Made by a program: the position numbers and the translations under genes. Shown here piece after piece: positions 1-64,000 of a DNA stretch of 64,000 bases (positions within the stretch are counted from its first letter, which is position 1; every line of letters begins with the position of its first letter). Where the stretch lies: positions 84,349-148,348 of the forward strand of contig JAFOOX010000053.1 in NCBI GenBank assembly GCA_017425245.1, in the 5' to 3' direction. The notes under the pieces were generated by a model. That model searched no databases. It was not told the origin of the DNA and was given only the letters and a program-made list of their open reading frames with translations. Source of the DNA: Gammaproteobacteria bacterium (GTDB lineage: Bacteria; Pseudomonadota; Gammaproteobacteria; Enterobacterales; Neiellaceae).

Positions 1-219
1 TTTGCCCGCAGCTTCCCGCTGTGGCTGCAAAGCCTCTATCACTGGCGTGAGGCGCCATCCTTGGTGCTGGGGCGCATCGCTACCGCCGCCGCTGACCGTG
101 AAGCACTGCGTCACAGCCCGTTGGTCGAAGCTTGCCATAGCGTCACCTTGGCCAAGCGCCAGATCGTCGGCCTGCTGGTGGTGGTGGCGGTGCTCACCAT
201 CTACGGCTGGGTGATCTGA
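1..219 (+). CDS. 3' end of an upstream membrane protein; the gene continues beyond the window. It could be AmpE, since ampDE precedes pdhR in E. coli-like arrangements.
   Basis: Frame-1 translation from position 1 reads through to TGA at 217-219 and ends in a hydrophobic TM-like tail (..IVGLLVVVAVLTIYGWVI). The six-frame track shows only the 70-aa frame-2 ORF, because this fragment has no start codon in the window. Confidence 0.35.
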   Translation, partial: FARSFPLWLQSLYHWREAPSLVLGRIATAAADREALRHSPLVEACHSVTLAKRQIVGLLVVVAVLTIYGWVI

Positions 220-344
220 TAATCTGCGCCGGAGCTGATCCGGCGCAATCTAATCCCGCAAACTTTTTTGACCAGCATCATAAGCTGGTCGGGCGGGGGC
301 TGTTATGGACAGCTCCAAAACCATCTGCTATTTTTTGCCACCAC

Positions 345-361
345 TTGGTCAGACCAATTAA
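345..361 (+). promoter_or_regulatory. PdhR operator-like inverted repeat ACTTGGTCAGACCAATT upstream of pdhR
   Basis: Matches the established PdhR box pattern (TTGGTnnnACCAA) and lies 12 bp upstream of the pdhR ATG. Confidence 0.6.
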
Positions 362-372
362 CCAGGACGTTG

Positions 373-1137
373 ATGGCCCTTCCCGCGCTTAAACCTGCAC
401 GTCTGCCGGAACTGCTTGCCCAACAGCTGCAGCAGCTGATCCGTGAAGGCGCATTCAGGCCCGGCGAACGGCTGCCGAGTGAGCGGGAATTGGCCCAACG
501 TTTTGCCGTGTCACGCCCCAGTGTGCGCGAAGCGATCCAAAAGCTGGAACAGCAGGGGTTGTTGCTGCGCCGTCAGGGTGGCGGCAGCTTTGTCGGCGAC
601 CCTGTAGCGGATGCTTTGGCAGCGCCGCTGACGGCATTGCTGTCGGGCGATCATGAGGTGCAGTTCGACCTGCTCGAGTTCCGCCTCGGGCTGGAGCAGA
701 TCGCCGCCTATTACGCGGCACTGCGTGGCACCGACGCCGATTTTGCCCGGCTGCGCGACAGTGTCGAGCAGTTGACCGCCGATGGCCGCAGCACCGACGT
801 GGCCACCGAGGCGGCGGCAGTCATGGTGTTTATTGAGCGCATGGTGGAGGCCTCGCATAACTTGGTGTTGTTGCAGGTGGTGCTGGGGTTGCGTGGGTTG
901 CTGGTGACCAGCATCGAGCACAACCTGCAGACCCTCTATCAGAAGCCTGAGGTGGTGGAGCAGGTGCGTGCCCATCGCCGGCTGGTGCTGGAGGCGATTG
1001 TGATGCGTCAGGCCGAGCGCGCCCGCGAAGCGGTGCTGCGCCACCTGTCGTTCATTGAGGAGACCATGCTGGTACTGGACCGCGAACAATCGCGCCAGGA
1101 CCGCGCCCTGCGGCGGCTGGGTCAGGAGCCGCGATAA
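373..1137 (+). CDS. pdhR: Pyruvate dehydrogenase complex repressor PdhR (GntR/FadR family)
   Basis: An N-terminal GntR HTH (RLPSERELAQRFAVSRPSVREAIQKLEQQGLL) and a C-terminal FCD domain. It sits directly upstream of aceE. ATG at 373 was chosen because it aligns with the E. coli PdhR N-terminus. Confidence 0.9.
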   Translation: MALPALKPARLPELLAQQLQQLIREGAFRPGERLPSERELAQRFAVSRPSVREAIQKLEQQGLLLRRQGGGSFVGDPVADALAAPLTALLSGDHEVQFDLLEFRLGLEQIAAYYAALRGTDADFARLRDSVEQLTADGRSTDVATEAAAVMVFIERMVEASHNLVLLQVVLGLRGLLVTSIEHNLQTLYQKPEVVEQVRAHRRLVLEAIVMRQAERAREAVLRHLSFIEETMLVLDREQSRQDRALRRLGQEPR

Positions 1138-1268
1138 GAATCCGATAGCGTGGCCGGCTTTGTCGGCGGCGCCATTGCATAAAGCAGCCCTCGCGTCCGT
1201 GAGCCCGGCGTGTGGCTGGTCTACTTTATAGGCTCACTTCGATAAACGAACTCGAGAAGGAAACCGCC

Positions 1269-3938
1269 ATGTCCGACATTCTCAAGCACGACGTGGATCC
1301 GCTGGAAACTCAAGAATGGCTTGAGGCTCTGACTGCGGTACTGGAGCAGGAGGGCCCAGAGCGTGCCCATTACCTGCTTGAGCAGCTGATCGACAAAGCC
1401 CGTCGCAGCGGCGCGCACCTGCCGTACAAGGCGACCACCGCGTACCTCAACACCATCCCGCCGGGTCAGGAACCGCATATGCCGGGCAACCTGGAGATGG
1501 AGCGCAAGATCCGCGGCTATATCCGCTGGAACGCGCTGGCCATGGTGCTGCGTGCCTCCAAGAAAGATCTGGAACTGGGCGGCCATATCTCGTCGTTCGC
1601 CTCCAGCGCCACGCTGTATGACGTGGGCTTCAACCACTTCTGGCGGGCCCCGAACGACAAGGATGGCGGTGACCTGATCTACTTTCAGGGCCATATCGCG
1701 CCGGGCATCTATGCGCGCTCCTTCCTCGAAGGGCGCCTGAGCGCCGAGCAGCTGGATAACTTCCGTCAGGAGTGCGAAGGCAAGGGGCTCAGCTCTTATC
1801 CGCACCCGAAACTGATGCCGGATTACTGGCAGTTCCCCACCGTGTCCATGGGCCTGGGCCCGTTGCAGGCGATCTATCAGGCGCGTTTCCTCAAGTACCT
1901 GACCGACCGTGGCATCAAGGACTGTTCGCAGCAGAAGGTGTGGGCGTTCCTGGGCGACGGCGAGATCGACGAGCCGGAATCGCTGGGCGCCATCGGTCTG
2001 GCCGCCCGCGAAGGGCTGGACAACCTGATTTTCGTGGTTAACTGCAACCTGCAGCGCCTTGATGGTCCGGTGCGCGGTAACGGCAAGATCATCCAGGAGC
2101 TGGAAGGCACCTTCCGTGGCGCAGGCTGGGAATGTATCAAGGTGGTCTGGGGCCGTTACTGGGATCCGCTGATCGCCCGTGACACCACTGGCAAGCTGCT
2201 GCAGCTGATGGAAGAAACCGTCGACGGTGAGTACCAGAACTGCAAAGCCAAGGGTGGCGCTTACACCCGCGAGAAGTTCTTCGGCAAATACCCGGAGACG
2301 GCGGCTATGGTCGCCAACATGTCGGACGAAGATATCTGGCGTCTCAACCGTGGTGGCCATGACCCGGCCAAGGTCTACGCCGCCTATCAGCGCGCGGTCA
2401 ACACCGTTGGTCGTCCGGTGGTGATCCTGGCCAAGACCGTCAAGGGTTATGGCATGGGTGACGCCGGTGAAGGCAAGAACATCGCCCATCAGGTCAAGAA
2501 GATGGACCTGTCGGCGGTCAAGCACTTCCGCGATCGCTTCAACATCCCGGTGGACGACAACGCCATCGAGAAGATCCCTTACTACAAGCCGGCCGAAGAC
2601 AGCCCGGAGATGAAGTACCTGCGCGAACGTCGCGAAGCCCTGAAGGGCTATCTGCCGCAGCGTCTGGTCAAGTTCAGCGAGCGCTTCGACATTCCCAAGC
2701 TCAAGGCCTTTGAGTCGGTGCTGCAGGGTTCGGGTGGCCGTGAAATCTCCACCACCATGGCCTTTGTGCGCGTACTCACTGCGCTGCTCAAGGACAAGTC
2801 GGTGGGTGGCCGCATTGTGCCGATCATCCCCGACGAAGCCCGTACCTTCGGTATGGAAGGGCTGTTCCGTCAGGTCGGCATCTACGCCCACGGTGGTCAG
2901 AAGTACACCCCGCAGGATTCCGATCAGGTGGCCTACTACCGCGAAGACACCAAAGGCGCGGTGCTGCAGGAGGGGATCAACGAAGGCGGCGCCATGAGCA
3001 GCTGGGTGGCTGCGGCGACCAGCTACTCGGTCAACGACTGCCCGATGATTCCGTTCTACATCTACTACTCGATGTTCGGCTTCCAGCGCATCGGTGACCT
3101 GGCCTGGGCGGCTGGCGACATGCGCGCCCGCGGCTTCCTCGTTGGCGGCACCGCCGGCCGTACCACCCTGAACGGTGAAGGTCTACAGCACGAAGATGGC
3201 CACAGCCACATCCTGGCTGGCACCATCCCCAACTGCGTCAGCTACGACCCGACCTACGGCTACGAAGTGGCGGTGGTGGTGCAGAACGGTCTGGAGCGGA
3301 TGTACGGCGACAAGCAGGAAGATGTCTTCTACTACATCACCACCATGAACGAGAACTACGATCAGCCGGCCATGCCGGAAGGTTGCGAGGACGGCATCAT
3401 CAAGGGGGCCTACAAGCTCGAGAGCCTCAACGGCAGCGGCAAGGCCAAGGTGCAGTTGATGGGCTCCGGCACCATCTTCCTGCAGGTGCGTGAAGCGGCC
3501 AAAGTGCTGGCCAATGACTACGGCATAAACGTCGAGGTGTTCAGCGCCCCGTCGTTCAACGAACTGGCCCGCGACGGTCAGGATGCCGACCGCTACAACC
3601 TGCTGCACCCGGATGCCAAGCAGCCCAAGGTGGCTTATGTCACCAAGCTGCTGGAGCAGGGGGTGCCGACCGTGGTCGCCACCGATTACATGCGCAACTA
3701 CGCCGACCAGATCCGTGCCTTCGTGCCGGGTCCGTATCGGGTGCTGGGCACCGACGGCTTCGGCCGTTCCGACAGCCGCGCCAACCTGCGCGCGCACTTC
3801 GAAGTGGATTACCGCTACGTGGTGCTCGCGGCGCTCTATGAACTGGCCCAGAAGGGTGAGATTGAGCGCAAGGTGGTGAGCGAGGCGATCGCCAAGTTCG
3901 CCATCCCGGCGGACAAGATCAACCCGCTGTTCGCCTAA
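1269..3938 (+). CDS. aceE: Pyruvate dehydrogenase E1 component
   Basis: 887 aa, the same length as E. coli AceE, and E1-like throughout. The start was moved to [18 protein letters not shown] at ATG 1269. Confidence 0.95.
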
Positions 3939-3955
3939 CGGGAGGAGTAGCTGAC

Positions 3956-5620
3956 ATGGCTGAACTGAAAGATATTCTCGTCCCGGACATCGGGGCTGAC
4001 AGCGCAACCGTCACCGAAATTCTGGTGGCTGTGGGCGATACCATCAGCGCCGAACAGGGGTTGATCAGCGTTGAAGGCGACAAGGCGGCAATGGAAGTTC
4101 CCGCCCCCTGCGCCGGCGTAGTGAAAGAGATCTGTGTGAAGGTGGGCGACGCCGTCTCCCAAGGCACCCTGATCATCAAGGTGGAAGCGGCCGGGGCTGC
4201 CCCGGTTGCCGAAGCGCCCAAGGCTGCAGCGGCGCCAGCGCCTGCTCCGGTGGCTGCTCCTGCTGCCCCGGCCCCGGCTGCGGCACCAGCAGCTGCGGCG
4301 CCTGCTCCGGCTGTGGCCGGTGGCATCAAGCCGGTACTGCTGCCGGATATCGGCGCTGACAGTGCCCAGGTCACCGAGATCCTGGTCAAAGTGGGCGACA
4401 GCGTTGAGCTTGACCAGGGTCTGGCCAGCATCGAAGGCGACAAGGCGGCGATGGAAGTGCCCGCGCCCTTTGCCGGTGTGGTCAAATCGATCGCCATCAA
4501 GGTGGGTGACAGCGTGTCGCAAGGCACCCTGATCCTGGAACTGGAAGTGGCGGGCAGCGCCCCAGCAGCAGCGCCTGCCCCGGTTGCTGCGGTGCCGGCT
4601 CCGGCTGCCGCACCGGCACCGGTGGCAGCTCCGGCTGCAGCGGCCAAGGCTGAGCCTGTGCCGTTCCACCCGTCTGCTGGCAGTGGCGGCAAGAGCGGCG
4701 TGGCCCATGCCTCGCCGTCGGTGCGTCGTCTGGCCCGTGAGTTTGGCGTTGACCTGAGCAACGTCAGCGGCACCGGCCCCAAGAACCGCATTCTCAAAGA
4801 GGACGTGCAGAGCTACGTCAAGGCTGAGCTGGCCAAGCCGCGCACCAGCGCCTCCCCGGCGGTGTCGGGTGGTGGTCTGGCGGTGCTGGCCGCGCCCAAG
4901 GTCGATTTTGCCAAGTTTGGTCCGATCACCGAGCAGCCGCTGTCGCGCATCCAGAAGATCTCTGGCCCCAGCCTGCACCGCAACTGGGTGACCATTCCGC
5001 ACGTCACCCAGTTCGACGAAGCCGACATCTCCGAGCTGGAAGCCTTCCGCAAAGAGCAGAACAGTCTGCTTGAGAAGCAGAAGGCCGACGTCAAGGTGAC
5101 GCCGCTGGTGTTTATCCTGAAGGCCGCCGCCAAGGCGCTGGAGCAGCATCCGAAGTTCTGCAGCTCGCTGTCGCACGATGGTGAGAGCCTGATCCTCAAG
5201 AACTACATCCACATTGGTGTGGCCGTCGATACCCCCAATGGGTTGGTGGTGCCGGTGGTGCGTGATGTGAACAAGAAGGGGATCATCGAGCTGTCGCGTG
5301 AACTGGGTGAGATCAGCAAGAAGGCGCGCGCCGGTAAACTGACCGCCAACGACATGAGCGGCGGTTGCTTCACCATCTCCAGCCTCGGTGGCATTGGCGG
5401 AACCCAGTTCACGCCGATCGTCAACGCGCCGGAAGTGGCGATCCTCGGCGTCAGCAAGAGCGACACCAAGCCGGTGTGGGACGGCAAGCAGTTCCAGCCG
5501 CGACTGATGCTGCCGCTGGCCCTGAGCTACGACCACCGGGTGATCGATGGTGCCGATGGTGCCCGCTTCATCACCACCTTAAGTGGTGTACTGAGCGACA
5601 TCCGCCGTCTGGTGATGTAA
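3956..5620 (+). CDS. aceF: Dihydrolipoyllysine-residue acetyltransferase (PDH E2) with two lipoyl domains
   Basis: Two lipoyl domain repeats (..[13 protein letters not shown]..), Ala/Pro-rich linkers, a subunit-binding domain and a catalytic domain with [19 protein letters not shown] at 3940-3947. Confidence 0.95.
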
Positions 5621-5726
5621 TTGGAATTAGGGGCTGGCTTGTGCCAGCCCCTTGCAGTTGCAGGCTTTTTTGGCAACAGTGGCGCGTCAGACGCTGCTGT
5701 TCACACAGAACAAGTTTGGGGAGTCT

Positions 5727-7154
5727 ATGAGCAACGAAATCAAAGCCCAGGTCGTTGTCCTGGGTGCCGGCCCTGCCGGTTACTCCGCCGCTTTCCGCGC
5801 CGCCGACCTCGGCCTCGAAGTGGTGCTGGTCGAGCGCTACAGCACCCTCGGTGGGGTCTGTCTCAATGTCGGTTGTATCCCGTCCAAAGCCCTGCTGCAT
5901 GTGGCCGAAGTGATCGAATCGGCCAAGTCGCTGGGCGACCACGGCATCGTCTTTGGCGAGCCGAAGACCGACATCACCAAGATCCGTCTGTGGAAAGAGA
6001 AGGTGATCAGCCAGCTCACCAACGGTCTGGCCGGTATGGCCAAGATGCGCAAAGTGAAAGTGGTCAACGGCTTTGGCAAGTTTACTGGTAGCAATAGCCT
6101 GGCGGTGGAAGGCGCGGGCGGGGCGGTCACCACCATCCAGTTCGACAACGCCATCATCGCCGCCGGTTCGCGGCCGATCAAACTGCCGTTCATCCCCCAC
6201 AACGATCCGCGGGTGTGGGACTCGACCGATGCCCTCAATCTGGAAACCGTGCCGGGCAAGCTGCTGATCCTCGGTGGCGGCATCATCGGCCTGGAGATGG
6301 GCACCGTTTATCACGCCCTCGGCAGCCATGTCGAAGTGGTGGAGTTTATGGATCAGCTAATCCCGGCCGCCGACAAAGATGTGGTGGCGGTCTACACCAA
6401 GCAGGTGAAGAACAAGTTCACCCTGATGCTGGAGACCAAGGTCACCGCCGTTGAGGCCAAAGAAGATGGCATCTATGTCAGCTTTGAAGGCAAAGCCGCG
6501 CCTAACGCGCCGATTCGCTACGACGCAGTGCTGGTGGCCGTGGGCCGTACCCCCAACGGCAAACTGCTGGATGCCGACAAGGCTGGCGTAGCCGTCGACG
6601 ATCGCGGCTTTATCAACACCGACAACCAGATGCGCACCAATGTGCCTCATATCTTCGCCATCGGCGATGTGGTCGGTCAGCCGATGCTGGCTCACAAAGG
6701 GGTGCACGAAGGCCATGTGGCGGCTGAAGTGATCGCCGGCAAGAAGCACTTCTTCGAGCCCAAGCTGATCCCCTCCATTGCCTACACCCATCCGGAAGTG
6801 GCATGGGCCGGCAAGACCGAGAAAGAGTGCAAAGCCGAAGGGATCGACTACGAAACCTCCGTGTTCCCGTGGGCGGCCAGCGGTCGCGCCATCGCCGCCG
6901 ATGCCACCAACGGCATGACCAAGCTGATCTTTGAAAAGAGCAGCGGCCGTCTGCTGGGCGGTGCCATCGTCGGCGTTAACGGCGGTGAGCTGCTGGGTGA
7001 AGTCTGTCTCGCCATCGAGATGGGTGCCGATGCCGAAGATCTGGCCCTGACCATCCACGCCCACCCGACCCTGCATGAGTCGGTGGGCCTGGCGGCCGAG
7101 ATCTTTGAAGGCTCGATCACCGACCTGCCCAACCCCAAGGCCAAAAAGCGCTAA
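5727..7154 (+). CDS. lpdA: Dihydrolipoyl dehydrogenase (E3)
   Basis: FAD-binding GAGPAGY and a redox-active disulfide GGVCLNVGCIPSK. 475 aa. It follows aceF. Confidence 0.95.
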   Translation: MSNEIKAQVVVLGAGPAGYSAAFRAADLGLEVVLVERYSTLGGVCLNVGCIPSKALLHVAEVIESAKSLGDHGIVFGEPKTDITKIRLWKEKVISQLTNGLAGMAKMRKVKVVNGFGKFTGSNSLAVEGAGGAVTTIQFDNAIIAAGSRPIKLPFIPHNDPRVWDSTDALNLETVPGKLLILGGGIIGLEMGTVYHALGSHVEVVEFMDQLIPAADKDVVAVYTKQVKNKFTLMLETKVTAVEAKEDGIYVSFEGKAAPNAPIRYDAVLVAVGRTPNGKLLDADKAGVAVDDRGFINTDNQMRTNVPHIFAIGDVVGQPMLAHKGVHEGHVAAEVIAGKKHFFEPKLIPSIAYTHPEVAWAGKTEKECKAEGIDYETSVFPWAASGRAIAADATNGMTKLIFEKSSGRLLGGAIVGVNGGELLGEVCLAIEMGADAEDLALTIHAHPTLHESVGLAAEIFEGSITDLPNPKAKKR

Positions 7155-7186
7155 TCAGCGTAATTGCCGAGGGTTGAGCAACAGAA

Positions 7187-7218
7187 AAGGGCGCCATCAG
7201 GCGCCCTTATCTGTGCTT
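7187..7218 (+). terminator. Putative intrinsic terminator after lpdA. Hairpin AAGGGCGCC-atcag-GCGCCCTT with a weak T-tract.
   Basis: Perfect 8-9 bp GC-rich stem seen directly in the sequence, 33 bp after the lpdA stop. Confidence 0.5.
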
Positions 7219-7220
7219 GA

Positions 7221-7261
7221 GCGAGATGCGAGATACGAGGTGCGAGATGCGAGATGCGAGC
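7221..7261. repeat. Heptanucleotide tandem array (GCGAGAT)n with about 5 units and one degenerate unit
   Basis: Direct reading gives gcgagat gcgagat acgaggt gcgagat gcgagat gcgagc. This is the reverse complement of the ATCTCGC arrays at 38.55 and 40.42 kb. Confidence 0.85.
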
Positions 7262-7288
7262 AAGAAGCAGCAAGTGAGAGATTAGCGG

Positions 7289-7699
7289 TCAGGTGGTGAT
7301 GGGTTTGGGACGTTCGGTGAGGGCGTAAACACAGAGCGCTAGCAGAAGGTACTGGGGCAGTGCCGTGAGTTCAGAGCGCGACAACGGCTGCGGATGCTGG
7401 AACAGGTAATAGCCACTCATCACCATAAAGGGGGCGAGTAGCAGCAAGTGAAACAGCAGATCGCGCTGACCACTCAAGCGCTGGCCGACCAGCGCCAAAA
7501 TGCTAAAGGCCGCTGCCAGCGGCAGGCCAACGGTCACCAGATTGACCAAGGCAAAGGCCAGCAGCGGCGACCAGCTGACGAGCGGCCCCAGCAGCCCGGG
7601 CGGAACGGCCACTGCGGTACCAATGCCGACAATGGTCAGCGAGCCCCAGGCAAACAGCAGCCCAAGCACCAGCGCAACCACCCAACCATAGCCTTTCAT
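7289..7699 (-). CDS. Hypothetical small inner-membrane protein (about 4 TM segments)
   Basis: 136-aa ORF with uniformly hydrophobic TM-like segments. It is convergent with lpdA. No family was recognised. Confidence 0.45.
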   Translation of the reverse strand: MKGYGWVVALVLGLLFAWGSLTIVGIGTAVAVPPGLLGPLVSWSPLLAFALVNLVTVGLPLAAAFSILALVGQRLSGQRDLLFHLLLLAPFMVMSGYYLFQHPQPLSRSELTALPQYLLLALCVYALTERPKPITT

Positions 7700-7746
7700 T
7701 CACCACACTCCTGCCGATCTGCCGTTACCGATTTGGTCTTCGCCTG

Positions 7747-7975
7747 CCTTCTGATCCCCCACTTTGTAAAAGGGGGGCGAGGGGGGATTTTCTTGAACTG
7801 AGAAAAATCCCCTTGTATCCCCCTTTGTCAAAGGGGAAAAGCCACTTGCCGCTTCGCCCTCTTTCTGATCCCCCACTTTGTAAAAGGGGGGCGAGGGGGG
7901 ATTTTCTTGAGCTGAGAAAAATCCCCCTGTATCCCCCTTTGTCAAAGGGGGAAAAGCCACTTGCCGCTCATTCTT
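7747..7975. repeat. Two tandem copies of a ~115-bp structured (multi-hairpin) repeat element
   Basis: Each unit contains ccccactttgtaaaagggggg, the perfect hairpin gggggattttcttgaactgagaaaaatcccc, and ccccctttgtcaaagggg. Near-identical units recur at 38238-38500 and partially at 63466-63510. Confidence 0.9.
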
Positions 7976-9257
7976 CCCGCTTCTGTGCCCACTTGGGCTT
8001 GCCTTTGTTCTTGGTGTCGCGGTGGCGCTTCTTGTCTTTGGGGCCATCCACTTTGGCGGGGGCCTTGGCCGGTTCTTTCTTCTTGGCCTTGACGGGTGCC
8101 TTGGGGGCTTTGTGCTGCGGGCGCAGGCTGTCCACCACCCGGCGGTCGATGGTCTCCCCCAGATAACGCTCTACTTTGGCCAACAGCGGGGCGTCATGGG
8201 CTTCCACCAGATTGATGGCAATCCCTTTCTTGCCGGCGCGGGCGGTGCGGCCAGCACGGTGGACGTACAGCTCGGCGCTGCGCGGTAGATCAAACTGGAT
8301 CACATGGCTGACCGATGGGATATCGATGCCGCGTGCCGCCACATCGGTGGCCACCATCAGTTTTACCGCGCCGCTTTTGAAGCGGTTCAAGGCGTTCTGG
8401 CGCACCGACTGTTCCAGCTCGCCGCGCAGCTTTACATGGGCGAAACCATCGGCATCGAGGCGTGATGACAGAGCGTCGAGCTTGTCGCGGGTACGCACAA
8501 AGACGATGCACTGGGTCACTTCCGGCTGGCCCAGAAAGTGTTCCAGCAGCGCGATCTTGTGCTCCAGATGGTCGGCCAGATAGTAGTAGTGGAGGATCTT
8601 GCCCGCTTCGCGCCGGGGCGCATCCACCTGCACGATCTCCGGGTCTTCCATTACCCCTTCGGCGAAGCGGCTCACCCCTTCACCTTCCAGCGTTGCTGAC
8701 AGCAATAGGGTCTGCTTGCGGTGGGGGGCGGCGGCGGCAATCTTGTTCATGGCCGGGGCAAAGCCCATGTCGAGCATGCGGTCCGCTTCATCCAGGATCA
8801 GCATCTCGATCCCTTCCGGATCGTAGATCTTGCCGTCGAGGTACTCCATCAACCGGCCCGGCGTCGCCACCAGCAGATCGCAGCGGTTGCCCAGTAGCGC
8901 GTCGTGCTGTTCGTAGGTCTCACCACCGGTAATGGCGCCCACGTTGACGTGGGTGCCGGCCGCCAGCTGCTTGCCATAATCAGCCACCTGCGATGCCAAC
9001 TCACGGGTGGGCACCAGCACCAGAATGCGCGGCGGCCCCTGATGACGGCGCGGAAAGTCGATCAGATGCTGCAGGGCTGGCAGCAGGTAAGCCGCCGTTT
9101 TGCCGGTGCCGGTTGGCGCCTCAATCAGCAGGTTGGTCTGGGTCAACGCCAGTGGAATCGCCTGCTGCTGCACCTGGGTTGGGAACAGGTGCTCCAGCGC
9201 GGTCAGGTTGGTTACCAGTTGCGGGTGCAGGTCGAGATCATCAAAAGTCGGGCGCAT
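7968..9257 (-). CDS. DEAD-box ATP-dependent RNA helicase (RhlE/SrmB-like) with a Lys-rich C-terminal tail
   Basis: Motifs PTGTGKT, DEAD (LILDEADRML), SAT and HRAGRTAR, followed by a basic KAPKAPVKAKKK tail. Confidence 0.9.
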   Translation of the reverse strand: MRPTFDDLDLHPQLVTNLTALEHLFPTQVQQQAIPLALTQTNLLIEAPTGTGKTAAYLLPALQHLIDFPRRHQGPPRILVLVPTRELASQVADYGKQLAAGTHVNVGAITGGETYEQHDALLGNRCDLLVATPGRLMEYLDGKIYDPEGIEMLILDEADRMLDMGFAPAMNKIAAAAPHRKQTLLLSATLEGEGVSRFAEGVMEDPEIVQVDAPRREAGKILHYYYLADHLEHKIALLEHFLGQPEVTQCIVFVRTRDKLDALSSRLDADGFAHVKLRGELEQSVRQNALNRFKSGAVKLMVATDVAARGIDIPSVSHVIQFDLPRSAELYVHRAGRTARAGKKGIAINLVEAHDAPLLAKVERYLGETIDRRVVDSLRPQHKAPKAPVKAKKKEPAKAPAKVDGPKDKKRHRDTKNKGKPKWAQKREE

Positions 9258-9445
9258 CGGCGGTCACTGTCCGTTCGTTCTGTTCGGCGCTCATTCTAGC
9301 GGGAAAGGCGCTCCAGCGCCCCAGCGCCAGTATAGGGCCCTCACCGTCGACCGTAGTGTCACTCAATGGTTGTACGTTTTTTGTCATCAATACATGGGGT
9401 TAGCTAAGCGCTTTAACTCTGTGCTAGACTTCGTCGCCGCCCTAA

Positions 9446-9967
9446 TTGAGGTACTCACAAATCATGGAAAGGTGGTTTCTGGTGCAGAGCAAAGCTCGGG
9501 ATGAGTTCCGGGCTGCTCAGCAGCTGGAATCTCAACAGTTGGACGTGTTTCTACCGATGCTGGCTGTGGAGCGTTTGCGCCGTGGTCGTCGCGTTGCCGT
9601 GAGCGAACCGCTGTTCCCCGGTTATCTGTTCGTCCGTTTTGATCCCCAGTTCATCAGTCTCACCAGTATCCAGTCCACCCGTGGGGTGGCCCGGCTGGTG
9701 CGCTTTGGTAGTGTGCCAATGCCAGTCCCTGATCGTCTGATTAATGAGCTAAAGGCGCGCGGCGAGGCGATAGCGCGGCTACAACCTGAAGGGGAACATG
9801 AGTTGCCTCGAGGGGGGGACAAGGTGCGGATTGTCGACGGGCCGTTTCAGGCGCTGGATGCGGTCTTTCTGGAGAGTAGCGGTGAGCGGCGGGCACTGGT
9901 GCTGGTCGAAATGATTGGTAAAACGATGCAGCTTGAGGTAGATCACGCCAGCATTGAGAGGCTGTAA
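9446..9967 (+). CDS. rfaH: Transcription antiterminator RfaH (NusG paralog); the true start is probably ATG at 9464
   Basis: Strong similarity to E. coli RfaH (VSEPLFPGYLFVRFDP, and a KOW-like C-terminal segment). It is located immediately upstream of a polysaccharide operon. Confidence 0.85.
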   Translation: MRYSQIMERWFLVQSKARDEFRAAQQLESQQLDVFLPMLAVERLRRGRRVAVSEPLFPGYLFVRFDPQFISLTSIQSTRGVARLVRFGSVPMPVPDRLINELKARGEAIARLQPEGEHELPRGGDKVRIVDGPFQALDAVFLESSGERRALVLVEMIGKTMQLEVDHASIERL

Positions 9968-10080
9968 AGTTAGTCGACGCGGCTGCGCCATTTCGCTTCA
10001 GGAATGTTAAGGAAGCGGATAAGATCCGCCCTGCGTCACAAAAGCGAAGCAACACAGGCAATCTGGGGGCCGTAACCCAG

Positions 10081-10092
10081 TGGCGGAAGCTT
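10081..10092 (+). promoter_or_regulatory. ops-like (operon polarity suppressor) element GGCGGAAGCTTG in the leader of the polysaccharide operon
   Basis: 9 of 10 defined positions match the ops consensus GGCGGTAGnnTG. It lies about 70 bp upstream of the exporter gene and downstream of rfaH. Confidence 0.5.
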
Positions 10093-10163
10093 GCCTGAGC
10101 ATGACTTTGGTTTCCTCGGAACGTTATTAAAATCAGCAGGTTGGATGCGTGGTTAAAAACAAC

Positions 10164-12920
10164 ATGATGCAGCGTTTGGCGATTCCTTTCCTGATGTTGG
10201 CTGCTTTGGCCCTTGCCCATGCCCTCCCCGCTCAAGCGGCAACACCGACGGCTCAGCAGATTGAGCAGTTCAAGAAGTTGCCCAAGGCTCAACAGGAAGC
10301 CTTGGCACGCCAATACGGCATTCCACTGAATGCGCTCGGGGGTACGGCTATGCCTACAGCTGAGCCTGTTGACCCCATCAGTGTCAGTGCGCGGCCAGAT
10401 GCGTTTTCTGCAGAGCCAGATTTTTCGAACCTTCTTGCGGTTGAGCCTGCTCCAGACGTTGTAAAGCCGTTTGGCTATGACCTCTTTGCCGGTGCTCCAT
10501 CTACCTTTGCCCCGCTGGATTATGCGCCGGTGCCTGCCAACTACATCCTTGGCCCAGGTGACGGCCTGCGCATCCAGATTCTGGGTAAAGAGCCCGCCAT
10601 TCATGATCTGTTAGTCAACCGCGAAGGCGATCTCGATTTCCCGGATCTTGGCCCTATTAACGTTGCCGGACTGAGCTTCGATGAAGCCAAAACGGTGATT
10701 GCCGATCAGCTGCAGCAACGGATGATTGGTGCCACCGCTCACGTCACCATGGGCCAGCTACGGCCGATCCAGGTGTTTGTAATGGGGGAAGCCTGGCAGC
10801 CGGGTAGCTATACAGTCTCCGCACTCTCAACCATCACCAACACATTGTTCGCTGCCGGTGGGGTTAAGCCGATGGCGTCGTTGCGTAATATTCAGCTTAA
10901 ACGCGCGGGTGAGTTGGTGGCCACGCTCGATCTGTACGATCTGTTGATCGATGGTGACACCACCAATGATCTGATGCTCAAGCCAGGCGATGTGGTGCTG
11001 GTTCCTACGGTTGGTCAAACCATGACTGTCGATGGCCAGGTACGCCGCCCTGCCATTTATGAGATCAAAAAAAGTGAAACCATCAGCGACGCCCTGCGTT
11101 TTGCCGGTGGCTGGTTACCCGATGGTTACCCGGCTGGTGCCACCCTTGAGCGCTATGGCGCACGTAATCAGCGTCAGGTAGAAACACTCAATCTGGCGGC
11201 CGCCAAAGCCGGCGGACGAGCGGTGAAAGACGGCGACAGGCTGACCATTCCGGCCACCAGCAGCCGTTTCGATGCCAACGTCACTGTCATTGGCGCCGTG
11301 GTTCGCCCCGGCGGTCATGCCTTTGTTGAAGGCATGCGCCTGACCTCGCTCATTGACTCACCAACCGGCGACCTGCTGGCCGAGGCTGATCTCGACTACA
11401 CCCTCATTGTTCGCGAGCGCAACATTCGCGGCGATATTGATGTCATTCAAACCAGCCTGGGTGACGCCATTGAAGCGCCAGGCGGCAGTGCTGACGTGCG
11501 TTTGCAGGCGCGCGACAAGGTGCTGGTGTTCAGCCGCCATGAACGTAAGCCCAAAGATCTGACTGAGCTGGATCAGTTCGCCGGCACCAGCGAGCAGTTG
11601 CAGAAACGCCGGGATGAGATGCTTGAAGCCCGAAAAGCCGACAATATCTACTGGAAGGAATATCTGGCCGAGTTCTTCGGCCTGGATTCGAATGTTGAAA
11701 CCCTGGAGCAGGATATCGACACCAAGCTCAAGGAGCTCAAGGTCAGTGAGCGTTCGTTGGAGCAGATGATCGCCGCCGTTGACGAGCAGGGTGGGGATAT
11801 CGGCGATGTGCGCGATGCTCGCGATTTCAGCCGGTCACGCCTGCTAGCGCCGGTGATCAGCAGCCTTGAGCGCCAGGCCGGCGCCGGTGACCCGGTGCAG
11901 CTGGTCGAAATCTCCGGTGCGGTCAAATACCCCGGCATCTATCCCTTGCCTAGCAATGGCAAAGTAGGAGACCTGATCAAGGCCGCGGGCGGCCTGACCG
12001 AGATCGCCTTCACCGGCAATGCAGAGCTAACCCGCACCGAACTGGTGGGCGACCAACAGGCCCGGGTGACCCATCTGCGCTTCAACGTCGCCAGCGCCTT
12101 GACGGGCGCACTGAGCGACAACCTGGCGCTGGCCAGTAAAGACCGGGTGATCATTCAGACGTTGCCGGAGTTCATTGCCGACAGCACCATTGAACTGGTG
12201 GGCGAGGTGCGCTTTCCGGGAACTTACGCCTTTGGTCGCGGCGAAACGCTGAGCGACGTTATCGAGCGCGCAGGCGGCTTTACCGATCAGGCCCATATGT
12301 CTGCAGCCATCCTGACGCGGGAGTCAATCCGCAAGCAGGAGATGGAGTACATTGAGCGCATCAGCGAGGACATGCGCAAAGAGCTGGCCAGCATGAGCCT
12401 GCGCACCAGCACTGGCGCAGGGCAGCTGGTTGACTACAGTCAGCTACAGCAACTGATGAACGACCTTACCCGTATCAAGCCGGTCGGTCGTCTGGTAGTG
12501 GATGTTCCAGCGCTGATGAATGGCGACAGCAACAACAACGTGCGGTTGGAGCCGGGCGACAAGCTGTATATTCCCGCATTCCGCAACATCATCAACGTGG
12601 TCGGGCAGGCCCAGTTGCCTACAACGCATCTGTATCAGCCAGGGACAACGGTGGATGATTATCTGCGTCTCTCCGGTGGCCTGAAACGCCAGGCAGACGA
12701 TGATCGAATCTATGTACTCAAGGCCAATGGTGCGGTGCGAATGCCCAACAGCGGCTTCTGGTTCAGCGCGGCCAGCAGCGACAGCATGCTGGAGCCGGGC
12801 GACACCATTGTGGTACCCCTGGACGTGAACTACCGCGACAACCTGACGCTGTGGACCAACGTCACCCAGATTCTTTACAACACCGGTGTGGCTGTTGCTG
12901 CAATAGCAGCCGTGATCTGA
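10164..12920 (+). CDS. Large (918-aa) outer-membrane polysaccharide export protein, Wza-like with multiple SLBB-type repeats
   Basis: Signal peptide (MMQRLAIPFLMLAALALAHALPAQA), a Wza-like region (PGDGLRIQILGKEP..) and repeated soluble-ligand-binding beta-grasp-like segments. The track ORF starts at GTG 10149; ATG 10164 is preferred. Confidence 0.75.
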   Translation: MMQRLAIPFLMLAALALAHALPAQAATPTAQQIEQFKKLPKAQQEALARQYGIPLNALGGTAMPTAEPVDPISVSARPDAFSAEPDFSNLLAVEPAPDVVKPFGYDLFAGAPSTFAPLDYAPVPANYILGPGDGLRIQILGKEPAIHDLLVNREGDLDFPDLGPINVAGLSFDEAKTVIADQLQQRMIGATAHVTMGQLRPIQVFVMGEAWQPGSYTVSALSTITNTLFAAGGVKPMASLRNIQLKRAGELVATLDLYDLLIDGDTTNDLMLKPGDVVLVPTVGQTMTVDGQVRRPAIYEIKKSETISDALRFAGGWLPDGYPAGATLERYGARNQRQVETLNLAAAKAGGRAVKDGDRLTIPATSSRFDANVTVIGAVVRPGGHAFVEGMRLTSLIDSPTGDLLAEADLDYTLIVRERNIRGDIDVIQTSLGDAIEAPGGSADVRLQARDKVLVFSRHERKPKDLTELDQFAGTSEQLQKRRDEMLEARKADNIYWKEYLAEFFGLDSNVETLEQDIDTKLKELKVSERSLEQMIAAVDEQGGDIGDVRDARDFSRSRLLAPVISSLERQAGAGDPVQLVEISGAVKYPGIYPLPSNGKVGDLIKAAGGLTEIAFTGNAELTRTELVGDQQARVTHLRFNVASALTGALSDNLALASKDRVIIQTLPEFIADSTIELVGEVRFPGTYAFGRGETLSDVIERAGGFTDQAHMSAAILTRESIRKQEMEYIERISEDMRKELASMSLRTSTGAGQLVDYSQLQQLMNDLTRIKPVGRLVVDVPALMNGDSNNNVRLEPGDKLYIPAFRNIINVVGQAQLPTTHLYQPGTTVDDYLRLSGGLKRQADDDRIYVLKANGAVRMPNSGFWFSAASSDSMLEPGDTIVVPLDVNYRDNLTLWTNVTQILYNTGVAVAAIAAVI

Positions 12921-12934
12921 TGAGGGCCACCGCA

Positions 12935-13924
12935 ATGACCGAGCATGCTACTGCTGCTATGAGTAACCAGCCGCAACAGGTGCAGCTGGTGTACGCCATG
13001 CCGTCACCGCAGCCAGACGACGAGATCGACCTCGGCCAGATCTGGGCGGCGCTGTGGGCCGGCAAATGGTGGATTATCCTCTCCTGCATGTTGGCGACTG
13101 TGGTTGCTGCTGCTATCGTTATCACAATGCCTAACATTTACCGGGCAAAGGTAGTTGTCGCGCCATCAGAGGAAGCCCAAGGTGGTGGACTTGGGGCTAT
13201 GGCTGGCCAGCTGGGCGGGTTGGCATCCTTGGCGGGAATAGACCTGAAAGGCAATAAAGTCGACAAAGCCGCTTATGCGCAGGAAGTAGTCAAGTCACGC
13301 GCGTTTGTTGTTGATTTCATCAAGCGTCATGAGCTGTTAGTGCCTTTAATGGCAGCGGAAGGGTGGCGGCCAGAGAGCGATACTCTAGTAATAAACGAAG
13401 ATATCTATGATGAAGTTTCACAGACTTGGGTACGTAAGGTCAAACCACCCCAAGCACCGAAACCGAGTGACTGGGAGGCGTTTGATGCGTTCCAGAAGAC
13501 TTATACCGTAATGCAAGATAAGCGGTCTGGCATGGTGACCATTAGCGTTGAACATTACAGCCCAACCCTTGCCGCCACATGGGCATCGCTGCTGGTAGCT
13601 GATATAAACAGCGCAATGCGCCAGGCCGATGTCAACGAGGCCAAACGTAGTATCGACTTTCTTAAAGAGCACCTCAACAAGACGAATGTGGCTGAGGTTC
13701 AAAAAATTTTCTATCAGTTGGTCGAACAGCAAACCAAAACCATCATGCTGGCTGAGGTTAGACCGGAATATGTATTTAAAACCGTCGACCCTGCAGTTGC
13801 GCCAGAAAAAATAGAAAAGCCAAAGCGTACTTTGATTGTGGCCCTCGCCACGATCGTGGGCGGCATGTTATCAACCCTCGTTGTACTTGTGCGTAGCTTC
13901 AGACAGAAGCCTGCCGGCATGTGA
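12935..13924 (+). CDS. wzz: Wzz-family polysaccharide co-polymerase (chain-length determinant)
   Basis: TM1 near the N-terminus (WWIILSCMLATVVAAAIVITM), a large periplasmic coiled region and a C-terminal TM (LIVALATIVGGMLSTLVVLV). ATG 12935 was chosen over the upstream overlapping start. Confidence 0.75.
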   Translation: MTEHATAAMSNQPQQVQLVYAMPSPQPDDEIDLGQIWAALWAGKWWIILSCMLATVVAAAIVITMPNIYRAKVVVAPSEEAQGGGLGAMAGQLGGLASLAGIDLKGNKVDKAAYAQEVVKSRAFVVDFIKRHELLVPLMAAEGWRPESDTLVINEDIYDEVSQTWVRKVKPPQAPKPSDWEAFDAFQKTYTVMQDKRSGMVTISVEHYSPTLAATWASLLVADINSAMRQADVNEAKRSIDFLKEHLNKTNVAEVQKIFYQLVEQQTKTIMLAEVRPEYVFKTVDPAVAPEKIEKPKRTLIVALATIVGGMLSTLVVLVRSFRQKPAGM

Positions 13925-13940
13925 TCTTAGAGGATAGGAT

Positions 13941-15011
13941 ATGGATATGGCATGGGCTGCATTGACAGCAGCAGCAGGAACGATTCTCGGCCTTAAATGT
14001 ATCAAGCCCATCGCCTTGCGTTTGGGGCTCGTTGATAAGCCCTGCGCACGAAAGCAGCACGACGGACATATTCCACTGGTCGGCGGTATATCGGTATTCG
14101 TAGGCGTGCTGTTTACATCAATGTTGTGGTTGCCGGAATCACGGCAGTTCAATCTTTATCTGATTGCCTCGGCGATTATGGTGTTTATCGGGGCGCTCGA
14201 TGACCGTCACAATCTGAGTGTCAGGGTGCGCTTGGTCGGCCAAGTTTTGGTTGCCAGTATCATGATCTTTGGAGCTGGCATCTATATCAAAGATTTGGGT
14301 AATCTGTTCGGCTTTGGCAGTGTCAACCTCGGCTGGTTTGGCATTCCATTCACTTACCTGGCAGTACTTGGCGCAATTAACGCCTATAACATGATTGATG
14401 GGATCGATGGTCTTGTAGGTACGCTTTCAGTTATCACGCTAAGCTTCCTAGCCACCCTCTTTCTGTTGGCCGATGGCAATAGCCACGCAGGCTATTTGTC
14501 ATTCATCGTGGTCATCGCCATCCTACCGTTCTTATTCTTTAATCTATTTGGCAAGCCTAATGATGGTCGCTTGCGCAAAATTTTTATGGGTGATGCTGGT
14601 TCCATGTTTATTGGCTTTACCGTAGTCTGGCTCCTTGCGGAAGGTTGTCAGGGGGCTAACCCCGTATTCCAACCAGTTCTGGCTCTTTGGATCATCGCGG
14701 TACCGCTCATGGATATGGCGTCGGTCATGATCCGGCGATGGCGCAAGGGGCAGTCGCCCTTTATCGCTGATCGCGATCACTTGCATCACATATTCATGCG
14801 AGCAGGTTTCTCTGCAAGTGAGGCATTGATATTTATTTCATGCATTGCCGCGGTTTTGGCCATTGTCGGAACGTGGCTAAATTTCGTGAATGTTCCATCT
14901 TGGATGTCTCTTTTTATATTTATGGGAGTATTTTCAGTATACTCGGCAACTCTGCAAAGAGCCTGGACGTTTTCTAAATGGCTGCGGATGCGACGAAAAC
15001 TAGAAGAATAG
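13941..15011 (+). CDS. wecA: Undecaprenyl-phosphate HexNAc-1-phosphate transferase (WecA/WbpL-like, MraY/GT4 family)
   Basis: Polytopic membrane protein with DDxxD-like motifs (GALDDRHNL; NAYNMIDGIDGL), typical of the initiating transferase. Confidence 0.8.
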   Translation: MDMAWAALTAAAGTILGLKCIKPIALRLGLVDKPCARKQHDGHIPLVGGISVFVGVLFTSMLWLPESRQFNLYLIASAIMVFIGALDDRHNLSVRVRLVGQVLVASIMIFGAGIYIKDLGNLFGFGSVNLGWFGIPFTYLAVLGAINAYNMIDGIDGLVGTLSVITLSFLATLFLLADGNSHAGYLSFIVVIAILPFLFFNLFGKPNDGRLRKIFMGDAGSMFIGFTVVWLLAEGCQGANPVFQPVLALWIIAVPLMDMASVMIRRWRKGQSPFIADRDHLHHIFMRAGFSASEALIFISCIAAVLAIVGTWLNFVNVPSWMSLFIFMGVFSVYSATLQRAWTFSKWLRMRRKLEE

Positions 15012-15324
15012 AATATTTAAAGCTGTTGATACGATCAATCATATTAATTTGAGGGACCATGAAAGACAACTAATGGTGTGGACATTGGTTACCATTTTGA
15101 TGATTTCTAACGTAAGATACGCCGTTTCTAACTGAAGAGTACTATTCTTAATCATGCCAATGCCCATCCTATGGGTCATAGATGTTCTGTACATGTAGAA
15201 ATTCACCTGAAGCCTGCAAGGGACTGTGCAAACTAAAATATAATGCGGCATTAACTTAATCGCCGCAGCTGTCTCAATTTTTCGACAAGACTCTCGAAGT
15301 TAAGTGAAGCTCACGAGGAAGCAT

Positions 15325-16443
15325 ATGGAGAATAATATTTACGTTACACAGCCTTTTCTTCCTTCACTGGACGAGTTTATTCCCTATCTACAGCAGATTT
15401 GGGATAACAAAATTCTTACAAACTGTGGGCCTTTCCATCGACAGTTGGAACTTGCGCTTTGCGAGCATCTCGGTGTTCCACATCTGGCACTAGTGACAAA
15501 TGCCACAATTGGCTTGGTAACAGCATTGCAGGCTCTGCGGATTACCGGTGAGGTTATAACAACACCATACTCCTTTGTCGCTACAGCCCATTCATTAATA
15601 TGGAATGGAATTACTCCGGTGTTTGTCGATGTTGATCCAGAGACACTGAACATCGACCCGGGGAAAATTGAAGCAGCAATTACTTCGCGAACAACAGCAA
15701 TCATGGCAGTGCACTGCTATGGTAATCCATGTAATGTTAAAGAAATTCAGAATATTGCTGATCGCTATAATTTGAGAGTAATATATGATGCGGCACATGC
15801 GTTCGGTGTTGGTAATGCTGATGGCAGCGTTTTGTGCCATGGTGATCTCTCTGTTTTGAGTTTTCATGCGACTAAGGTATTTAATACATTTGAAGGTGGA
15901 GCCATCATTTGTCCAGATGAGAAGACAAAGATGCGCATTGATAGACTAAAAAACTTTGGGTTTACAGATGAAGTAACTGTTGTTGCGCCAGGCATCAATG
16001 GAAAAATGAGTGAGATCAACGCTGCCTTTGGCCTTTTACAGCTAAAGCATTTAGGAGAAGCGCTAGCTCGTCGTTCTGAGATCGACTGCACTTATCGTGA
16101 GCAATTATCAGATGTTCCCGGTATACGGTGCTTGTCACCGTCTTATAGCATGCCGGATGGATATAGCTCTAACTACTCGTACTTTCCAATTATTATAGGC
16201 GATGACTATGGTATGAGTCGAGACGAACTCTATCAGAAGCTAAAGGATAATAACGTATTTTCGCGGCGATACTTTTATCCGTTAATTTCAGACTTCCCGA
16301 TGTACCGTTGCTTCCAGTCGGCTCAGCGCGCGAATTTGCCTGTAGCTGCGGCGGCTTCCGATCGCGTTCTATGTCTACCTATCTACCCAGCGATGCAGGA
16401 CGTAGATCAGCAGCGTGTCATAAAGTTGATAAAGGGGCTATGA
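15325..16443 (+). CDS. DegT/DnrJ/EryC1/StrS-family sugar aminotransferase (PLP-dependent)
   Basis: Family-typical sequence and a PLP-lysine context (SFHATKVFNTFEGGAI). It is the first gene of the AT-rich serotype-specific block. Confidence 0.85.
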   Translation: MENNIYVTQPFLPSLDEFIPYLQQIWDNKILTNCGPFHRQLELALCEHLGVPHLALVTNATIGLVTALQALRITGEVITTPYSFVATAHSLIWNGITPVFVDVDPETLNIDPGKIEAAITSRTTAIMAVHCYGNPCNVKEIQNIADRYNLRVIYDAAHAFGVGNADGSVLCHGDLSVLSFHATKVFNTFEGGAIICPDEKTKMRIDRLKNFGFTDEVTVVAPGINGKMSEINAAFGLLQLKHLGEALARRSEIDCTYREQLSDVPGIRCLSPSYSMPDGYSSNYSYFPIIIGDDYGMSRDELYQKLKDNNVFSRRYFYPLISDFPMYRCFQSAQRANLPVAAAASDRVLCLPIYPAMQDVDQQRVIKLIKGL

Positions 16444-16444
16444 A

Positions 16445-17020
16445 TTGGCTCAGCTAAGTGCAGATGCTCTTGCTAACATGGGGTTTGCATCGATAGGTCG
16501 CAATGTTGCGATCTCAGATCGTGCTTCTTTCTACGGCTGCTCGAAAATCCGTATAGGTAACAACGTTAGGATTGATGACTTTTGCGTTCTGTCTGCCGGG
16601 GCAGGCGGTATTTCCATCGGTAACCACGTTCACTTGGCAGTATACTCTTGTCTAATCGGTGCCGCTCTTATTACTATTTCCGATTTTGCTAATGTTTCGT
16701 CGCGAGTTGCGATCTATTCGAGTAGTGACGACTACTCTGGCGCTACGATGACCAATCCTACAATACCCGAGGAGTTCAAGTCTGTGGAGCATGCGCCAGT
16801 CAGCATCGGCCGCCATGTGCTTATCGGAAGCGGCTCCGTAATCTTGCCGGGGGCAGTGTTAGAGGACGGGGTGGCTGTTGGTGCTCTCAGCATGATGCGT
16901 GGTCATAGCAAATCGTTTGGAATCTACGCGGGGGTGCCTGCTAGGCGTATCCGCGACCGACGCCGCGATTTGCTTGAGATTGAGCGGCATTTTATGCTGT
17001 CCAAGACGGAGTCTCGGTGA
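16445..17020 (+). CDS. Hexapeptide-repeat (left-handed beta-helix) sugar N-acetyltransferase (WbpD/PglD-like)
   Basis: Hexapeptide repeats (IGNNVRIDDFCVLSAG.., IGRHVLIGSGSVILPGAVLEDGVAVGA). The track start is TTG 16445; the alternative ATG is at 16478. Confidence 0.75.
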   Translation: MAQLSADALANMGFASIGRNVAISDRASFYGCSKIRIGNNVRIDDFCVLSAGAGGISIGNHVHLAVYSCLIGAALITISDFANVSSRVAIYSSSDDYSGATMTNPTIPEEFKSVEHAPVSIGRHVLIGSGSVILPGAVLEDGVAVGALSMMRGHSKSFGIYAGVPARRIRDRRRDLLEIERHFMLSKTESR

Positions 17021-17024
17021 TGCC

Positions 17025-18554
17025 ATGTCTCTGAAGTTGAACGTCGCTGCCAACTACGGAAGTCAGATCTACACAACGTTGATAGGCATAATTCTGGTAC
17101 CACTTTATTTGCAGAGAATGGGACCCGAATCGTTTGGCCTTGTTGGCTTTTTCTCGATGCTTCAGGCGTGGTTCAGTATCTTAGATCTAGGTCTGACTCC
17201 GACGATTGCGCGCGAGTCAGCACGTTACTTCGGAGGGGCATTGCCGCCTCAGGACTATCGGCGTCTATGCGGTGTTCTCAGTACCATCTTTGCCGCGGTA
17301 GCGCTTGTCGGCGGCGGCCTCTTAGTTGCGATTGCTCCTGTTGTGGCGAGCGACTGGCTTCATTTGAATAACTTGCCCACTAGTGACGTTGTTTTTTCTT
17401 TGCAAATAATGGGGCTTACCGTTGCGATGCGATGGATGGGAGGACTATATCGCGGCATTGTTAGCGGTGCCGAGCGATTGACTTGGTTAAGCTCATTCAA
17501 CGCACTGATCGCTACGCTACGTTTTGCCGCCGTATTCGTGTCGATGGGGGTGTGGGGGTATACGCCGATGGTCTTTTTTATGCACCAACTCGTCGTAGCC
17601 GCGCTGGAACTGGGCATGTTGTATTTAAAGTCTGCAAGGCTACTGCCTCGCCTAAAATACCCAGAGCAATCTAACAGCTCGTCTTTTTCTATGCTAGCGC
17701 CGCTATTGAAATTTTCGCTGACGATAGCGTTCACTTCGTCGGTATGGGTTTTTGTCACGCAAAGCGATAAGCTAGTTCTCTCGGGAATTTTGCCGCTGTC
17801 TGAATATGGGCTGTTTACACTGGCGGTGATGGTATCTGGAGGCATCACCATAGTTACAGGACCTGTCAGTACTGTACTGCTACCACGGCTGGCTCGGCTT
17901 TACGCAGAAGGAAATCATGATGAAATAATTCGCCTTTATAATGTTTTTGCACAATTGGTTGGCGTTATTTCTATTTCCTTGGCAACCACATTTGTGTGCG
18001 GAGCTGAGTCCCTTTTATTTGCGTGGACTGGAGACCAATATGTATCCAGTGCAGCGGCACCAGTGGTGCGCTTATATGCAGTTGGGAATGGGATGCTGGC
18101 GCTAGGTGCCTTTCCCTTCTATTTACAGTATGCGCGAGGTAATCTTCGTTACCACCTAATTGGAAATGTAGTACTAACCGTGCTTCTCATTCCCTCTATC
18201 ATGCTTGCTGCCTTTCTGGCTGGCGGCGAAGGCGCTGGATGGGTTTGGGTGGGTATGAATATCATATACTTATTTGGCTGGGTTGCGTATATACATGGCA
18301 AGTTAGAACCAGGGTTACATGTAAAATGGCTATGTAGAAATGTACTTGCGATACTGCTGCCAACCGCGTTGATGGGTATATTGCTATCAACCTATTTTGA
18401 TGTGGCACCGGTAAGTCGGTGGCAAGCCGTTGTACATATCAGTTTTGTTTTCTTTGCCTGCGCTATTACTGCTTTTTTGGCATCTTCTGACGGTCGGAAT
18501 CGTCTTCTCCGCTGTAGGCTTAGTGTACGAAAGGACCGCGAGAAGAGCGCATGA
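17025..18554 (+). CDS. wzx: Wzx-type polysaccharide flippase (MOP/PST superfamily)
   Basis: 509-aa polytopic membrane protein with PST-like TM organisation. ATG 17025 overlaps the acetyltransferase stop. Confidence 0.75.
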   Translation: MSLKLNVAANYGSQIYTTLIGIILVPLYLQRMGPESFGLVGFFSMLQAWFSILDLGLTPTIARESARYFGGALPPQDYRRLCGVLSTIFAAVALVGGGLLVAIAPVVASDWLHLNNLPTSDVVFSLQIMGLTVAMRWMGGLYRGIVSGAERLTWLSSFNALIATLRFAAVFVSMGVWGYTPMVFFMHQLVVAALELGMLYLKSARLLPRLKYPEQSNSSSFSMLAPLLKFSLTIAFTSSVWVFVTQSDKLVLSGILPLSEYGLFTLAVMVSGGITIVTGPVSTVLLPRLARLYAEGNHDEIIRLYNVFAQLVGVISISLATTFVCGAESLLFAWTGDQYVSSAAAPVVRLYAVGNGMLALGAFPFYLQYARGNLRYHLIGNVVLTVLLIPSIMLAAFLAGGEGAGWVWVGMNIIYLFGWVAYIHGKLEPGLHVKWLCRNVLAILLPTALMGILLSTYFDVAPVSRWQAVVHISFVFFACAITAFLASSDGRNRLLRCRLSVRKDREKSA

Positions 18555-19798
18555 ATTATTTTAAGTCAATTGATTTTCCGCTGCATTTGATGGTGTACTG
18601 GTGGTTGTTTTGGATAGCGATCTCGTACACTCCATTTAATGAATTCGTAGCCCCATCACTCGTAACACTTATCCAGTTTCTTCTGCTGCTATCTTCATTT
18701 GTTATTGGTCATGCGGTAATCAAGAAAATACGACCCTATCACCGTGGCTTTATTAATCTGCCATATGCTCACGGTCTTCGATTGCGGGAGATGCGTGTAC
18801 GATTAATATGGGCAATAGGTGCATTAGGTAGTTTATCTATGCTGCTGGTAAGTCTTAAAATGGCGGGAGCATTTGAAACAAGCTTTGTTGATTATTTTGT
18901 GAAGCTTCGTGTTAATAGTAATGAATTGCTTACCGTGGAGGTTACTGGTAGTCGAGCACTTGATGTGCTAACTAAAATTTTTGCATTTCCGCTTGCGTAC
19001 ACATTATTGGTAACAGCGCTAGCCGTAGAACTGTCTGGCTTGAGAAACATTTCCGTAATATGCATATTGAGTTTTATCTCCTTTTCATATCTCTGGCAAA
19101 TTAACTATCCCCTCATCCATTTGTTCTGGCTAATGGTTTTTTATGTGCTTCATATTGCACATAAGTCTAGACGTTTCAATTGGCGACTACTGAGTGTGCT
19201 GGTTCTTATTTGCGCAATTCTTTTTGCCTCAGCCGCCAATAGATACGGTGGCGATGTGCTTGGTGCTCTTCAGCGTTACGTTGTAGGCTACCATTTAGTA
19301 GGGTTTTCTTTCTATGACTATCATTACAGGAACGTAGACAGCATTCTTCATGCCCATAGCTTTGGCAGGTCATCTCTTGGATTTTTAGAGCAAATTTTAG
19401 AGAATGCTTTAGAGCCATTCTCTTCCGAATTTAGGGCAGCTAGTTTTGAGAATGCAGAGTTCACTAATACTGCAATTGACATTGGTAGTCAACAAGCTAA
19501 AGAATTTAACGCCTTCGGCACAATAATTTTTACATTATATCGGGACTTAAACTGGGTCGGGATTTTTATAGGTGGATTTATTTATGGCTCGGTAACAACG
19601 CTTTCTCTTTATCGAAGCCATTACTCTTGGCGCCATGGGGCACTGTTTTTTATGTTAGCCACGGCTTGGATGATGGGGATGATGGTCAGCCCGCTTGAGG
19701 CTGCATACTTTTGGTTTGTTATTGTGACTCTAAGTTTGTTGCAGATTGTGAACAGGGGAGTGCGATGGCCATCCGTACCGCAGAGAGAAGTAACATGA
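18551..19798 (+). CDS. wzy: Wzy-type O-antigen/polysaccharide polymerase (putative)
   Basis: 415-aa multi-TM protein with a large loop, AT-rich with no recognisable family, sitting between wzx and the glycosyltransferases. Confidence 0.55.
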   Translation: MNYFKSIDFPLHLMVYWWLFWIAISYTPFNEFVAPSLVTLIQFLLLLSSFVIGHAVIKKIRPYHRGFINLPYAHGLRLREMRVRLIWAIGALGSLSMLLVSLKMAGAFETSFVDYFVKLRVNSNELLTVEVTGSRALDVLTKIFAFPLAYTLLVTALAVELSGLRNISVICILSFISFSYLWQINYPLIHLFWLMVFYVLHIAHKSRRFNWRLLSVLVLICAILFASAANRYGGDVLGALQRYVVGYHLVGFSFYDYHYRNVDSILHAHSFGRSSLGFLEQILENALEPFSSEFRAASFENAEFTNTAIDIGSQQAKEFNAFGTIIFTLYRDLNWVGIFIGGFIYGSVTTLSLYRSHYSWRHGALFFMLATAWMMGMMVSPLEAAYFWFVIVTLSLLQIVNRGVRWPSVPQREVT

Positions 19799-20715
19799 AC
19801 GCAACTAATTTGAGCCCCCTTGTCAGTGTCTGCATGATTTCCTACAAGCATGAAAAATACATCGCGAGAGCTATAGAGAGTATTCTATCGCAAGAACTAG
19901 AATTCCCAATTGAATTAGTCATTGGAGACGATTGCAGTCCTGATAGCACTTTCGAAATTTGCAGCGCCTATGCCAGCAGAGATTCCCGTATCAAGCTACT
20001 GCCCAGTAGTCGTAATCTTGGTGTGATGAAAAATTTTAGTCGTACCTTGAATGCTTGCACTGGAAAATATGTGGCGGTATGCGAGGGTGATGACTATTGG
20101 ACTGACATGAGAAAGCTATCAAAACAGGTTGAATTCCTAGATAACAATCCTGAGTTTGGTGGGGCCGCTCATCAGTCCAACGTCTTGATTCATGAAAAAG
20201 TGGCTCGCGTCTTTAGAGAAGGTGTTCCTGATGCGATAAGGACGGATCATCTCCTTGGCGGGCGTCTATACCACACTGCATCAATTCTATTTAGGCGTCC
20301 AGCCGTGGAACTCTTTGTAAATTCGCCGTTGGTGCTTTCTTGCGATAGACTGCTAAATTTTTGTGTGTCATTTTTGGGACCAATTCATTTCAATAAGGAT
20401 ATAATGTGCGTATATCGACTTCACGGTGGCGGTATGTCATCTAATGCCACTATCAGCCAGATGAAATTGGATCTTAATTGCGTTGAGTACCTCAAATCGC
20501 TGTGTCCAGATTTTCCAAAGTATCGCTATCTTTCTTATGTATACGCAACGATCGGCCTGTGCAAACAGGCTTCTAATACCCAGAAACTTGGCTATCTTGC
20601 TCTTTCGTTTTTATATTCATTTTCGAATTTCCCTAGGAATATCCACTTCTTTTCCATACATCTCTTTCGTGCGTTAAACATTAAGTTGACCGGTCGATGT
20701 GGAGCTCATCGTTGA
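19795..20715 (+). CDS. Family 2 glycosyltransferase
   Basis: GT2 N-terminus (VSVCMISYKHEKYIARAIESILSQ..IGDDCSPDST) and a DxD motif (CEGDDYW). ATG 19795 overlaps the wzy stop (ATGA). Confidence 0.8.
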   Translation: MNATNLSPLVSVCMISYKHEKYIARAIESILSQELEFPIELVIGDDCSPDSTFEICSAYASRDSRIKLLPSSRNLGVMKNFSRTLNACTGKYVAVCEGDDYWTDMRKLSKQVEFLDNNPEFGGAAHQSNVLIHEKVARVFREGVPDAIRTDHLLGGRLYHTASILFRRPAVELFVNSPLVLSCDRLLNFCVSFLGPIHFNKDIMCVYRLHGGGMSSNATISQMKLDLNCVEYLKSLCPDFPKYRYLSYVYATIGLCKQASNTQKLGYLALSFLYSFSNFPRNIHFFSIHLFRALNIKLTGRCGAHR

Positions 20716-20783
20716 GCCAAGGGCGACGGCTCAAATACTAGGCCGAACCAGCAGCGGTCCAATAATTCGTCGGGAGCATCAAG

Positions 20784-21620
20784 ATGAAACTTACCTACAT
20801 TTGCACTAACTACAACAACTCCGCATTCACTGTTGCTGCGGTGGCTAGTCTGACCAAAAACTATGGCCATGACATTAGCATATACGTCGTGGACAATGCA
20901 TCGTGTCCCGAAGAGGTTGAAATTTTGTACAGGCTTGCTCGCGAAGAGCCAAGAGTCAACGTTATCGCTAGTGCGGAGAACCTTGGCTATTTTGCCGGCC
21001 TTAATCTGGGCTTAAAGGCCGCTTGTATAAATAACATGGAGCTTGGTTGGGTCGTAGCAGGAAACAACGATCTAGAGTTTCCCGCTGATTTTTGCGACCG
21101 CCTAGAGCTCCAGCGAGATGAGTACGCTCGCTATTCAGTCATTTCACCAGATGTTGTCACGCTGGATGGCCAGCACCAAAATCCCCACGTGATTTCGCAT
21201 ATAAGTACTATTCGAGAGATATTTTATGATTTGTACTATTCTAATTACTATTTGGGGTTGCTCATTTATAAGTTGGCAAAAATTTTTCCTCGCATAACCC
21301 GTCGAGGGGATGAGGACCACTGGAGGACTGCTCGTCTGATTGCCCAAGGGCACGGTTCGTGTTATCTGTTGACGCCAAAGTTCTTTTCACATTTTAATGA
21401 ACTGATATCCCCAACATTTATGATGTCTGAAGAGTTCTTCTTGGCCCTCCAGTTAAAGTCTGTAGGTGAGAAGGTGTTCTATTCCCCCCAAATTAGTGTG
21501 ACTCACCATTGGCACGGCTCTTTACAGAATGTGCCGAGCAAACGTCGTTGGCTCATGTCACGCGACGCACATCGGGAGTACCGAAAGCACGTCAATCCGT
21601 TCAAACAGAAGAGCCTCTAA
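20784..21620 (+). CDS. Family 2 glycosyltransferase
   Basis: GT2-like N-terminus (YICTNYNNSAFTVAAVASL..VVDNAS). Confidence 0.7.
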   Translation: MKLTYICTNYNNSAFTVAAVASLTKNYGHDISIYVVDNASCPEEVEILYRLAREEPRVNVIASAENLGYFAGLNLGLKAACINNMELGWVVAGNNDLEFPADFCDRLELQRDEYARYSVISPDVVTLDGQHQNPHVISHISTIREIFYDLYYSNYYLGLLIYKLAKIFPRITRRGDEDHWRTARLIAQGHGSCYLLTPKFFSHFNELISPTFMMSEEFFLALQLKSVGEKVFYSPQISVTHHWHGSLQNVPSKRRWLMSRDAHREYRKHVNPFKQKSL

Positions 21621-21659
21621 GATAGTGGCACCTTGAAAACATTAACTCTGAGATTAAGC

Positions 21660-22790
21660 ATGCGCGAGTACAAAATCTGCACCCAATGCGTTATGGATAC
21701 CTCCGATTCTGCGATTGTGTTCGACGATCGTGGCATTTGCGACCACTGCAATACTTTCCACGCCAAAGTGAAACCTAATTGGCATACTGGCGCACTAGGG
21801 GAGTACGAGTTCCGGAAGCTGGTGAAAAAAATCAAGGCGGCAGGCAAAGACCATGATTTTGATTGTATTATAGGCATGAGTGGGGGTATTGATAGTTCCT
21901 ATCTTACCTATATTGCCACTGAATTCGGCCTGCGCCCTTTAGTTTTCCACGTAGATGCAGGGTGGAACTCCCAGGAAGCGGTAAACAATATCGAAAGGAT
22001 CGTCGACAAGCTCGGTTTGGACCTCTACACTGAGGTGATTGATTGGGCTGAAATGCGTGACTTGCAACTTTCTTTCTTTAAATCTGGGGTGCCGCATATC
22101 GATGCGCCACAAGACCATGCGTTCTTTGCAACGATGTACAAATTCGCCGAGAAACATAAGATCAAGTACATTTTGACAGGGGCAAACCTTTCTACGGAGT
22201 GTATTCGTAATCCAATTGAGTGGATGTACTATCAATCCGACTCGATACAGTTAAAAGACATACATTCTAAGTTTGGTTCGCGCCCGTTGGAAAAATTTCC
22301 GACGACTTCAATTCTTCGTCACAAAATTTGGCTGCCCTACGTTAAGGGTATCAAAGTCGTACGCCCGCTCAACTATGTCGATTACGACAAGGCGGCCGCT
22401 GTGAAATTGCTGGCTGAAAAATTTGGTTGGCAAGCATATCCACAGAAGCACTTTGAATCCCGATTTACCCGGTTTTACGAAGGTTACTGGCTACCAAAAA
22501 AATTTGGTTTCGATACCCGGAAGGTCCAGTTTTCCAGTTTGATCTTGACTGGTCAGATGACCCGCGAAGAAGCACTTGAGAAGCTGAACGCTCCAGCTCT
22601 TGATGAGTCAACTATCCGTCAGGAGTTTGAATACGTAGCTAATAAGCTGTGCATCACAACTGAAGAGTTACAGAGCTACATGGATGCTCCGAACAGAAGC
22701 TACAAGGACTATCGCTCCCAGGAAACCTTTTATTCGCTAGGTGCGCGCTTCATGAAAGCTTTGGGTCTAGAGCTTGGAGGTAAACGTTGA
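21660..22790 (+). CDS. N-acetyl sugar amidotransferase (WbuX/WbpG-like, PP-loop ATP pyrophosphatase fold)
   Basis: N-terminal Cys4 zinc ribbon (CTQCVMDTSD..CDHC) and PP-loop SGGIDSS. It forms the classic trio with the HisH- and HisF-like genes that follow. Confidence 0.8.
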   Translation: MREYKICTQCVMDTSDSAIVFDDRGICDHCNTFHAKVKPNWHTGALGEYEFRKLVKKIKAAGKDHDFDCIIGMSGGIDSSYLTYIATEFGLRPLVFHVDAGWNSQEAVNNIERIVDKLGLDLYTEVIDWAEMRDLQLSFFKSGVPHIDAPQDHAFFATMYKFAEKHKIKYILTGANLSTECIRNPIEWMYYQSDSIQLKDIHSKFGSRPLEKFPTTSILRHKIWLPYVKGIKVVRPLNYVDYDKAAAVKLLAEKFGWQAYPQKHFESRFTRFYEGYWLPKKFGFDTRKVQFSSLILTGQMTREEALEKLNAPALDESTIRQEFEYVANKLCITTEELQSYMDAPNRSYKDYRSQETFYSLGARFMKALGLELGGKR

Positions 22791-23401
22791 TAGCGATCGT
22801 TGATTACGGGCTGGGGAACACGCAAGCGTTCGCCAACATTTATAAGCGTTTAGATATACCTAGTATACTTGCGCGTACGGCCGCAGATCTTGCTAGTGCC
22901 ACTCACATTGTTCTGCCAGGAGTCGGTGCGTTTGATTGGGCGATGGAACGTCTTAATGCATCGGGAATGCGTTCAACACTAGATCGAATAGTGCTTGAAG
23001 ACAAGCGCCCTGTACTTGGCATTTGTGTTGGAATGCAGATGATGGCTCGCAGCAGTGACGAGGGACGTTCTGCCGGCCTTTGCTGGTTTGACGCTGACGT
23101 TCTTCGTTTCGATGAGTCTCGTATCCCGGGCAGAACCCACTTGCCTCATATGGGGTGGAATGATGTAATACCCAAGAATGATGATGGATTGTTTCGAGAA
23201 ATGCGTCATGGTGCTCGCTTTTACTTCCTCCATTCGTATTATTTTTCCCCAAGCGAGCCGTCTGACGTGCTTGCTATCGCTGACTATGGTTACCAGTTTT
23301 GCTGTGCTGTACGCCGGGATAACATACATGGCGTTCAATTTCATCCTGAGAAAAGTCATGGCTGGGGCGTCCAGCTGCTCAAAAATTTCGCTGGACTTTG
23401 A
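22787..23401 (+). CDS. Glutamine amidotransferase HisH-like (WbuY-like); TTG start
   Basis: Class-I GATase catalytic Cys (GICVGMQ) and a His-x-Glu region (HPEKS). It overlaps the preceding stop by 4 bp. Confidence 0.8.
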   Translation: MIAIVDYGLGNTQAFANIYKRLDIPSILARTAADLASATHIVLPGVGAFDWAMERLNASGMRSTLDRIVLEDKRPVLGICVGMQMMARSSDEGRSAGLCWFDADVLRFDESRIPGRTHLPHMGWNDVIPKNDDGLFREMRHGARFYFLHSYYFSPSEPSDVLAIADYGYQFCCAVRRDNIHGVQFHPEKSHGWGVQLLKNFAGL

Positions 23402-23402
23402 T

Positions 23403-24203
23403 ATGCTACGTTCGCGGATTATTCCATGTCTGTTGGTCCACAAAGGTGGGTTATATAAAACGGTAGGCTTCGGGCAACATAAATATGTTGGCGATCCGCT
23501 CAATGCGGTTAGAATTTTCAATGAGAAAGAAGTTGATGAACTCATGATCATTGACATTGATGCCAGTCGCTTTGGCTATGAACCCGATTACAGGCTCATT
23601 GCGAACTTAGCAACCGAATGCCGGATGCCATTATGTTACGGCGGTGGTGTAAGGACTGTTGAGCAGTTTGACCGTATTATTGGTCTCGGTGTTGAAAAGG
23701 TTTCAATCTCGTCGGCTGCAATTGATACTCCTGACTTAGTCAAGCGGGCTGCTCTTCGTGTTGGCAGCCAAAGTGTTGTGGCCGTAATTGATGTAAAGAG
23801 AATCGGGCTGTTCCGCAAGCCTGAGGTGGTTACATTAAATGCAACCAAGCGCACTGGCTTAGATCCTGCTTTATGGGCATCAAAGTTACAGGAATTAGGC
23901 GCTGGCGAGATTGTAATTAACAGTGTGGATAGAGATGGAGAAATGAAAGGTTATGATACAGACTTGATTGAGCAGATTCGCAATGCAACCAGTCTACCGC
24001 TTACAGTACTAGGTGGCGCAGGCTCGCTGAATGATTTACGCAGCCTAATAGAATCCTATGGCATTATAGGTGCAGGAGCGGGTAGTTTGTTCGTGTTCAA
24101 GGGTAAGTATAAAGCGGTTCTGATAAACTATCCTACGCATTCTGAAAAGGATGCGCTATACAAATCACAAAGTAACTCAAACGTGAATGAAATAGGCCAA
24201 TGA
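23403..24203 (+). CDS. Imidazole-glycerol-phosphate-synthase cyclase subunit HisF-like (WbuZ-like)
   Basis: HisF-like TIM-barrel sequence (IIPCLLVHKGG.., ..IINSVDRDGEMKGYD). Confidence 0.8.
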   Translation: MLRSRIIPCLLVHKGGLYKTVGFGQHKYVGDPLNAVRIFNEKEVDELMIIDIDASRFGYEPDYRLIANLATECRMPLCYGGGVRTVEQFDRIIGLGVEKVSISSAAIDTPDLVKRAALRVGSQSVVAVIDVKRIGLFRKPEVVTLNATKRTGLDPALWASKLQELGAGEIVINSVDRDGEMKGYDTDLIEQIRNATSLPLTVLGGAGSLNDLRSLIESYGIIGAGAGSLFVFKGKYKAVLINYPTHSEKDALYKSQSNSNVNEIGQ

Positions 24204-26335
24204 AACAGATTCTTCAAAATCTTAAGACGGGAGCTACAGAAGTGGCAGAATTGCCGGTTCCTAGCGTGCGTAAAGGTCAGTTGCTGATTGCAACGACTCA
24301 AACTCTGGTTTCTGCAGGTACTGAGCGCATGCTTGTTGAATTTGGAAAGGCAAGCTGGTTGGAAAAGTCCCGTCAGCAGCCCGACAAGGTGCGAATGGTC
24401 CTTGATAAGATAAAAACAGACGGTTTAATGCCTACGATCGAGGCAGTTTTCAATAAACTCGATCAGCCGTTACCATTAGGCTATTGTAACGTGGGCCGCA
24501 TTGTTACACTCGGTGACGGTGTATCAGGTTTTAAAATCGGTGAGCGAGTCATTAGTAACGGGAAACACGCTGAAGTAGTCAGCGTTCCGGTTAACCTTTG
24601 TGCACGTGTGCCTGATGCTGTTTCCGACGAAGAGGCGGCTTTTACCGTTCTCTGTGCCATTGCACTTCAAGGTATTCGCCTAGTAGGGCCCACGTTGGGT
24701 GAGACGGTTGCTGTGATAGGACTTGGTCTTATCGGCCTAGTAACCGTTCAGCTTTTGCGCGCGCACGGGTGTCGTGTTCTAGGAATTGATTTCGATCCAG
24801 ATAAGCTCACATTAGCCCGACAGTTTGGTGCAGAAATTGTTGACCTTGCTTCCGGGCAGGATCCAGTAGCAGCGGCGGTTTCTTACTCAAGAGGACGGGG
24901 CGTTGACGCAGTTGTCGTTACCGCCGCAACAAAAAGCAGCGAGCCTATGCATCAGGCTGCCTTAATGTGTCGTAAGCGAGGCCGTATTGTTTTAGTTGGT
25001 GTAACAGGTCTCGAGTTGTCTCGTGCTGATTTCTTTGAGAAGGAGCTGAGCTTCCAGGTATCTTGCTCATACGGGCCCGGACGCTACGATGCTAACTACG
25101 AAGAGAAGGGCCAAGATTATCCGGTTGGTTTCGTGCGTTGGACAGAGCAGCGCAACTTCGAGGCTGTTCTGGATATGATGGCAGATGGCCGTATTGATGT
25201 GAAACCACTGATTTCGCACCGCTTCAGTATCGGTCAAGCCGAGAAAGCTTATGAACTAATCGGCGGTCAAGGCAAGTCTCTCGGCGTCTTATTGGAATAT
25301 CCCGGGCTGGCAATCGATGATAGTGTTCGTACTGTAAAGGTGCTACCAGAGGTTTCAGTCTTCAGCACCACAAATGACGTTCAAGGTATTAGCGTGATCG
25401 GTTCCGGCAGTTATGCTCTGTCGGTGCTTTTGCCAGCCTTTAAGAGGGCTGGAGCGCGGTTTTGTTGTGTCGCCTCGTCAGCTGGTGTCAGTGGCCTTCA
25501 TGCAGCACGCAAATTCGGCTTCAAAGAGACCACCACTGATACGAAAAGACTATTTTCAGATCCTTCAACTAAGGCGATCGTCATTACTACGCGTCACGAC
25601 ACCCATGCGAAGTACGTATTGCAAGCGATTGAAGCCGGTAAGCATGTTTTCGTTGAGAAGCCACTTTGTTTGACCCTTGATGAATTGATTGAGATAGAGT
25701 CCGCGTTAAAGGTCGCTGGGCAGTCCTCAAAAGGCACGTCTGTACCGATACTTATGGTGGGTTTTAATCGTCGTTTTGCGCCTCATGTTCAGCGAATAAA
25801 GCAATTGTTGGTCGGTGCGCCAGGACCGAAATCCTTTATAATGACGGTCAATGCGGGAGCCATACCTGCCGAGCACTGGACTCAGGACTCTGAAATTGGA
25901 GGCGGCCGCATCGTCGGAGAGGCTTGCCACTTCATTGATTTGCTTCGCTTTTTAGCGAACTCCCCAATAGTGGAGTGGAATCGCGTCGATATGAGCTGTC
26001 CCACTGAAGACACAGTAACATTGCAGCTCCGCTTTGCCGATGGCTCGATCGGTACAATTCACTATTTCGCAAATGGTAACAAGGCTTTTCCTAAGGAGCG
26101 TTTAGAGATATTCGTTAATGGCCGTGTTCTTCAGCTGGACAATTTTCGAAAATTGACGGCTTTCGGGTGGCCTGGTTTTTCTAAGCTGAATCTCTGGCGA
26201 CAGGATAAAGGCCAGAGAGCTTGTGTGTTGCAGTTCGTGAAGGCGTTGTCGCAAGATGGAGTAAGCCCGATTCCGCTTAAAGAGTTAATAGAAGTTAGCA
26301 GAACAAGCATAGAAATTGCTGGAGTGAAGCGTTGA
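24200..26335 (+). CDS. Bi-domain oxidoreductase: N-terminal MDR/alcohol-dehydrogenase-like domain plus C-terminal Gfo/Idh/MocA-type NAD-binding domain
   Basis: 711 aa with two Rossmann-type segments (GLGLIGLVTVQL.. and VIGSGSYALSVLL..). This architecture is common in O-antigen loci. Confidence 0.7.
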   Translation: MKQILQNLKTGATEVAELPVPSVRKGQLLIATTQTLVSAGTERMLVEFGKASWLEKSRQQPDKVRMVLDKIKTDGLMPTIEAVFNKLDQPLPLGYCNVGRIVTLGDGVSGFKIGERVISNGKHAEVVSVPVNLCARVPDAVSDEEAAFTVLCAIALQGIRLVGPTLGETVAVIGLGLIGLVTVQLLRAHGCRVLGIDFDPDKLTLARQFGAEIVDLASGQDPVAAAVSYSRGRGVDAVVVTAATKSSEPMHQAALMCRKRGRIVLVGVTGLELSRADFFEKELSFQVSCSYGPGRYDANYEEKGQDYPVGFVRWTEQRNFEAVLDMMADGRIDVKPLISHRFSIGQAEKAYELIGGQGKSLGVLLEYPGLAIDDSVRTVKVLPEVSVFSTTNDVQGISVIGSGSYALSVLLPAFKRAGARFCCVASSAGVSGLHAARKFGFKETTTDTKRLFSDPSTKAIVITTRHDTHAKYVLQAIEAGKHVFVEKPLCLTLDELIEIESALKVAGQSSKGTSVPILMVGFNRRFAPHVQRIKQLLVGAPGPKSFIMTVNAGAIPAEHWTQDSEIGGGRIVGEACHFIDLLRFLANSPIVEWNRVDMSCPTEDTVTLQLRFADGSIGTIHYFANGNKAFPKERLEIFVNGRVLQLDNFRKLTAFGWPGFSKLNLWRQDKGQRACVLQFVKALSQDGVSPIPLKELIEVSRTSIEIAGVKR

Positions 26336-27999
26336 CTTTTCTGCGTGCTGTTCAGTACTTCCATACTGTAAAGTATCTAAAGCCGATACAGTTATACGGC
26401 AGGCTTTGGTTTAGCTTTTATAAGCCTAAGGCCGATCTGTCACCTGCACCGGCTCTCAGAGCTCTTTCGTTAGCTTCTTTCCTATCTCCAGCTCAGCGCC
26501 GACCAAGCATGCTTGGTCCTCGCAAATTTAACTTCTTGAATGAGGAAGGAACTCTTGATTCCGGTTGGGATGATTTAACGCGTACTAAACTCTGGCGCTA
26601 TAATCTCCATTATTTCGATGACCTCAACTCGATTGGAGCGCTGTCCCGCGATGCTTGGCACAAGGTCCTGATTGATGACTGGATAGCACAGAACCTTCCA
26701 GGTGAAGGTACAGGTTGGGAGCCCTACCCAACATCGCTGCGTATTGTGAATTGGATAAAGCGGCATTTAGACGGTCGTTATCTAAGCACGAATCAGTGTC
26801 AAAGCCTCGCAGTACAAGTGCGCTGGTTAATGAAAAGGTTAGAATGGCACCTACTTGGAAACCACCTTTTTGCAAACGCGAAAGCGCTCATCTTCGCGGG
26901 ATTTCTGTTTGACGGACCAGAAGCCAACTGTTGGCTTACTAAAGGTTTGAACATTGTGAGGCTGCAGCTTTCTGAGCAGGTGCTGGCCGATGGGGGGAAT
27001 TTCGAACTTAGCCCTATGTATCATTCGATCTTTCTGGAAGATTTACTGGATTTGATTAATGTTGCCAGCTTATCCTGCGGTCTGATCGACTCTCCAACTA
27101 TTCAATGCTGGCGTGAGACGGCTGAAAAGATGCTTAATTGGATGGCCGCGATGTGCCATCCAGACGGTGAGATTTCATTTTTTAACGATGCTGCGTTTGG
27201 GGTCGCTTCTACGCCTGCAGAACTCAAGGCTTACGCTAGCCGTAATGGCGTAGTAACCAAGGTGCCAGAAGTTGCATTTGAATCGGACAAGCCAGTTGTT
27301 ACGGTCCTGAGCGATAGTGGTTACGTTCGCATGGAAGCCACGGCTGCGGTGGCCTTACTCGATGTAGCACATGTTGGTCCCGCGTATCTCCCTGGTCACG
27401 CACATGCCGATACGCTGTCCTTTGAACTTTCAATTTGGGACCAAAGAGTGGTGGTTAACGGAGGGACGTCCCGATACGGGATTGGTCCCGAGCGATTACG
27501 CGAGCGCAGCACGATCGCGCATAGTACCGTAATGATCAATAATCGCGATTCATCTGAGGTTTGGGGGGGCTTCCGCGTCGCTCGTCGCGCTCGACCTATA
27601 GACTTGATGATATCGCAACATACGGACGAAGTCGTAGTAGCATGCTCTCACGATGGCTATCAGCGCTTGCCAGGAAAGCCTATTCATCGCCGGCAATGGA
27701 ATTTCGGCAGTAATGTTCTAACAGTGACTGACAAAGTAATTGGTATGTTTACATGCGCTGAGGCAAAATATAACTTTCATCCCGACGTTAGAGTTTACTT
27801 ATCTGATGAGAACATGCTGACGCTAGCTCTGCCTACAGGAGAAAAAATACTATTTAGAGTTACAGTTGGTCGGTTGCGTCTAGAATCTTCACGCTATGCG
27901 TGTATGTTCGGCTTCGTTCAGAACACGACGTGTGCTGTTGTATCTACAGCTAGTAGTGAGAACGATGCTACGGCCTGCATTGAATTTGTATGGAAGTAA
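26332..27999 (+). CDS. Heparinase II/III-like family protein (polysaccharide-modifying; function unclear)
   Basis: 555 aa. It follows the bi-domain oxidoreductase and precedes a GT4 gene, a recurrent trio. The family assignment is from memory of that neighbourhood and general similarity. Confidence 0.5.
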   Translation: MTFLRAVQYFHTVKYLKPIQLYGRLWFSFYKPKADLSPAPALRALSLASFLSPAQRRPSMLGPRKFNFLNEEGTLDSGWDDLTRTKLWRYNLHYFDDLNSIGALSRDAWHKVLIDDWIAQNLPGEGTGWEPYPTSLRIVNWIKRHLDGRYLSTNQCQSLAVQVRWLMKRLEWHLLGNHLFANAKALIFAGFLFDGPEANCWLTKGLNIVRLQLSEQVLADGGNFELSPMYHSIFLEDLLDLINVASLSCGLIDSPTIQCWRETAEKMLNWMAAMCHPDGEISFFNDAAFGVASTPAELKAYASRNGVVTKVPEVAFESDKPVVTVLSDSGYVRMEATAAVALLDVAHVGPAYLPGHAHADTLSFELSIWDQRVVVNGGTSRYGIGPERLRERSTIAHSTVMINNRDSSEVWGGFRVARRARPIDLMISQHTDEVVVACSHDGYQRLPGKPIHRRQWNFGSNVLTVTDKVIGMFTCAEAKYNFHPDVRVYLSDENMLTLALPTGEKILFRVTVGRLRLESSRYACMFGFVQNTTCAVVSTASSENDATACIEFVWK

Positions 28000-28000
28000 A

Positions 28001-29227
28001 ATGCACATTCTATTTTTAACTGATAATTTTCCTCCAGAAGTCAACGCTCCGGCTAGTCGAACGTATGAGCATTGTCGTGAGTGGATTAGACAAGGCGCGC
28101 AGGTGACAGTTGTAACGTGTGCTCCTAACTTTCCGTCGGGACGGGTATTCGATGGTTATCGTAACGCATTATGGCAATCAACTTATGTTGATGGTATTCG
28201 AGTAATTAGGGTTTGGTCTTTCATTAGCTCCAATCAGGGATTTTTTAAGCGGATTTTAGACTATCTAAGTTTCATGCTTTCTTCATTGGTGGCGTCACTT
28301 TTCATACGACGTGTCGATGTGGTCGTTGGTACTTCACCACAGTTTTTTACTGCGTGCGCTGCATATTTAGTCGGCTTAATTAAGTGTCGGCCTTGGGTGT
28401 TTGAATTGCGAGATCTTTGGCCGGAATCGATTAAGGCCGTAGGTGCGATGAATGATACTTTTTTGATAAGGTTGCTAGAGAAAGTTGAATTCTATCTTTA
28501 TCGAAAAGCGGATCGCATCGTTGCAGTCACTAGTTCATTTAGAGATTCTCTAATTAGAAGGGGAATAAGTGGCGGCAAAATAGACGTTGTTACCAATGGC
28601 GTTGATATTGAAAAGTATCAGCCATCTCCGAAGGATGTCGTGCTAAATAGAGAACTTGGTTTAGAAGGCTATTTTGTGGCGGGATACATTGGCACTCATG
28701 GTATGGCTCATGGGCTAGAGACTTTACTTGAAGCTGCTGAAATTTTGCAAAAGCGGCCGGATGCGGCTGATGTGCGGTTTTTGTTCATAGGTAATGGCGC
28801 TGAAAAACTCGAACTTGTAAATCGTTCTCAACAGATGAATCTACGCAATGTTTTATTCATCGATTCTGTGGCAAAAACGGAGGTCGCACGCTATTGGTCA
28901 CTGCTAGACGTCTCGGTGATTCATCTACGTAAGAGTGATTTATTCGATGGTGTAATACCATCTAAGCTGTTTGAGTGTATGGGGATGGGGATTCCTGTGT
29001 TGCACGGCGTGCCCGGCGAGAGTTCAGAGATTGTGCTTAAGGCTGGGGTAGGCGAAGTCTTTGAATCCGGTAACTCGCAGGCCTTAGCTGATGCACTTAT
29101 GCGGGTAAAACTGGATCCCGTACGACGCTTGTTATACAGTACACAAGGTCCGGTAGCAGCTCGTACATATAATCGTAACGATCTAGCTCGGTGCATGCTA
29201 GATATAATTGGGACGTTAGCGCATTGA
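28001..29227 (+). CDS. Family 4 glycosyltransferase (WbuB-like)
   Basis: GT4 N-terminus (MHILFLTDNFPPEVNAPASR) and a C-terminal EX7E-like region. ATG 28001 abuts the upstream stop. Confidence 0.8.
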   Translation: MHILFLTDNFPPEVNAPASRTYEHCREWIRQGAQVTVVTCAPNFPSGRVFDGYRNALWQSTYVDGIRVIRVWSFISSNQGFFKRILDYLSFMLSSLVASLFIRRVDVVVGTSPQFFTACAAYLVGLIKCRPWVFELRDLWPESIKAVGAMNDTFLIRLLEKVEFYLYRKADRIVAVTSSFRDSLIRRGISGGKIDVVTNGVDIEKYQPSPKDVVLNRELGLEGYFVAGYIGTHGMAHGLETLLEAAEILQKRPDAADVRFLFIGNGAEKLELVNRSQQMNLRNVLFIDSVAKTEVARYWSLLDVSVIHLRKSDLFDGVIPSKLFECMGMGIPVLHGVPGESSEIVLKAGVGEVFESGNSQALADALMRVKLDPVRRLLYSTQGPVAARTYNRNDLARCMLDIIGTLAH

Positions 29228-29247
29228 TAAACACAAGAATAAAAGTT

Positions 29248-30378
29248 ATGTTGGTCTTTGGCACTCGTCCGGAGGCTATTAAAATGGCGCCACTTTACCA
29301 TGAGTTGCGTCGGCACCCTGAGACATTCGACACCATGGTTTGCGTTACGGCGCAGCATCGTGAGATGTTGGACCAAGTACTTAAGGCCTTGGATGTCAGG
29401 CAAGACATCGATTTAGACTTGATGAAGCCGGGGCAAGATCTGTTCGATATCACTGCTGCGGTACTCGTAGCTATGCGGGGCGTACTGCGCGATTATCGCC
29501 CGGATGTTCTTTTGGTTCATGGCGACACTACTACCTCACTAGCCTCTGCGATGGCCGGCTTTTATGCTGGTGTTCAGGTCGGCCATGTTGAGGCGGGGTT
29601 GCGGACTCATGACGTGCAAGCGCCATTTCCCGAGGAATTTAATAGGCAGGTAACTAGTAAGGTTGCTCGGTGGCATTTTGCTCCGACCGAGACTAGTCGC
29701 AAGAATTTGCTTGATGAAGCTATCGATGATTCGCAGATTTTTGTTACCGGAAATACGGTAATTGATGCACTTTTCTGGGTTTTGCAACGTATTGAACAAG
29801 ATGAGCCGCGACGTCAAAACGTAGAAGAGAATTTAGACAATTGTCTTTCATTAGATTGGCGTAGACAGCGTTTTGTTCTGATCACTGGTCATCGGAGAGA
29901 GAACTTCGGTGAGGGCTTTCAGCAAATCTGCGAGGCGCTGCGAGAACTAGCGCTTGCCTATCCAACCGTTTCGTTTATTTATCCAGTTCACCTAAATCCT
30001 AATGTTCAGAAACCGGTAATAGAGATCTTGGCAGGTATTGAAAACGTGTATCTGATCAAGCCCCTTGATTACGAGCCATTTGTGTATCTACTTAAGCACG
30101 CTTATCTAGTCTTAACCGACAGTGGCGGTATTCAAGAAGAGGCTCCTAGTCTTGGTAAGCCAGTATTGGTGATGCGCGAAGTGACCGAGCGCCCTGAAGC
30201 ACTGCACGCTGGCACGGTGAGGCTCGTAGGGGCCCAAAAGCATCGAATCGTAGCTAACGTTGGTGAGCTAATTGAGAATGCAGCGAGCTATCATGCTATG
30301 ACTCGAGCATTCAACCCGTACGGTGACGGTCAGGCTTGCGCTCGAATTGCGGAAATATTGAAACTAAGTAGGACATGA
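29248..30378 (+). CDS. wecB: UDP-N-acetylglucosamine 2-epimerase (non-hydrolysing; WecB/WbpI/FnlC-like)
   Basis: MLVFGTRPEAIKMAPL N-terminus and epimerase motifs throughout. Confidence 0.9.
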   Translation: MLVFGTRPEAIKMAPLYHELRRHPETFDTMVCVTAQHREMLDQVLKALDVRQDIDLDLMKPGQDLFDITAAVLVAMRGVLRDYRPDVLLVHGDTTTSLASAMAGFYAGVQVGHVEAGLRTHDVQAPFPEEFNRQVTSKVARWHFAPTETSRKNLLDEAIDDSQIFVTGNTVIDALFWVLQRIEQDEPRRQNVEENLDNCLSLDWRRQRFVLITGHRRENFGEGFQQICEALRELALAYPTVSFIYPVHLNPNVQKPVIEILAGIENVYLIKPLDYEPFVYLLKHAYLVLTDSGGIQEEAPSLGKPVLVMREVTERPEALHAGTVRLVGAQKHRIVANVGELIENAASYHAMTRAFNPYGDGQACARIAEILKLSRT

Positions 30379-30379
30379 T

Positions 30380-31606
30380 ATGAGAGACAAAAAAGTATGT
30401 GTCATTGGCTTGGGATATATCGGGTTGCCAACTGCGGCATTGCTTGCAACCAACGGCTATAATGTCGTTGGGGTTGATTTGAATCAGCACGCGGTAGATA
30501 CTATTAATAAGGGGCAGATTCATATTGTTGAACCTGATCTCGATGCCTTTGTACGTTCGGCGGTGTCGGCCAGCCGTCTAGCGGCCTTTACCAAGACGCA
30601 GCCAGGTGACATTTATGTTATCTGCGTGCCAACACCTTTTCATGAAAGCGAGGCTGTGCCAAGACCTAACGTCGACTATGTATTAGCTGCAACTCGCAGC
30701 TTGATACCTTTCGTGAAATCAGGTGATCTCGTTATCTTGGAATCGACATCGCCGGTGGGCACAACGGAATCTATAGCTCAAGTTCTTGCCGACGCCGGAG
30801 TTGACGTGGCAAGCATACACGTTGCTTATTGTCCAGAACGCGTGTTGCCTGGAAAGATTATGACGGAGTTAGTAGAGAACGACCGCATAGTTGGTGGTCT
30901 AACGCCAGCAGCGACACAGGCTGTGAGTGCCTTTTATCGCAGCTTTGTCCGTGGTGCGGTGCTCGAGACAGATGCGAAGACTGCCGAAATGTGTAAGCTA
31001 ACTGAGAACAGTTTTCGTGATGTTAACATTGCCTTTGCTAATGAACTATCGCTTATCTGCGAGAGGGAAGGTGTCGATGTCTGGAATCTTATCCGCTTAG
31101 CTAATCGCCATCCTAGGGTTAATATATTGCAACCGGGCGCAGGTGTTGGTGGCCATTGCATTGCAGTTGACCCATGGTTTATCGTTTCGCGAAATGAGAA
31201 AGTCGCTCGTTTAATTAGAACCGCACGCGAAGTCAACAATAGTAAAACTCAATGGGTGATAGAGCGCATAAAGACTGCTGCGGATGAAGCGCAAGATCTA
31301 CTGGGGCGTCAATTGGTCATAGCATGTCTGGGTCTCTCCTTTAAGCCAGACATAGACGATCTGCGGGAATCACCTGCAATGGCTATAGCGGAAAAACTAC
31401 TCGCCGATGGTTATAATGTTGTTGCGGTTGAACCAAATATTGAGAATCATGATATGTTCCAGCTTGTCTCACTCGATGATGCGTTGCATCGTGCGGACTT
31501 TTTTGTAATTCTCGTGCGCCATCGTGAGTTCATAGAGAGTAATGCAAAGCGAAAACTAGCTGACGCAAATGCTTTGGATTTTTGCGGAACATTGACATTA
31601 AGTTAA
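30380..31606 (+). CDS. wecC: UDP-N-acetyl-D-mannosamine/glucosamine 6-dehydrogenase (WecC/WbpA-like)
   Basis: UDP-glucose/GDP-mannose dehydrogenase family: N-terminal GLGYIGLPTA and a catalytic Cys region (GGHCIAVDP). Confidence 0.85.
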   Translation: MRDKKVCVIGLGYIGLPTAALLATNGYNVVGVDLNQHAVDTINKGQIHIVEPDLDAFVRSAVSASRLAAFTKTQPGDIYVICVPTPFHESEAVPRPNVDYVLAATRSLIPFVKSGDLVILESTSPVGTTESIAQVLADAGVDVASIHVAYCPERVLPGKIMTELVENDRIVGGLTPAATQAVSAFYRSFVRGAVLETDAKTAEMCKLTENSFRDVNIAFANELSLICEREGVDVWNLIRLANRHPRVNILQPGAGVGGHCIAVDPWFIVSRNEKVARLIRTAREVNNSKTQWVIERIKTAADEAQDLLGRQLVIACLGLSFKPDIDDLRESPAMAIAEKLLADGYNVVAVEPNIENHDMFQLVSLDDALHRADFFVILVRHREFIESNAKRKLADANALDFCGTLTLS

Positions 31607-31635
31607 ATTGTTGGCTGATTGTGGTTGATTTTTAA

Positions 31636-31660
31636 TTGGCTTGGCTTGGCTTGGCTTGGA
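31636..31660. repeat. Pentanucleotide microsatellite (TTGGC)4 + TTGGA
   Basis: Direct reading of the sequence. It lies in the intergenic region after wecC. Confidence 0.9.
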
Positions 31661-32185
31661 ATGATTTGGCCCACCAATCACGGACACCTCACTAAGCGAT
31701 AAACTGCCGCAAACCTAGGTGACCCATGACCAAGCCTACTGGCCCCAAGAAACCAGGGGGCGTCAACTGCAAACGACTACATCCCTGAGTAAAGGCCGAT
31801 GCGCTGAAATTGGCTTAGCGGGTGGGTGAGGCCATAAACTTGAGCCTTGTTTTGTTCTTGAGTTGCTGGCCAGCCAGCGAGGGGCCGATGCTCTTGCCGT
31901 CTGTACGTTAGCTAGGCCGTCCCGTAGATGGAAGGAGCCATCACATGCCTTGGCTGTGAAGGCCTGAGCCAACAGCAGATCCTGCTCTATCCTCTGATGC
32001 GAGCTTTGCGCGCAGGGCCATCCTAATTCACCTCATCGTCTCTATGAACATATTTGTGCCATCGCCGATACTCGCCAGTCTGCCAGAATCAGTTATCCGT
32101 TGTTCAATATCCTTGTCTCCCCGTCGCCGCTGTCATCACCGGTTGTAAGGGTTGGGAAGACATCGAGGATTTCGGGCTCGAACGC

Positions 32186-33358
32186 CTAAATAACTGATCC
32201 CAACTCTGCTACACCTTGGCCATCGCGTGGCGGTTACCCGGGAAAGGCGAAGCCGTGCGTAGGAAGCGCTTCACTGCAACCAGCAGACTATCCAATGAGC
32301 GGTGCTGGTGGTTGCGGGTGACGGTGTCATGCATTGCTTTCCACAACCGCTCGATGCGGTTGACCCACGGGTGGTAGGCCGGCTGGAACAGGCAAACAAA
32401 CTGCGGATGACGCGCCAGCCAGGCAAAGGTTTCTCGGCTCTTGTGGATGATGTAGTTATCCAGCACTAGCGTGATGCGCTCCGCCTCCCGGTAGCGGCGC
32501 TTGAGCGCCTTCAGCAGGTCAATGAACAGCCCCGAGCATTTGCTGTCACCGTAACGGACGGTCACTTTCCCGGTGGTCGCGCACAGTGCGCCAGCCACGT
32601 AATGCTTGCGATTTTGCCCCGGTGTGGGAACGCGCTTCTGGGCACTGCGGCGCATCCAGTCGGCGCCGATGCGCGGGTTGAGATCGATGTCGGCCTCGTC
32701 GACGAACAACACCGGGTGGGTCGTGGATGCCTGCTTCAGCGCCTCGGCAATGTCTGCCAATTTCTGTTCTTTATCAGGTGCTTTGATGCAGAGCGTGGGG
32801 CATGCGCGGCGATAGACGATGCCAAATTCACGGAGCAGGCGCCGAATGGTTGATGGGTGAATGAAATCGCGGGCATGGTCGTGGATCACCTTGGCCATTA
32901 GCTCGGAACTCCAGCGGCTGCGCTGGTAATTCCAGTCTCGGGGCGATGTATCCACCAGGGCCAGCAAGAAGGTCGCGAGCTTGTCCCGGCACAACCTGCG
33001 CCGCCGTCCCGTTGTGCCATTGCGCAGTCCGTCCAGACCATCGGTGAGGAACCGCTGGCGCCAACGATTCACTGACGAGCGGGCCGCGCCTAACAGGCGA
33101 GCGATGGCGGAGACGCTGTGGCCCTTAACGAGCATGGCGATGGCTACCAGACGGCGATGCTCGTTGGCCGCTTTCACAATTCTGAGACGTCGGCAGAGAT
33201 CTGGGGAGAGGTCTTCTGGCAGTGCTGATAGCATGACGTGGGCTCGGCTTGATGGAGGGGTTGGTGTGGATTCGCAACCGATCTGATCGCCGAAATCAGG
33301 CCGAGTTCCCTCCCTCAAGTGATCTACTGTTCGGAACAGCTATTTAGAATGGCTTAAC
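32186..33358 (-). mobile_element. IS630-family (Tc1/mariner-like) insertion sequence, ~1.17 kb with imperfect ~19-bp TIRs (CTAAATARCTGWTCCSAAC), inserted inside the ISAs1 remnant
   Basis: Left end is ctaaataactgatcccaac. The reverse complement of the right end is ctaaatagctgttccgaac. It encloses one transposase gene. Confidence 0.75.
32209..33234 (-). CDS. IS630-family DDE transposase (342 aa)
   Basis: N-terminal HTH region (KGHSVSAIARLLGAARSSVNRWRQRF) and a DD(34)E-type catalytic region (VLFVDEADIDLNP .. LVLDNYIIHKS). ATG 33234 was chosen. Confidence 0.85.
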   Translation of the reverse strand: MLSALPEDLSPDLCRRLRIVKAANEHRRLVAIAMLVKGHSVSAIARLLGAARSSVNRWRQRFLTDGLDGLRNGTTGRRRRLCRDKLATFLLALVDTSPRDWNYQRSRWSSELMAKVIHDHARDFIHPSTIRRLLREFGIVYRRACPTLCIKAPDKEQKLADIAEALKQASTTHPVLFVDEADIDLNPRIGADWMRRSAQKRVPTPGQNRKHYVAGALCATTGKVTVRYGDSKCSGLFIDLLKALKRRYREAERITLVLDNYIIHKSRETFAWLARHPQFVCLFQPAYHPWVNRIERLWKAMHDTVTRNHQHRSLDSLLVAVKRFLRTASPFPGNRHAMAKV

Positions 33359-34278
33359 AAATTTGGCATGTTCTCAGAGGGCATTCCGACCCACGACACC
33401 ATCGCCCGGGTGATCAGCCGCATTGAATCCAAAGCGATGCAAAGCGCGTTTGTAGGCTAGATGCAGGACGCAGTGCAGAGGACCGATGGCGAGGTGGTCG
33501 TGATTGATGGCAAGACCCTGTGCAGCAGCTACTGGCCCGGAGAGCGCAAGTCCGCCATTCATATGCTGAGCGCCTTTGCCACCGCCAATGGCGTGGTCAT
33601 GGGGCCGGTCAAAACCGGCGAGAAGTCGGGTGAATATCAGGCGATCCCGGAGTTACTGAAGCTGCTGGAGATCAAAGGCTGCTATGTGGTGATTGCCGAG
33701 GCGATTTTGGCGCGCAAGGCGGATTACCTGCTGGCTGTCAAAGGCAGCCAGCCCAATCTGCGGGCGAGCATCCAGGCGGCTTTTCGGAGCACCGATGTGG
33801 TGACGGAAGTCACCATGAGGTGCCAGTACGGCCGTACAGAATATTGAGAATACAGGGTGTTATCGGCAAACATGGTGCCTGCATAGGTCCGCAGCCAATG
33901 GCCTGAGTTGACGTTGATTGGAGAAGCGACCAGTTGTCGGAATGATGGGTGTATGGAGTCGCTGGAACGGCGTTACTACATCAGTTCGGCCGACTTGAGC
34001 GCGTAGCGGTTTTCCCAAGCGGTGCGTAGCCACTGGGGCATCGAGAACCAACTGCATTGGTTGCTGGATATCGCCGCGTGAAGATGATTGCATGATTTCC
34101 CGTGGCGAGGCACCGGCCAATCTGGCGTGTGCTCGGCATATCGCATTGAATTTGTTGAGAGCTGAGAAGAGCAAAAAGCGAGGCGTGAAAGGGAAGCAGC
34201 GCGGTGACTGCATGTCCACCGACTACTTTGAACAGGTACTCGGTGTATGAAAAATGTTCACGCTCTCGCCCTAGGTCG

Positions 34279-34316
34279 CTCCCCCACCTGAGCTACTGTT
34301 TGGAACAGTTAGTTAG
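34279..34316. repeat. Solo 38-bp copy (about 80% identity) of the IS630 right-end region at 33321-33358
   Basis: ctcccccacctgagctactgtttggaacagttagttag versus ctccctcaagtgatctactgttcggaacagctatttag. It lies 20 bp after the ISAs1-remnant stop. Confidence 0.7.
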
Positions 34317-34411
34317 TTTGAGGGACGCACAGTGTGGGATAAGGTTTTCCATTGTGGGATACTATATAATTAACCTCGGATTAAACAGTTGATTAGAGGG
34401 TGGCTTCGCTA

Positions 34412-35299
34412 ATGGCTGGAAGATTGATGGTTACTGGCTGTTCTGGTCAGGTCGGGCGTTATCTGGTTCAACAGGCCGCTATCGGAGGGTGGACTATAGC
34501 GTCGTTCGATCGCGAACAACTAGATATTACAGATTTCGTGCTAGTAGAGCAGGCAGTTAAAAAATTCAAGCCAGATGTGATAATTAATGCGGCTGCGTAT
34601 ACAGCTGTTGATAAAGCCGAATCAGAAGTCAGTCATTCCTATGCTGCCAACTGTGATGGTCCCGCGAATCTTGCTAATGCAGCAAGAGTCAATGGGGCTG
34701 TCATTATTCACATCTCGACTGACTATGTGTTTTCAGGGGATAAAGCTGGCCCGTATGCCGAAGGTGATTTGGTTTGCCCCCTAGGGGTGTATGGGGCTTC
34801 AAAATTAGCCGGCGAAATGGCGGTTTCTGAAAATTGTGCCCGACACATAATTTTGCGTACTGCATGGGTTTTTGGTGAGTATGGAAATAATTTCGTCAAA
34901 ACAATGTTGCGCATTGGTTCGCAGCGGTGTCACTTGGGAGTAGTCGCGGACCAATTTGGTGGACCAACTTATGCTGGTGATGCTGCTGCTGCGTTACTTA
35001 TCATGGCTAGATATACCCTTGAGTCAGGATTTGAACAGTGGGGGATTTATCATTTCTCAGGAGCGCCTTATGTTAGTTGGCATGACTTCGCTTCGACTAT
35101 TTTTGATAAGGCGGTTGCACAAGGTTTGATGGCTAATGTTCCTCGAGTTGATTCAATCATATCTGCAGATTATCCTACTCCAGCTAGACGCCCCGCTAAT
35201 TCATGCTTGGATTGTTCGCGCATTTTGAGCGTATTTGGAATAACTCCTAGTGATTGGGGGGCTGCTCTTTCTAATCTTGGTCCTTACATGCCGGCTTAA
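34412..35299 (+). CDS. rmlD: dTDP-4-dehydrorhamnose reductase
   Basis: RmlD-like sequence (Rossmann GCSGQVG; YAASK catalytic region GVYGASKLAGE). The track ORF starts at GTG 34400; ATG 34412 has an RBS. Confidence 0.85.
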   Translation: MAGRLMVTGCSGQVGRYLVQQAAIGGWTIASFDREQLDITDFVLVEQAVKKFKPDVIINAAAYTAVDKAESEVSHSYAANCDGPANLANAARVNGAVIIHISTDYVFSGDKAGPYAEGDLVCPLGVYGASKLAGEMAVSENCARHIILRTAWVFGEYGNNFVKTMLRIGSQRCHLGVVADQFGGPTYAGDAAAALLIMARYTLESGFEQWGIYHFSGAPYVSWHDFASTIFDKAVAQGLMANVPRVDSIISADYPTPARRPANSCLDCSRILSVFGITPSDWGAALSNLGPYMPA

Positions 35300-35348
35300 G
35301 AGAATAATGCTGAGCCGATATTTATATGTTGCAGGGGAGCGCTAGAAC

Positions 35349-36239
35349 ATGAAAGGAATTATTCTTGCCGGGGGCAATGGAACAAGGCTACATCCGGCTA
35401 CAATTGGCGTCAATAAGCAGTTGCTGCCGGTTTATGATAAGCCAATGATCTATTATCCGCTTACGACCTTGATGCTGGCGGGTATTCGCGAGATTCTTAT
35501 TATCAGTACACCAGGCGATCAATCTACTTACCAGCGCATTTTGGGTGATGGCCATCATTGGGGAATCAGTATTCAGTACGCGGAGCAGCCTAGCCCGGAT
35601 GGACTTGCTCAGGCTTTTTTGATTGGCGAGCAGTTTATCGGAGAAGATTCGGTTTGTCTGATTCTGGGGGACAACATTTTTCATGGTCATGGCCTAACGG
35701 AAATGTTGCAGCGTGCTGCTGGCCAAACTCAAGGGGCAACGGTCTTTGGCTATTATGTCCAGGACCCTGAGCGTTACGGGGTGGTTGAGTTCGACAAAAA
35801 TGGTCAAGCTGTTTCAATTGAGGAAAAGCCGGCCAAGCCTAAATCACACTATGCCGTTACCGGGCTCTATTTTTACGATAACCACGTCGTCGAGATCGCA
35901 AAAAATGTAAAGCCCTCTCTTCGCGGGGAGCTCGAGATTACTGACGTCAATAATGAGTATCTGCGGCGCGGTCAGTTGCGGGTGGAGCGGATGGGGCGAG
36001 GTTCCGCGTGGCTGGACACTGGCACTCACGATTCGTTGTTGGATGCGGCAATATTCATCAGGGTCTTGGAGAAACGCCAAGGTCAAAAGGTTGCATCGCC
36101 GGAAGAAACTGCATTCCGAATGGGCTTCATCGATGGCGATCAACTACGCTCTTTGGCGAAGCCACTAGTTAAAAGTGGTTACGGCGCCTATTTGATGGGG
36201 GTTTTGGCTGACGAGCATCGAAAGGAAGAGATAGAATGA
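35349..36239 (+). CDS. rmlA: Glucose-1-phosphate thymidylyltransferase
   Basis: [18 protein letters not shown].. signature N-terminus. Confidence 0.95.
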
Positions 36240-36784
36240 ATGTTGTTGATGCTGCTATTCCTGATATAAAAATAATTGAACCGAAAGTCTTTGGTGATGA
36301 GCGCGGTTTCTTTATGGAGACTTGGCGCCAGGACTGGTTTGATTTGAATGTCGCCGAATGTAAGTTTGTTCAGGACAACCATTCAAAATCTCGCAAAGGA
36401 ATTTTACGTGGTCTGCACTATCAGCTAGAAAATACTCAGGGCAAGCTCGTCAGGGTCGTTGCTGGAGAGGTGTATGATGTGGCGGTCGATATGCGCCGTA
36501 GTTCCCCGACCTTTGGTCATTGGGTAGGCATTGTCCTTTCAGCTGAGAATAAGCGGCAGCTATGGGTGCCCGAGGGCTTTGCTCATGGATTCTATGTAAC
36601 CAGTGAAGTTGCTGAGTTTGTCTATAGATGTACTGACTACTACAACCCTGCGGCAGAACAGAGTGTGCGCTGGGATGACCCAGAGCTTGCGATTGCATGG
36701 CCGTTAGTCAACGACGCGGCGCCAGAGCTCTCGGCTAAAGATGCGGCAGGCTGCTTTTTTAAAGACGCAGTTACATTTCTATAA
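36236..36784 (+). CDS. rmlC: dTDP-4-dehydrorhamnose 3,5-epimerase
   Basis: RmlC cupin sequence ([12 protein letters not shown].., RGLHYQ). It overlaps the rmlA stop. Confidence 0.9.
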
Positions 36785-36801
36785 TTTGGGCTGAGCGAAA
36801 A

Positions 36802-37869
36802 ATGAGAAAAATTTTGGTCACGGGCGGTGCCGGGTTTATCGGTGCGAATTTCGTTCATTACTGGATGGCGCACCACCCTGGCGACCGTATGGTCGTGATG
36901 GACGCGCTAACATATGCGGGCAATGTCCAAACACTTAAGACTTTGTTTGACAACCCGGCTTTTCGGTTTGTTAAGGGTAACATCTGCAACACTGAGTTGG
37001 TTGAGTTGCTGTTACGGGAAGAGGGTATTGATACTATCGTACACTTTGCAGCAGAGTCGCACGTTGACCGGTCTATTGCCGGGCCAGACGCTTTTATCGA
37101 AACTAATATCATCGGCACTCATAGCTTATTGAAGGCAGCGCGTGCTGTGTGGTTGGCTGATCCGCACAACCCACTGCCCCATCGCTTTCATCATGTGTCT
37201 ACTGATGAGGTCTACGGTACGCTGTCACCAACCGACCCAGCGTTCACTGAAGAAACAGCCTATGCGCCTAATTCACCGTATTCGGCCTCCAAAGCTGCCT
37301 CTGATCATCTGGTGAGAGCCTATCTGCATACCTATGGTTTGCAAGTTACCACCAGTAACTGCTCAAACAACTACGGTTACTATCATTTCCCTGAAAAGCT
37401 CATCCCACTGTGTTTGACAAACATTTTGGATGGCAAGCCATTGCCTATTTATGGGGATGGTAAGCAAATTCGTGACTGGTTGTTTGTTGAAGATCACTGT
37501 CGCGGCATTGAATTGGTATTGGAAAAGGGTGTGGTTGGTGAGACGTATAATATTGGCGGTGTGAACGAGTGGCAGAACATCGACATTGTTAACTTGCTTT
37601 GCAATTTGTTAGATAGAGAGTTCGAAGCGGATGTGGTCCTTAGTAAACGATATCCTGCCTCGCCCTACAGTAGAGGCTTAAGCGCCAAGTCATTGATCAC
37701 CTACGTGACTGATCGTGCCGGTCACGACCGTCGTTATGCGGTTGGCACTGATAAGATTCGTTCGGAGCTGGGGTATTATCCCCACGAAACGTTCGAGACC
37801 GGTATCGCAAAAACCATTAAGTGGTACTTGGCTAACGAATCCTGGTGGCGTCCTCTCAAAAAGGGCTGA
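36802..37869 (+). CDS. rmlB: dTDP-glucose 4,6-dehydratase
   Basis: [18 protein letters not shown] Rossmann N-terminus and YSASKAASD catalytic motif. Confidence 0.95.
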
Positions 37870-37888
37870 GCCGCTCTCTTGTCATAAA

Positions 37889-38236
37889 TTGCTACATCGT
37901 GAGGTGTACCGCCCTTGGGGCAAGTACGACGCGATCGACAATGGTGGCCGCTATCAAGTCAAACGCATCACTGTGAAGCCGGGTGCCAAGTTGAGTGTGC
38001 AGATGCACCATCACCGCGCTGAACACTGGATCGTGGTGTCCGGCACGGCCAAGGTCACCAATGGTGACAAGGTGATCCTGCTGACCGAGAACGAGTCCAC
38101 CTACATCCCGGTTGGTGTGGTTCATGCCCTTGAGAACCCTGGCAAGATCCCGCTGGAGCTGATCGAAGTGCAGAGCGGTGCCTACCTCGGTGAAGACGAC
38201 ATCGTGCGCTTTGAGGATAAGTACGGCCGCGCTTAG
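37889..38236 (+). pseudogene. manC: 5'-truncated remnant (C-terminal ~115 aa cupin domain) of mannose-1-phosphate guanylyltransferase/mannose-6-phosphate isomerase ManC
   Basis: The translation (..[84 protein letters not shown]) matches only the ManC C-terminus. No N-terminal nucleotidyltransferase domain is present upstream; rmlB abuts instead. Confidence 0.8.
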
Positions 38237-38237
38237 G

Positions 38238-38500
38238 CGCCTCTGATTCCCCACTTTGTAAAAGGGGGGCGAGGGGGGATTTTCTGAGATCTGAAAAATC
38301 CCCCTGTATCCCCCTTTGCCAAAGGGGGAGAAAGCAGTGTCTTTGCCAAATATAAGGGCAGTGGCATTGCCGAAGGTGATCGCTGAGCCTGTCTGCTGTC
38401 TGATCCCCCACTTTGTAAAAGGGGGGCGGGGGGGATTTCTGAGACTTGGAAAATCCCCCTGTATCCCCCTTTGCCAAAGGGGGAGAAGGCAATGGCGTTG
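38238..38500. repeat. Two further copies (38238-38345 and 38395-38500) of the ~115-bp structured repeat seen at 7747-7975, in the same orientation
   Basis: Near-identical hairpin modules (ccccactttgtaaaagggggg; gggggattttctgaga..gaaaaatcccc; ccccctttgccaaaggggg). Confidence 0.9.
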
Positions 38501-38540
38501 CCAACGGCTGAGAAGACGGTGGTTTTGCCCTGCCAACTAG

Positions 38541-38567
38541 CTTCACCTATCTTTCTCGCATCTCGCC
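38541..38567 (+). repeat. Short version of the cttcacctatctt-(TCGCATC)n leader element, with about 2 heptamer units, upstream of the hipA-like gene
   Basis: gcttcacctatctttctcgcatctcgc shares about 27 bp with 40403-40430 but has fewer heptamer units. Confidence 0.7.
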
Positions 38568-38636
38568 TGAGCAAAATCTTGCTCATTCTTCCTCGTCAAG
38601 CTAGCCTTTGAGCATTATTTTTCTCATCTTGCGGCT

Positions 38637-39983
38637 ATGCATCTCACCATACAGTTACATCACGGCGGCAAGTGGCAGGACGCAGCAACAATTGCTGTGC
38701 CCTTTCCGGAGCGCGGGCGGCAGGGACCGATGCGCCTCGGCTATCTGCAGGAGCATGCCCTGGAGTGGATGTTTCGCGATGATGAGCACGCTTGCAGCAT
38801 GCGTTTGCCGGTCGAGCTGATGCTCAACCACAGCAGTAGCGCGTGGTTTGCCTTTATTGACGACATCATGCCGGCTGGTGCCGCGCGCCGGTATTGGCTG
38901 CAGGCGCTGGGGTTGGTGGATAAACCCTCTGGCCTGCAGGATTGGGAGCTGTTGCGGCGGGGAACCATCGCGCCTGTGGGGAACATGCGCATCAAAGAAG
39001 CTGTGCCCACCTTGCCCGTCGGCAGCAACCTGCCGCAGCGGCGTTTTACCATCGCCGAGGTTGTGGAGCGGCAGGGCGACTTTCTTGAATATGCGCAGCA
39101 GTTGGGGGCCCTGAGCGGCGGCGCAACCGGGGCCGGTGGCGAGGCACCCAAGTTGTTGTTGCGCTGCACAGCCGATCACCACGTGTGGATCGATCCCTTC
39201 CAGGATGATGATGTCTGTGATGATCGCCATTACTTGGTGAAGTTTCCGCGTGGCCAGCGTAGCGCCATCGACTGCGACATCCTGCGCGCCGAGTTTCACT
39301 ATTACCAAGAGCTGGCGGCACTGGGCATCGACACCATTGCTACAGCGGGGATGCAGTTGCATGAAGGCAGCCGCTATCCATCGTTGTGGTTGCCACGTTT
39401 TGATGTTGAGTGGCAGCAGGGCCGGTTGCTGAGACACGGGCTCGAATCGATCTATGCGGTGCTGGGTAAAGCCCCCGGTAGTCACCTTAACCACTTCACC
39501 ACGCTGCGTTTGTTGGTGGCGATGCTGGGGCGACAGTGGCGTGTCAGTGAAAACGGTGAACGCTTTGATCAGCAACGCTTCATCAGCAGCTGGCTACAGC
39601 GCGACTTGCTCAACATCATCTTTGGCAATAGCGACAACCATGGACGCAACTGCGCCTTGCTCAAGAAGCCTTCCGGGATTTGGCTGGCGCCAGTCTATGA
39701 CTTTGCGCCGATGAAGGCGGATCCTGAGGGGATCATTCGCAGCAGCCAATGGGGGGCGCCGTTCGAAGAGGGCGGGGAGTATCGCTGGCGGTCAATTACT
39801 GCCGAGCTGGCAGACATCGCTGATAGCGAGCGCCTGTGGCTGGACCTTCAGGGGTTGGCGAGCCAGCTGATCGGGCTGCCTCAGCGCTTGGCTGAGCGCG
39901 GTGTACCGCAGCAGATCCTTGATTTCCCTGCCATTGGATTGGCCGCCACCGAAGCCAAACTGCAACGCTGGGGGTTGCTATGA
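38637..39983 (+). CDS. HipA-family serine/threonine kinase (toxin-like)
   Basis: 448 aa, similar in size to HipA. It has a HipA-like N-terminal domain, a P-loop-like SGGATGAGGEAPKLL, and a catalytic-loop-like GNSDNHGRN (compare GNTDDHLKN of HipA). Confidence 0.65.
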   Translation: MHLTIQLHHGGKWQDAATIAVPFPERGRQGPMRLGYLQEHALEWMFRDDEHACSMRLPVELMLNHSSSAWFAFIDDIMPAGAARRYWLQALGLVDKPSGLQDWELLRRGTIAPVGNMRIKEAVPTLPVGSNLPQRRFTIAEVVERQGDFLEYAQQLGALSGGATGAGGEAPKLLLRCTADHHVWIDPFQDDDVCDDRHYLVKFPRGQRSAIDCDILRAEFHYYQELAALGIDTIATAGMQLHEGSRYPSLWLPRFDVEWQQGRLLRHGLESIYAVLGKAPGSHLNHFTTLRLLVAMLGRQWRVSENGERFDQQRFISSWLQRDLLNIIFGNSDNHGRNCALLKKPSGIWLAPVYDFAPMKADPEGIIRSSQWGAPFEEGGEYRWRSITAELADIADSERLWLDLQGLASQLIGLPQRLAERGVPQQILDFPAIGLAATEAKLQRWGLL

Positions 39984-40318
39984 GGGCGCTGACGCCAGAG
40001 CAACGGCAGGCGTTACTGCTGCAGTTGCTGCAGCAATTGCTGACCGGCGCGATCCACGAAGGCGAGTTGCTACGCACACTGCGCAAAAAGGTGCTGGGGA
40101 TGTCGCAACAGGAATATGCCAATTTGGTGGGTATCAGCCGCCGCAGTTTGTCGGATCTGGAGCGCAATACTGCCAGCCCCAGCATCGCCTTGTTGGCGCG
40201 GGTGTTCAAGCCGCTGGGGTTGAAGCCTGCTCTGCTGCCACGTAGCCCGCATCTGCTGGCGCAACTGCTGAACCCTTCGGCATTGGCAGACCCGATTGGT
40301 GGCCCTTCCGCTGACTGA
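39980..40318 (+). CDS. XRE-family helix-turn-helix protein (HipB-like putative antitoxin/regulator)
   Basis: HTH_3-type segment MSQQEYANLVGISRRSLSDLERNTASPSIALLARVF. The ATGA overlap with the hipA-like stop indicates translational coupling. Confidence 0.7.
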   Translation: MRALTPEQRQALLLQLLQQLLTGAIHEGELLRTLRKKVLGMSQQEYANLVGISRRSLSDLERNTASPSIALLARVFKPLGLKPALLPRSPHLLAQLLNPSALADPIGGPSAD

Positions 40319-40402
40319 GCCAGGCCGCAGCCGCTACCCTTCGACCCTGCTCAGGGTAAGCGGCGGGCGCAGGCCTTCGCCTTGCAACTTGCCCCTTGTC
40401 AC

Positions 40403-40469
<67 letters not shown>

Positions 40470-40492
40470 AACCACAGGACGTGGAGGCATAC

Positions 40493-41842
40493 ATGGAGTT
40501 GGTTCATCACGGCGCTGCCTATGGGGTTACCGGCTCTTGCCATGAAGTGGTGGTGGCGCCGGGGCTGTCGCTACTGGTTGATTGCGGCCTGCGCCAGGGG
40601 CGTGATGCGCCAGCAGGGCAGGGGGCGGATGACCGCCTCGGTTTTGATGCCAGCGGGGTGCGAGCGCTGATTGTTACCCATGTTCATATCGACCATGTGG
40701 GCCGTATTCCCGCGCTGCTGGCCAGCGGGTTCACTGGCCCCATCTTTGCTACGCCTGCCTCGGTGCTGTTGCTGCCTCTGACCCTGGAGGATGCCAGCAG
40801 CCTGCGCTCTAACCCCTGTGCCGATCTTGACCTGCGACTGCGCCGCCAGTTGGTGGCGGTGCCTTATGGCCAGTGGCAGCCACTGCCCGCTGGTTTGGGC
40901 CAGCTGCGCTTTCAGCATGCTGGCCATATTCTCGGCTCGGCGTTGGCTGAACTGGATCTGCCGAACGGCGAGCGCTGGGTCTTTTCCGGTGATCTCGGTG
41001 CGCCCGACACGCCGCTGCTGCCAGATCCGGCCAGCCCGCAGCGGGCCGATCTGCTGGTGATCGAAAGTACTTATGGCGATCGCAGCCATCAGGGGCGGGC
41101 CGAGCGCGGTGAACGGCTGCGTCAGATCATTGAGCGTACCCTGCGCGATGGCGGCACCACCCTGATCCCGGCCTTTGCCATTGGCCGCACTCAGGAGCTG
41201 CTCTATGAGTTTGAGCAGATCCTCCATCAGTTTCGTGGCAGCCCGCTGTGGCGCGAGCTGCCGATCATCGTTGATTCGCCGCTGGCGGCCCGCTTCACCC
41301 GCCATTACCGCCGATTGGCGGCGCTGTGGGATGAGGAAGCGCGGCAGCGGCTGCAGGCCGGGCGTCACCCACTGTCATTTACTGAACTGGTCACCATCGA
41401 CGACCACCGCGACCATCTGGCACTGGTTAACCGGCTGGCCCAAAGCGGCGAGCCAGCGGTGGTGATTGCTGGCTCTGGCATGTGTAACGGTGGCCGCATC
41501 ATGAACTACCTCAAGGCGCTGCTGGGCGACGCGCGTACCGATCTGCTGTTTGTCGGCTATCAGGCCGATGGCACGCCCGGCCGCATGATCGCTGATGCCG
41601 AGCCGGGCCAACGGTTGTGGCTGGATGGCGCCGAGATCTGCCTGGCGGCGCAGGTGCATCAGCTGTCGGGCTTCTCGGCCCATGCCGACCAGGATGATCT
41701 GCTGCGCTTTGTCCGCCAGATGGGCTCGCCACCCAAGGCGGTGCGGGTGGTGCATGGTGAGCCACAGGTGCAACAGGCCTTCGCCCGCCAGTTACGTCAG
41801 CTGCCTGGGGTGGGCGTAGTGAGCTGTGGGAGTGATGGCTGA
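40493..41842 (+). CDS. MBL-fold metallo-hydrolase of the beta-CASP type (RNase J/CPSF-like putative nuclease)
   Basis: HxHxDH motif (VTHVHIDHVGRIP), downstream Asp/His motifs consistent with beta-CASP, and a C-terminal RNA-metabolising MBL region. RBS GGAGG at 40483-40487. Confidence 0.7.
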   Translation: MELVHHGAAYGVTGSCHEVVVAPGLSLLVDCGLRQGRDAPAGQGADDRLGFDASGVRALIVTHVHIDHVGRIPALLASGFTGPIFATPASVLLLPLTLEDASSLRSNPCADLDLRLRRQLVAVPYGQWQPLPAGLGQLRFQHAGHILGSALAELDLPNGERWVFSGDLGAPDTPLLPDPASPQRADLLVIESTYGDRSHQGRAERGERLRQIIERTLRDGGTTLIPAFAIGRTQELLYEFEQILHQFRGSPLWRELPIIVDSPLAARFTRHYRRLAALWDEEARQRLQAGRHPLSFTELVTIDDHRDHLALVNRLAQSGEPAVVIAGSGMCNGGRIMNYLKALLGDARTDLLFVGYQADGTPGRMIADAEPGQRLWLDGAEICLAAQVHQLSGFSAHADQDDLLRFVRQMGSPPKAVRVVHGEPQVQQAFARQLRQLPGVGVVSCGSDG

Positions 41843-41847
41843 AGGGT

Positions 41848-42204
41848 TCAGAGGGCGCGTCTGGCTGCGCTGACCAACCGATGAAGTTCGGGCAGGTCTT
41901 GCTCGATGGTTTTCCAGACCATCTCAAGATCGACCTTGAAGTAGCCGTGAGCAATGGCGTTACGCATCTGATAAGCGATCGTCAGAGGGAGTTCTGGATG
42001 TGCAGCCGCGAACTCCGGGTAGCGTTTCTCAACGTTGTTGCAGGCCTCGCCGATGATTTCCAGATTGCGGAGCACGGCATCCTGAACCATCTCATTGCTC
42101 AGGAATGAAAGTTCGCCGAGCTCCTCGGTATAGCGGTCGATGCGCTCAATCGCGCTGCAGATGTGGTCAAGATAGTCAGCGAGGCGTTGCTGGCCCATGC
42201 TCAC
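41848..42204 (-). CDS. hepT: HepT-family (DUF86, HEPN) toxin of a HepT/MntA TA pair
   Basis: 118 aa with the HEPN Rx4HxY motif (RNAIAHGYF). Confidence 0.8.
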   Translation of the reverse strand: MSMGQQRLADYLDHICSAIERIDRYTEELGELSFLSNEMVQDAVLRNLEIIGEACNNVEKRYPEFAAAHPELPLTIAYQMRNAIAHGYFKVDLEMVWKTIEQDLPELHRLVSAARRAL

Positions 42205-42491
42205 ACCGGCACCGCTTCGGCGAGGACAGTGCTGCGGAATTTTTCGGGTAGGGCGTTTGGTGTCAGCACATCCACCGATACGCCCAGCAGGCGCTGCAGT
42301 TCCACCTGGATGGCGGCCACATCCATAAGCGTTGTTTCCGTCGTCGGATCGATGAGCAGATCAAGGTCGCTGCCATCCGTGTCTTGCTCACGAAGCACTG
42401 AGCCAAACACCCGGGCGTTGCTGGCACGATGGGCGGCAACAATGCGACGAATGGCTTCCCGGTGTGTGTTGAGCGCTTGTGATGGGCGCAT
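42201..42491 (-). CDS. mntA: MntA-family minimal nucleotidyltransferase antitoxin
   Basis: GSx9-13DxD nucleotidyltransferase motif (RVFGSVLREQDTDGSDLDLLID). It overlaps the HepT start by 4 bp. The start was trimmed to ATG 42491. Confidence 0.8.
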   Translation of the reverse strand: MRPSQALNTHREAIRRIVAAHRASNARVFGSVLREQDTDGSDLDLLIDPTTETTLMDVAAIQVELQRLLGVSVDVLTPNALPEKFRSTVLAEAVPV

Positions 42492-42749
42492 GCTGTTGCC
42501 TCCGCTTGCAAACTTTCTGGATTCTAGCCCAGTTGTTGTGTTGCAGGGCAGCTCGGCGCTGCGCCAGCTTGAACCAAAGGTCCGCAAGCGCCATCCCCAA
42601 TCCGTGATCCAGTTCACCGGCTAGATTGCTGGGGGGCTGTCACTGTAACTCCGGTGCAGTTTCCTTGATGTCAGCGGGCATTGTGTGGCCGATGGCGCCC
42701 TAGCATGCACTGGTTGTGTGCAGTCATTGCGCGACCAGGAGGGAAGGGG

Positions 42750-45700
42750 ATGCGTTATCTGGAAGGGGTGATGTTGGTCTTGGTGCTGGCCGGTTGTGGG
42801 GGCGGCGGCGGTAGCGAGGATCCGCCACCAACGCCGGAGCCGACGCGAGTGGTGGCTGACAGCTTTGCGCTGCCTGCTGGTCAGCCGCAGCTGGTGCAGG
42901 CGGCCCCCGGGGTGCTGACTAACGACAGCGTTGCTGCCGGGGCCTCGGTGACGGTGGAACTGGTGACGGATGTCAGCTACGGTCAGCTGCTGCTCAATGC
43001 CGATGGCGGTTTTAGCTATTCGACCCATGCCAGCTTTAGCGATGGCGACCGTTTTAGCTATCGGTTGCTGGTCAATGGGGTGGCCAGTAGCCCAGCCGAG
43101 GTCACCTTGAGCGGCGATATCAGCAATCGCCCGTCTGAGCCGCCTGAGCCAATCAATTCAAGGGCCTGGCCGGTAGTGGGCGTTCACCCTTCGGATCTGG
43201 CCTATTGGGAAGGACCGGCCCTGGCCAATGCCATGGCTACGGCTGGTTGGCTTGAGTTTGAGCAGTACCAGTGGGGCATTGCGGTTGAGATCTGGGATAA
43301 CCCGCAATTTGATGCCAATGGTTACCCGCGCTATCTGAATCCGGGGCGCTTTCTGCGGGCCATCGTCAATGGCCTGCATATGGAAGACCCGCGCCTCAAC
43401 CGTGGCCATGTGGTGCTGACCTGGCAAGGCACGGGTGACCTGCGGCTGTCGAGTAATAGCGATGAGTATCTGGCAGCGGAGTCGAGTGGTGCCCTGACCG
43501 GCAGCCTGGCTGATGGTCGCCGCGTCTACCGCTTCGGTGAGCAGGGCGGCCTTGGCACCCTGGAGGTGCTGGCGATTGATCCGGCAGATCCGATCACCGA
43601 TATCAAAATCTGGCTATCGGACCCGGCCGATCCGCTTAACCGCTCGCTGGAGGGGCAGCTGTGGCACCCGCGCTTGCTGGAGCGCATTGCCGACTTCCCC
43701 AACAGCGTGATCCGCACCATGGCCATGACCATGACCAATGGCAATCCGGAGCGCGACTGGAGCGACCGTCGCCGCCCTGACCACTTCTCGCAGGCTGGCC
43801 AGTTGAACCCGCGCTCGCCCGCGCCAGGTGCACTGCTGTGGGACAACAGCCCGATGCCCGGCAACCGCGCCACAGGCATCGCTTGGGAGTATCTGGTGGC
43901 ACTGGCCAACACCACCGATCAGGACCTGTGGATCAACCTGCCGCATATGGCCAGCGACGATTACATCGACAAGCTGGGGCGGCTGTTTCGTTACGGCTCG
44001 GACGGCGTTGAGCCCTACGCCAGCACTCAGGCCAACCCCCGTTTTGCCCCCCTTAAGCCGGGGCTGCGGGTTTGGGTGGAGTATTCCAACGAGATCTGGG
44101 CCGGTGGCCCCAGTTTTCCCCAAGGTGACTACGCCCGCATTGAGGGTGAGGCGCTGGGCATCAGTCAGGCTCAGTTCAATGCGCGTCAGTTCTGCAACCA
44201 TTGGGCTCGCTTAACCCGGGTGATGGGTGATCCATCGCGGGTGGTCAAGGTGATGCCCACCTTCACCGGCAGTGAATGGTATGACGACCAGCTGCAGGCA
44301 GAGGTGGCCAGCTATTGCCCGACGGTGCAGCCGGCCATCGCCAAACCGGATCTGCTGGCGGTCACCACTTACTTTGGTAACGACATTCAGGGCTGGGCCT
44401 ATCAGCATGCTCAGGATCAGGCGGGCAGCGATGACCCCTGGTTTTTCACCGGTGATTCCTTCGATGCTGGCGGCGGTGCGCAGCGGCCGGTGTCGCTGCC
44501 GATCACTGACCCTTACTGGCAGAGTGCCGCCACCGAGCGCCATGAGGCGGAGGCGCTGGCTGAATGGAAGCAACGGATGCTCTCTGGCGATGCCGCTGAG
44601 GGCAGTGGCCCCGATGCCACTGGCCTCGGCGGCGGCTTTGAAAGCTGGGTGCGCCACAACAGCGAGCAGCACTTTGGCACGGCGATTCCCATCGTTGCCT
44701 ATGAGGGCGGGCCGTCGGTCTATACCGACAATCTGGATGGTGGCGATGAGCGTGACGATGGCATCACCAACTTTATGATGGCCATTAACGAGCGCCCGGA
44801 GATCGCCGAGATCTACCGCATCCACCTCAATATGGCGGTGGCAAAAGGGTTGGTGACGCACAACGCCTTTACCCTTGTGGGGGCCTGGGGCAAGTACGGC
44901 CAGTGGGGCCATCTGCGTTCGCTGGCGGCCGATCCGGCTGACGAGGTGAAGTATCAGGCGATGCTCGACTGGCAGCAGGAGGAGGCGCAGTTCAACCCGG
45001 CGCTGCAGCCACAAGGGGCAGTGCCCGCTTTTGTTACCCCGGCCGAGCTGCCCTTTGTGCTGCTCAACCAGCCTGTTGACGAGCTGGTCACTGCCAGTGG
45101 CGGCGATGGCGCGCTGAGTTACAGCATCATCGGCCAGTCGCTGGTGGCCGGGCTACAGGCACAGGTGGTGGCCGGTGGCGTGCGCTTGACCGGCAGCCCA
45201 ACGGCATCCGGTACCAGCTATCTCTATCTGCGGGTCAATGACAGCAATGGCGACCGCGACTGGCGCATCTATGTGCTGCGCACCATCGCCCGCTCCAGCG
45301 ATCCGGCGGTGACCATCGACTTTGACAGCTTGACCCAGCCCTCCTTTGGTGTACCAGCGGCCGAGCCCATCGTGGTGGCGGATAGCGATGCCAGTCGCCA
45401 TTACCAGTTCACCAGTCAGGCTGGGCTGATGCTGGAGCATCAGTTCCCGGAGCTGGGCTGGTATCTGCCGTGGCCGTCGATGGTGCTGCACAACCGCTAT
45501 TGGGGCGGCGTTCACAAGCTCGAGCGGGATGATGGTCGTCCCTTTGATCTCTGGTCGCTGGACCTGGCGATTGAGCAGGGGGGCAGTGCCGAGATCCGTG
45601 CCGAGGGGGCCGATGGTTACATCTGGCGGCAGGTCATCAATCTGCCGCCGGGCAAGACCATGACCACCGCCCAGCTCGATCTGATCGAGATCTACCGCCT

Positions 45701-45788
45701 CGAGATCCGCTGGTTTGAACTGGCCGACGGCGAGGGGCGGGCACTGGCCGGCGCGATCGACAACCTGCGCTTTAACCAGCAGCCCTAA
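42750..45788 (+). CDS. Large (1012-aa) surface lipoprotein with N- and C-terminal Ig-like/cadherin-like (putative-Ig) domains flanking a central domain of unknown, possibly glycoside-hydrolase-like, function
   Basis: Lipoprotein signal with lipobox LAGC followed by a Gly-rich linker. Ig-like segments (VVADSFALPAGQP..VLTNDS; GGDGALSYSIIGQSLVAG..). RBS GGAGGGAAGGGG precedes ATG 42750. Confidence 0.6.
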   Translation: MRYLEGVMLVLVLAGCGGGGGSEDPPPTPEPTRVVADSFALPAGQPQLVQAAPGVLTNDSVAAGASVTVELVTDVSYGQLLLNADGGFSYSTHASFSDGDRFSYRLLVNGVASSPAEVTLSGDISNRPSEPPEPINSRAWPVVGVHPSDLAYWEGPALANAMATAGWLEFEQYQWGIAVEIWDNPQFDANGYPRYLNPGRFLRAIVNGLHMEDPRLNRGHVVLTWQGTGDLRLSSNSDEYLAAESSGALTGSLADGRRVYRFGEQGGLGTLEVLAIDPADPITDIKIWLSDPADPLNRSLEGQLWHPRLLERIADFPNSVIRTMAMTMTNGNPERDWSDRRRPDHFSQAGQLNPRSPAPGALLWDNSPMPGNRATGIAWEYLVALANTTDQDLWINLPHMASDDYIDKLGRLFRYGSDGVEPYASTQANPRFAPLKPGLRVWVEYSNEIWAGGPSFPQGDYARIEGEALGISQAQFNARQFCNHWARLTRVMGDPSRVVKVMPTFTGSEWYDDQLQAEVASYCPTVQPAIAKPDLLAVTTYFGNDIQGWAYQHAQDQAGSDDPWFFTGDSFDAGGGAQRPVSLPITDPYWQSAATERHEAEALAEWKQRMLSGDAAEGSGPDATGLGGGFESWVRHNSEQHFGTAIPIVAYEGGPSVYTDNLDGGDERDDGITNFMMAINERPEIAEIYRIHLNMAVAKGLVTHNAFTLVGAWGKYGQWGHLRSLAADPADEVKYQAMLDWQQEEAQFNPALQPQGAVPAFVTPAELPFVLLNQPVDELVTASGGDGALSYSIIGQSLVAGLQAQVVAGGVRLTGSPTASGTSYLYLRVNDSNGDRDWRIYVLRTIARSSDPAVTIDFDSLTQPSFGVPAAEPIVVADSDASRHYQFTSQAGLMLEHQFPELGWYLPWPSMVLHNRYWGGVHKLERDDGRPFDLWSLDLAIEQGGSAEIRAEGADGYIWRQVINLPPGKTMTTAQLDLIEIYRLEIRWFELADGEGRALAGAIDNLRFNQQP

Positions 45789-45807
45789 GCTGGCACTCTG
45801 GCGCCCG

Positions 45808-45837
45808 CTGTGGTCTGTGCCATGGCGGGCGTTTTAT
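45808..45837 (+). terminator. Intrinsic terminator: GCCCGC-tgtggtctgtgccatg-GCGGGC followed by GTTTTATTT
   Basis: Perfect 6-bp GC stem plus a T-tract, 20 bp after the lipoprotein stop. Confidence 0.7.
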
Positions 45838-45858
45838 TTGGGGTGGGGCAGTAACGCT

Positions 45859-46572
45859 ATGGTGAAACTGGGCAAACGGCTGCAGGCACTGGATGCCATG
45901 GTGGTGGCAGGCTACGACCAGATCTGGGATGGCTGCTGTGACCACGGTTTGCTGGGGGCCGCGTTGCTGTCTCGCCGCGCTGCCCCGCTGATCCATTTTG
46001 TCGATCTGGTGCCGGCGCTGATGCAACAGCTGGCGCACCAGCTGCAGCGCCATTTCCCGCTGTCCGCTGCGGCCGCCGATGAGGGCGTTCAGCCGCGCTG
46101 GCAGGTTCATTGCTGCGATCTAACCAGCCTGCGTCTCGATGCTGCTGGTGGCCGTCAGCTGGTTATCATTGCCGGTGTTGGTGGTGATCTGATGGCGCGC
46201 ATGGTCGAGGGGCTGTGCCTGACGAACCCCAACCTCAGCTTTGATCTGCTGCTCTGCCCCGCTAACCACGCTTACAACCTGCGCGCCCAGTTGATCGCCC
46301 TCGGCCTTGGCCTGAAGCATGAACAACTGGTGGCCGATAACCGCCGTTACTACGAGCTGCTATTGCTCACCACCGAGCCGGGAGCTGGCCGCGCAGTGAG
46401 CCCGGCTGGTGACCAGCTGTGGCAGACCAGCAACCCCGAGCAGGCGGTCAACGCCGCCCGTTATCGTGAGCAGAGCCTGCGCCATTACCAGCGTATGCAG
46501 CTCAGCCAAGGCGAGCGGGTGCAACCGCAGATCGAGGCCTATCAGCGGGTGCAGCTGCCCTCGGAGATGTGA
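45859..46572 (+). CDS. Class I SAM-dependent methyltransferase, TrmK (tRNA m1A22)/COG2384-like
   Basis: N-terminal pattern LGKRLQALDAMVVAGYDQIWDGCCDHGLLGAALL resembles TrmK (KRL..A.......D.G.DHG.L). Confidence 0.5.
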   Translation: MVKLGKRLQALDAMVVAGYDQIWDGCCDHGLLGAALLSRRAAPLIHFVDLVPALMQQLAHQLQRHFPLSAAAADEGVQPRWQVHCCDLTSLRLDAAGGRQLVIIAGVGGDLMARMVEGLCLTNPNLSFDLLLCPANHAYNLRAQLIALGLGLKHEQLVADNRRYYELLLLTTEPGAGRAVSPAGDQLWQTSNPEQAVNAARYREQSLRHYQRMQLSQGERVQPQIEAYQRVQLPSEM

Positions 46573-46587
46573 GCATCTCGCCTGGGC

Positions 46588-47274
46588 TCAGGGCGCATGG
46601 CGGGCCCACAGGGTGTCGAATTCGCTGCGGAAGCTGGCCACCAGCTGCGGCTGGTCGGTTACCAGCAGATTTTCCTCATTGCTGGTGGTGGCGCTGCGAG
46701 TCCAGTTGAAGCTGCCGTTCAGCAGTAACCGCCGATCGAAGATGGCGAATTTGTGGTGCATGTGGAACGGGCTGTTGTCGACGCGCAGTGGCACCCCTCG
46801 TTCACGCAGCCACTGAATATCACTGCCATCGTCGTACAGTTTGTCGTTGTCGCTCAGCACCCGTATGGCGATCCCCCGTTGATGGCAGGCGAGGATCGCC
46901 TCGCTCAACTGATCGTCAGAGATGGTGTAAACGCAGATATCAACGCTGTGGCGCGCCTGCTGCAGCAGTTCACGGATCTTGCGGCGGCAGCTTTCACCGG
47001 GGCTGAAATGGGCGCTGGCGATCCCTTGGGGGGCGATGGTCGGGCTGCGGTCGAGGGTTTTGATCACCTGTTCCAGCCATTTCAGTGCCGCTTCGGCCTG
47101 CTCGGGCTGGCGCACCAGTTCGCGCACCAGGGCAAAGGCGCGGTTGCGCATAAAGCGCAACTGATCACTGGTCAGGTTGTCGCCCAATTGGCGCAGTTCA
47201 TCACGTTCATCATTGCTTAGCTTGAGATCGGCGAGGCTGTCACGCAGTTGCTGGTCGAGTTGATTGAAATCCAC
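46588..47274 (-). CDS. PLD-family (single HKD motif) phospholipase D/nuclease-like protein
   Basis: HKD motif HMHHKFAIFD..LLNGSFNWT. 228 aa, with the N-terminal ~75 aa helical. Last gene of the minus-strand operon. Confidence 0.75.
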   Translation of the reverse strand: MDFNQLDQQLRDSLADLKLSNDERDELRQLGDNLTSDQLRFMRNRAFALVRELVRQPEQAEAALKWLEQVIKTLDRSPTIAPQGIASAHFSPGESCRRKIRELLQQARHSVDICVYTISDDQLSEAILACHQRGIAIRVLSDNDKLYDDGSDIQWLRERGVPLRVDNSPFHMHHKFAIFDRRLLLNGSFNWTRSATTSNEENLLVTDQPQLVASFRSEFDTLWARHAP

Positions 47275-47285
47275 GATAGGCTCCG

Positions 47286-47864
47286 TTAATCGGGTTGTTG
47301 GCGCTGGCGCCCGGTGATGCCCGGGCGCGGGCCAAAGGCGGCATAAAGCCCACCACAGAGCGCGCCCGCCAGGTGGTACTCAAAGGAGATACCGGGTTGG
47401 CTGGGCAGCAGGCCAAAGATCCAGCCGCCATAGAAAAACAGCACCAGCGCGGCCAGCAGCAGATCGGTCAGCTGGCGGTGAAACCAGGCGCGCCCCAGCA
47501 GCAGCGCCCATAGCCCGAACAGCCAGCCGCTGGCGCCCACATGAATGCCGGGGCGACCGAGCAACCACACCAGCAGCCCGCTGCCGAGCACGATGGCGCC
47601 GCTGGCCAGCCAGAAATCGCGACGGCAGCGCAGCAGCAGCAAGCCGCCGAGGATCGCCAGCCCCATCAGATTACCGAGCAGATGGCCCCAGCTGCCATGC
47701 AGCCAGGGTGACAGCAGAATGCCAGCCAAGGCGGATGGCTGACGCGGCACCAGCCCCCACTGGTTGAGGCTGTAGCCGCTCAGGCTGTTGGCCAGCTGCA
47801 GCACCAGCATCAGTCCGGCGATGGCCAGCAGCAGGCGCACCTTGGTGGCAAGTGAGGCGATCAT
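47286..47864 (-). CDS. Rhomboid-family intramembrane serine protease
   Basis: Six TM segments, GxSG catalytic motif (GASGWLFGL) and a downstream His in a TM segment. 4-bp overlap with the upstream giant gene. Confidence 0.8.
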   Translation of the reverse strand: MIASLATKVRLLLAIAGLMLVLQLANSLSGYSLNQWGLVPRQPSALAGILLSPWLHGSWGHLLGNLMGLAILGGLLLLRCRRDFWLASGAIVLGSGLLVWLLGRPGIHVGASGWLFGLWALLLGRAWFHRQLTDLLLAALVLFFYGGWIFGLLPSQPGISFEYHLAGALCGGLYAAFGPRPGITGRQRQQPD

Positions 47865-50800
47865 CGCGGCTGACCATCGTCAGTGGCGCCGTTATCTGCT
47901 GCCACCGGTTCTGCGTCGCTCAACGCCGATGGTTCAGCGGCGTGACGGTCGCGCAGGCGGGCGGCCAGTTTCAGTAACCGATGATGGGCGCGCAGATCCA
48001 GATCTACTTTGCGCTCCAGGGTTTTGACCAGCGGCATAAAGCCCTGCTCAAGGCCGTTGGCCAGCTGCGCCAACAGCGGCACCAAGTCGGCCGGTGGAGC
48101 ACTGTTCACCGTCACCTGCGGCGTCTTGTGGGCGATCTTGGTCAGCCGCTCAAGCAGCTCTGACCAGGGGATTGGGTCGACGGCAGGGGCGGCCTCTGCC
48201 GGTTGCTGCAGCTGCTCGCCGATGGTGCGGACGCCGCCCACCAGATCGTGGAGCTGGGCGACCAGTTTGCTGCCGACATCGCTGTCGTCGCCACCCATCG
48301 CCTTGTTCCGCAGAAAGTCGCGTTTGATCTGGGCCCAGCGCTCTGCCTGTGGTGCGCTCATGGTGCCGCGCAGTTCCGCCAGTTTGAGCAGGTTTTCCTC
48401 GGCACCGGCGGTTAGCAGCTGCGATTCGCCCTGATAGTGGTCGCTGATCAGCTGCTGCAGTTCGGCATCGTTCATCACCGCCGAGATCTTTTCCGCCATC
48501 TTGTTCATGTTGCGGTAGCTGCCCTGCAACTTGAACGGCGGTTCGGTACGGTAACGGTCGGCCTGGGCGGCGCTGGCGATGTACTGCTGGTTGACCTTGA
48601 ACACCAGATCGCGCACCTGCATCAGTCGCTGCAAGGTGGTGACAATCTCATCGATCTCGGCGCTGCTGTAGTTGTGACTCAGTTCATTGGCCGAGAACGG
48701 CTTGCCCTCCGCCTTGGCCACCAGACGGTAGAGGTCGGCCATGTCGCGGGTGGCCAGCGGTGCCAGCACCGCATTGGAGGTGAGGGCGTTTTCGATATAG
48801 GAGAGGCGGAACGCCTCCTCCATGCCCCCCAGGGTATCGCCCAGGTTGTAGACATCGGCGCGGTTGGCCAGCATGTCCGGGATGCGGAACAGTTCGCCGC
48901 TCTCGGTGTAGGGGTTACCGGCCATCACCACGCAGAATTTTTTGCCGCGCATGTCATAGGTCTTGGTGCGCCCCTGCCACACCCCTTCAATGCGTCGGGT
49001 GCCGTCGCACAGCGAGATGAATTTCTGCAGAAATTCGGCATGGGTGTGCTGGATGTCATCGACATAGAGCATGACGTTGTTGCCCATCTCCAGCGCCAGG
49101 TTGAGCTTCTCCAGCTCCTGGCGTGAGGTGGCGTCCGGGGCTTGGGCCGGATCAAGCGAGCGCACCTCATGGCCCAGTGCCGGGCCGTTGATCTTCATGA
49201 AGATCAAGCCGAGACGGTGGGCCACATATTCCATCAAGGTGGTTTTGCCATAGCCGGGGGGCGAGATCAGCATCAGCAGCCCCATCAGGTCGCTACGCTT
49301 GCTGTCGCCGGCGCTGCCCATCTGTTTGGCCAGGTTGTCGCCAATCACCGCCAGATAGACATCGTTGATCAGCTTGTTGCGCACAAACGAGGTCAGTGGC
49401 CGTGGTTTGAACTCGCTCAGCCGCAACTGCTCGCGATGATGGCTGATCAGTTGCTGACGCAGCGCTTGGTATTGCTGCAACTGAGGCAGGAACTGCTGAC
49501 GATGGTGACGCAGACGGGCAAAGAGATCATCCACGGCCAGCTCCAGCTGCTGTTGCTGAATGCGCGGGTGGTCGCCCATCAGATCGCTGATGGTGAAGCG
49601 CAGATCGACGGTGCTGGTGCGTGCGGCATAGCCGTCTGGCAGCAGGGTCAGGGCTACTGCCTCAGGAATGTAGTGAGCGAGCGGTGCTAGTGCCGGATCG
49701 CTGCACAGTGCCCGCAACCAGTGGTCGACCAGCGCCCAGGCGGCGGCTAGCTGCCCCTGCAGCTGGCGCAGCGCCTGCTGGTAGCTGTCCCAGACCCGCG
49801 CTTGTTGCAGCCGGGCCTGCAGGGTGGTGACCAGCTCGCGCCCATAGTGGCTGAACACCATCGCGCCCGCGTCATTGGCCAGCGCCGCCAGCAGATAGTG
49901 CGCAGCAGCCTGCTGGCTGTCGTGATCAGTGGCGAGCTGGTGGGTGTCGACAAACTGGGTGATGGCCGCTTCCAGCTGTTGTTGCAGCGCGTTGAGCGCC
50001 TGACGTTGGCCAAACAGCTGCTGCATGTGATGGGCGGTACGCGCCTGTTCCGGCCAGTGGCGGCTGTCGCTGCGCTGCTGTTCGCAGTGCCAGAACAGCG
50101 CGGCCAGGGCGCGTGCCGTCGGGCTGTGGCAGAGCAGGCCGGCGGCGTCACGCAGCGGCAGCAGACGGCTGATGATCAGCGCGGCATCGTGATCGTGGAT
50201 CCCCTTCTGGTAACCCTCGCGGTAGCGCGGGGCGGCAAAGTCGCGCACCAGCCGGGTCAGGGCGTCGATATCGGCAGTCGCCGTGCGCAGGCTGTCGATG
50301 GTCAGGCCATCGCGCCCCTCGTCGGCCGCCGCCAGCAGTTCACCGGCCAGATATTCGGCGCGGTAGAGGCTGGGCGATTCCGATTCCAGCGACAGCTGCC
50401 AGAAGTCGCGCAGCGCCTCCAGCTGCGGCTCATGCACCGGCTCCAGATAGTCGGTGCCGGTGAGATGCAGACACAGCTGATCGCCCCGTGGCAGCAGGGT
50501 CAGATCCAGCTCCTGGGTGTTGACGCTGAAACGGTGGCGCGGACCGAGACGGATAACATTGCCGCCCGCTTCGAACAGTTCACTCTTGTCACGCAGAGCC
50601 CGTACCGCCTGATCGCGCGCCCCTTTGAGGCGGGCTTCGATGTCGTCGGCTTTGACGCTGTCGTGCAGCTCGCGCAAGCGCGCCGTCAACTCACGTAACT
50701 TCAGGATCAGCGGATCGGCGGCAAAGAAGGCGTTGAGCTCGGCCATCTCGGTCAGCCGTTCGGTACGGCGGCCAAGGCTGTCGAGAATGCGCTTGGCGGC

Positions 50801-53146
50801 GTCATGCAGGCTGCCGGCCCGACGTTGGCGCTCATCCATCAACTGCTGTTTGTGGGCCTCGAAGGTTTCAACCAGCTCATCACGCTTGGCCAGAATGTCG
50901 CCCAGAAACTGTTCATGGTCGCCGAACTGGCCTTCCAGTTCCTCCAGTTGCACCAGCAGCCGCGACAGTTGTTCATCGCAGCTTTCCGGGCTGGTGGCCA
51001 GTGCCAGCGCGTTGGTGATGCCCTGGCTGAACAGCTTGAACTGGGCGCCGAACTGGGCCACGGTCTCGGCCGAGCCCAGCCCTTTGCGGCGTTGTTCGGC
51101 CCGCGCCTTGGCCTGGTTGAGGCGGGCATAAACTTCCGAGATCCCCTCCACGATGCGGGTGCGCTGGGTGGCATCATCAATCGGCAGCGATGCCATCAGC
51201 GTCGACAGCATGTCGAGGTCGGCCGCCATCGCCGCCAGCGCCTGCAGCGGTTCGTTGAGCTGGCTGACGCTTTGCGCCGCTTGCGCCTGAGTGTCCAGTT
51301 GCTGCAGGCGGGTAACCAGCGGGGCTAAGGCAGCATCGCTGGCCAGATAAGCCGAAGTGGCGGTTGACAGCTGCTGGTGAGCATCGACCAGCGCCTGTCC
51401 CATGGCGTCGATGCGGGCGACATCAATGTAACGGTAGTCGCGAATGGTTAGCAGCAAGCCGCGCTGGGCGGTGATGGCGTTGAGGTCGTCCACATAGTGC
51501 TGAACGCTGTCGCGGCTGGCGCTGCCGAGTCGGTCCAGCAACGTCTGCTGGCGCTGCTCAGCGTCGCGCATGGCGGCGGCGGACTGCTGGCGGATGCTCT
51601 CTACTTTTTCGAACTCGTCCAGCACCCGTTCGCCGCTGGCGGTGATCTCGCGCAGCAGCGGCGCCAGCCCGTCACACTCCGGATCGGTGAGCCAGTGATA
51701 GTGGTCGAACAGCTTGCGAGTGTTTTGGCACAGCAGCGTGTAACGGGCGACCGATACGTCACGGCCGTCGATATCACGGCAGAGGTTGAGCAGCTCTGAC
51801 AGCCCGCGTACCAGCTCGGCGTTGCTGACCCGGCCGAAAAAGCCGCTACGGCTGGGCTGGCGGGCGGCAAATTCATCGCTGTAGAACGGGGTCTGCCAGA
51901 TCTGCATCGGGTGGATGCGGGTCGGTTCGGTGCCCTCGGCCGCAAAGATCACCATGCGGCCATCTTCAAGGCGGGCAAAGCCGTGGCCAACCAGCGGGTT
52001 ATGCAGTTGACGATTGATCAGGTTGTAGGTGAAAAGCGCCGAACGGCCCTCTTCCGGGTGGTAGAAGACGTATTGCACATCTTCACCGTTGGGTGAGCGC
52101 AGGGTGCGCTTGAAGCGCATGCCGGTCATCGGCAGGTCGAACTGCTTGTACTCACCACTTTGCAGGTAGTAGCCACCGGGGAAGATGATGCCGTGGTCTT
52201 CCGGCAGCTGAACGCAGGCCTGGCCGATGGCGTCGATGCGCACCACCTGCCGGGTCAGGCCGTTGTAGACCAGATGGCGCCATTGCTCTTCGCGGTAGGG
52301 GAGGATGCGCAGCAGGATGAGGCTACCGAGCCGGGCATATTCGATCTGGGCATCGTCCAGCGATTGGGTCAGATCCTGCACCGCTTCGCGGTAGATCCCC
52401 TGGCCATCCTGGGTGTTGTTCTCAATCTTGACTGTCAGGTCGCCGCCCACGGTTTCAACAAAGACAGTGTCGAGAATATTGATGTGGGGGTGGCGGCCGT
52501 TGACCACCTGTTCACGGCCAGTCTTTTGCCATTCGAAATCGTAGGGAGCGGGCAGCGCGATGTCGCGCTCACCGCGATTGTCGATGTAGCGGATCTCGCC
52601 ATTGAGGGCGATCGACCAGCGGAACACCCGGATGTCACTGATCCGCTCGCCAATCTGGAAGCTGGCCAGCAGCTTGCCGTCGCGCACCACCAGCTGTAGC
52701 AGCCGGGTATTTTTGTAGTAGGTGTAGAGCTCGCGGAAGTCGTTCACGAAGCTCGGTTGATCAAGAAAACTGCCGGCCAGCGGCTGCGCTTCCGCCTCGT
52801 AGCCTTCGGCCTGTTCCACCAGTCGATAGAGGGAGAACACATCCTCGATGCGTGTCTCTTTTTTCAGCCCCAGAAAGACGTTGTAGCCGAACAGCAGGGT
52901 ATCGCCGACGCGCACGATGTCGCGGGCGCTGCAGTTGTTTTCGGTGCGGATCCGCACCCGGCCGATCACGGCCATCTGGCTGCTGCCAAAGGCGTCCAGC
53001 CGCTTCTGGTTCAGCCCGTCAGCCAGCTGGCGCAGGCGCAGCCCCTGCTCCTGCAGGCGCTTGCGCAGCACCTCATAGGCGCCGCCAGCAGCAACGGCCT
53101 GGTCGACAAGTTCCTCGGGCTGGGTGGCGTGGCTATCCGACATCAT
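47861..53146 (-). CDS. Giant (1761-aa) protein with a ~1250-aa largely helical/coiled N-terminal region and an internal AAA+ ATPase core. Walker A GYGKT is near residue 1297 and Walker B (hhhhDD) is VMLYVDDIQ.
   Basis: Single uninterrupted ORF with operon-consistent codon usage. P-loop LISPPGYGKTTLMEYV, Walker B MLYVDDIQ and sensor-like VVMAGNP. No N-terminal Walker A, so not SMC/RecN-like. Confidence 0.85.
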   Translation of the reverse strand: MMSDSHATQPEELVDQAVAAGGAYEVLRKRLQEQGLRLRQLADGLNQKRLDAFGSSQMAVIGRVRIRTENNCSARDIVRVGDTLLFGYNVFLGLKKETRIEDVFSLYRLVEQAEGYEAEAQPLAGSFLDQPSFVNDFRELYTYYKNTRLLQLVVRDGKLLASFQIGERISDIRVFRWSIALNGEIRYIDNRGERDIALPAPYDFEWQKTGREQVVNGRHPHINILDTVFVETVGGDLTVKIENNTQDGQGIYREAVQDLTQSLDDAQIEYARLGSLILLRILPYREEQWRHLVYNGLTRQVVRIDAIGQACVQLPEDHGIIFPGGYYLQSGEYKQFDLPMTGMRFKRTLRSPNGEDVQYVFYHPEEGRSALFTYNLINRQLHNPLVGHGFARLEDGRMVIFAAEGTEPTRIHPMQIWQTPFYSDEFAARQPSRSGFFGRVSNAELVRGLSELLNLCRDIDGRDVSVARYTLLCQNTRKLFDHYHWLTDPECDGLAPLLREITASGERVLDEFEKVESIRQQSAAAMRDAEQRQQTLLDRLGSASRDSVQHYVDDLNAITAQRGLLLTIRDYRYIDVARIDAMGQALVDAHQQLSTATSAYLASDAALAPLVTRLQQLDTQAQAAQSVSQLNEPLQALAAMAADLDMLSTLMASLPIDDATQRTRIVEGISEVYARLNQAKARAEQRRKGLGSAETVAQFGAQFKLFSQGITNALALATSPESCDEQLSRLLVQLEELEGQFGDHEQFLGDILAKRDELVETFEAHKQQLMDERQRRAGSLHDAAKRILDSLGRRTERLTEMAELNAFFAADPLILKLRELTARLRELHDSVKADDIEARLKGARDQAVRALRDKSELFEAGGNVIRLGPRHRFSVNTQELDLTLLPRGDQLCLHLTGTDYLEPVHEPQLEALRDFWQLSLESESPSLYRAEYLAGELLAAADEGRDGLTIDSLRTATADIDALTRLVRDFAAPRYREGYQKGIHDHDAALIISRLLPLRDAAGLLCHSPTARALAALFWHCEQQRSDSRHWPEQARTAHHMQQLFGQRQALNALQQQLEAAITQFVDTHQLATDHDSQQAAAHYLLAALANDAGAMVFSHYGRELVTTLQARLQQARVWDSYQQALRQLQGQLAAAWALVDHWLRALCSDPALAPLAHYIPEAVALTLLPDGYAARTSTVDLRFTISDLMGDHPRIQQQQLELAVDDLFARLRHHRQQFLPQLQQYQALRQQLISHHREQLRLSEFKPRPLTSFVRNKLINDVYLAVIGDNLAKQMGSAGDSKRSDLMGLLMLISPPGYGKTTLMEYVAHRLGLIFMKINGPALGHEVRSLDPAQAPDATSRQELEKLNLALEMGNNVMLYVDDIQHTHAEFLQKFISLCDGTRRIEGVWQGRTKTYDMRGKKFCVVMAGNPYTESGELFRIPDMLANRADVYNLGDTLGGMEEAFRLSYIENALTSNAVLAPLATRDMADLYRLVAKAEGKPFSANELSHNYSSAEIDEIVTTLQRLMQVRDLVFKVNQQYIASAAQADRYRTEPPFKLQGSYRNMNKMAEKISAVMNDAELQQLISDHYQGESQLLTAGAEENLLKLAELRGTMSAPQAERWAQIKRDFLRNKAMGGDDSDVGSKLVAQLHDLVGGVRTIGEQLQQPAEAAPAVDPIPWSELLERLTKIAHKTPQVTVNSAPPADLVPLLAQLANGLEQGFMPLVKTLERKVDLDLRAHHRLLKLAARLRDRHAAEPSALSDAEPVAADNGATDDGQPR

Positions 53147-53244
53147 GGTCTTCCTGAAGTTGCGGCAGCATCAATGGTGGCCCGACATGGGCCAGCCAGC
53201 TCAGAGTCGACCGGCACCTGCGCAGGTGCCGGTCTGTGGGTCGG

Positions 53245-55275
53245 TCAGAGCGCGCCGCCCTGATCGCCGGCCGTTTGGCTGGCGCCGGCCTTGCCGGTCA
53301 GGAAGCGGGCAACGATGTCCTGCACCACCGGGCTTTTGCCCACCACCCCTTCGATCGCCTTGCCCACCGACAGCGACTTGGCAAAGGAGTTAAAGAAGTC
53401 CCCTTCGCCACCGACGATCTCGATCTTGGCTTTGGCCAGCGCGGCAGAGAGCACTTCGGCCTGATCCTTGGCGATCTCTTTGTTGGCGGCGATGGCGGCC
53501 ATCGCCTCGTCGAAGCTCTTTTCCAGCTGCATGCGGAACTCTTCGTGCGCGCGGGCGTTGTCGCTGAGGGTATCGAGCGCGCCAAATTTCTTGGCCAGAC
53601 CTTCCGCTTCGGCGTTCAGACGCTGCAGCAGGATCTGCGCTTCGGCGCTGCCCAGATCCTGGGTGGCCTGGGCTTTGGCATGGCCGAGCTGCTCTTCGCC
53701 ACGGGCCTGGGCACTGAGCTTCTCTTCCAGCACTTTGGCTTCCGCCAGCCCCTCTTTTTCACGGGCGACGGCCTGGGCTTCAATGATGCGGGCTTGAGCG
53801 ACCCCTTTCTCCTGCTCGCCTTTGGCTTCGGCGATCAGCAGCTCCGCCTTGACGCGTGCCTCGGCCAAGCCTTCCTTCTCTTTGGCCAGCGCTGTGACTT
53901 CGCGGACACGCGCATCGGCCAGCCCGGGCGCGGCACGTTCGGCCTCGATCCCTTCGGCCATCCGCTTCTTGGCTTCGGCATCCTTGGCTGCCGCTTCCAG
54001 CTCGGCCTGGGCCAGGGTGTTGATCTCGGCGGCTTTGTGCTTCGACTTGGTTTCGTCGGCTTCGGCTTGTTTGACCTGGCGTACCAGCTCCTGCTCGGCC
54101 TCCGCCTGGGCGTTGATGATCGCCACCTGCTTGCTGCGGTCCGCTTCCGATACTTCGCGCACCTCTTTGATCCGCTCTTCTTCCTGGGCAACGGTCTTTT
54201 CTACTGCCACCCGCTCGCGGATCACGGCGGCGATGTTCTTGCGCTCCACTTCCAGCGCCTTTTCTTTCTCGATCCGCTGCAGTTCGACTTCACGCTCGCG
54301 TGAGACAACCTCCAGCTCTTTGGCGCGGGTAACTTTTTCCACCTCAATAACCACTGCCCGTTGGCGGTTTTGCTGGGCCACTTCCACTTCGCGCTGATGG
54401 TTTTCGGCGCGGATATCCAGCTCCTGCTGGGTCTGGATGCGGGCCTGCTCGGCCTTCAGCCGTTCTTCCTCTTGCACCTTGAGGGTCTCGGCCTGCTCAC
54501 GCGCCTGAATGGTCTCGATTTCGCGCTTCTGGCGCGCTTCGGCATCGGCTTGCTGGCGTTCCAGCGCCAGTGTCGCTTCGCGCGTTTCGACGTTTTTCTT
54601 CTTGATCGCCAGCTCTTCGTTACGCTCCAGCTCGTTGGTGATGACGTTCTGGGCCGCAGTCAGCTCGGTGATCTTGCGAATCCCCTCGGCGTCGAGAATG
54701 TTGGTCGGATCGAGGGAGTTTTTGGGGGTTTGCTCAAGGTAATCGATGGCGACATCTTCCAGCACATAACCGTTGAGATCGTTGCCGATCACCTCGACGA
54801 TGCGGTCGCGGAAGCTCTGGCGCTCTTCAAACAGCTGCACAAAGTCGAAGCGCTTGCCGACGGTTTTCAGCGCCTCAGAGAACTTGGCGTTAAACAGCTC
54901 GTTGACTGCGCCGCGATCGGAGGCCCGTTCGGCACCGATCGCCTTGGCTACTTTGAGCACATCCTGCTGGGTTTCGTTGACCCGCAGGTAGAAGGCCACA
55001 GTGATGTCGGCGCGCAGGTTGTCGCGGCAGATCAGGCCATCCTTGCCGCGGCGGTCGATCTCCAGGGTGATCAGGGAGATCTGCATGAACTCCTTCTTGT
55101 AGATCACCGGGTAGACCAAAGCGCCGGTAAAGTGGACCTTGGGCTGGGTCGACATGTCGTTGACGATCAGCGCGGTACCCTGTGGCACCTTGATGTAGAA
55201 GGCTTTGAACAGGGCGAAAAAGCCGAACAGGAGCAGAAAAAACAGCCCCAGACCCATCAGGAATGGCATCACCAT
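53245..55275 (-). CDS. Flotillin-family SPFH/Band-7 protein (YqiK-like) with an extended Ala/Glu/Lys-rich coiled-coil
   Basis: N-terminal TM followed by an SPFH domain (..VPQGTALIVNDMS.., ..ITLEIDRRGKDG..), then a long EA-rich heptad region typical of flotillins. 676 aa from ATG 55275. Confidence 0.85.
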   Translation of the reverse strand: MVMPFLMGLGLFFLLLFGFFALFKAFYIKVPQGTALIVNDMSTQPKVHFTGALVYPVIYKKEFMQISLITLEIDRRGKDGLICRDNLRADITVAFYLRVNETQQDVLKVAKAIGAERASDRGAVNELFNAKFSEALKTVGKRFDFVQLFEERQSFRDRIVEVIGNDLNGYVLEDVAIDYLEQTPKNSLDPTNILDAEGIRKITELTAAQNVITNELERNEELAIKKKNVETREATLALERQQADAEARQKREIETIQAREQAETLKVQEEERLKAEQARIQTQQELDIRAENHQREVEVAQQNRQRAVVIEVEKVTRAKELEVVSREREVELQRIEKEKALEVERKNIAAVIRERVAVEKTVAQEEERIKEVREVSEADRSKQVAIINAQAEAEQELVRQVKQAEADETKSKHKAAEINTLAQAELEAAAKDAEAKKRMAEGIEAERAAPGLADARVREVTALAKEKEGLAEARVKAELLIAEAKGEQEKGVAQARIIEAQAVAREKEGLAEAKVLEEKLSAQARGEEQLGHAKAQATQDLGSAEAQILLQRLNAEAEGLAKKFGALDTLSDNARAHEEFRMQLEKSFDEAMAAIAANKEIAKDQAEVLSAALAKAKIEIVGGEGDFFNSFAKSLSVGKAIEGVVGKSPVVQDIVARFLTGKAGASQTAGDQGGAL

Positions 55276-55386
55276 TTCAAGACTTATCACTCTCAATCTC
55301 CTTTGATTTGCGCGGGTCAACCACTGGCCCGGCCATGATCAGAACAACATTCCGTTATGGCGCTGGCAGGCAACGCCGGTGCAGTC

Positions 55387-56031
55387 TTAGCTGCCGTTAA
55401 ACTCTGCTTCTGTCACCACCCGATAGGCGTGTTCATCGGCCAGATACTCCAGTAGCACCACCCGGTCGCCACGCTTGAGGGCTAGCCCGTCATCTGCGCG
55501 GATCCGCAGGATCAGCCCGGCACCACCATCGTTGAAATCGGCCTCGCCATGGCGGGTGCTGACCGAACTACTGCGCACTATGGCTATCTGGCCAATGATC
55601 GAGCGGCTGTCAGTGGCCTGTAGCTTGTGAAACAACGGGCGTAACGGCCTGACCAGCACCCGGGCCGGTGCTGCAGCCAGCAGCAGGCTGGCCGGGATCA
55701 GCAGCAGGCCGAGGGGGTAGCGCAGGATGCCAAGCGGCAGCCAGCGCAGCAGTAGCAACTCGGCGAAGTAGCAGAGGATCCAGGCAAAGAAGAACAGCAG
55801 GGTGAGCACCAGCGTCACCGGCACGCCATTGAGCCCCAGCTTCATCAGCAGACCGGCCAGACCTTCTGGCTGCAGGCTGTCACCTTCCAGTGCTGAATCG
55901 ACCTCGATATCCAACAGCTCAACCTCGACCAGCCCTAAGGCTGCAACCAGCCAGTAGAGGATGGCGATGCACAGCAAAAAGCTGAGCACCACCACCGGAA
56001 AGGCCATCGAGGTTTGCAGAAATAGTTCCAT
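55387..56031 (-). CDS. NfeD-like membrane protein (YqiJ-like) with a C-terminal OB-fold
   Basis: Multi-TM N-terminal half and a soluble C-terminal beta-rich domain (..GQIAIVRSSSV..GGAGLILRIRADDG..GDRVVLLEY). It is the canonical partner gene of flotillins. Confidence 0.7.
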   Translation of the reverse strand: MELFLQTSMAFPVVVLSFLLCIAILYWLVAALGLVEVELLDIEVDSALEGDSLQPEGLAGLLMKLGLNGVPVTLVLTLLFFFAWILCYFAELLLLRWLPLGILRYPLGLLLIPASLLLAAAPARVLVRPLRPLFHKLQATDSRSIIGQIAIVRSSSVSTRHGEADFNDGGAGLILRIRADDGLALKRGDRVVLLEYLADEHAYRVVTEAEFNGS

Positions 56032-56085
56032 GACTGATATCCGTCTGCTCTGCGTTTGCAGGCGTGGCCGGGCCCCGCCCATCCG

Positions 56086-56781
56086 TTACCCCTGCTTGCG
56101 CGCCTTCAGCCGGGCCAGCACGCTGTCGGCAGCGGCACTGTCGGACACGATCCCGGCTGCCCGCAATTTAACGTCCAGCTGGTCGTCCGGGGTACTGGTG
56201 GCGGCTAGTTCAGCCGCAGCTTCCATGCGCGCGCCGCGTTCGGCCTGCTTTTGTTTGATCCTCTCCAGCGACTCTACTGCGGTGTGCAGGCTGGCCTGCG
56301 AGCCGCCATGGCGTTGGGCCACCGCCTGCTGTGCTTTCTGCACGCTTTCAGTGGCTTTGACCGTATCTACCTGCTGCTTCAGCCGTTTGATGTTGCCTTC
56401 CGCTTGGGTGACCGCTTTGCGCAGCTGGGCGACGCTGGCGGCAAAGGCTTCCGCTTGCTCCCGTTCACTGGCCTGCTCGTTCTCAAGGGCGGCGATCTTC
56501 TCGGCTACCTCATGGGCCAGCGTTTCATCGCCGCTGTCCAGCGCCTTGATGGCGTACTGCTCATATTCGGCAATGCGGGCGCTGCACTTGTTTACCCGTT
56601 CATCTGCCAGTTTCTGTTTGGCCATGATGCCCGCCAGCGCCTCTTTGGCTTGGCGCAGTTCTTCGTCGGCATCGCGGATCTCCTGGTCGAGAATGCGCAG
56701 CGCCTGGCTGTCGACCATGGCTTCACCCACTTCATTGGCGCCGCCACGCAACGCCGTCAGCATTTTGCTCCACACGTTCAT
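56086..56781 (-). CDS. PspA/IM30 (Vipp1/ESCRT-III superfamily) protein, YjfJ-like
   Basis: 231-aa all-helical coiled-coil protein with a PspA_IM30-like N-terminus (MNVWSKMLTALRGGANEVGEAMVD..). Confidence 0.8.
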   Translation of the reverse strand: MNVWSKMLTALRGGANEVGEAMVDSQALRILDQEIRDADEELRQAKEALAGIMAKQKLADERVNKCSARIAEYEQYAIKALDSGDETLAHEVAEKIAALENEQASEREQAEAFAASVAQLRKAVTQAEGNIKRLKQQVDTVKATESVQKAQQAVAQRHGGSQASLHTAVESLERIKQKQAERGARMEAAAELAATSTPDDQLDVKLRAAGIVSDSAAADSVLARLKARKQG

Positions 56782-56794
56782 TGCATCTCTCCTG

Positions 56795-57415
56795 TCAGAT
56801 ACTGGCCTTGAGGAAGTTCTCGTAGGCCTCGGTCGCCTTGATCACGTTGTCGGCCAGCAGCTCAATTTCAAACACCACATCGCTGAGGGTCGAGGCCGAG
56901 CTGAGGGCGCCAAACATGCTGTAGTAATCCTGGCCGTCGGCCCGCTGCTCCAACCCGATGGAGGAGAGCGGGAACAGCTTGTGGCTGCGTAGCACCTCGT
57001 CATTGAAGCGGGCGCTGTCAGTGACAGCTGACGCTGGCCACAGCATCGCTTCAACGACGATCTGCTCGCCGTAAACGCCCATGAACAGCGGCAGGTCGCC
57101 GTAGTCATGCATGGTCAGGTGGAGGCTGGCATCAGCCCCCTGAATCAGTTCAAGGCTGGCTTGACCGCTGCTGATCAGTTCGGTGCCGGCCAAGGCGCTG
57201 CACAGGGTCTGTGCGGTCCAGATGGGCGTCATGCTCATTGCCTCCGTCATCTCCGGTGACACCAGCCCGGTTCGCGGCTGGCGTAGTTTGCGCTCAAGCG
57301 CCAGCAGGTGGCCGGCATGCTCGGGCAGGATCCAGACCTCTTTCTTGACCAGCCCCTGCTCACGCAGACGTTGGCGATAAAGGCGCTGGTAATGTGCTGA
57401 TGATTTTGTGTCCAT
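56795..57415 (-). CDS. YjfI-like (DUF2170-type) cytoplasmic protein, tentative; first gene of the operon
   Basis: Its position immediately upstream of a PspA-family gene mirrors E. coli yjfI-yjfJ. The family assignment is from memory, not computed. The track ORF begins at TTG 57451; ATG 57415 is preferred. Confidence 0.4.
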   Translation of the reverse strand: MDTKSSAHYQRLYRQRLREQGLVKKEVWILPEHAGHLLALERKLRQPRTGLVSPEMTEAMSMTPIWTAQTLCSALAGTELISSGQASLELIQGADASLHLTMHDYGDLPLFMGVYGEQIVVEAMLWPASAVTDSARFNDEVLRSHKLFPLSSIGLEQRADGQDYYSMFGALSSASTLSDVVFEIELLADNVIKATEAYENFLKASI

Positions 57416-57429
57416 GTGCAGCAGCCTAG

Positions 57430-57467
57430 TTGTTACATGTGATGCTGTCAATTGGTTACATGTGATG
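57430..57467. promoter_or_regulatory. Two direct copies of GTTACATGTGATG (each with a palindromic ACATGT core), 22 bp apart, overlapping the region just upstream of the operon start codon
   Basis: ttgttacatgtgatg at 57430-57444 and ttggttacatgtgatg at 57452-57467, read directly from the sequence. Confidence 0.45.
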
Positions 57468-58006
57468 TTTTTTGTGTCGGCATAGACAGCCGTCCACGCC
57501 AGTTGCTGAGCGACAATTCGCCACAGCGGCTGCCAGCCTGAGCTGTGCGCTGATAAGGGGGGAATAACGAGGCGATGACAGGCGTGGTCATGGAGTCACA
57601 TCCTTGTGCTCATTGTAGCTGGCGGCCTTGCCAAGAGAGCGGAGCGCCATGATGCCACAGCGATCAGCTTTGGTCATCGCTTAATCGGTAACGGTGTCTG
57701 CCGGATCACAAGATCTGCGTCACCAGCGCTGAGGCTGCACGGGTGATGGTGCATGGCGCGCGGCGCTCTTGGTGCGAACGAGCGGGGGGCTTGCCCCCGC
57801 GCTATGAAATTCTGAGCCATGGCAGTGAGCTGCTCAGCGGTCACTGGCACAGCCTTTGAGTAGCGTCCCCCAGAGTCAGTGCGGTATTGCTACCGGCTGG
57901 CAGGGCACAGGCGCTCAATCGACGCGGTTTTACCGCTGGAGATTGGGCGCTTTTTTTATGCCCGCTTGTCAGCCAAAGCGGTCATGAACAGAGCCCGCCA
58001 GTGCCA

Positions 58007-58777
58007 TCAGAAGTGCGACTTGAGGATCAGGCTGAACACGCTTTGGTCGGTGTTGAAGGCCTTGCTATCCTTGACGCCGTACTTGTTCGACCAGTAGCTG
58101 TACTCGGTGCCGACCAGCACACGCTTGGCTTTCCAGCCGATCGCCTTGCTGACGTCATATTTAAGCTGCGGGTTGAAGTGCAGGTTGCTCTTGTAGCTGC
58201 CGTCGCTGTCGACGTTCCAGTCGATAAAGCCGTCAAAGATGATGTCTGAGTTGCCTGCCGGGAAGGTCATGGACCATACCGGGGTGATCTGGATGGTTTC
58301 GCCATCACGGCCATCACGCGGGAAGCGCTTGTAGACATTGAGCTGGAAGAAATCGAAGCCCGGGATCTTGAGGTCGAAGCCGGGGCCGACCAGCAGGGTT
58401 TCAACATCGCCTTCACCGAACTCATAGGTGGTGGCCAGCAGCACATCGCTGAACAGCGGGCCTTTGAACTCGGCATTGAAGATTTTGCCAATCGACAGAC
58501 GCGGGCTGAATTCGCCGTAGTAAGCGGAGTCGCCAGTCAGGAAATCTTCCTGGCCGTTGAACTCGGCGTAGTCAACGAAGGTGAAGAGGTCACCGAAAGC
58601 CCAGCCGCTGGCATGCTCGAAGGTGACAGTCTGCTGGATCGGCGGGTTGACCGCGTAGTTGGTGCCGTAGAGGTAGCTCAGGCTGGTGTCGGTCCAGTGC
58701 AGCAGGCCATCGGCAGCAACCGGGGTGGCGAGCAGGGCAGCGGAGAGGGCAAGGGCGCTAGCGTGTTTGTAGTTCAT
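58007..58777 (-). CDS. tsx: Nucleoside-specific outer-membrane channel Tsx/OmpK family
   Basis: Signal peptide (MNYKHASALALSAALLATPVAA) and a Tsx-like beta-barrel sequence ending in the aromatic residue F. Confidence 0.85.
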   Translation of the reverse strand: MNYKHASALALSAALLATPVAADGLLHWTDTSLSYLYGTNYAVNPPIQQTVTFEHASGWAFGDLFTFVDYAEFNGQEDFLTGDSAYYGEFSPRLSIGKIFNAEFKGPLFSDVLLATTYEFGEGDVETLLVGPGFDLKIPGFDFFQLNVYKRFPRDGRDGETIQITPVWSMTFPAGNSDIIFDGFIDWNVDSDGSYKSNLHFNPQLKYDVSKAIGWKAKRVLVGTEYSYWSNKYGVKDSKAFNTDQSVFSLILKSHF

Positions 58778-58883
58778 GACAGGCTCCTGGAAAAATTTGC
58801 GCAAGTGTAAGGAGATGCACCAGCGTTGACCAGCATTGGGATCAAAGGGCTGGCAGCTTGCCGTTACAGCGCATCCGCCGGGA

Positions 58884-59288
58884 TCAGCCACCCGCCGCTT
58901 TAGCCTTGAAGCCGCGCTCGTTGAGCAGCGCCACCAGCCGGTCGCGATGGTCGCCCTGCAGTTCCAGCTCGCCCTCTTTAACCGTACCGCCACCGCCAAG
59001 CTTGCCTTTGAGCTCCTTGAGCAGGGCGGCCAGCGCCTCATCGGCCAGCGGCAGGCCGCGCACCAGGGTCACCACCTTGCCGCCACGGCCATTCTTCTCA
59101 CGCATCACCCGCACCGCCTTGCCATCGGGGATGGCGCGGGCCGTGGGCGCTGGCGCGTCAATGCGGCCGCTGGCGGTGGAGTAAACCAGATCGGCACCCG
59201 TGGGGGCACTGGCGGTGGGCTCGGGCACCGGCTTGCCGGTGAGGGCGGCCAGCTCGGCGAGGCTGCCCAGTTTGATGTTTTTGCTCAT
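58884..59288 (-). CDS. yciH: SUI1/YciH-family translation initiation factor-like protein
   Basis: Strong similarity to E. coli YciH (LVYSTASGRID.., ..GGGGTVKEGELELQGDHRDRLVALL..KAAGG). Confidence 0.9.
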   Translation of the reverse strand: MSKNIKLGSLAELAALTGKPVPEPTASAPTGADLVYSTASGRIDAPAPTARAIPDGKAVRVMREKNGRGGKVVTLVRGLPLADEALAALLKELKGKLGGGGTVKEGELELQGDHRDRLVALLNERGFKAKAAGG

Positions 59289-59302
59289 GCGCGTGCCTCC
59301 GG

Positions 59303-61264
59303 TCAGTCGTCGCTGTCGTCGCCACCGCCGTCGAGGGCGCGGGCGACAAAGTGGCGGGCCACGCGGCTGCGCGGCGTTTTCATCTCAAACCACTGGCGCA
59401 CATCTTCATCCAGACCGATGCCATGCATGAAGTTGTAGAGCGCCTTGTTCAGCCCTTTGCCTAGCAGATCGTGGTCGACGCCGGTGGGGTCGATAAAACC
59501 CACATCGTTTTTGGCAAAGGTGGTCGCTGGCAGCGGCAACAGCTCGATGCCGTAGTCCTGCGGGTTCTTGCCCACCGGCGAATGGACGGTGCAGACAAAG
59601 CGGTGGAAGAAGCCGGACTGGATACAGCCATTGGCAAACAGCTGGCGCACATATTCCAGCGCATCGACGGTGTCGTGCACCGTCTGGGTGGGGAAGCCAT
59701 ACATCAGATAGGCATGCACCAGCACGCCGGCGCTGGCGAAGCCGTGGGTGATGCGCGCCACCTGCTCTACCGACACACCCTTTTTCATCAGCTTGAGCAG
59801 CCGGTCAGAGGCCACCTCCAGCCCGCCGGAGACGGCAATGCAGCCGCTATCGGCCAGCAGCTGGCAGACCTCAGGGGTGAAGGCGCGCTCGAAGCGGATA
59901 TTGCCCCACCAGCTGATGGTGACGCCACGGCGGATCAGCTCCTGGGCCAGCGCTTTGAGCGCCTTGGGCGGTGCCGCTTCATCGACAAAATGAAAGCCGG
60001 TCTGGCCGGTCTCCTTGATGATCGCCTCGATCCGATCCACCAGCAGTTCGGCCCCTGCCATCTCAAAACGGCTGATGTAATCGAGGCTGATGTCGCAGAA
60101 GCTGCACTTTTTCCAGTAGCAGCCGTGGGCCACGGTCAGCTTGTTCCAGCGCCCGTCCGACCATAAGCGGTGCATCGGGTTGAGCATATCGAGCAGCGAC
60201 AGATAGCTGTGGATCGGCAGCCCATCCCAAGTGGGGGTGCCCACCTCGGTAAAGGGGATGTCAGCCTCGTTATGGTTGAGGTAGAGCACCCGCCCGCTCA
60301 ACTCGCGTACAAAGGTGCGCACCAGCTGAGTCAGGGGGCGCTGGTTGGCCAGATGCTCAAGCAGCGCCAGCACCGGCCGTTCGCCGCCATCGAGGGTGAC
60401 AAAATCGACAAAATCAAAGAGCGCTGGCTCATTCAGCTCGCGCAGCTCAGTGTTGACGTAACCGCCACCCAGGCTGATGCGGCAATGGGGGGCGAGGGCA
60501 CGGATCTGCTGGGCGATGCGCAGCGCCCCATACATGGCCCCGGGAAAAGGCACCGAGAGCAGCACCAGATCGGGCTGATGCTGGTGAAGCACCTCGGCGG
60601 TCAGCTGCTGCAGCAGGCCATCGACCAGATTGGCCGGCGCTGCCAGCGCCTCGGCCAGCGGGCCAAAGGTGGGCTGGGCCTGAGCCAGCGACTCGGCATA
60701 ACGGACAAACTCAAAGCGCGGGTCGATGCCATCGCGCACCACATCGGCCAGATCATTGAGGTACAAGGTGGCCAGATGGCGGCCACGATCCTGCATCCCC
60801 AGCGCGCCAAAGGCCCAGGCCAGACCATCGCCACCGTCCGGATCGTCCGGGTCGAGATAGGCATCAAGGCTGGCAAAGCGCCCTCCTTCGGGCAGAAAGG
60901 TGCGGCTGACAATGCGGTGGGCGAGGGTGGAATCGCCCCCCTGCAGAAAGCGGATCACCGCATCGATGGTGGCCTGATAGCGGTCGAACTGGTCGAGGAA
61001 CTGGCGGATGGTTTTGGCTTTCTGCTTTTTCGGCGGCAGGGCAAACAGCAGCTCGCGGATCTGGGTCAGCCCGTCGCGGCTGAACAGCGTGAGCACCAGC
61101 GCCAGCGCCAGATCGGCCTGTACCGCGTTAACGCCACGGCCGCGCAGAAAGCCGGTGAGGTAGGCGGTGGAGGGGTAGGGGGTGTTGAGCTGGGTCATCG
61201 GCGGGATCAGCGCTAATACCTTGAGCGCGCCGATCCCGCCTTGTGCTGCTGCTGTCATCGCCAT
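59303..61264 (-). CDS. B12-binding-domain radical SAM protein (function unknown)
   Basis: CxxxCxxC radical-SAM motif (CYWKKCSFCD) preceded by a B12-binding-like N-terminal domain. 653 aa. Confidence 0.7.
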   Translation of the reverse strand: MAMTAAAQGGIGALKVLALIPPMTQLNTPYPSTAYLTGFLRGRGVNAVQADLALALVLTLFSRDGLTQIRELLFALPPKKQKAKTIRQFLDQFDRYQATIDAVIRFLQGGDSTLAHRIVSRTFLPEGGRFASLDAYLDPDDPDGGDGLAWAFGALGMQDRGRHLATLYLNDLADVVRDGIDPRFEFVRYAESLAQAQPTFGPLAEALAAPANLVDGLLQQLTAEVLHQHQPDLVLLSVPFPGAMYGALRIAQQIRALAPHCRISLGGGYVNTELRELNEPALFDFVDFVTLDGGERPVLALLEHLANQRPLTQLVRTFVRELSGRVLYLNHNEADIPFTEVGTPTWDGLPIHSYLSLLDMLNPMHRLWSDGRWNKLTVAHGCYWKKCSFCDISLDYISRFEMAGAELLVDRIEAIIKETGQTGFHFVDEAAPPKALKALAQELIRRGVTISWWGNIRFERAFTPEVCQLLADSGCIAVSGGLEVASDRLLKLMKKGVSVEQVARITHGFASAGVLVHAYLMYGFPTQTVHDTVDALEYVRQLFANGCIQSGFFHRFVCTVHSPVGKNPQDYGIELLPLPATTFAKNDVGFIDPTGVDHDLLGKGLNKALYNFMHGIGLDEDVRQWFEMKTPRSRVARHFVARALDGGGDDSDD

Positions 61265-61844
61265 TGCCCTTGTGCCGCTGTGCCCGCCCTTCTACCTGAT
61301 GGGGCGGTTGGACGCAATACATGGCTGGCGATGCCGCTGCGCGGCGGCTGAGTTGCCACTGCGAGGCAGCAAATGCGGCTGCGTCGCAGCTAAGACAAAT
61401 CGCGTGGCGATTTGATAAGAGCGCCGACCGGCCGGCGCAGGCCGGGCAAGGGCCGGTCCCGCCCGGCCCTTGCCAATCCCGGCGGCCCGATAGAGCAGCG
61501 TTATCTGGAGCTGTGGCCTTTTCTGGTGCCGCTGGCAGGCCGCTCGACAGTACATCCATGTACTGCGCTCGCTCTCGGCGACTTCCTGTCGCCTCGACCT
61601 GCCAGCAGCACCAAGGCCGGAGCTGGCTGATGCGCGATCTGAGCGCTGCTCAAACGGGGGGAGATTGAGCCGCAGCTCGGATATGGCGCGGTATGTCCTC
61701 CGAGGTGGTTCCTTAGAGCGATCGAAGGCGTTGTTCACGCCGGAATTGGATAGCTTTGTCATGCGCTCTTTTCATCATGCTGTCACAAAATGCTTGTTTA
61801 CTAATGTCGCCATTTAACCCTATTTTTCATAAGGATATGACTCA

Positions 61845-63206
61845 ATGGTACTTCGTTTACGTTTTAGTCCAATGGTCCGGCTCGCCGTGTTACTGCCTTG
61901 GCTGGGCTTGTTTGCTGTTCACGCTCAGGCCGAAGTGGCCGAAGTGCATGCCGAGTTGGAGACTCGGAGCCAGTATGATGATGATGCTGGTAACAATGCA
62001 GATGCCGATGATCCGGCCATTTGGATTCACCCAACCAAGCGCAGTCGTAGTCTGGTGATCACCACCCTTAAAGAAGGGGGTATCGATGTCTATGATCTGT
62101 CGGGCCGTTTACTGCAGCATCTGGATGCAGATTCGGAGACGGAGATTGCTGAGCCAGGGCGTTTTAACAACGCCGATCTGATTTACGGTTTCCCGGTCGG
62201 CGATGAGTCGCTGGATCTGGTGGTTGTTTCCGATCGTGGCCGGGATCAGCTGGTCATTTTCCGGATCCGCCCAAATTACAATGACCGCCTGTTGCCTCTC
62301 ATTGAATTCACCAGCCGGACTCAGGCGGGCAACATTTTTACGGCCAATCAGGATGAGGCCAATGATGGGCGCACGGCCTACGGCCTGGCCACCGCCAAGA
62401 TGTCATCCACTGGTCCCTACTATGCGTTTGTCAGCCAGAACGACACCACTCAGGTTGCCCGCCTGGAATTGCTTGCCAGTAATGACGGCAGAGTCGGTTA
62501 CCGCCTTGACAAGACCGTGGCGTTGCCTGACCTCTACACGTTGCCCAACGGCAATACTTGGCGTGCCTGCCAAGATGAAGATGGACAGGAAGCACAAGTG
62601 GAAGGGATGGTGGCTGATGTCGTCCATGACCGGTTGTACATGGGGCAGGAGAAAGTGGGTATCGTCCGTACCTCGCTGTCAGCCTTTGGCAACGCCTATG
62701 AGTTCGTTGATAAGACAACGGATTTCGGGGTGCCCTACCAGCGTATTTATGACGAGGAAGAGGAAGAGTATCTCTGCGTCCTACTCTCCGGCCCGATCTC
62801 CGGTGTTAGTGGAGAATATCTGCAGGCCGATGTCGAAGGTCTGACACTGTATGCGCCGCCAGGTGGTAACGGGTATCTGCTCGCTTCCAGTCAGGGTGAT
62901 GATACTTTCGTGGTTTACGATCGCCGCCCAGGAAATGCTTTTGTTGGCCAGTTCGTGATTGGTGCAGATGACGACGATGGACTCGATAGCGTAGAGGAGA
63001 CCGATGGTGCCATGGTCACCAACGTCAATCTGGGCGGGGAGTTCGAAGACGGTCTGCTGGTGGTGCAGGATGGCGAGAATACGCCAGAGAAGAAGGATGC
63101 AGACGGCGAGACACGCGATAACACCAACTTCAAGTTTGTGGAGTGGGAAGATGTCGCGGAGGAACTCGACTTGCTGATCGACACCCGCCAGGCTGTTCGT
63201 CCTTAA
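61845..63206 (+). CDS. Secreted beta-propeller phytase (3-phytase)
   Basis: Signal peptide and the BPP hallmark DDPAIWIHP, with many acidic Ca-binding repeats. The alternative start is ATG 61872. Confidence 0.8.
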   Translation: MVLRLRFSPMVRLAVLLPWLGLFAVHAQAEVAEVHAELETRSQYDDDAGNNADADDPAIWIHPTKRSRSLVITTLKEGGIDVYDLSGRLLQHLDADSETEIAEPGRFNNADLIYGFPVGDESLDLVVVSDRGRDQLVIFRIRPNYNDRLLPLIEFTSRTQAGNIFTANQDEANDGRTAYGLATAKMSSTGPYYAFVSQNDTTQVARLELLASNDGRVGYRLDKTVALPDLYTLPNGNTWRACQDEDGQEAQVEGMVADVVHDRLYMGQEKVGIVRTSLSAFGNAYEFVDKTTDFGVPYQRIYDEEEEEYLCVLLSGPISGVSGEYLQADVEGLTLYAPPGGNGYLLASSQGDDTFVVYDRRPGNAFVGQFVIGADDDDGLDSVEETDGAMVTNVNLGGEFEDGLLVVQDGENTPEKKDADGETRDNTNFKFVEWEDVAEELDLLIDTRQAVRP

Positions 63207-63342
63207 GATGGCCTAGTGGCGCCAGAGGCCAGATACCCACGCGGTCAACAAAAATCGGGGCTATCCAGGCCTCTGGCGTGACGCTCCGCCGCCGTCTTTC
63301 GGCTGCGGAGTTATGTTCATGAACCATCCATGCTTTCCGATA

Positions 63343-63380
63343 CCCATAGTGGCTTTTGGCGACATCCTGTCGCCTCGACC
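63343..63380. repeat. Member of a second intergenic repeat family (ccatagtggcttYggcRacRtcctgtYgcctcRacc). Other members are at 63717-63752 and, partially, 61578-61600.
   Basis: Three copies were aligned by eye in the phytase and radical-SAM intergenic regions. Confidence 0.7.
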
Positions 63381-63465
63381 GCTACGGACGGCGGATCGTG
63401 CGTGAGTTTACCGCAGTGCTCTTGTCGATTGAGGGGGCGCTGCGCAGCCGTTGTGATTGGCTGTT

Positions 63466-63510
63466 AACCCCCACTTTGGCAAAGGGGGGCTGGGGGGATT
63501 TTCTGAAAAT
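63466..63510. repeat. Partial copy of the ~115-bp structured repeat (cccccactttggcaaaggggggctggggggattttctgaaaattcc)
   Basis: Shares the first two hairpin modules with the elements at 7.7 and 38.3 kb. Confidence 0.7.
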
Positions 63511-64000
63511 TCCACTGCGTTGGCGATGCGGCTGCGCTGCAGCAGACGCCACTGCGTGGCAGCAGATGGAGGGGTTCCGCCCCCTCCACGACGAGCAGGA
63601 AGGCCGTTTCCGCACGGCCTCCCTGCACCCACCGGCGGCCCCCAACGATCACCACCATCGATAACCGTTGTCCATTCTGCTGGCCTGCGGGGTCGCCACA
63701 ATGTGCCATCCCTGGCCCATAGTGGCTTTCGGCAACGTCCTGTTGCCTCAACCCCTACGGCCAGCTGGCCGCGCGTGGTGCATGGCTGTGTCGGTGGTGA
63801 TCGAGGGGTGGGGCAGACGGACATGGCGCCGTTGCGTGGCCCGTTTGCCCTGAGCTTGTCGAAGGGGCGGAGAGTACCGATATTGCCAACTGCGTTGTCG
63901 ATTCTCCGGCTGCACGCGACTGCGGCTGCGCCGTGGCAGCAGATGCGCCTGCGGCGCCCGGATGCGGGCTTCCGCGCCCGCGCGACGGGCAGGAAGACCG

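Follow-up and report, generated by a model that had tools for sequence, protein, structure and literature searches.

Gene content and layout of the locus

The window, i.e. the whole 64-kb stretch of DNA that was analysed, carries seven minus-strand open reading frames between 46588 and 57415, all confirmed at the positions where they had been predicted. Judged from sequence, this locus is the orthologue of the Pseudomonas aeruginosa bacABCDEF cluster with a rhomboid gene added, and the bac names are used here. The features are, with their evidence in brackets:

57416-57467, minus strand: regulatory region with putative operators and promoter (motif pair, comparative layout)
56795-57415, minus strand: bacA, 206 aa, DUF2170 protein (DUF2170 and NCBIfam BacA equivalog profiles)
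56086-56781, minus strand: bacB, 231 aa, PspA/IM30 protein (ESCRT-III superfamily) of the YjfJ type (PspA_IM30 profile, YjfJ identity)
55387-56031, minus strand: bacC, 214 aa, YqiJ-family inner-membrane protein (YqiJ identity, YqiJ_N in homologues)
53245-55290, minus strand: bacD, ~675-691 aa, flotillin-like protein (Band_7 profile, YqiK identity)
47861-53146, minus strand: bacE, 1761 aa, soluble giant AAA+ ATPase (Pfam domains)
47286-47864, minus strand: rhomboid intramembrane serine protease, 192 aa (Rhomboid profile)
46588-47274, minus strand: bacF, 228 aa, soluble single-HKD PLD-superfamily protein (PLDc_2 profile)

The tight packing of the original prediction was confirmed: the bacE stop and the rhomboid start share 4 bp (ATGA, 47861-47864), 11 bp separate the rhomboid gene from bacF and 13 bp separate bacA from bacB, while the remaining intergenic gaps measure ~54-110 bp, the value varying with the start codon picked. 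The bacD start is uncertain (TTG 55320, GTG 55290, ATG 55278 or ATG 55272), and for bacC an upstream ATG at 56082 is possible besides ATG 56031, from which its 214 aa are counted. A promoter gap of ~550 bp to tsx (58007-58777) had been claimed; the gap is present, but measures 591 bp from the corrected bacA start.

Products of the seven genes

Profile searches recovered all but one of the product families that had been predicted. BacA matched DUF2170 at 170 bits and the NCBIfam BacA equivalog at 338.9 bits (cut-off 300). Its start was placed at ATG 57415, a position that the metagenome gene call and the NCBIfam profile both support, and TTG 57451 was rejected as a start, since the -35 hexamer described below begins at this base. 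The protein opens with a basic N-terminal domain of ~60 aa, whose first 50 residues include 11 K/R and 5 D/E, and continues with a DUF2170 domain that has the CesT/T3SS-chaperone fold. The structure of the BacA dimer is known. The crystal structure PDB 8Q8O aligns to residues 64-204 only and thus leaves the N-terminal domain uncovered; the C-terminal domain of our model superimposes on 8q8o with a TM score of 0.94, with further matches to YbjN, AmyR, SicP and ExsC. The N-terminal domain is conserved and occurs solely at the N-terminus of BacA-like proteins. It was modelled at low confidence in the monomer (pLDDT 37-66), and it matched no known DNA-binding fold in the structure search and no Pfam family.

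BacB is a PspA/IM30 protein as predicted (PspA_IM30, 186.9 bits) and is 38% identical to Escherichia coli YjfJ over its full length (E=4e-38); as a canonical PspA it was rejected, scoring 16 bits against an equivalog cut-off of 243. The following gene had been called NfeD, a family to which it gave no Pfam match. Its product is instead a YqiJ-family protein: in a 200-aa alignment with E. coli YqiJ it is 25% identical (E=1e-6), and 9 of 24 homologues match YqiJ_N. It has ~3 TM segments, and its C-terminal domain is beta-rich. BacD comprises an N-terminal TM anchor (its one TM segment), an SPFH/Band-7 domain and a long coiled coil. The flotillin-like assignment holds through a 456-aa alignment with E. 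coli YqiK at 28% identity (E=6e-40) and a Band_7 match of 32.6 bits (cut-off 23.6) that is visible only when the N-terminal 240 aa are scanned alone; the Flot domain reached only 14.4 bits against a cut-off of 27.

The giant BacE contains DUF3686 (residues 38-484, 678 bits), a region of coiled coil and DUF7902 (606-688) followed by a helical region, and a single AAA+ module (AAA_5/AAA, ~1280-1480) with Walker A GYGKT and Walker B VDDIQH, after which comes a helical tail. DUF3686 has been described as a beta-propeller (Ravi et al. 2024, PMC11237479). The ATPase motifs are invariant in the homologue alignment, and hydrolysis may be slow, since Walker B carries DD and not DE. Homologues number more than 6271 and are named 'DNA repair ATPase' or 'MoxR-like ATPase' in their sources. 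We found no solved structure related to BacE by sequence. The best fold matches of the C-terminal model are RuvB, NorQ, CbbQ and MCM and not the Vps4/p97 clade; those to RuvB and MCM span the generic AAA+ core only (TM 0.16-0.36) and are equalled in score by those to NorQ and CbbQ. No MIT or Vps4-type model was matched, in line with the prediction of an architecture unrelated to Vps4.

The rhomboid (profile match 68.1 bits) is, by motif, catalytically intact: 23 of 23 homologues keep HxxxxHxxxN, GxSG and the TM6 His. The homologues form one family of 22 members. A rhombosortase identity was rejected (25.8 bits against a cut-off of 84). BacF has an N-terminal helical domain of ~95 aa and the expected single-HKD PLD domain (PLDc_2, 105 bits), with HxKx4Dx6GSxN intact in 27 of 27 full-length homologues. 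The predicted membrane association agrees with the TM segments of BacC and BacD and with the polytopic rhomboid.

A conserved putative operator and promoter upstream of bacA

The operator-like direct repeat predicted at the 5' end of the operon is real. The sequence CATCACATGTAAC occurs twice, at 57467-57455 (copy 1) and 57444-57432 (copy 2), and the pair recurs nowhere else in the 64-kb window (0 occurrences expected by chance). A -35 hexamer, TTGACA, lies at 57451-57446, and copy 2 falls inside the 17-nt spacer between it and a -10-like hexamer, TAGGCT, at 57428-57423. The latter is weak as a -10 and fails the consensus scan. Only 7 nt separate the -10-like hexamer from the bacA ATG, suggesting a leaderless or nearly leaderless mRNA.

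Comparison across loci yields a putative operator consensus, ACATGT(A/G)A, as a conserved pair around the TTGACA -35 box. This layout is kept upstream of bacA in the 33 loci inspected, and its conservation reaches from Pseudomonas to Lysobacter, Cellvibrio, Comamonas, Lampropedia and Gilliamella. There is also an inverted-repeat variant that takes in the ATG itself. At least two motif copies were present in 43 of 52 loci with bacA, the motif being altered or missing in the other nine, as against none of 18 loci without bacA. On the comparative layout, it appears that bacA is transcribed as a leaderless mRNA from a sigma-70-type promoter; no sigma-54 site was found here with up to two mismatches allowed. 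BacA itself is a putative autorepressor of the operon, with its N-terminal domain as the candidate DNA-binding element.

Conservation of the operon

To examine which genes travel together, we surveyed synteny at 80 species-level loci, with presence counts taken over 70 or 75 of them; these loci are phylogenetically non-independent, so that co-occurrence counts overstate the evidence. The constant core is YqiJ-flotillin-AAA+ (bacC-bacD-bacE), found together in every locus with sufficient sequence, with bacC always adjoining bacD and bacE. Around this core, bacA-bacB were found in 50 of 70 loci, bacF in 26 of 75 and the rhomboid gene directly after bacE in 21 of 75, while in one locus (L060) the rhomboid gene is joined to the operon at a different position. 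BacE is kept in loci lacking bacB, indicating that PspA is not its sole client, and the absence of the rhomboid from most loci argues that it is not essential to the core mechanism.

Thirteen more loci, spread over several families (Pseudomonas-lineage genera, Cellvibrio and Oleiphilaceae), show the complete seven-gene order. Aeromonas, Vibrio and Shewanella had been suggested as relatives; the nearest homologues of all seven products come instead from Pseudomonas-lineage genomes. In each of 12 species of the Pseudomonas lineage the operon is found at the same chromosomal slot, between a CoA-transferase gene and YaeQ-RecJ.

Comparison with known systems

The original prediction treated this arrangement as new among characterized systems, but it matches both P. 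aeruginosa bacABCDEF (PMC2587700, PMC10948618) and a neighbourhood described by Ravi et al. 2024 (PMC11237479). The P. aeruginosa 'biofilm-associated cluster' (PA3732-PA3727 / PA14_16140-16200) has six genes in the order seen in the window, with 58-83% amino-acid identity gene by gene (68% for BacF and the gene after bacE) and paired ACATGT operators upstream of bacA (locus L001). It differs in its chromosomal flanks and in having no rhomboid gene, which in the window lies between bacE and bacF. The comparative data presented here fit neither the short BacA (139-146 aa) of the published description nor its putative sigma-54 promoter. The six P. aeruginosa genes are co-transcribed, and loss of bacA raises BacB-F 6- to 13-fold (PMC10948618). 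Loss of bacA or bacB leads to poorer biofilm formation, rhamnolipid production, swarming and virulence, and PA3731 is induced by osmotic shock (PMC2587700); PA3728-PA3732 are upregulated by phage infection (PMC12041424).

Ravi et al. 2024 (PMC11237479) described a CesT/Tir-PspA-band-7/flotillin-AAA+-YqiJ(-PLD) neighbourhood of identical architecture, with an optional HKD hydrolase and a short flotillin-YqiJ-AAA+ core without PspA, with which our counts agree, and already proposed an ESCRT-like ATP-dependent remodelling role. That paper is silent on an operator, a promoter and the BacA N-terminal domain, and the word 'rhomboid' is absent from its main text and one supplementary file; we found no paper reporting a link between a rhomboid and the bac operon. 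The conserved operator and promoter of the bac operon had not been described.

In E. coli the counterparts lie at two separate loci, yjfI-yjfJ and yqiJ-yqiK, which here are joined to each other and to further genes. This correspondence, also predicted, was borne out by homology (25-38% identity): the YjfI DUF2170 domain is 34% identical to BacA, and YjfJ, YqiJ and YqiK are homologous to BacB, BacC and BacD respectively. YjfI, however, lacks the BacA N-terminal domain, the region upstream of yjfI lacks the ACATGT operator, and neither E. coli locus adjoins an AAA+, rhomboid or PLD gene.

Two eukaryotic comparisons are of interest. A PspA-family gene next to an AAA+ ATPase gene recalls ESCRT-III and Vps4. 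The component classes SPFH scaffold, rhomboid protease and AAA+ ATPase are also shared with Erlin1/2-RHBDL4-p97 of the ER and SLP2-PARL-YME1L of mitochondria (PMC9437926), an analogy only, with BacE being neither a classical-clade AAA+ nor an AAA protease.

Proposed function of the operon

We favour, with a probability of roughly 60%, the reading that the locus encodes an inducible maintenance or stress system of the cytoplasmic membrane, built on two scaffolds, one of the PspA/ESCRT-III type and one of the flotillin/SPFH type. Full-length BacA would repress its own operon, its basic N-terminal domain binding the pair of short palindromic ACATGT(A/G)A operators. These flank the -35 box and take up the spacer of the promoter, a sigma-70-type one predicted to fire 6-7 nt upstream of the ATG. 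The CesT-like chaperone domain of BacA would bind a partner, most likely BacB, and membrane stress, by drawing BacB to the membrane, would change operator occupancy. BacC and BacD may form a membrane-anchored SPFH assembly that, with BacE, makes up the invariant core. BacE, as a MoxR/RuvB-like rather than Vps4-like motor with a propeller and a coiled-coil arm, might use ATP to assemble, disassemble or extract proteins at the SPFH platform, on BacB polymers, or both. Of the optional modules, the rhomboid could cut either BacD, at its N-out/C-in anchor, or a membrane-anchored client, so that rhomboid, SPFH protein and ATPase would resemble the eukaryotic assemblies above, and the PLD protein would hydrolyse a phosphodiester in lipid or nucleic acid.

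Alternatively, the Bac proteins might serve mainly to organize the microdomains needed for rhamnolipid secretion or outer-membrane vesicle formation, and not to repair stressed membrane. The rhamnolipid, swarming and biofilm defects of bacA and bacB mutants fit such an export role, and PA3729 appears to recur in vesicle and envelope proteome studies. The operon is nevertheless kept in many genera not known as rhamnolipid makers (Lysobacter, Cellvibrio, Comamonas, Gilliamella, Xenorhabdus), so that this phenotype is probably downstream, and its induction by both osmotic shock and phage points to a general stress role. We consider an export function unlikely, though the strongest competitor to membrane maintenance.

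The alternative raised originally was a defence role. In such an anti-phage or abortive-infection system, sensing would fall to the AAA+ and membrane proteins, with the HKD protein as the effector, either a nuclease or a phospholipase. Within a few kb the window also carries toxin-antitoxin pairs, and BacF weakly resembles the DrmC, DpdK and NucT models, but every defence-model match is far under its cut-off (DrmC 37 against 133 bits, NucT 59 against 211 bits). The other six proteins gave no meaningful PADLOC match, those of PspA being to coiled-coil regions of SMC-like models. The core persists in the 49 of 75 loci where the PLD gene is missing, the fixed slot beside YaeQ-RecJ is not island-like, and the G+C content of the operon is in keeping with that of its flanks. 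Even the induction by phage is a known trait of the Psp-type envelope stress response, and a defence role seems improbable.

A machine for DNA repair, or one associated with the nucleoid, is still less credible. Database names imply it, 'ATPase involved in DNA repair' for DUF3686 in Pfam and 'DNA repair ATPase' at NCBI, but we found no literature behind the 'DNA repair' name. The RuvB and MCM fold matches and the proximity of BacF to NucT models could be read this way, yet the former cover generic AAA+ core, no DNA-binding or repair domain was detected, and bacE invariably adjoins two integral membrane or flotillin genes.

Finally, the separate E. coli loci might suggest a chance juxtaposition of unrelated housekeeping membrane genes, but conservation of order and orientation across dozens of genera effectively refutes this and upholds the locus as a genuine syntenic unit, as do the co-transcription in P. 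aeruginosa (PMC10948618), the bacE-rhomboid overlap, and the linkage of the rhomboid to the operon even where, as in L060, it stands elsewhere in the gene order.

Gene content of the operon and its relation to bacABCDEF

Seven consecutive ORFs on the minus strand span positions 46588-57451 of the window and encode, in transcription order, BacA (DUF2170/CesT-like), BacB (PspA family), BacC, BacD, the ATPase BacE, a rhomboid and the PLD protein BacF. Their tight packing is as the original prediction described it, with 13 bp between bacA and bacB, a 4-bp overlap and an 11-bp gap on the two sides of the rhomboid gene, and other gaps of ∼54-110 bp that vary with the start codon chosen. Intergenic minus-strand sites within the operon comprise short gaps and this one overlap, with no terminator-like site between the genes on that strand (the single minus-strand match sits within the rhomboid ORF). 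Terminator-like matches in 46000-58100 are at chance level, with none 3' of the PLD gene, and a convergent methyltransferase gene terminates 16 bp from the end of the latter.

Genes at the 3' end of the operon
47861-53146, minus strand: bacE, encoding the 1761-aa ATPase; overlaps the rhomboid gene by 4 bp
47286-47864, minus strand: rhomboid gene; 11-bp gap to bacF
46588-47274, minus strand: bacF, encoding the PLD protein; last gene

Most of the predicted domains were recovered by profile searches. The Pfam families DUF2170 (BacA, 170 bits), PspA_IM30 (BacB, 186.9 bits against a gathering threshold of 33.9, over the full length), Rhomboid (68.1 bits against 22.6) and PLDc_2 (BacF, 105.1 bits against 27) were all matched, Band_7 was matched by an N-terminal fragment of BacD alone, and NfeD was not matched. 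BacA also belongs to the NCBIfam equivalog NF050185, ‘biofilm formation regulator BacA’ (338.9 bits where 300 is the cut-off, with positions 1-205 of the 206 in the profile covered), and BacE matches DUF3686 (678 bits), DUF7902 and AAA_5/AAA.

As full-length queries, BacC and BacD had no Pfam or NCBIfam match. When the N-terminal 240 aa of the 691-aa BacD ORF were scanned alone, residues 44-193 matched Band_7/SPFH (32.6 bits against 23.6), and BacD aligns with E. coli YqiK (28% identity over 456 aa, E=6e-40), both in line with the flotillin originally called here; the score for the C-terminal Flot domain PF15975 was 14.4 bits (E=0.041), with the cut-off at 27, and PDB sequence searches with BacD returned nothing useful. 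BacC, a 214-aa membrane protein, had been called NfeD, a label that we replace with YqiJ family: with E allowed up to 10, the window protein still had no match to NfeD (PF01957), one alone of 24 homologues reached E=0.087, and a BacC profile run against the PDB found no NfeD structure, its matches being designed TIM barrels alone (E>0.2). E. coli YqiJ shares 25% identity with BacC over 200 aa (E=1e-6), and Pfam YqiJ_N is matched by 9 of the 24 homologues. BacB, which shares 38% identity with YjfJ, belongs to the YjfJ type and is not a canonical PspA (TIGR02977, 16.3 bits against a cut-off of 243); no pspF, pspB or pspC homologue was found among the genes called in the 25-kb locus around the operon. 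Hydropathy predicts ∼3 transmembrane segments for BacC, one N-terminal anchor for BacD, a polytopic rhomboid and no transmembrane segment in the other four proteins.

The operon is a rhomboid-containing variant of the bac, or PspA-flotillin-AAA+, operon and not a new system. In Pseudomonas aeruginosa the bac homologues are collinear with those of the window and on the same strand, with identities (tblastn) of 58% for BacA, 73% for BacB, 61% for BacC, 83% for BacD, 72% for BacE and 68% for BacF. At that locus (L001) the products are DUF2170, PspA, two proteins of 213 and 688 aa, a DUF3686/AAA protein of 1746 aa and a PLDc_2 protein of 230 aa, i.e. the gene order of the window without the rhomboid. 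PA3732-PA3729 were named the ‘biofilm-associated cluster’ in 2008 (Mace et al.; PMC2587700), and a 2024 follow-up widened the cluster to six co-transcribed genes, bacA-bacF, with RT-PCR evidence for a single transcript in P. aeruginosa only (PMC10948618). The same neighbourhood was described computationally by Ravi et al. (2024; PMC11237479), who suggested ATP-dependent, ESCRT-like membrane remodelling for it. In view of these papers, the claim of the original prediction that no characterized system has this arrangement falls, and its intuition of membrane remodelling agrees with the published proposal. The bac operon is thus known by genetics and comparative genomics. As far as the searchable literature shows, three features have so far gone undescribed: the recurrence of the rhomboid module, the conserved pair of operators in a leaderless-type promoter and the N-terminal domain of BacA.

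Conservation and synteny of bac loci

More than 6271 homologues of BacE were found at E<=1e-10; those in Pseudomonas-lineage genomes are the closest to it (71-76% identity). In a scan of GTDB with each species represented by one genome, at least 588 loci came up, and 80 of them were fetched and compared with the seven window proteins by tblastn. As a conserved neighbourhood the predicted gene set held up. The YqiJ-like, flotillin and AAA+ genes adjoin in every locus with enough sequence and form a core. Around this core the content varies: of 70 loci, 52 carry bacA and 50 carry bacA together with bacB, and neither gene is present in Stenotrophomonas, Xanthomonas, Luteimonas or Xenorhabdus. Downstream of bacE, 75 loci could be scored, with a rhomboid in 21, a PLD gene in 26, both in 14 and neither in 42. 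The PLD gene is nearly restricted to loci that carry bacA (25 of 26; Fisher p=0.0015 in a test that ignores phylogeny). The complete seven-gene order occurs in nine species of the Pseudomonas lineage (Pseudomonas, Aquipseudomonas, Ectopseudomonas, Phytopseudomonas) and, elsewhere, in two Cellvibrio, one Oleiphilaceae genome and one unclassified gammaproteobacterium.

In 12 species of the Pseudomonas lineage the operon has a single chromosomal slot, flanked by a CoA-transferase gene on one side and YaeQ-RecJ on the other, and is there core and vertically inherited, not island-borne. The slot was seen at loci L001, L003-L007, L009-L012, L017, L032 and L074, and the extra genes that separate the operon from YaeQ there amount to 0 to ∼4.5 kb. 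The window flanks differ entirely from it, with tsx upstream and a methyltransferase gene downstream.

A different accessory gene, encoding a helical protein of ∼254 aa, lies 3' of bacE in Xanthomonadales-type loci, mostly those without bacA and bacB (L021, L022, L024, L025, L027, L028, L038, L049, L052, L055, L057, L077 and L079), and is followed in several of them by a gene for a TelA-like protein of the toxic-anion-resistance family.

The BacE ATPase

The Walker A (GYGKT), Walker B (VDDIQH), sensor-1 Asn and arginine of the ANRAD motif are invariant in BacE; the Walker B, within residues 1360-1368, has DD instead of DE family-wide. Sequence searches of the PDB, single or profile, found no solved relative. 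We modelled residues 1230-1761 (mean pLDDT 69, pTM 0.39, with the AAA+ core and lid at 75-94). The best fold matches of the model were RuvB, NorQ, CbbQ and MCM, with no Vps4-, p97- or katanin-type chain among the 50 matches listed, and no MIT domain was found by Pfam, which returned DUF3686, DUF7902, AAA_5, AAA, AAA_22 and RuvB_N alone. The folds matched argue that BacE is not a Vps4-type ESCRT-III ATPase, and among those 50 matches they uphold the earlier remark that its architecture is unrelated to Vps4. BacE looks more like a MoxR/RuvB-type remodeller with a large propeller and a coiled-coil arm, a clade assignment that is tentative because the model is only moderately confident. Since BacE is kept in loci without bacA and bacB, its obligate partners would be BacC and BacD, and not PspA.

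Putative promoter and operators, and the start of bacA

The repeat CATCACATGTAAC occurs twice upstream of bacA, at 57467-57455 and 57444-57432, and the paired motif is found once in 64 kb where none is expected by chance. The direct-repeat, operator-like site noted in the original prediction is therefore a unique pair in the window, and its layout is kept in 33 inspected loci from Pseudomonas, Lysobacter, Cellvibrio, Comamonas, Delftia, Lampropedia, Gilliamella and others. In these, the short palindrome (A)TTACATGT(A/G)A(T) is present in two, sometimes three, copies that are usually spaced by 22-24 bp and flank a -35 box, TTGA(C/T)A, with copy 2 occupying the 17-nt spacer; a TAnnnT -10 hexamer comes next and, 6-7 nt further on, the bacA ATG. 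Of 52 loci with bacA, 43 have two or more copies of the motif, against none of the 18 without bacA, and the motif was not found upstream of E. coli yjfI. In place of the direct ACATGT pair, a divergent bacA subgroup (L022, L025, L028, L049, L077) has the inverted repeat TTTCATGTAA-N13-TTACATGAAA, whose second half-site includes the start codon.

From this conserved layout it follows that the TTG at 57451, which opens a 218-aa mechanical ORF (56795-57451), is part of the -35 hexamer TTGACA (57446-57451), and that bacA begins at the ATG at 57415, 7 nt past the -10-like TAGGCT, and encodes a 206-aa product. The mRNA is probably leaderless, as space for a Shine-Dalgarno sequence is lacking. A putative sigma-54 (-24/-12) site has been proposed for the P. 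aeruginosa operon, whereas the layout conserved across loci is TTGACA/17 nt/TAnnnT; the sigma-54 pattern TGGCAC-N5-TTGCW has no minus-strand match with up to two mismatches between tsx and bacA, and window-wide it is at chance level (45 found against 49 expected). A consensus sigma-70 scan of 46000-58100 returned no promoter-like site. Judging from motif arrangement, the operon appears to be controlled by a palindromic operator pair on a leaderless, sigma-70-type promoter and not by sigma-54. In the tsx-bacA spacer, 57717-57855 (minus strand) matches the Rfam family radC at 25.1 bits against a gathering threshold of 40 (E=0.0095), probably by chance.

The N-terminal domain of BacA

The published BacA structure (8Q8O) is a T3SS-chaperone-like dimer of 139 crystallized residues (PMC10948618), and it aligns to residues 64-204 alone of the 206 in the window protein. 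Missing from the crystallized form (∼139-146 aa) is an N-terminal part of ∼60 aa (MDTKSSAHYQRLYRQRLREQGLVKKEVWILPEHAGHLLALERKLRQ; window 57226-57415, minus strand), while the full 206-aa ORF is present at the P. aeruginosa locus (L001, 5722-6342). This part, which E. coli YjfI lacks, varies hardly at all between homologues and is basic over its first 50 residues (11 K/R against 5 D/E). The BacA studied and crystallized thus seems to have been without a conserved domain, and if so the published data on BacA as a regulator will have to be read differently.

A HMMER scan of 1.84 billion representatives with the N-terminal 50 aa yielded BacA-like proteins or fragments only, so that no other architecture reveals the fold, and the N-terminal 63 aa had no Pfam match. 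An AF2 monomer had low confidence in this region, the fold search with it matching the C-terminal domain only, and no known DNA-binding fold or Pfam family was matched. In the P. aeruginosa bacA mutant, BacB-F accumulate 6- to 13-fold (PMC10948618). Taken with the N-terminal domain and the operators, this derepression makes full-length BacA, acting as a repressor on the ACATGT sites, the most economical reading.

The rhomboid and PLD modules

The rhomboid motifs HxxxxHxxxN and GxSG and the TM6 His are present in the window protein and intact in 23 of 23 homologues, and the rhomboids linked to the operon form a single family of 22 members. The window protein scores below the rhombosortase equivalog cut-off (TIGR03902, 25.8 bits against 84). 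The rhomboid, catalytically intact by its motifs, appears to be a recurrent, co-evolving add-on directly 3' of the ATPase gene, and the recurrence of this linkage suggests that intramembrane proteolysis belongs to the bac system in many lineages. No paper linking a rhomboid to the bac operon was found, and neither the main text of Ravi et al. (2024) nor one supplementary text file contains the word. A second arrangement of the linkage is seen at one locus (L060, 5191-5643, minus strand), where the rhomboid homologue is divergent and upstream of bacA, not 3' of bacE. The BacF HKD motif HxKx4Dx6GSxN (HHKFAIFDRRLLLNGSFN) is intact in 27 of 27 full-length homologues. BacF falls short of the NucT, DrmC and DpdK equivalog cut-offs (59.5 against 211, 37.3 against 133 and 29.5 against 100 bits, respectively).

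Proposed mechanism and alternative readings

In the mechanism that we propose, BacA would repress a leaderless sigma-70-type promoter through the ACATGT operators, and its chaperone-like domain would make repression depend on the state of a partner, for which BacB is the most plausible candidate. BacC and BacD would form a membrane-anchored SPFH platform, and BacE may spend ATP on remodelling this platform and/or BacB polymers. Where present, the rhomboid could cut a client anchored in the membrane, or BacD itself at its N-out/C-in anchor, and the PLD protein would hydrolyse a phosphodiester in lipid or nucleic acid. The same combination of SPFH protein, rhomboid and AAA+ ATPase is found in the eukaryotic Erlin1/2-RHBDL4-p97 and SLP2-PARL-YME1L assemblies (PMC9437926), a parallel by analogy with no homology claimed. 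That the seven-gene form is a bacterial counterpart of such membrane-protein quality control and that BacA is a new bipartite repressor are tentative proposals, to which we give a probability of roughly 0.3.

If the first of these is true, an SPFH-rhomboid-AAA+ machine would be coupled to an ESCRT-III-type PspA protein and a PLD, and BacE would be the long-sought ATPase remodelling a bacterial ESCRT-III/flotillin assembly. In the second proposal, BacA would join an unrecognized DNA-binding N-terminal domain to a T3SS-chaperone-like sensor, translated from a leaderless mRNA, in a feedback loop analogous to PspF-PspA but built of unrelated parts. A 2025 review concluded that bacteria appear to be without a Vps4-like ATPase regulating PspA assembly (PMC7619361); the bac-type operon, which affects virulence and biofilm in P. 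aeruginosa, is the best candidate for an ATP-driven partner of PspA and flotillin.

Other functions have to be weighed against this membrane-remodelling proposal. A biofilm-, surfactant- or vesicle-specific factor would agree with the P. aeruginosa phenotypes, where the operon is required for biofilm, swarming, rhamnolipid production and virulence (PMC2587700, PMC10948618), but clashes with its broad taxonomic spread. An anti-phage role, raised in the original prediction, is a weak alternative. The operon is induced in P. aeruginosa by phage infection (PMC12041424) as well as by osmotic shock (PMC2587700), yet it is from phage induction that Psp-type responses take their name. Of the seven products, the PLD alone resembles HKD proteins of defence systems, at scores far under their cut-offs, and its gene is optional. 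PADLOC matched the PLD weakly to DrmC, Mko and DpdK and the PspA coiled coil to SMC-like models, leaving five proteins without any match. On these results and the single conserved chromosomal slot in 12 Pseudomonas-lineage species, we reject the idea that the operon belongs to a defence island. The reading as a DNA repair machine comes from database names alone: the ‘DNA repair ATPase’ label of Pfam and NCBI appears unsupported, since the membrane-protein neighbours of BacE are invariant; no supporting evidence was found, and a literature search for ‘DUF3686’ returned zero papers. Chance juxtaposition is excluded by the synteny.

Genes beyond the operon

Just past the operon, the stretch at ∼38637-45788 has the look of a variable region, and nothing connects it with the bac genes. 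It carries an HTH/HipA pair (∼38637-40318), an MNT/HepT toxin-antitoxin pair (∼41848-42491), a beta-CASP/metallo-beta-lactamase protein and, at 42750-45788 on the plus strand, a 1012-aa cadherin/Big-repeat protein.

Follow-up and report, generated by a model that had tools for sequence, protein, structure and literature searches.

The window, by which we mean the whole stretch of 64,000 nucleotides that was analysed, contains on its minus strand an operon in which a giant AAA+ ATPase is encoded between a flotillin-like protein (upstream) and a small rhomboid protease (downstream). This placement had been proposed in an earlier note on this DNA and holds, as judged by the transmembrane (TM) segment, SPFH domain and coiled coil of the former and by the Pfam match of the latter. 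Neighbouring genes are separated by at most about 100 nt and overlap by up to 4 nt; listed in the direction of transcription, they are the following:

56795..57451, minus strand: YjfI/DUF2170, ortholog of PA3732/BacA (Pfam, E 3e-50)
56086..56781, minus strand: PspA/IM30 of the ESCRT-III superfamily, ortholog of PA3731/BacB (Pfam, E 5e-55)
55387..56082, minus strand: short NfeD/YqiJ-like membrane protein, ortholog of PA3730/BacC (TM segments)
53245..55320, minus strand: flotillin-like SPFH protein, ortholog of PA3729/BacD/PaFlo3 (translation, PMC13086221)
47861..53146, minus strand: giant AAA+ ATPase, 1761 aa plus stop codon (ORF list and translation)
47286..47864, minus strand: small rhomboid intramembrane protease, accessory gene (Pfam, E 1e-18)
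46588..47274, minus strand: single-HKD PLD-family protein, ortholog of PA3727/BacF, accessory gene (Pfam PLDc_2, E 3e-30)

The flotillin-like protein combines a TM hairpin (positions 9-46) with an SPFH domain and a long Glu/Ala/Lys coiled coil; its N-terminal 261 residues score slightly below the cutoff for Band_7 (22.8 bits), and its true start is probably the methionine at about 55275. The NfeD/YqiJ-like protein has three to four TM segments and a soluble C-terminal domain; its Hymenobacter counterpart is annotated as DUF1449, and PA14_16160 has been termed a short NfeD (PMC13086221). YjfI/DUF2170 has a CesT/Tir-like chaperone fold (PMC11237479, PMC10948618). The start of the rhomboid gene, the translation of which shows the GASG and His motifs, overlaps the stop codon of the giant by 4 nt, and the closest solved sequence to the PLD protein is that of mitochondrial cardiolipin hydrolase (E 2e-33).

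The order DUF2170-PspA-NfeD-flotillin-giant-PLD is also that of bacABCDEF, the 'biofilm-associated cluster' of Pseudomonas aeruginosa, and the Pfam architecture of its BacE (PA3728/PA14_16190) is identical to that of the giant in the window. The P. aeruginosa operon lacks the additional rhomboid gene that is inserted in the window between the giant and PLD genes; the locus reads DUF2170-PspA-213aa-688aa-giant-PLD-YaeQ-RecJ, with recJ and lasB adjoining. Co-transcription of bacA-F as an operon has been established by RT-PCR (PMC10948618), and the P. aeruginosa mutants that have been studied are those in bacA and bacB and a paFlo3 deletion strain. Loss of this flotillin lowered biofilm by only about 20% and caused no strong stress phenotype (PMC13086221), which weighs against the scaffold-remodelling role favoured below.

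The reading frame of the giant is uninterrupted, and its product shares 72% identity with P. aeruginosa PA3728/BacE over 98% of its length, establishing it as the ortholog of this protein. Its family is widespread among bacteria and fixed in architecture, with more than 6000 homologues in at least seven phyla; the 120 of these that were listed all match over the full length and all bear the database name 'DNA repair ATPase'. Our locus survey comprised the 80 best-scoring of at least 564 confirmed loci, and in all 80 the protein matches as one continuous stretch from about residue 2 to 1733. Because the ORF is real and conserved over its full length, it is not a fusion artefact. Only 13 of 72,556 plasmid records, mostly megaplasmids or chromids, carry the giant, and phage-borne copies were not found. 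The suggestion of an unusual, novel architecture was overstated, as the family is already known from the Pfam models DUF3686 and DUF7902, from Ravi et al. (PMC11237479) and as BacE of the bac operon (PMC10948618). Ravi et al. 2024 describe the architecture in one sentence and predict the module in their section 19 (PMC11237479); their system corresponds to the family and operon of the window, including the YqiJ/YuaF-type protein and an optional HKD phospholipase D, without AAA clade, domain map or statistics. Our analysis adds the resolved order of propeller, helical bundles and AAA module and, as set out below, the identity of the invariant core.

Gene context provides the strongest result of our analysis. 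Wherever a locus is informative, the short NfeD/YqiJ gene comes first, flotillin second and the giant third, as the last core gene. Among the 80 best of at least 564 loci, flotillin is located directly upstream of the giant in 78, i.e. in 78 of the 78 with upstream DNA, and the NfeD/YqiJ-like gene is present in 74; loci missing one of the two are contig ends or, in one case (L078), offer only 848 nt of upstream DNA. The position of flotillin upstream of the giant holds in five further phyla, and the complete triad was also seen in Planctomycetota, Acidobacteriota, Actinomycetota and Bacteroidota, the most distant members being covered by only five additional look-ups. The proposed genetic tie between the giant and a membrane module is thus well founded. 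In the same 80 loci, PspA and YjfI are encoded upstream of the cassette in 40 and 39 cases, PLD is found in 19 and rhomboid in only 14, so that the latter is not a conserved partner. The invariant core is therefore NfeD-flotillin-ATPase and not PspA, and in the window this core is embedded in a YjfI-PspA...rhomboid-PLD operon.

The features of the giant, all encoded on the minus strand, are listed from N- to C-terminus:

52988..53119, minus strand: N-terminal helices, residues 10-53 (AlphaFold model mefc090593efa)
51893..52972, minus strand: beta-propeller, residues 59-418, core of DUF3686 (Pfam, AlphaFold, Foldseek)
50576..51877, minus strand: long-helix region, residues 424-857, including Pfam DUF7902 (606-688)
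50435..50557, minus strand: small beta domain, residues 864-904 (AlphaFold model, conservation)
49637..50362, minus strand: second helical domain, residues 929-1170 (AlphaFold model, conservation)
49427..49624, minus strand: linker to the ATPase module, residues 1175-1240, two short strands and a long helix
48707..49411, minus strand: AAA+ module, residues 1246-1480
49241..49264, minus strand: Walker A, SPPGYGKT, residues 1295-1302, invariant
49055..49072, minus strand: Walker B, MLYVDD, residues 1359-1364, D-D pair invariant
48860..48916, minus strand: sensor-1 Asn1411 to candidate arginine finger Arg1429 (NPYTESGELFRIPDMLANR), both invariant
48197..48706, minus strand: conserved post-lid helical region, residues 1481-1650 (model, conservation)
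47864..48196, minus strand: variable C-terminal tail, residues 1651-1761 (model, conservation)

The AlphaFold model (pLDDT 88.5) and the Pfam matches show the family order to be DUF3686 beta-propeller, spectrin-like bundles including DUF7902, small beta domain, helical domain, AAA+ module and helical C-terminus. DUF3686 spans residues 38-484 (E 7e-204); within it, residues 59-418 form about 26 beta strands, equivalent to six or seven blades (pLDDT mostly above 90), and Foldseek matches this propeller to Ski8 WD40, the prolyl-oligopeptidase propeller, paraoxonase and the trilobed-protease propeller. Residues 424-857 form antiparallel helices of 26-58 residues arranged in spectrin-repeat-like bundles. 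The small beta domain is well conserved (66% mean identity), the second helical domain weakly so (36%). In the linker, strands were modelled at 1183-1187 and 1200-1204 and a helix at 1205-1240, while another model places a strand at 1175-1178. The description of the first ~1250 residues as helical or coiled-coil is therefore wrong in part, as it does not hold for the propeller and the beta domain, and the long 'arm' is helical only in part, as it begins with a propeller; a crude heptad scan detected heptad-like stretches only at residues 22-49, ~490-844, 1035-1065 and 1619-1659. The C-terminal ~300 residues are modelled as all-helical, and a search of representative sequences showed module conservation up to about residue 1650. 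The tail that follows is one long helix with a disordered Ala/Asp/Pro-rich end (pLDDT ~50-75 along the helix and ~35 over the last 25 residues, 1737-1761) and is poorly conserved, with 17% mean identity and gaps at 25% of positions. A sequence scan confirmed that the giant has no hydrophobic segment of TM strength, in keeping with a cytoplasmic, soluble protein.

The AAA+ module consists of a pre-helix, an alpha/beta core (1290-1434) with a pre-sensor-1 beta-hairpin (1385-1398), and a lid (1435-1480). The single P-loop reported near residue 1297, the Walker B motif, the sensor-like GNP (residues 1410-1412) and the lack of an N-terminal Walker A were all recovered in our motif scan. In 100 homologues with only 46-74% identity over the C-terminal region, S1295-T1302, D1363, D1364, N1411 and R1429 are invariant; the ATPase motifs exceed chance by far. 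R1429 closes helix 4 ahead of strand 5 and is on these positional grounds a candidate arginine finger. Conservation along the protein peaks in the AAA core (84% identity across phyla) and, given that the lysine of Walker A, the aspartate of Walker B, the asparagine of sensor-1 and R1429 are all invariant, the ATPase is predicted to be active. A query with the AAA and C-terminal module matched 924 of 1.84 billion representatives (E <= 1e-3) with the top matches at positions ~1200-1650; by this sequence criterion the module is confined to the architecture of the giant. The usual catalytic Glu of Walker B is replaced by Asp, which may point to hydrolysis that is slow and acts as a switch instead of driving a motor. 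A canonical aromatic pore loop is absent from the giant and therefore substrate threading is not indicated. The closest structures are the MoxR ATPases CbbQ and NorQ, followed by midasin. Midasin (Rea1) and dynein contain six concatenated AAA modules that form a ring within one chain. The giant has one, and neither a MIDAS domain nor a stalk, linker or microtubule-binding element was detected in it, such that the dynein- or midasin-like logic once envisaged for it is not supported. With a single AAA module, the protein would need to oligomerise, as MoxR does.

On balance, we favour the view that the BacE ortholog of the NfeD-flotillin-giant cassette is a hexameric AAA+ remodeller of a flotillin/PspA membrane-stress scaffold, its role probably being the remodelling of a membrane-repair scaffold. 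The AAA+ module would form a ring, most likely a hexamer like CbbQ/NorQ, and the resulting cytoplasmic machine of ~1.2 MDa would carry six long propeller-tipped arms. Propellers and helical arms may dock on a cytoplasmic flotillin/NfeD cage and, where PspA is present, also on PspA polymers at the stressed inner membrane. ATP turnover by the ring could then remodel the scaffold by building it up, taking it apart or freeing trapped clients, by analogy with Vps4 on ESCRT-III or FtsH within the HflK/C cage. Vps4 with ESCRT-III and PspF with PspA resemble the giant in that an AAA+ ATPase is coupled genetically to an ESCRT-III-superfamily protein at the membrane. A link to stress is seen in the induction of PA3728-PA3732 by phage infection (PMC12041424) and of PA3731 by osmotic shock (PMC2587700). 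PLD, rhomboid, TelA and GDPD might be lineage-specific add-ons acting on membrane lipids or proteins. Precedents for the combination of SPFH protein, AAA+ ATPase and rhomboid are RHBDL4-erlin-p97 (10.1101/848754) and SLP2-PARL-YME1L (PMC10818064); together with HflK/C-FtsH, these offer a parallel at the level of system logic, the window encoding all three kinds of protein. Unlike in these SPFH-cage assemblies, the giant has neither protease domain nor membrane anchor, and rhomboid occurs in a minority of loci.

Several other explanations deserve consideration. The giant could be an ATPase dedicated to the disassembly of PspA, the bacterial ESCRT-III, and do in function what Vps4 does, while flotillin and NfeD would only provide a membrane platform. 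PspA and its chaperone YjfI, where present, are co-directional and directly upstream (also in Bacteroidota), ATP-dependent, ESCRT-like remodelling has been proposed by Ravi et al. (PMC11237479), and a Vps4-like ATPase is apparently absent in bacteria according to a 2025 review (PMC7619361). We nevertheless regard this as unlikely: half of the 80 best of at least 564 loci have no PspA, including six of six sampled Myxococcota-type and most Xanthomonadales loci; it is also lacking in the loci of Planctomycetota, Acidobacteriota and Streptomyces and is therefore not an obligatory substrate, whereas all PspA-less loci retain flotillin and NfeD; moreover, domain searches and the model revealed no MIT-like domain. 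Somewhat less probable still is a MoxR-type maturation chaperone for cofactor insertion into, or assembly of, a membrane enzyme complex, as in NorQ/NorD, CbbQ/CbbO and RavA/ViaA. The structural matches to CbbQ and NorQ agree with it, and Pfam AAA_5 is barely above its cutoff (25.8 versus 22 bits), but sequence similarity to MoxR was undetectable with HMMER against the PDB, Walker B is DD rather than DE, Pfam finds no VWA/MIDAS partner anywhere in the window operon, the surveyed loci contain no conserved candidate client enzyme, and MoxR proteins of ~300 residues contrast with ~1700 in the giant, which has ~1250 extra N-terminal and ~280 extra C-terminal residues. A clear helix-2-insert beta-hairpin, the defining feature of the MoxR clade (PMC13036017), is not visible in the model. 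To a chiefly structural, coat-like scaffold of propeller and helical repeats, with the AAA+ module as a nucleotide-controlled assembly switch and not a working motor, we assign a similarly low probability. For the N-terminal 1200 residues, Foldseek gives as top matches IFT-A and nuclear-pore proteins that combine a propeller with a solenoid (E 3e-7 to 7e-7), and both the invariant Asp-Asp pair, suggestive of slow hydrolysis, and the lack of the pore loop would fit; the very low TM-scores (0.07-0.09), however, mean that only domain types are shared, and the conservation of the AAA core, including sensor-1 and arginine-finger candidates, argues for catalysis being under selection.

The database label 'DNA repair ATPase' is wrong, and a DNA repair function of the SMC/SbcC/RecN type, which is unsupported, appears extremely improbable to us. 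It draws only on names passed on in databases (for Pfam DUF3686 'ATPase involved in DNA repair', at NCBI 'DNA repair ATPase') and on a weak RuvB-like match (E 4e-4 to 6e-3) that covers no more than the Walker A region. The giant resembles SMC, RecN and SbcC in its large size, its helical stretches and its database name, but these are ABC-type proteins with a split head, Walker A being N-terminal and Walker B and the signature motif C-terminal, and one long antiparallel coiled coil. The giant has neither and, as the earlier note concluded, is not SMC-like: its only P-loop lies in an internal AAA+ module, the ABC signature is absent, structure comparison identifies an AAA+ and not an ABC fold, and its helical part is split into bundles in the model. 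A conserved DNA-metabolism partner was not found, recJ of the P. aeruginosa locus being absent from the window and the other loci. Also quite improbable is a role of the operon in anti-phage defence or abortive infection, in which the PLD protein would be a nuclease effector and the ATPase a sensor or motor. All phage-infected samples show up-regulation of PA3728-PA3732 (PMC12041424), and the PLD protein shows a relationship to the nucleases Nuc and Zucchini; a membrane-stress response of the phage-shock kind, on the other hand, predicts such induction equally well, PADLOC returned no match for giant, flotillin, NfeD-like protein, rhomboid or YjfI, PLD is restricted to the minority of loci given above, and the locus is chromosomal and syntenic in several phyla, in line with the plasmid and phage counts.

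The reading frame of the giant protein is uninterrupted and encodes a soluble protein of ~195 kDa. Inspection of the DNA alone had led the earlier note to this frame, to its motifs and to its neighbour genes, and all of these were recovered in the ORF list, the motif scan and the translation, including the lack of an N-terminal Walker A motif and of transmembrane segments (no stretch reaches transmembrane hydrophobicity in a hydrophobicity scan). The genes concerned are:

46588-47274, minus strand: PLD protein with a single HKD motif
47286-47864, minus strand: rhomboid protein, 192 amino acids
47861-53146, minus strand: giant AAA+ ATPase, 1761 amino acids
53245-55320, minus strand: flotillin-like protein, 691 amino acids
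next upstream: NfeD/YqiJ-like protein, 231 amino acids, followed by PspA
56795-57451, minus strand: YjfI/DUF2170 protein

An origin of the giant gene by fusion or frameshift, a possibility raised in the same note, is excluded because one continuous segment (residues ~2-1733) was matched in all of the 80 best-scoring loci among at least 564 confirmed homologue loci, at 45-75% identity. The architecture, which the note had called unusual, proved to be that of a family that is known and named and whose function is unstudied, and the giant is a further member of it: Pfam recognizes DUF3686 at residues 38-484 (E 7e-204, 677.8 bits against a cutoff of 25) and DUF7902 at residues 606-688 (94.3 bits against a cutoff of 26), the similarity to other DUF3686-DUF7902-AAA+ proteins is collinear, and genes for NfeD and flotillin lie upstream.

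A protein search retrieved more than 6000 homologues. Among the best 120, one is an identical metagenome entry and the other 119 share 65-76% identity with the giant at 93-99% query coverage, with the exception of P0068, a listed homologue with 64% coverage. The Pseudomonas aeruginosa homologue shows 72% identity across 98% of the length, and its gene lies in the order DUF2170 - PspA - 213 aa - 688 aa - 1746 aa - PLD - YaeQ - RecJ - elastase, from which it follows that the giant corresponds to PA3728 (BacE) and the PLD protein to PA3727 (BacF); we consider the identification of the giant as the PA3728/BacE ortholog nearly certain. When a 45%-identical homologue from a deltaproteobacterium served as the query, full-length relatives appeared in Myxococcota, Acidobacteriota and Planctomycetota, and a search of plasmids added homologues from Deinococcus, Hymenobacter, Streptomyces and Nonomuraea. 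An association with mobile elements was rejected, since phage genomes yielded no homologue and 72,556 plasmid records just 13, mostly on megaplasmids or chromids. NCBI names most of the 120 best homologues, and thousands of entries besides, "DNA repair ATPase"; occasional JGI labels are "MoxR-like ATPase" and even "soluble cytochrome b562". A literature search for "DUF3686" gave no match.

The earlier note had described the first ~1250 residues as helical or coiled-coil, and here it was mistaken: Pfam and an AlphaFold model indicate a beta-propeller, helical bundles and a small beta domain instead. In the model of residues 1-1200, built from an alignment of 100 sequences of 39-75% identity (mean pLDDT 88.5), two N-terminal helices (10-53) precede ~26 beta strands (59-418), which are followed by helices of 26-58 residues with short loops between them (424-857), a small beta domain (864-904) and a second helical domain (929-1170). 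Foldseek matched the beta part to the propellers of Ski8 (WD40), prolyl-oligopeptidase, paraoxonase and a trilobed protease; proteins combining a propeller with a solenoid were likewise matched by the N-terminal model, at very low TM-score. A home-made heptad scan, a heuristic suited to qualitative use only, picked out heptad-like stretches solely at 22-49, ~490-844, 1035-1065 and 1619-1659. The note's view that the protein is not of the SMC/RecN/SbcC type was well founded. Whereas those proteins have an N-terminal Walker A motif, a C-terminal Walker B motif with signature and one long antiparallel coiled coil, the giant has no N-terminal P-loop, its N-terminus is a propeller, its helices are interrupted, and neither Pfam nor NCBIfam gave an SMC, AAA_23 or ABC match. 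A likeness to dynein or midasin does not extend to the modules either: these concatenate six AAA modules in one polypeptide, whereas the giant has a single P-loop (SPPGYGKT, 1295-1302, coordinates checked by translation) and a single Walker-B-like motif in an AAA context (MLYVDD, 1359-1364), and its 1200-residue N-terminal model does not contain a second alpha/beta P-loop domain.

Sequence searches revealed neither the class of the ATPase module nor a solved relative, since HMMER comparison of PDB chains with the whole protein, with a 100-sequence family profile or with the AAA domain alone gave matches only to p97, NVL and RuvB, confined to the region of Walker A and at E 1e-5 or weaker; the Pfam families AAA_5 and AAA barely exceed their cutoffs. 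The module is restricted to this architecture, because only 924 of 1.84 billion representative proteins matched residues 1241-1761 at E <= 1e-3, and all strong matches fall at ~1200-1650 in proteins 1600-2000 residues long or in fragments. Residues 1101-1761 were modelled (mean pLDDT 83.7), and the elements of the model are as follows.

Predicted elements of the AAA+ core of the giant protein (residue numbers; from the model)
1290-1294: strand 1, leading into the P-loop
1315-1320: strand 2
1358-1363: strand 3, bearing Walker B
1385-1390 and 1393-1398: strands of the pre-sensor-1 beta-hairpin, between helix 3 and strand 4
1404-1410: strand 4, ending in Asn1411 (sensor 1)
1424-1429: helix ending in Arg1429
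1431-1434: strand 5, followed by a helical lid to ~1480

The features of the AAA+ superfamily are thus all present, namely Walker A and B, a polar sensor-1 residue, a core with helical lid and, judged by its position in the model, Arg1429 as a candidate arginine finger. S1295-T1302, D1363, D1364, N1411, R1429 and R1467 do not vary among 100 homologues from several phyla, and conservation within the protein peaks in the alpha/beta core (84% mean identity, compared with 60% for the propeller and 36% for the second helical domain); the module is highly constrained and apparently catalytic. The position after the Walker B aspartate (49055-49072, minus strand), which is the catalytic one, is occupied by Asp rather than Glu in all 100 homologues, and this replacement may point to slow or regulated hydrolysis. 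Structure comparison of the model found the nearest similarity with members of the MoxR family (AAA+ clade 7), with which the giant shares a predicted pre-sensor-1 beta-hairpin, and by its modelled fold the module is shown to belong to a ring-forming structural group. The MoxR clade is defined by a beta-hairpin insert in helix 2 (PMC13036017), whereas the model of the giant, a predicted structure but of high pLDDT here, has strand 2, a short helix, a highly conserved 14-residue loop (1325-1338) and helix 2, and no hairpin. MoxR proteins, moreover, work with a VWA/MIDAS partner, whereas Pfam detects no VWA domain in the operon and its flanks, and none was seen among the gene families that recur downstream in the best 80 of at least 564 loci, of which PLD, rhomboid and TelA were identified. 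In view of the sequence searches as well as of these observations, we call the module MoxR-like in fold without assigning it to the MoxR family.

The proteins encoded next to the giant in the window were compared with the same 80 loci by tblastn, and together with five further loci 85 were read in all. Among these best 80 of at least 564, the flotillin-like gene immediately precedes the giant gene, in the same direction, in 78, the other two beginning inside the giant gene, and the NfeD/YqiJ-like gene lies upstream of flotillin in 74, the misses being contig ends or L078, a locus with 848 nt of upstream DNA. PspA and YjfI/DUF2170 were found in 40 and 39 of them, PLD in 19 and rhomboid in 14. 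The triad of NfeD, flotillin and giant is also present in a planctomycete, an acidobacterium and a Streptomyces plasmid, and in Hymenobacter, where a "chaperone Tir" gene and PspA lie upstream. In 14 Xanthomonadales loci, 11 of them without PspA, a gene for TelA (Pfam E 2e-68) is located downstream of the giant gene, which hints that TelA may substitute for PspA there; in these loci (L014-L019, L021, L025-L028, L035, L036, L057) it follows at ~0.7-1.1 kb with one ORF in between. In the planctomycete locus (L081, 12465-13403) the giant gene is followed by a 123-aa ORF and then, instead of PLD, by a GDPD glycerophosphodiester phosphodiesterase, another lipid-headgroup hydrolase at the same position.

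Distances between the genes in the window range from a 4-nt overlap to ~100 nt, and the stretch from YjfI (57451) through PLD (46588) is consistent with a single operon; the P. aeruginosa bacABCDEF genes were found to be one transcript by RT-PCR (PMC10948618). An RpoN/sigma-54 site has been reported upstream of PA3732 in P. aeruginosa (PMC2587700, PMC10948618). In the window, the pattern TGGCAC-N5-TTGCW with up to two mismatches occurs at chance frequency and is not found on the right strand upstream of the operon (57452-58006), and a scan of 46000-58200 for sigma-70 promoters and terminators found nothing resembling a promoter, and terminator-like sites no more often than in the background.

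The flotillin-like protein has a hydrophobic hairpin at its N-terminus, together with a divergent SPFH domain and a long helical region rich in Glu, Ala and Lys. Its assignment is based on its N-terminus, on homologues with a recorded Band_7 match and on the literature: the whole protein has no Pfam match, its first 261 residues alone reach 22.8 bits with Band_7, below the cutoff of 23.6, and no PDB structure was matched by sequence. Its start is more likely at MVMPF..., and the listed TTG probably over-extends the gene by ~15 codons. The NfeD/YqiJ-like protein consists of three to four transmembrane segments and a C-terminal soluble domain; PA14_16160 has been termed a short NfeD (PMC13086221), and the Hymenobacter counterpart of the window protein is annotated as DUF1449. 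The rhomboid (Pfam E 1e-18) has the GASG and His motifs and scores 25.8 bits with the rhombosortase model, the threshold of which is 84. Its start codon overlaps the stop codon of the giant gene by 4 nt (ATGA), by which the two genes are translationally coupled. By sequence, the PLD protein resembles mitochondrial cardiolipin hydrolase MitoPLD/Zucchini (E 2e-33) far more than bacterial Nuc endonuclease (E 3e-14). Ahead of its Pfam domain (78-214) the YjfI/DUF2170 protein is extended by ~75 N-terminal residues; to judge from tblastn matches of ~200-210 residues, the other Pseudomonas loci appear to share much of this extension.

An operon of YjfI, PspA, flotillin and ATPase has been described by Ravi et al. 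(PMC11237479, section 19), who also noted abbreviated flotillin-YqiJ(-ATPase) operons (PMC11237479). In P. aeruginosa, PA3731 is induced by osmotic shock and PA3731 mutants are defective in biofilm formation, swarming, rhamnolipid production and virulence (PMC2587700), PA3728-PA3732 are up-regulated on phage infection (PMC12041424) as well as in a proteome study unrelated to it (PMC13637947), PA3728 is recurrently mutated in cystic-fibrosis isolates (PMC8190622), and deletion of the flotillin paFlo3 had mild effects only (PMC13086221). The literature search returned neither an experiment on the BacE ATPase itself nor a paper tying MoxR-type ATPases to SPFH proteins.

Flotillin/SPFH cages and PspA/ESCRT-III polymers are structurally understood, while their assembly, opening and recycling in bacteria are not. 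Here the BacE family is a strong genomic candidate for an energy-consuming partner of SPFH/PspA scaffolds, because its gene stands beside those of flotillin and NfeD at all informative loci that were sampled and its ATPase core is highly conserved; the linkage to flotillin and NfeD genes also vindicates the earlier note's instinct of a membrane-linked ATPase. In the mechanism we propose, the giant would hexamerize through its AAA+ module, its propellers and arms would bind to the cytoplasmic cage of flotillin and NfeD as well as to PspA polymers if these are present, and ATP turnover would remodel this scaffold under envelope stress. Vps4 acting on ESCRT-III and FtsH within HflK/C follow an analogous logic. 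Combinations of an SPFH protein, a rhomboid and an AAA+ protein have precedents in erlin-RHBDL4-p97 (10.1101/848754) and SLP2-PARL-YME1L (PMC10818064). The identification and the hexameric remodeller of flotillin/PspA scaffolds, taken together as one statement, have in our judgement slightly the better of the argument; the mechanistic part by itself stands well below an even chance. The fully specified picture, a hexameric ring with six propeller-tipped, spectrin-like arms that opens, disassembles or recycles flotillin/NfeD cages and PspA polymers at the expense of ATP, as the missing remodeller of membrane-repair scaffolds and a bacterial counterpart of Vps4 with a MoxR-like instead of a classical AAA module, is tentative and on balance rather unlikely. 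According to a 2025 review, a Vps4-like ATPase appears to be absent in bacteria (PMC7619361), a gap that makes the candidate worth testing.

The flotillin cage is favoured as the primary partner because flotillin and NfeD are invariant and PspA is not. A disassemblase specific for PspA is weakened by the same distribution, PspA being missing from half of the best 80 of at least 564 loci, and by the fold: Vps4 combines an N-terminal MIT domain with a classical-clade AAA module lacking the pre-sensor-1 hairpin, and the giant differs in both respects. The similarity in fold would suit a classical MoxR chaperone, yet neither a VWA partner nor a client enzyme accompanies the giant, which weakens this reading too. 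A coat-like scaffold in which nucleotide acts as a switch would agree with the Asp-Asp Walker B, but the extreme conservation of the catalytic core fits it poorly.

Two further functions find no support. PADLOC models matched neither the giant nor flotillin, the NfeD-like protein, the rhomboid or YjfI, and PspA gave coiled-coil noise only; this result for the giant and its core partners and the chromosomal, non-mobile distribution speak against a defence system. A role as DNA repair ATPase is suggested by the inherited name only, but the giant lacks ABC/SMC features and none of its conserved neighbours is related to DNA, so that thousands of annotations lack support and are due for renaming. 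Besides this exposed misannotation, the value of the giant lies in its very tight linkage to flotillin and in a domain map that, with the invariant K1301, D1363/D1364, N1411 and R1429, provides ready-made targets for mutants. With PA3728 the family has a member in a tractable pathogen, in an operon that responds to phage and osmotic stress with induction and has effects on biofilm formation and virulence.

Elsewhere in the window, a block of low GC content extends over 14000-38000 (0.43-0.49, with 0.58 at 32-34 kb, where a transposase is located, and 0.60-0.65 in the flanks). It encodes a polysaccharide/O-antigen-type cluster with a family 4 initiating glycosyltransferase, a Polysacc_synt flippase, a heparinase II/III-like protein, a GT4 glycosyltransferase, UDP-glucose dehydrogenase and GDP-mannose 4,6-dehydratase, as well as an IS630-type DDE_3 transposase (32209-33318, minus strand), and is probably a horizontally exchanged serotype locus.
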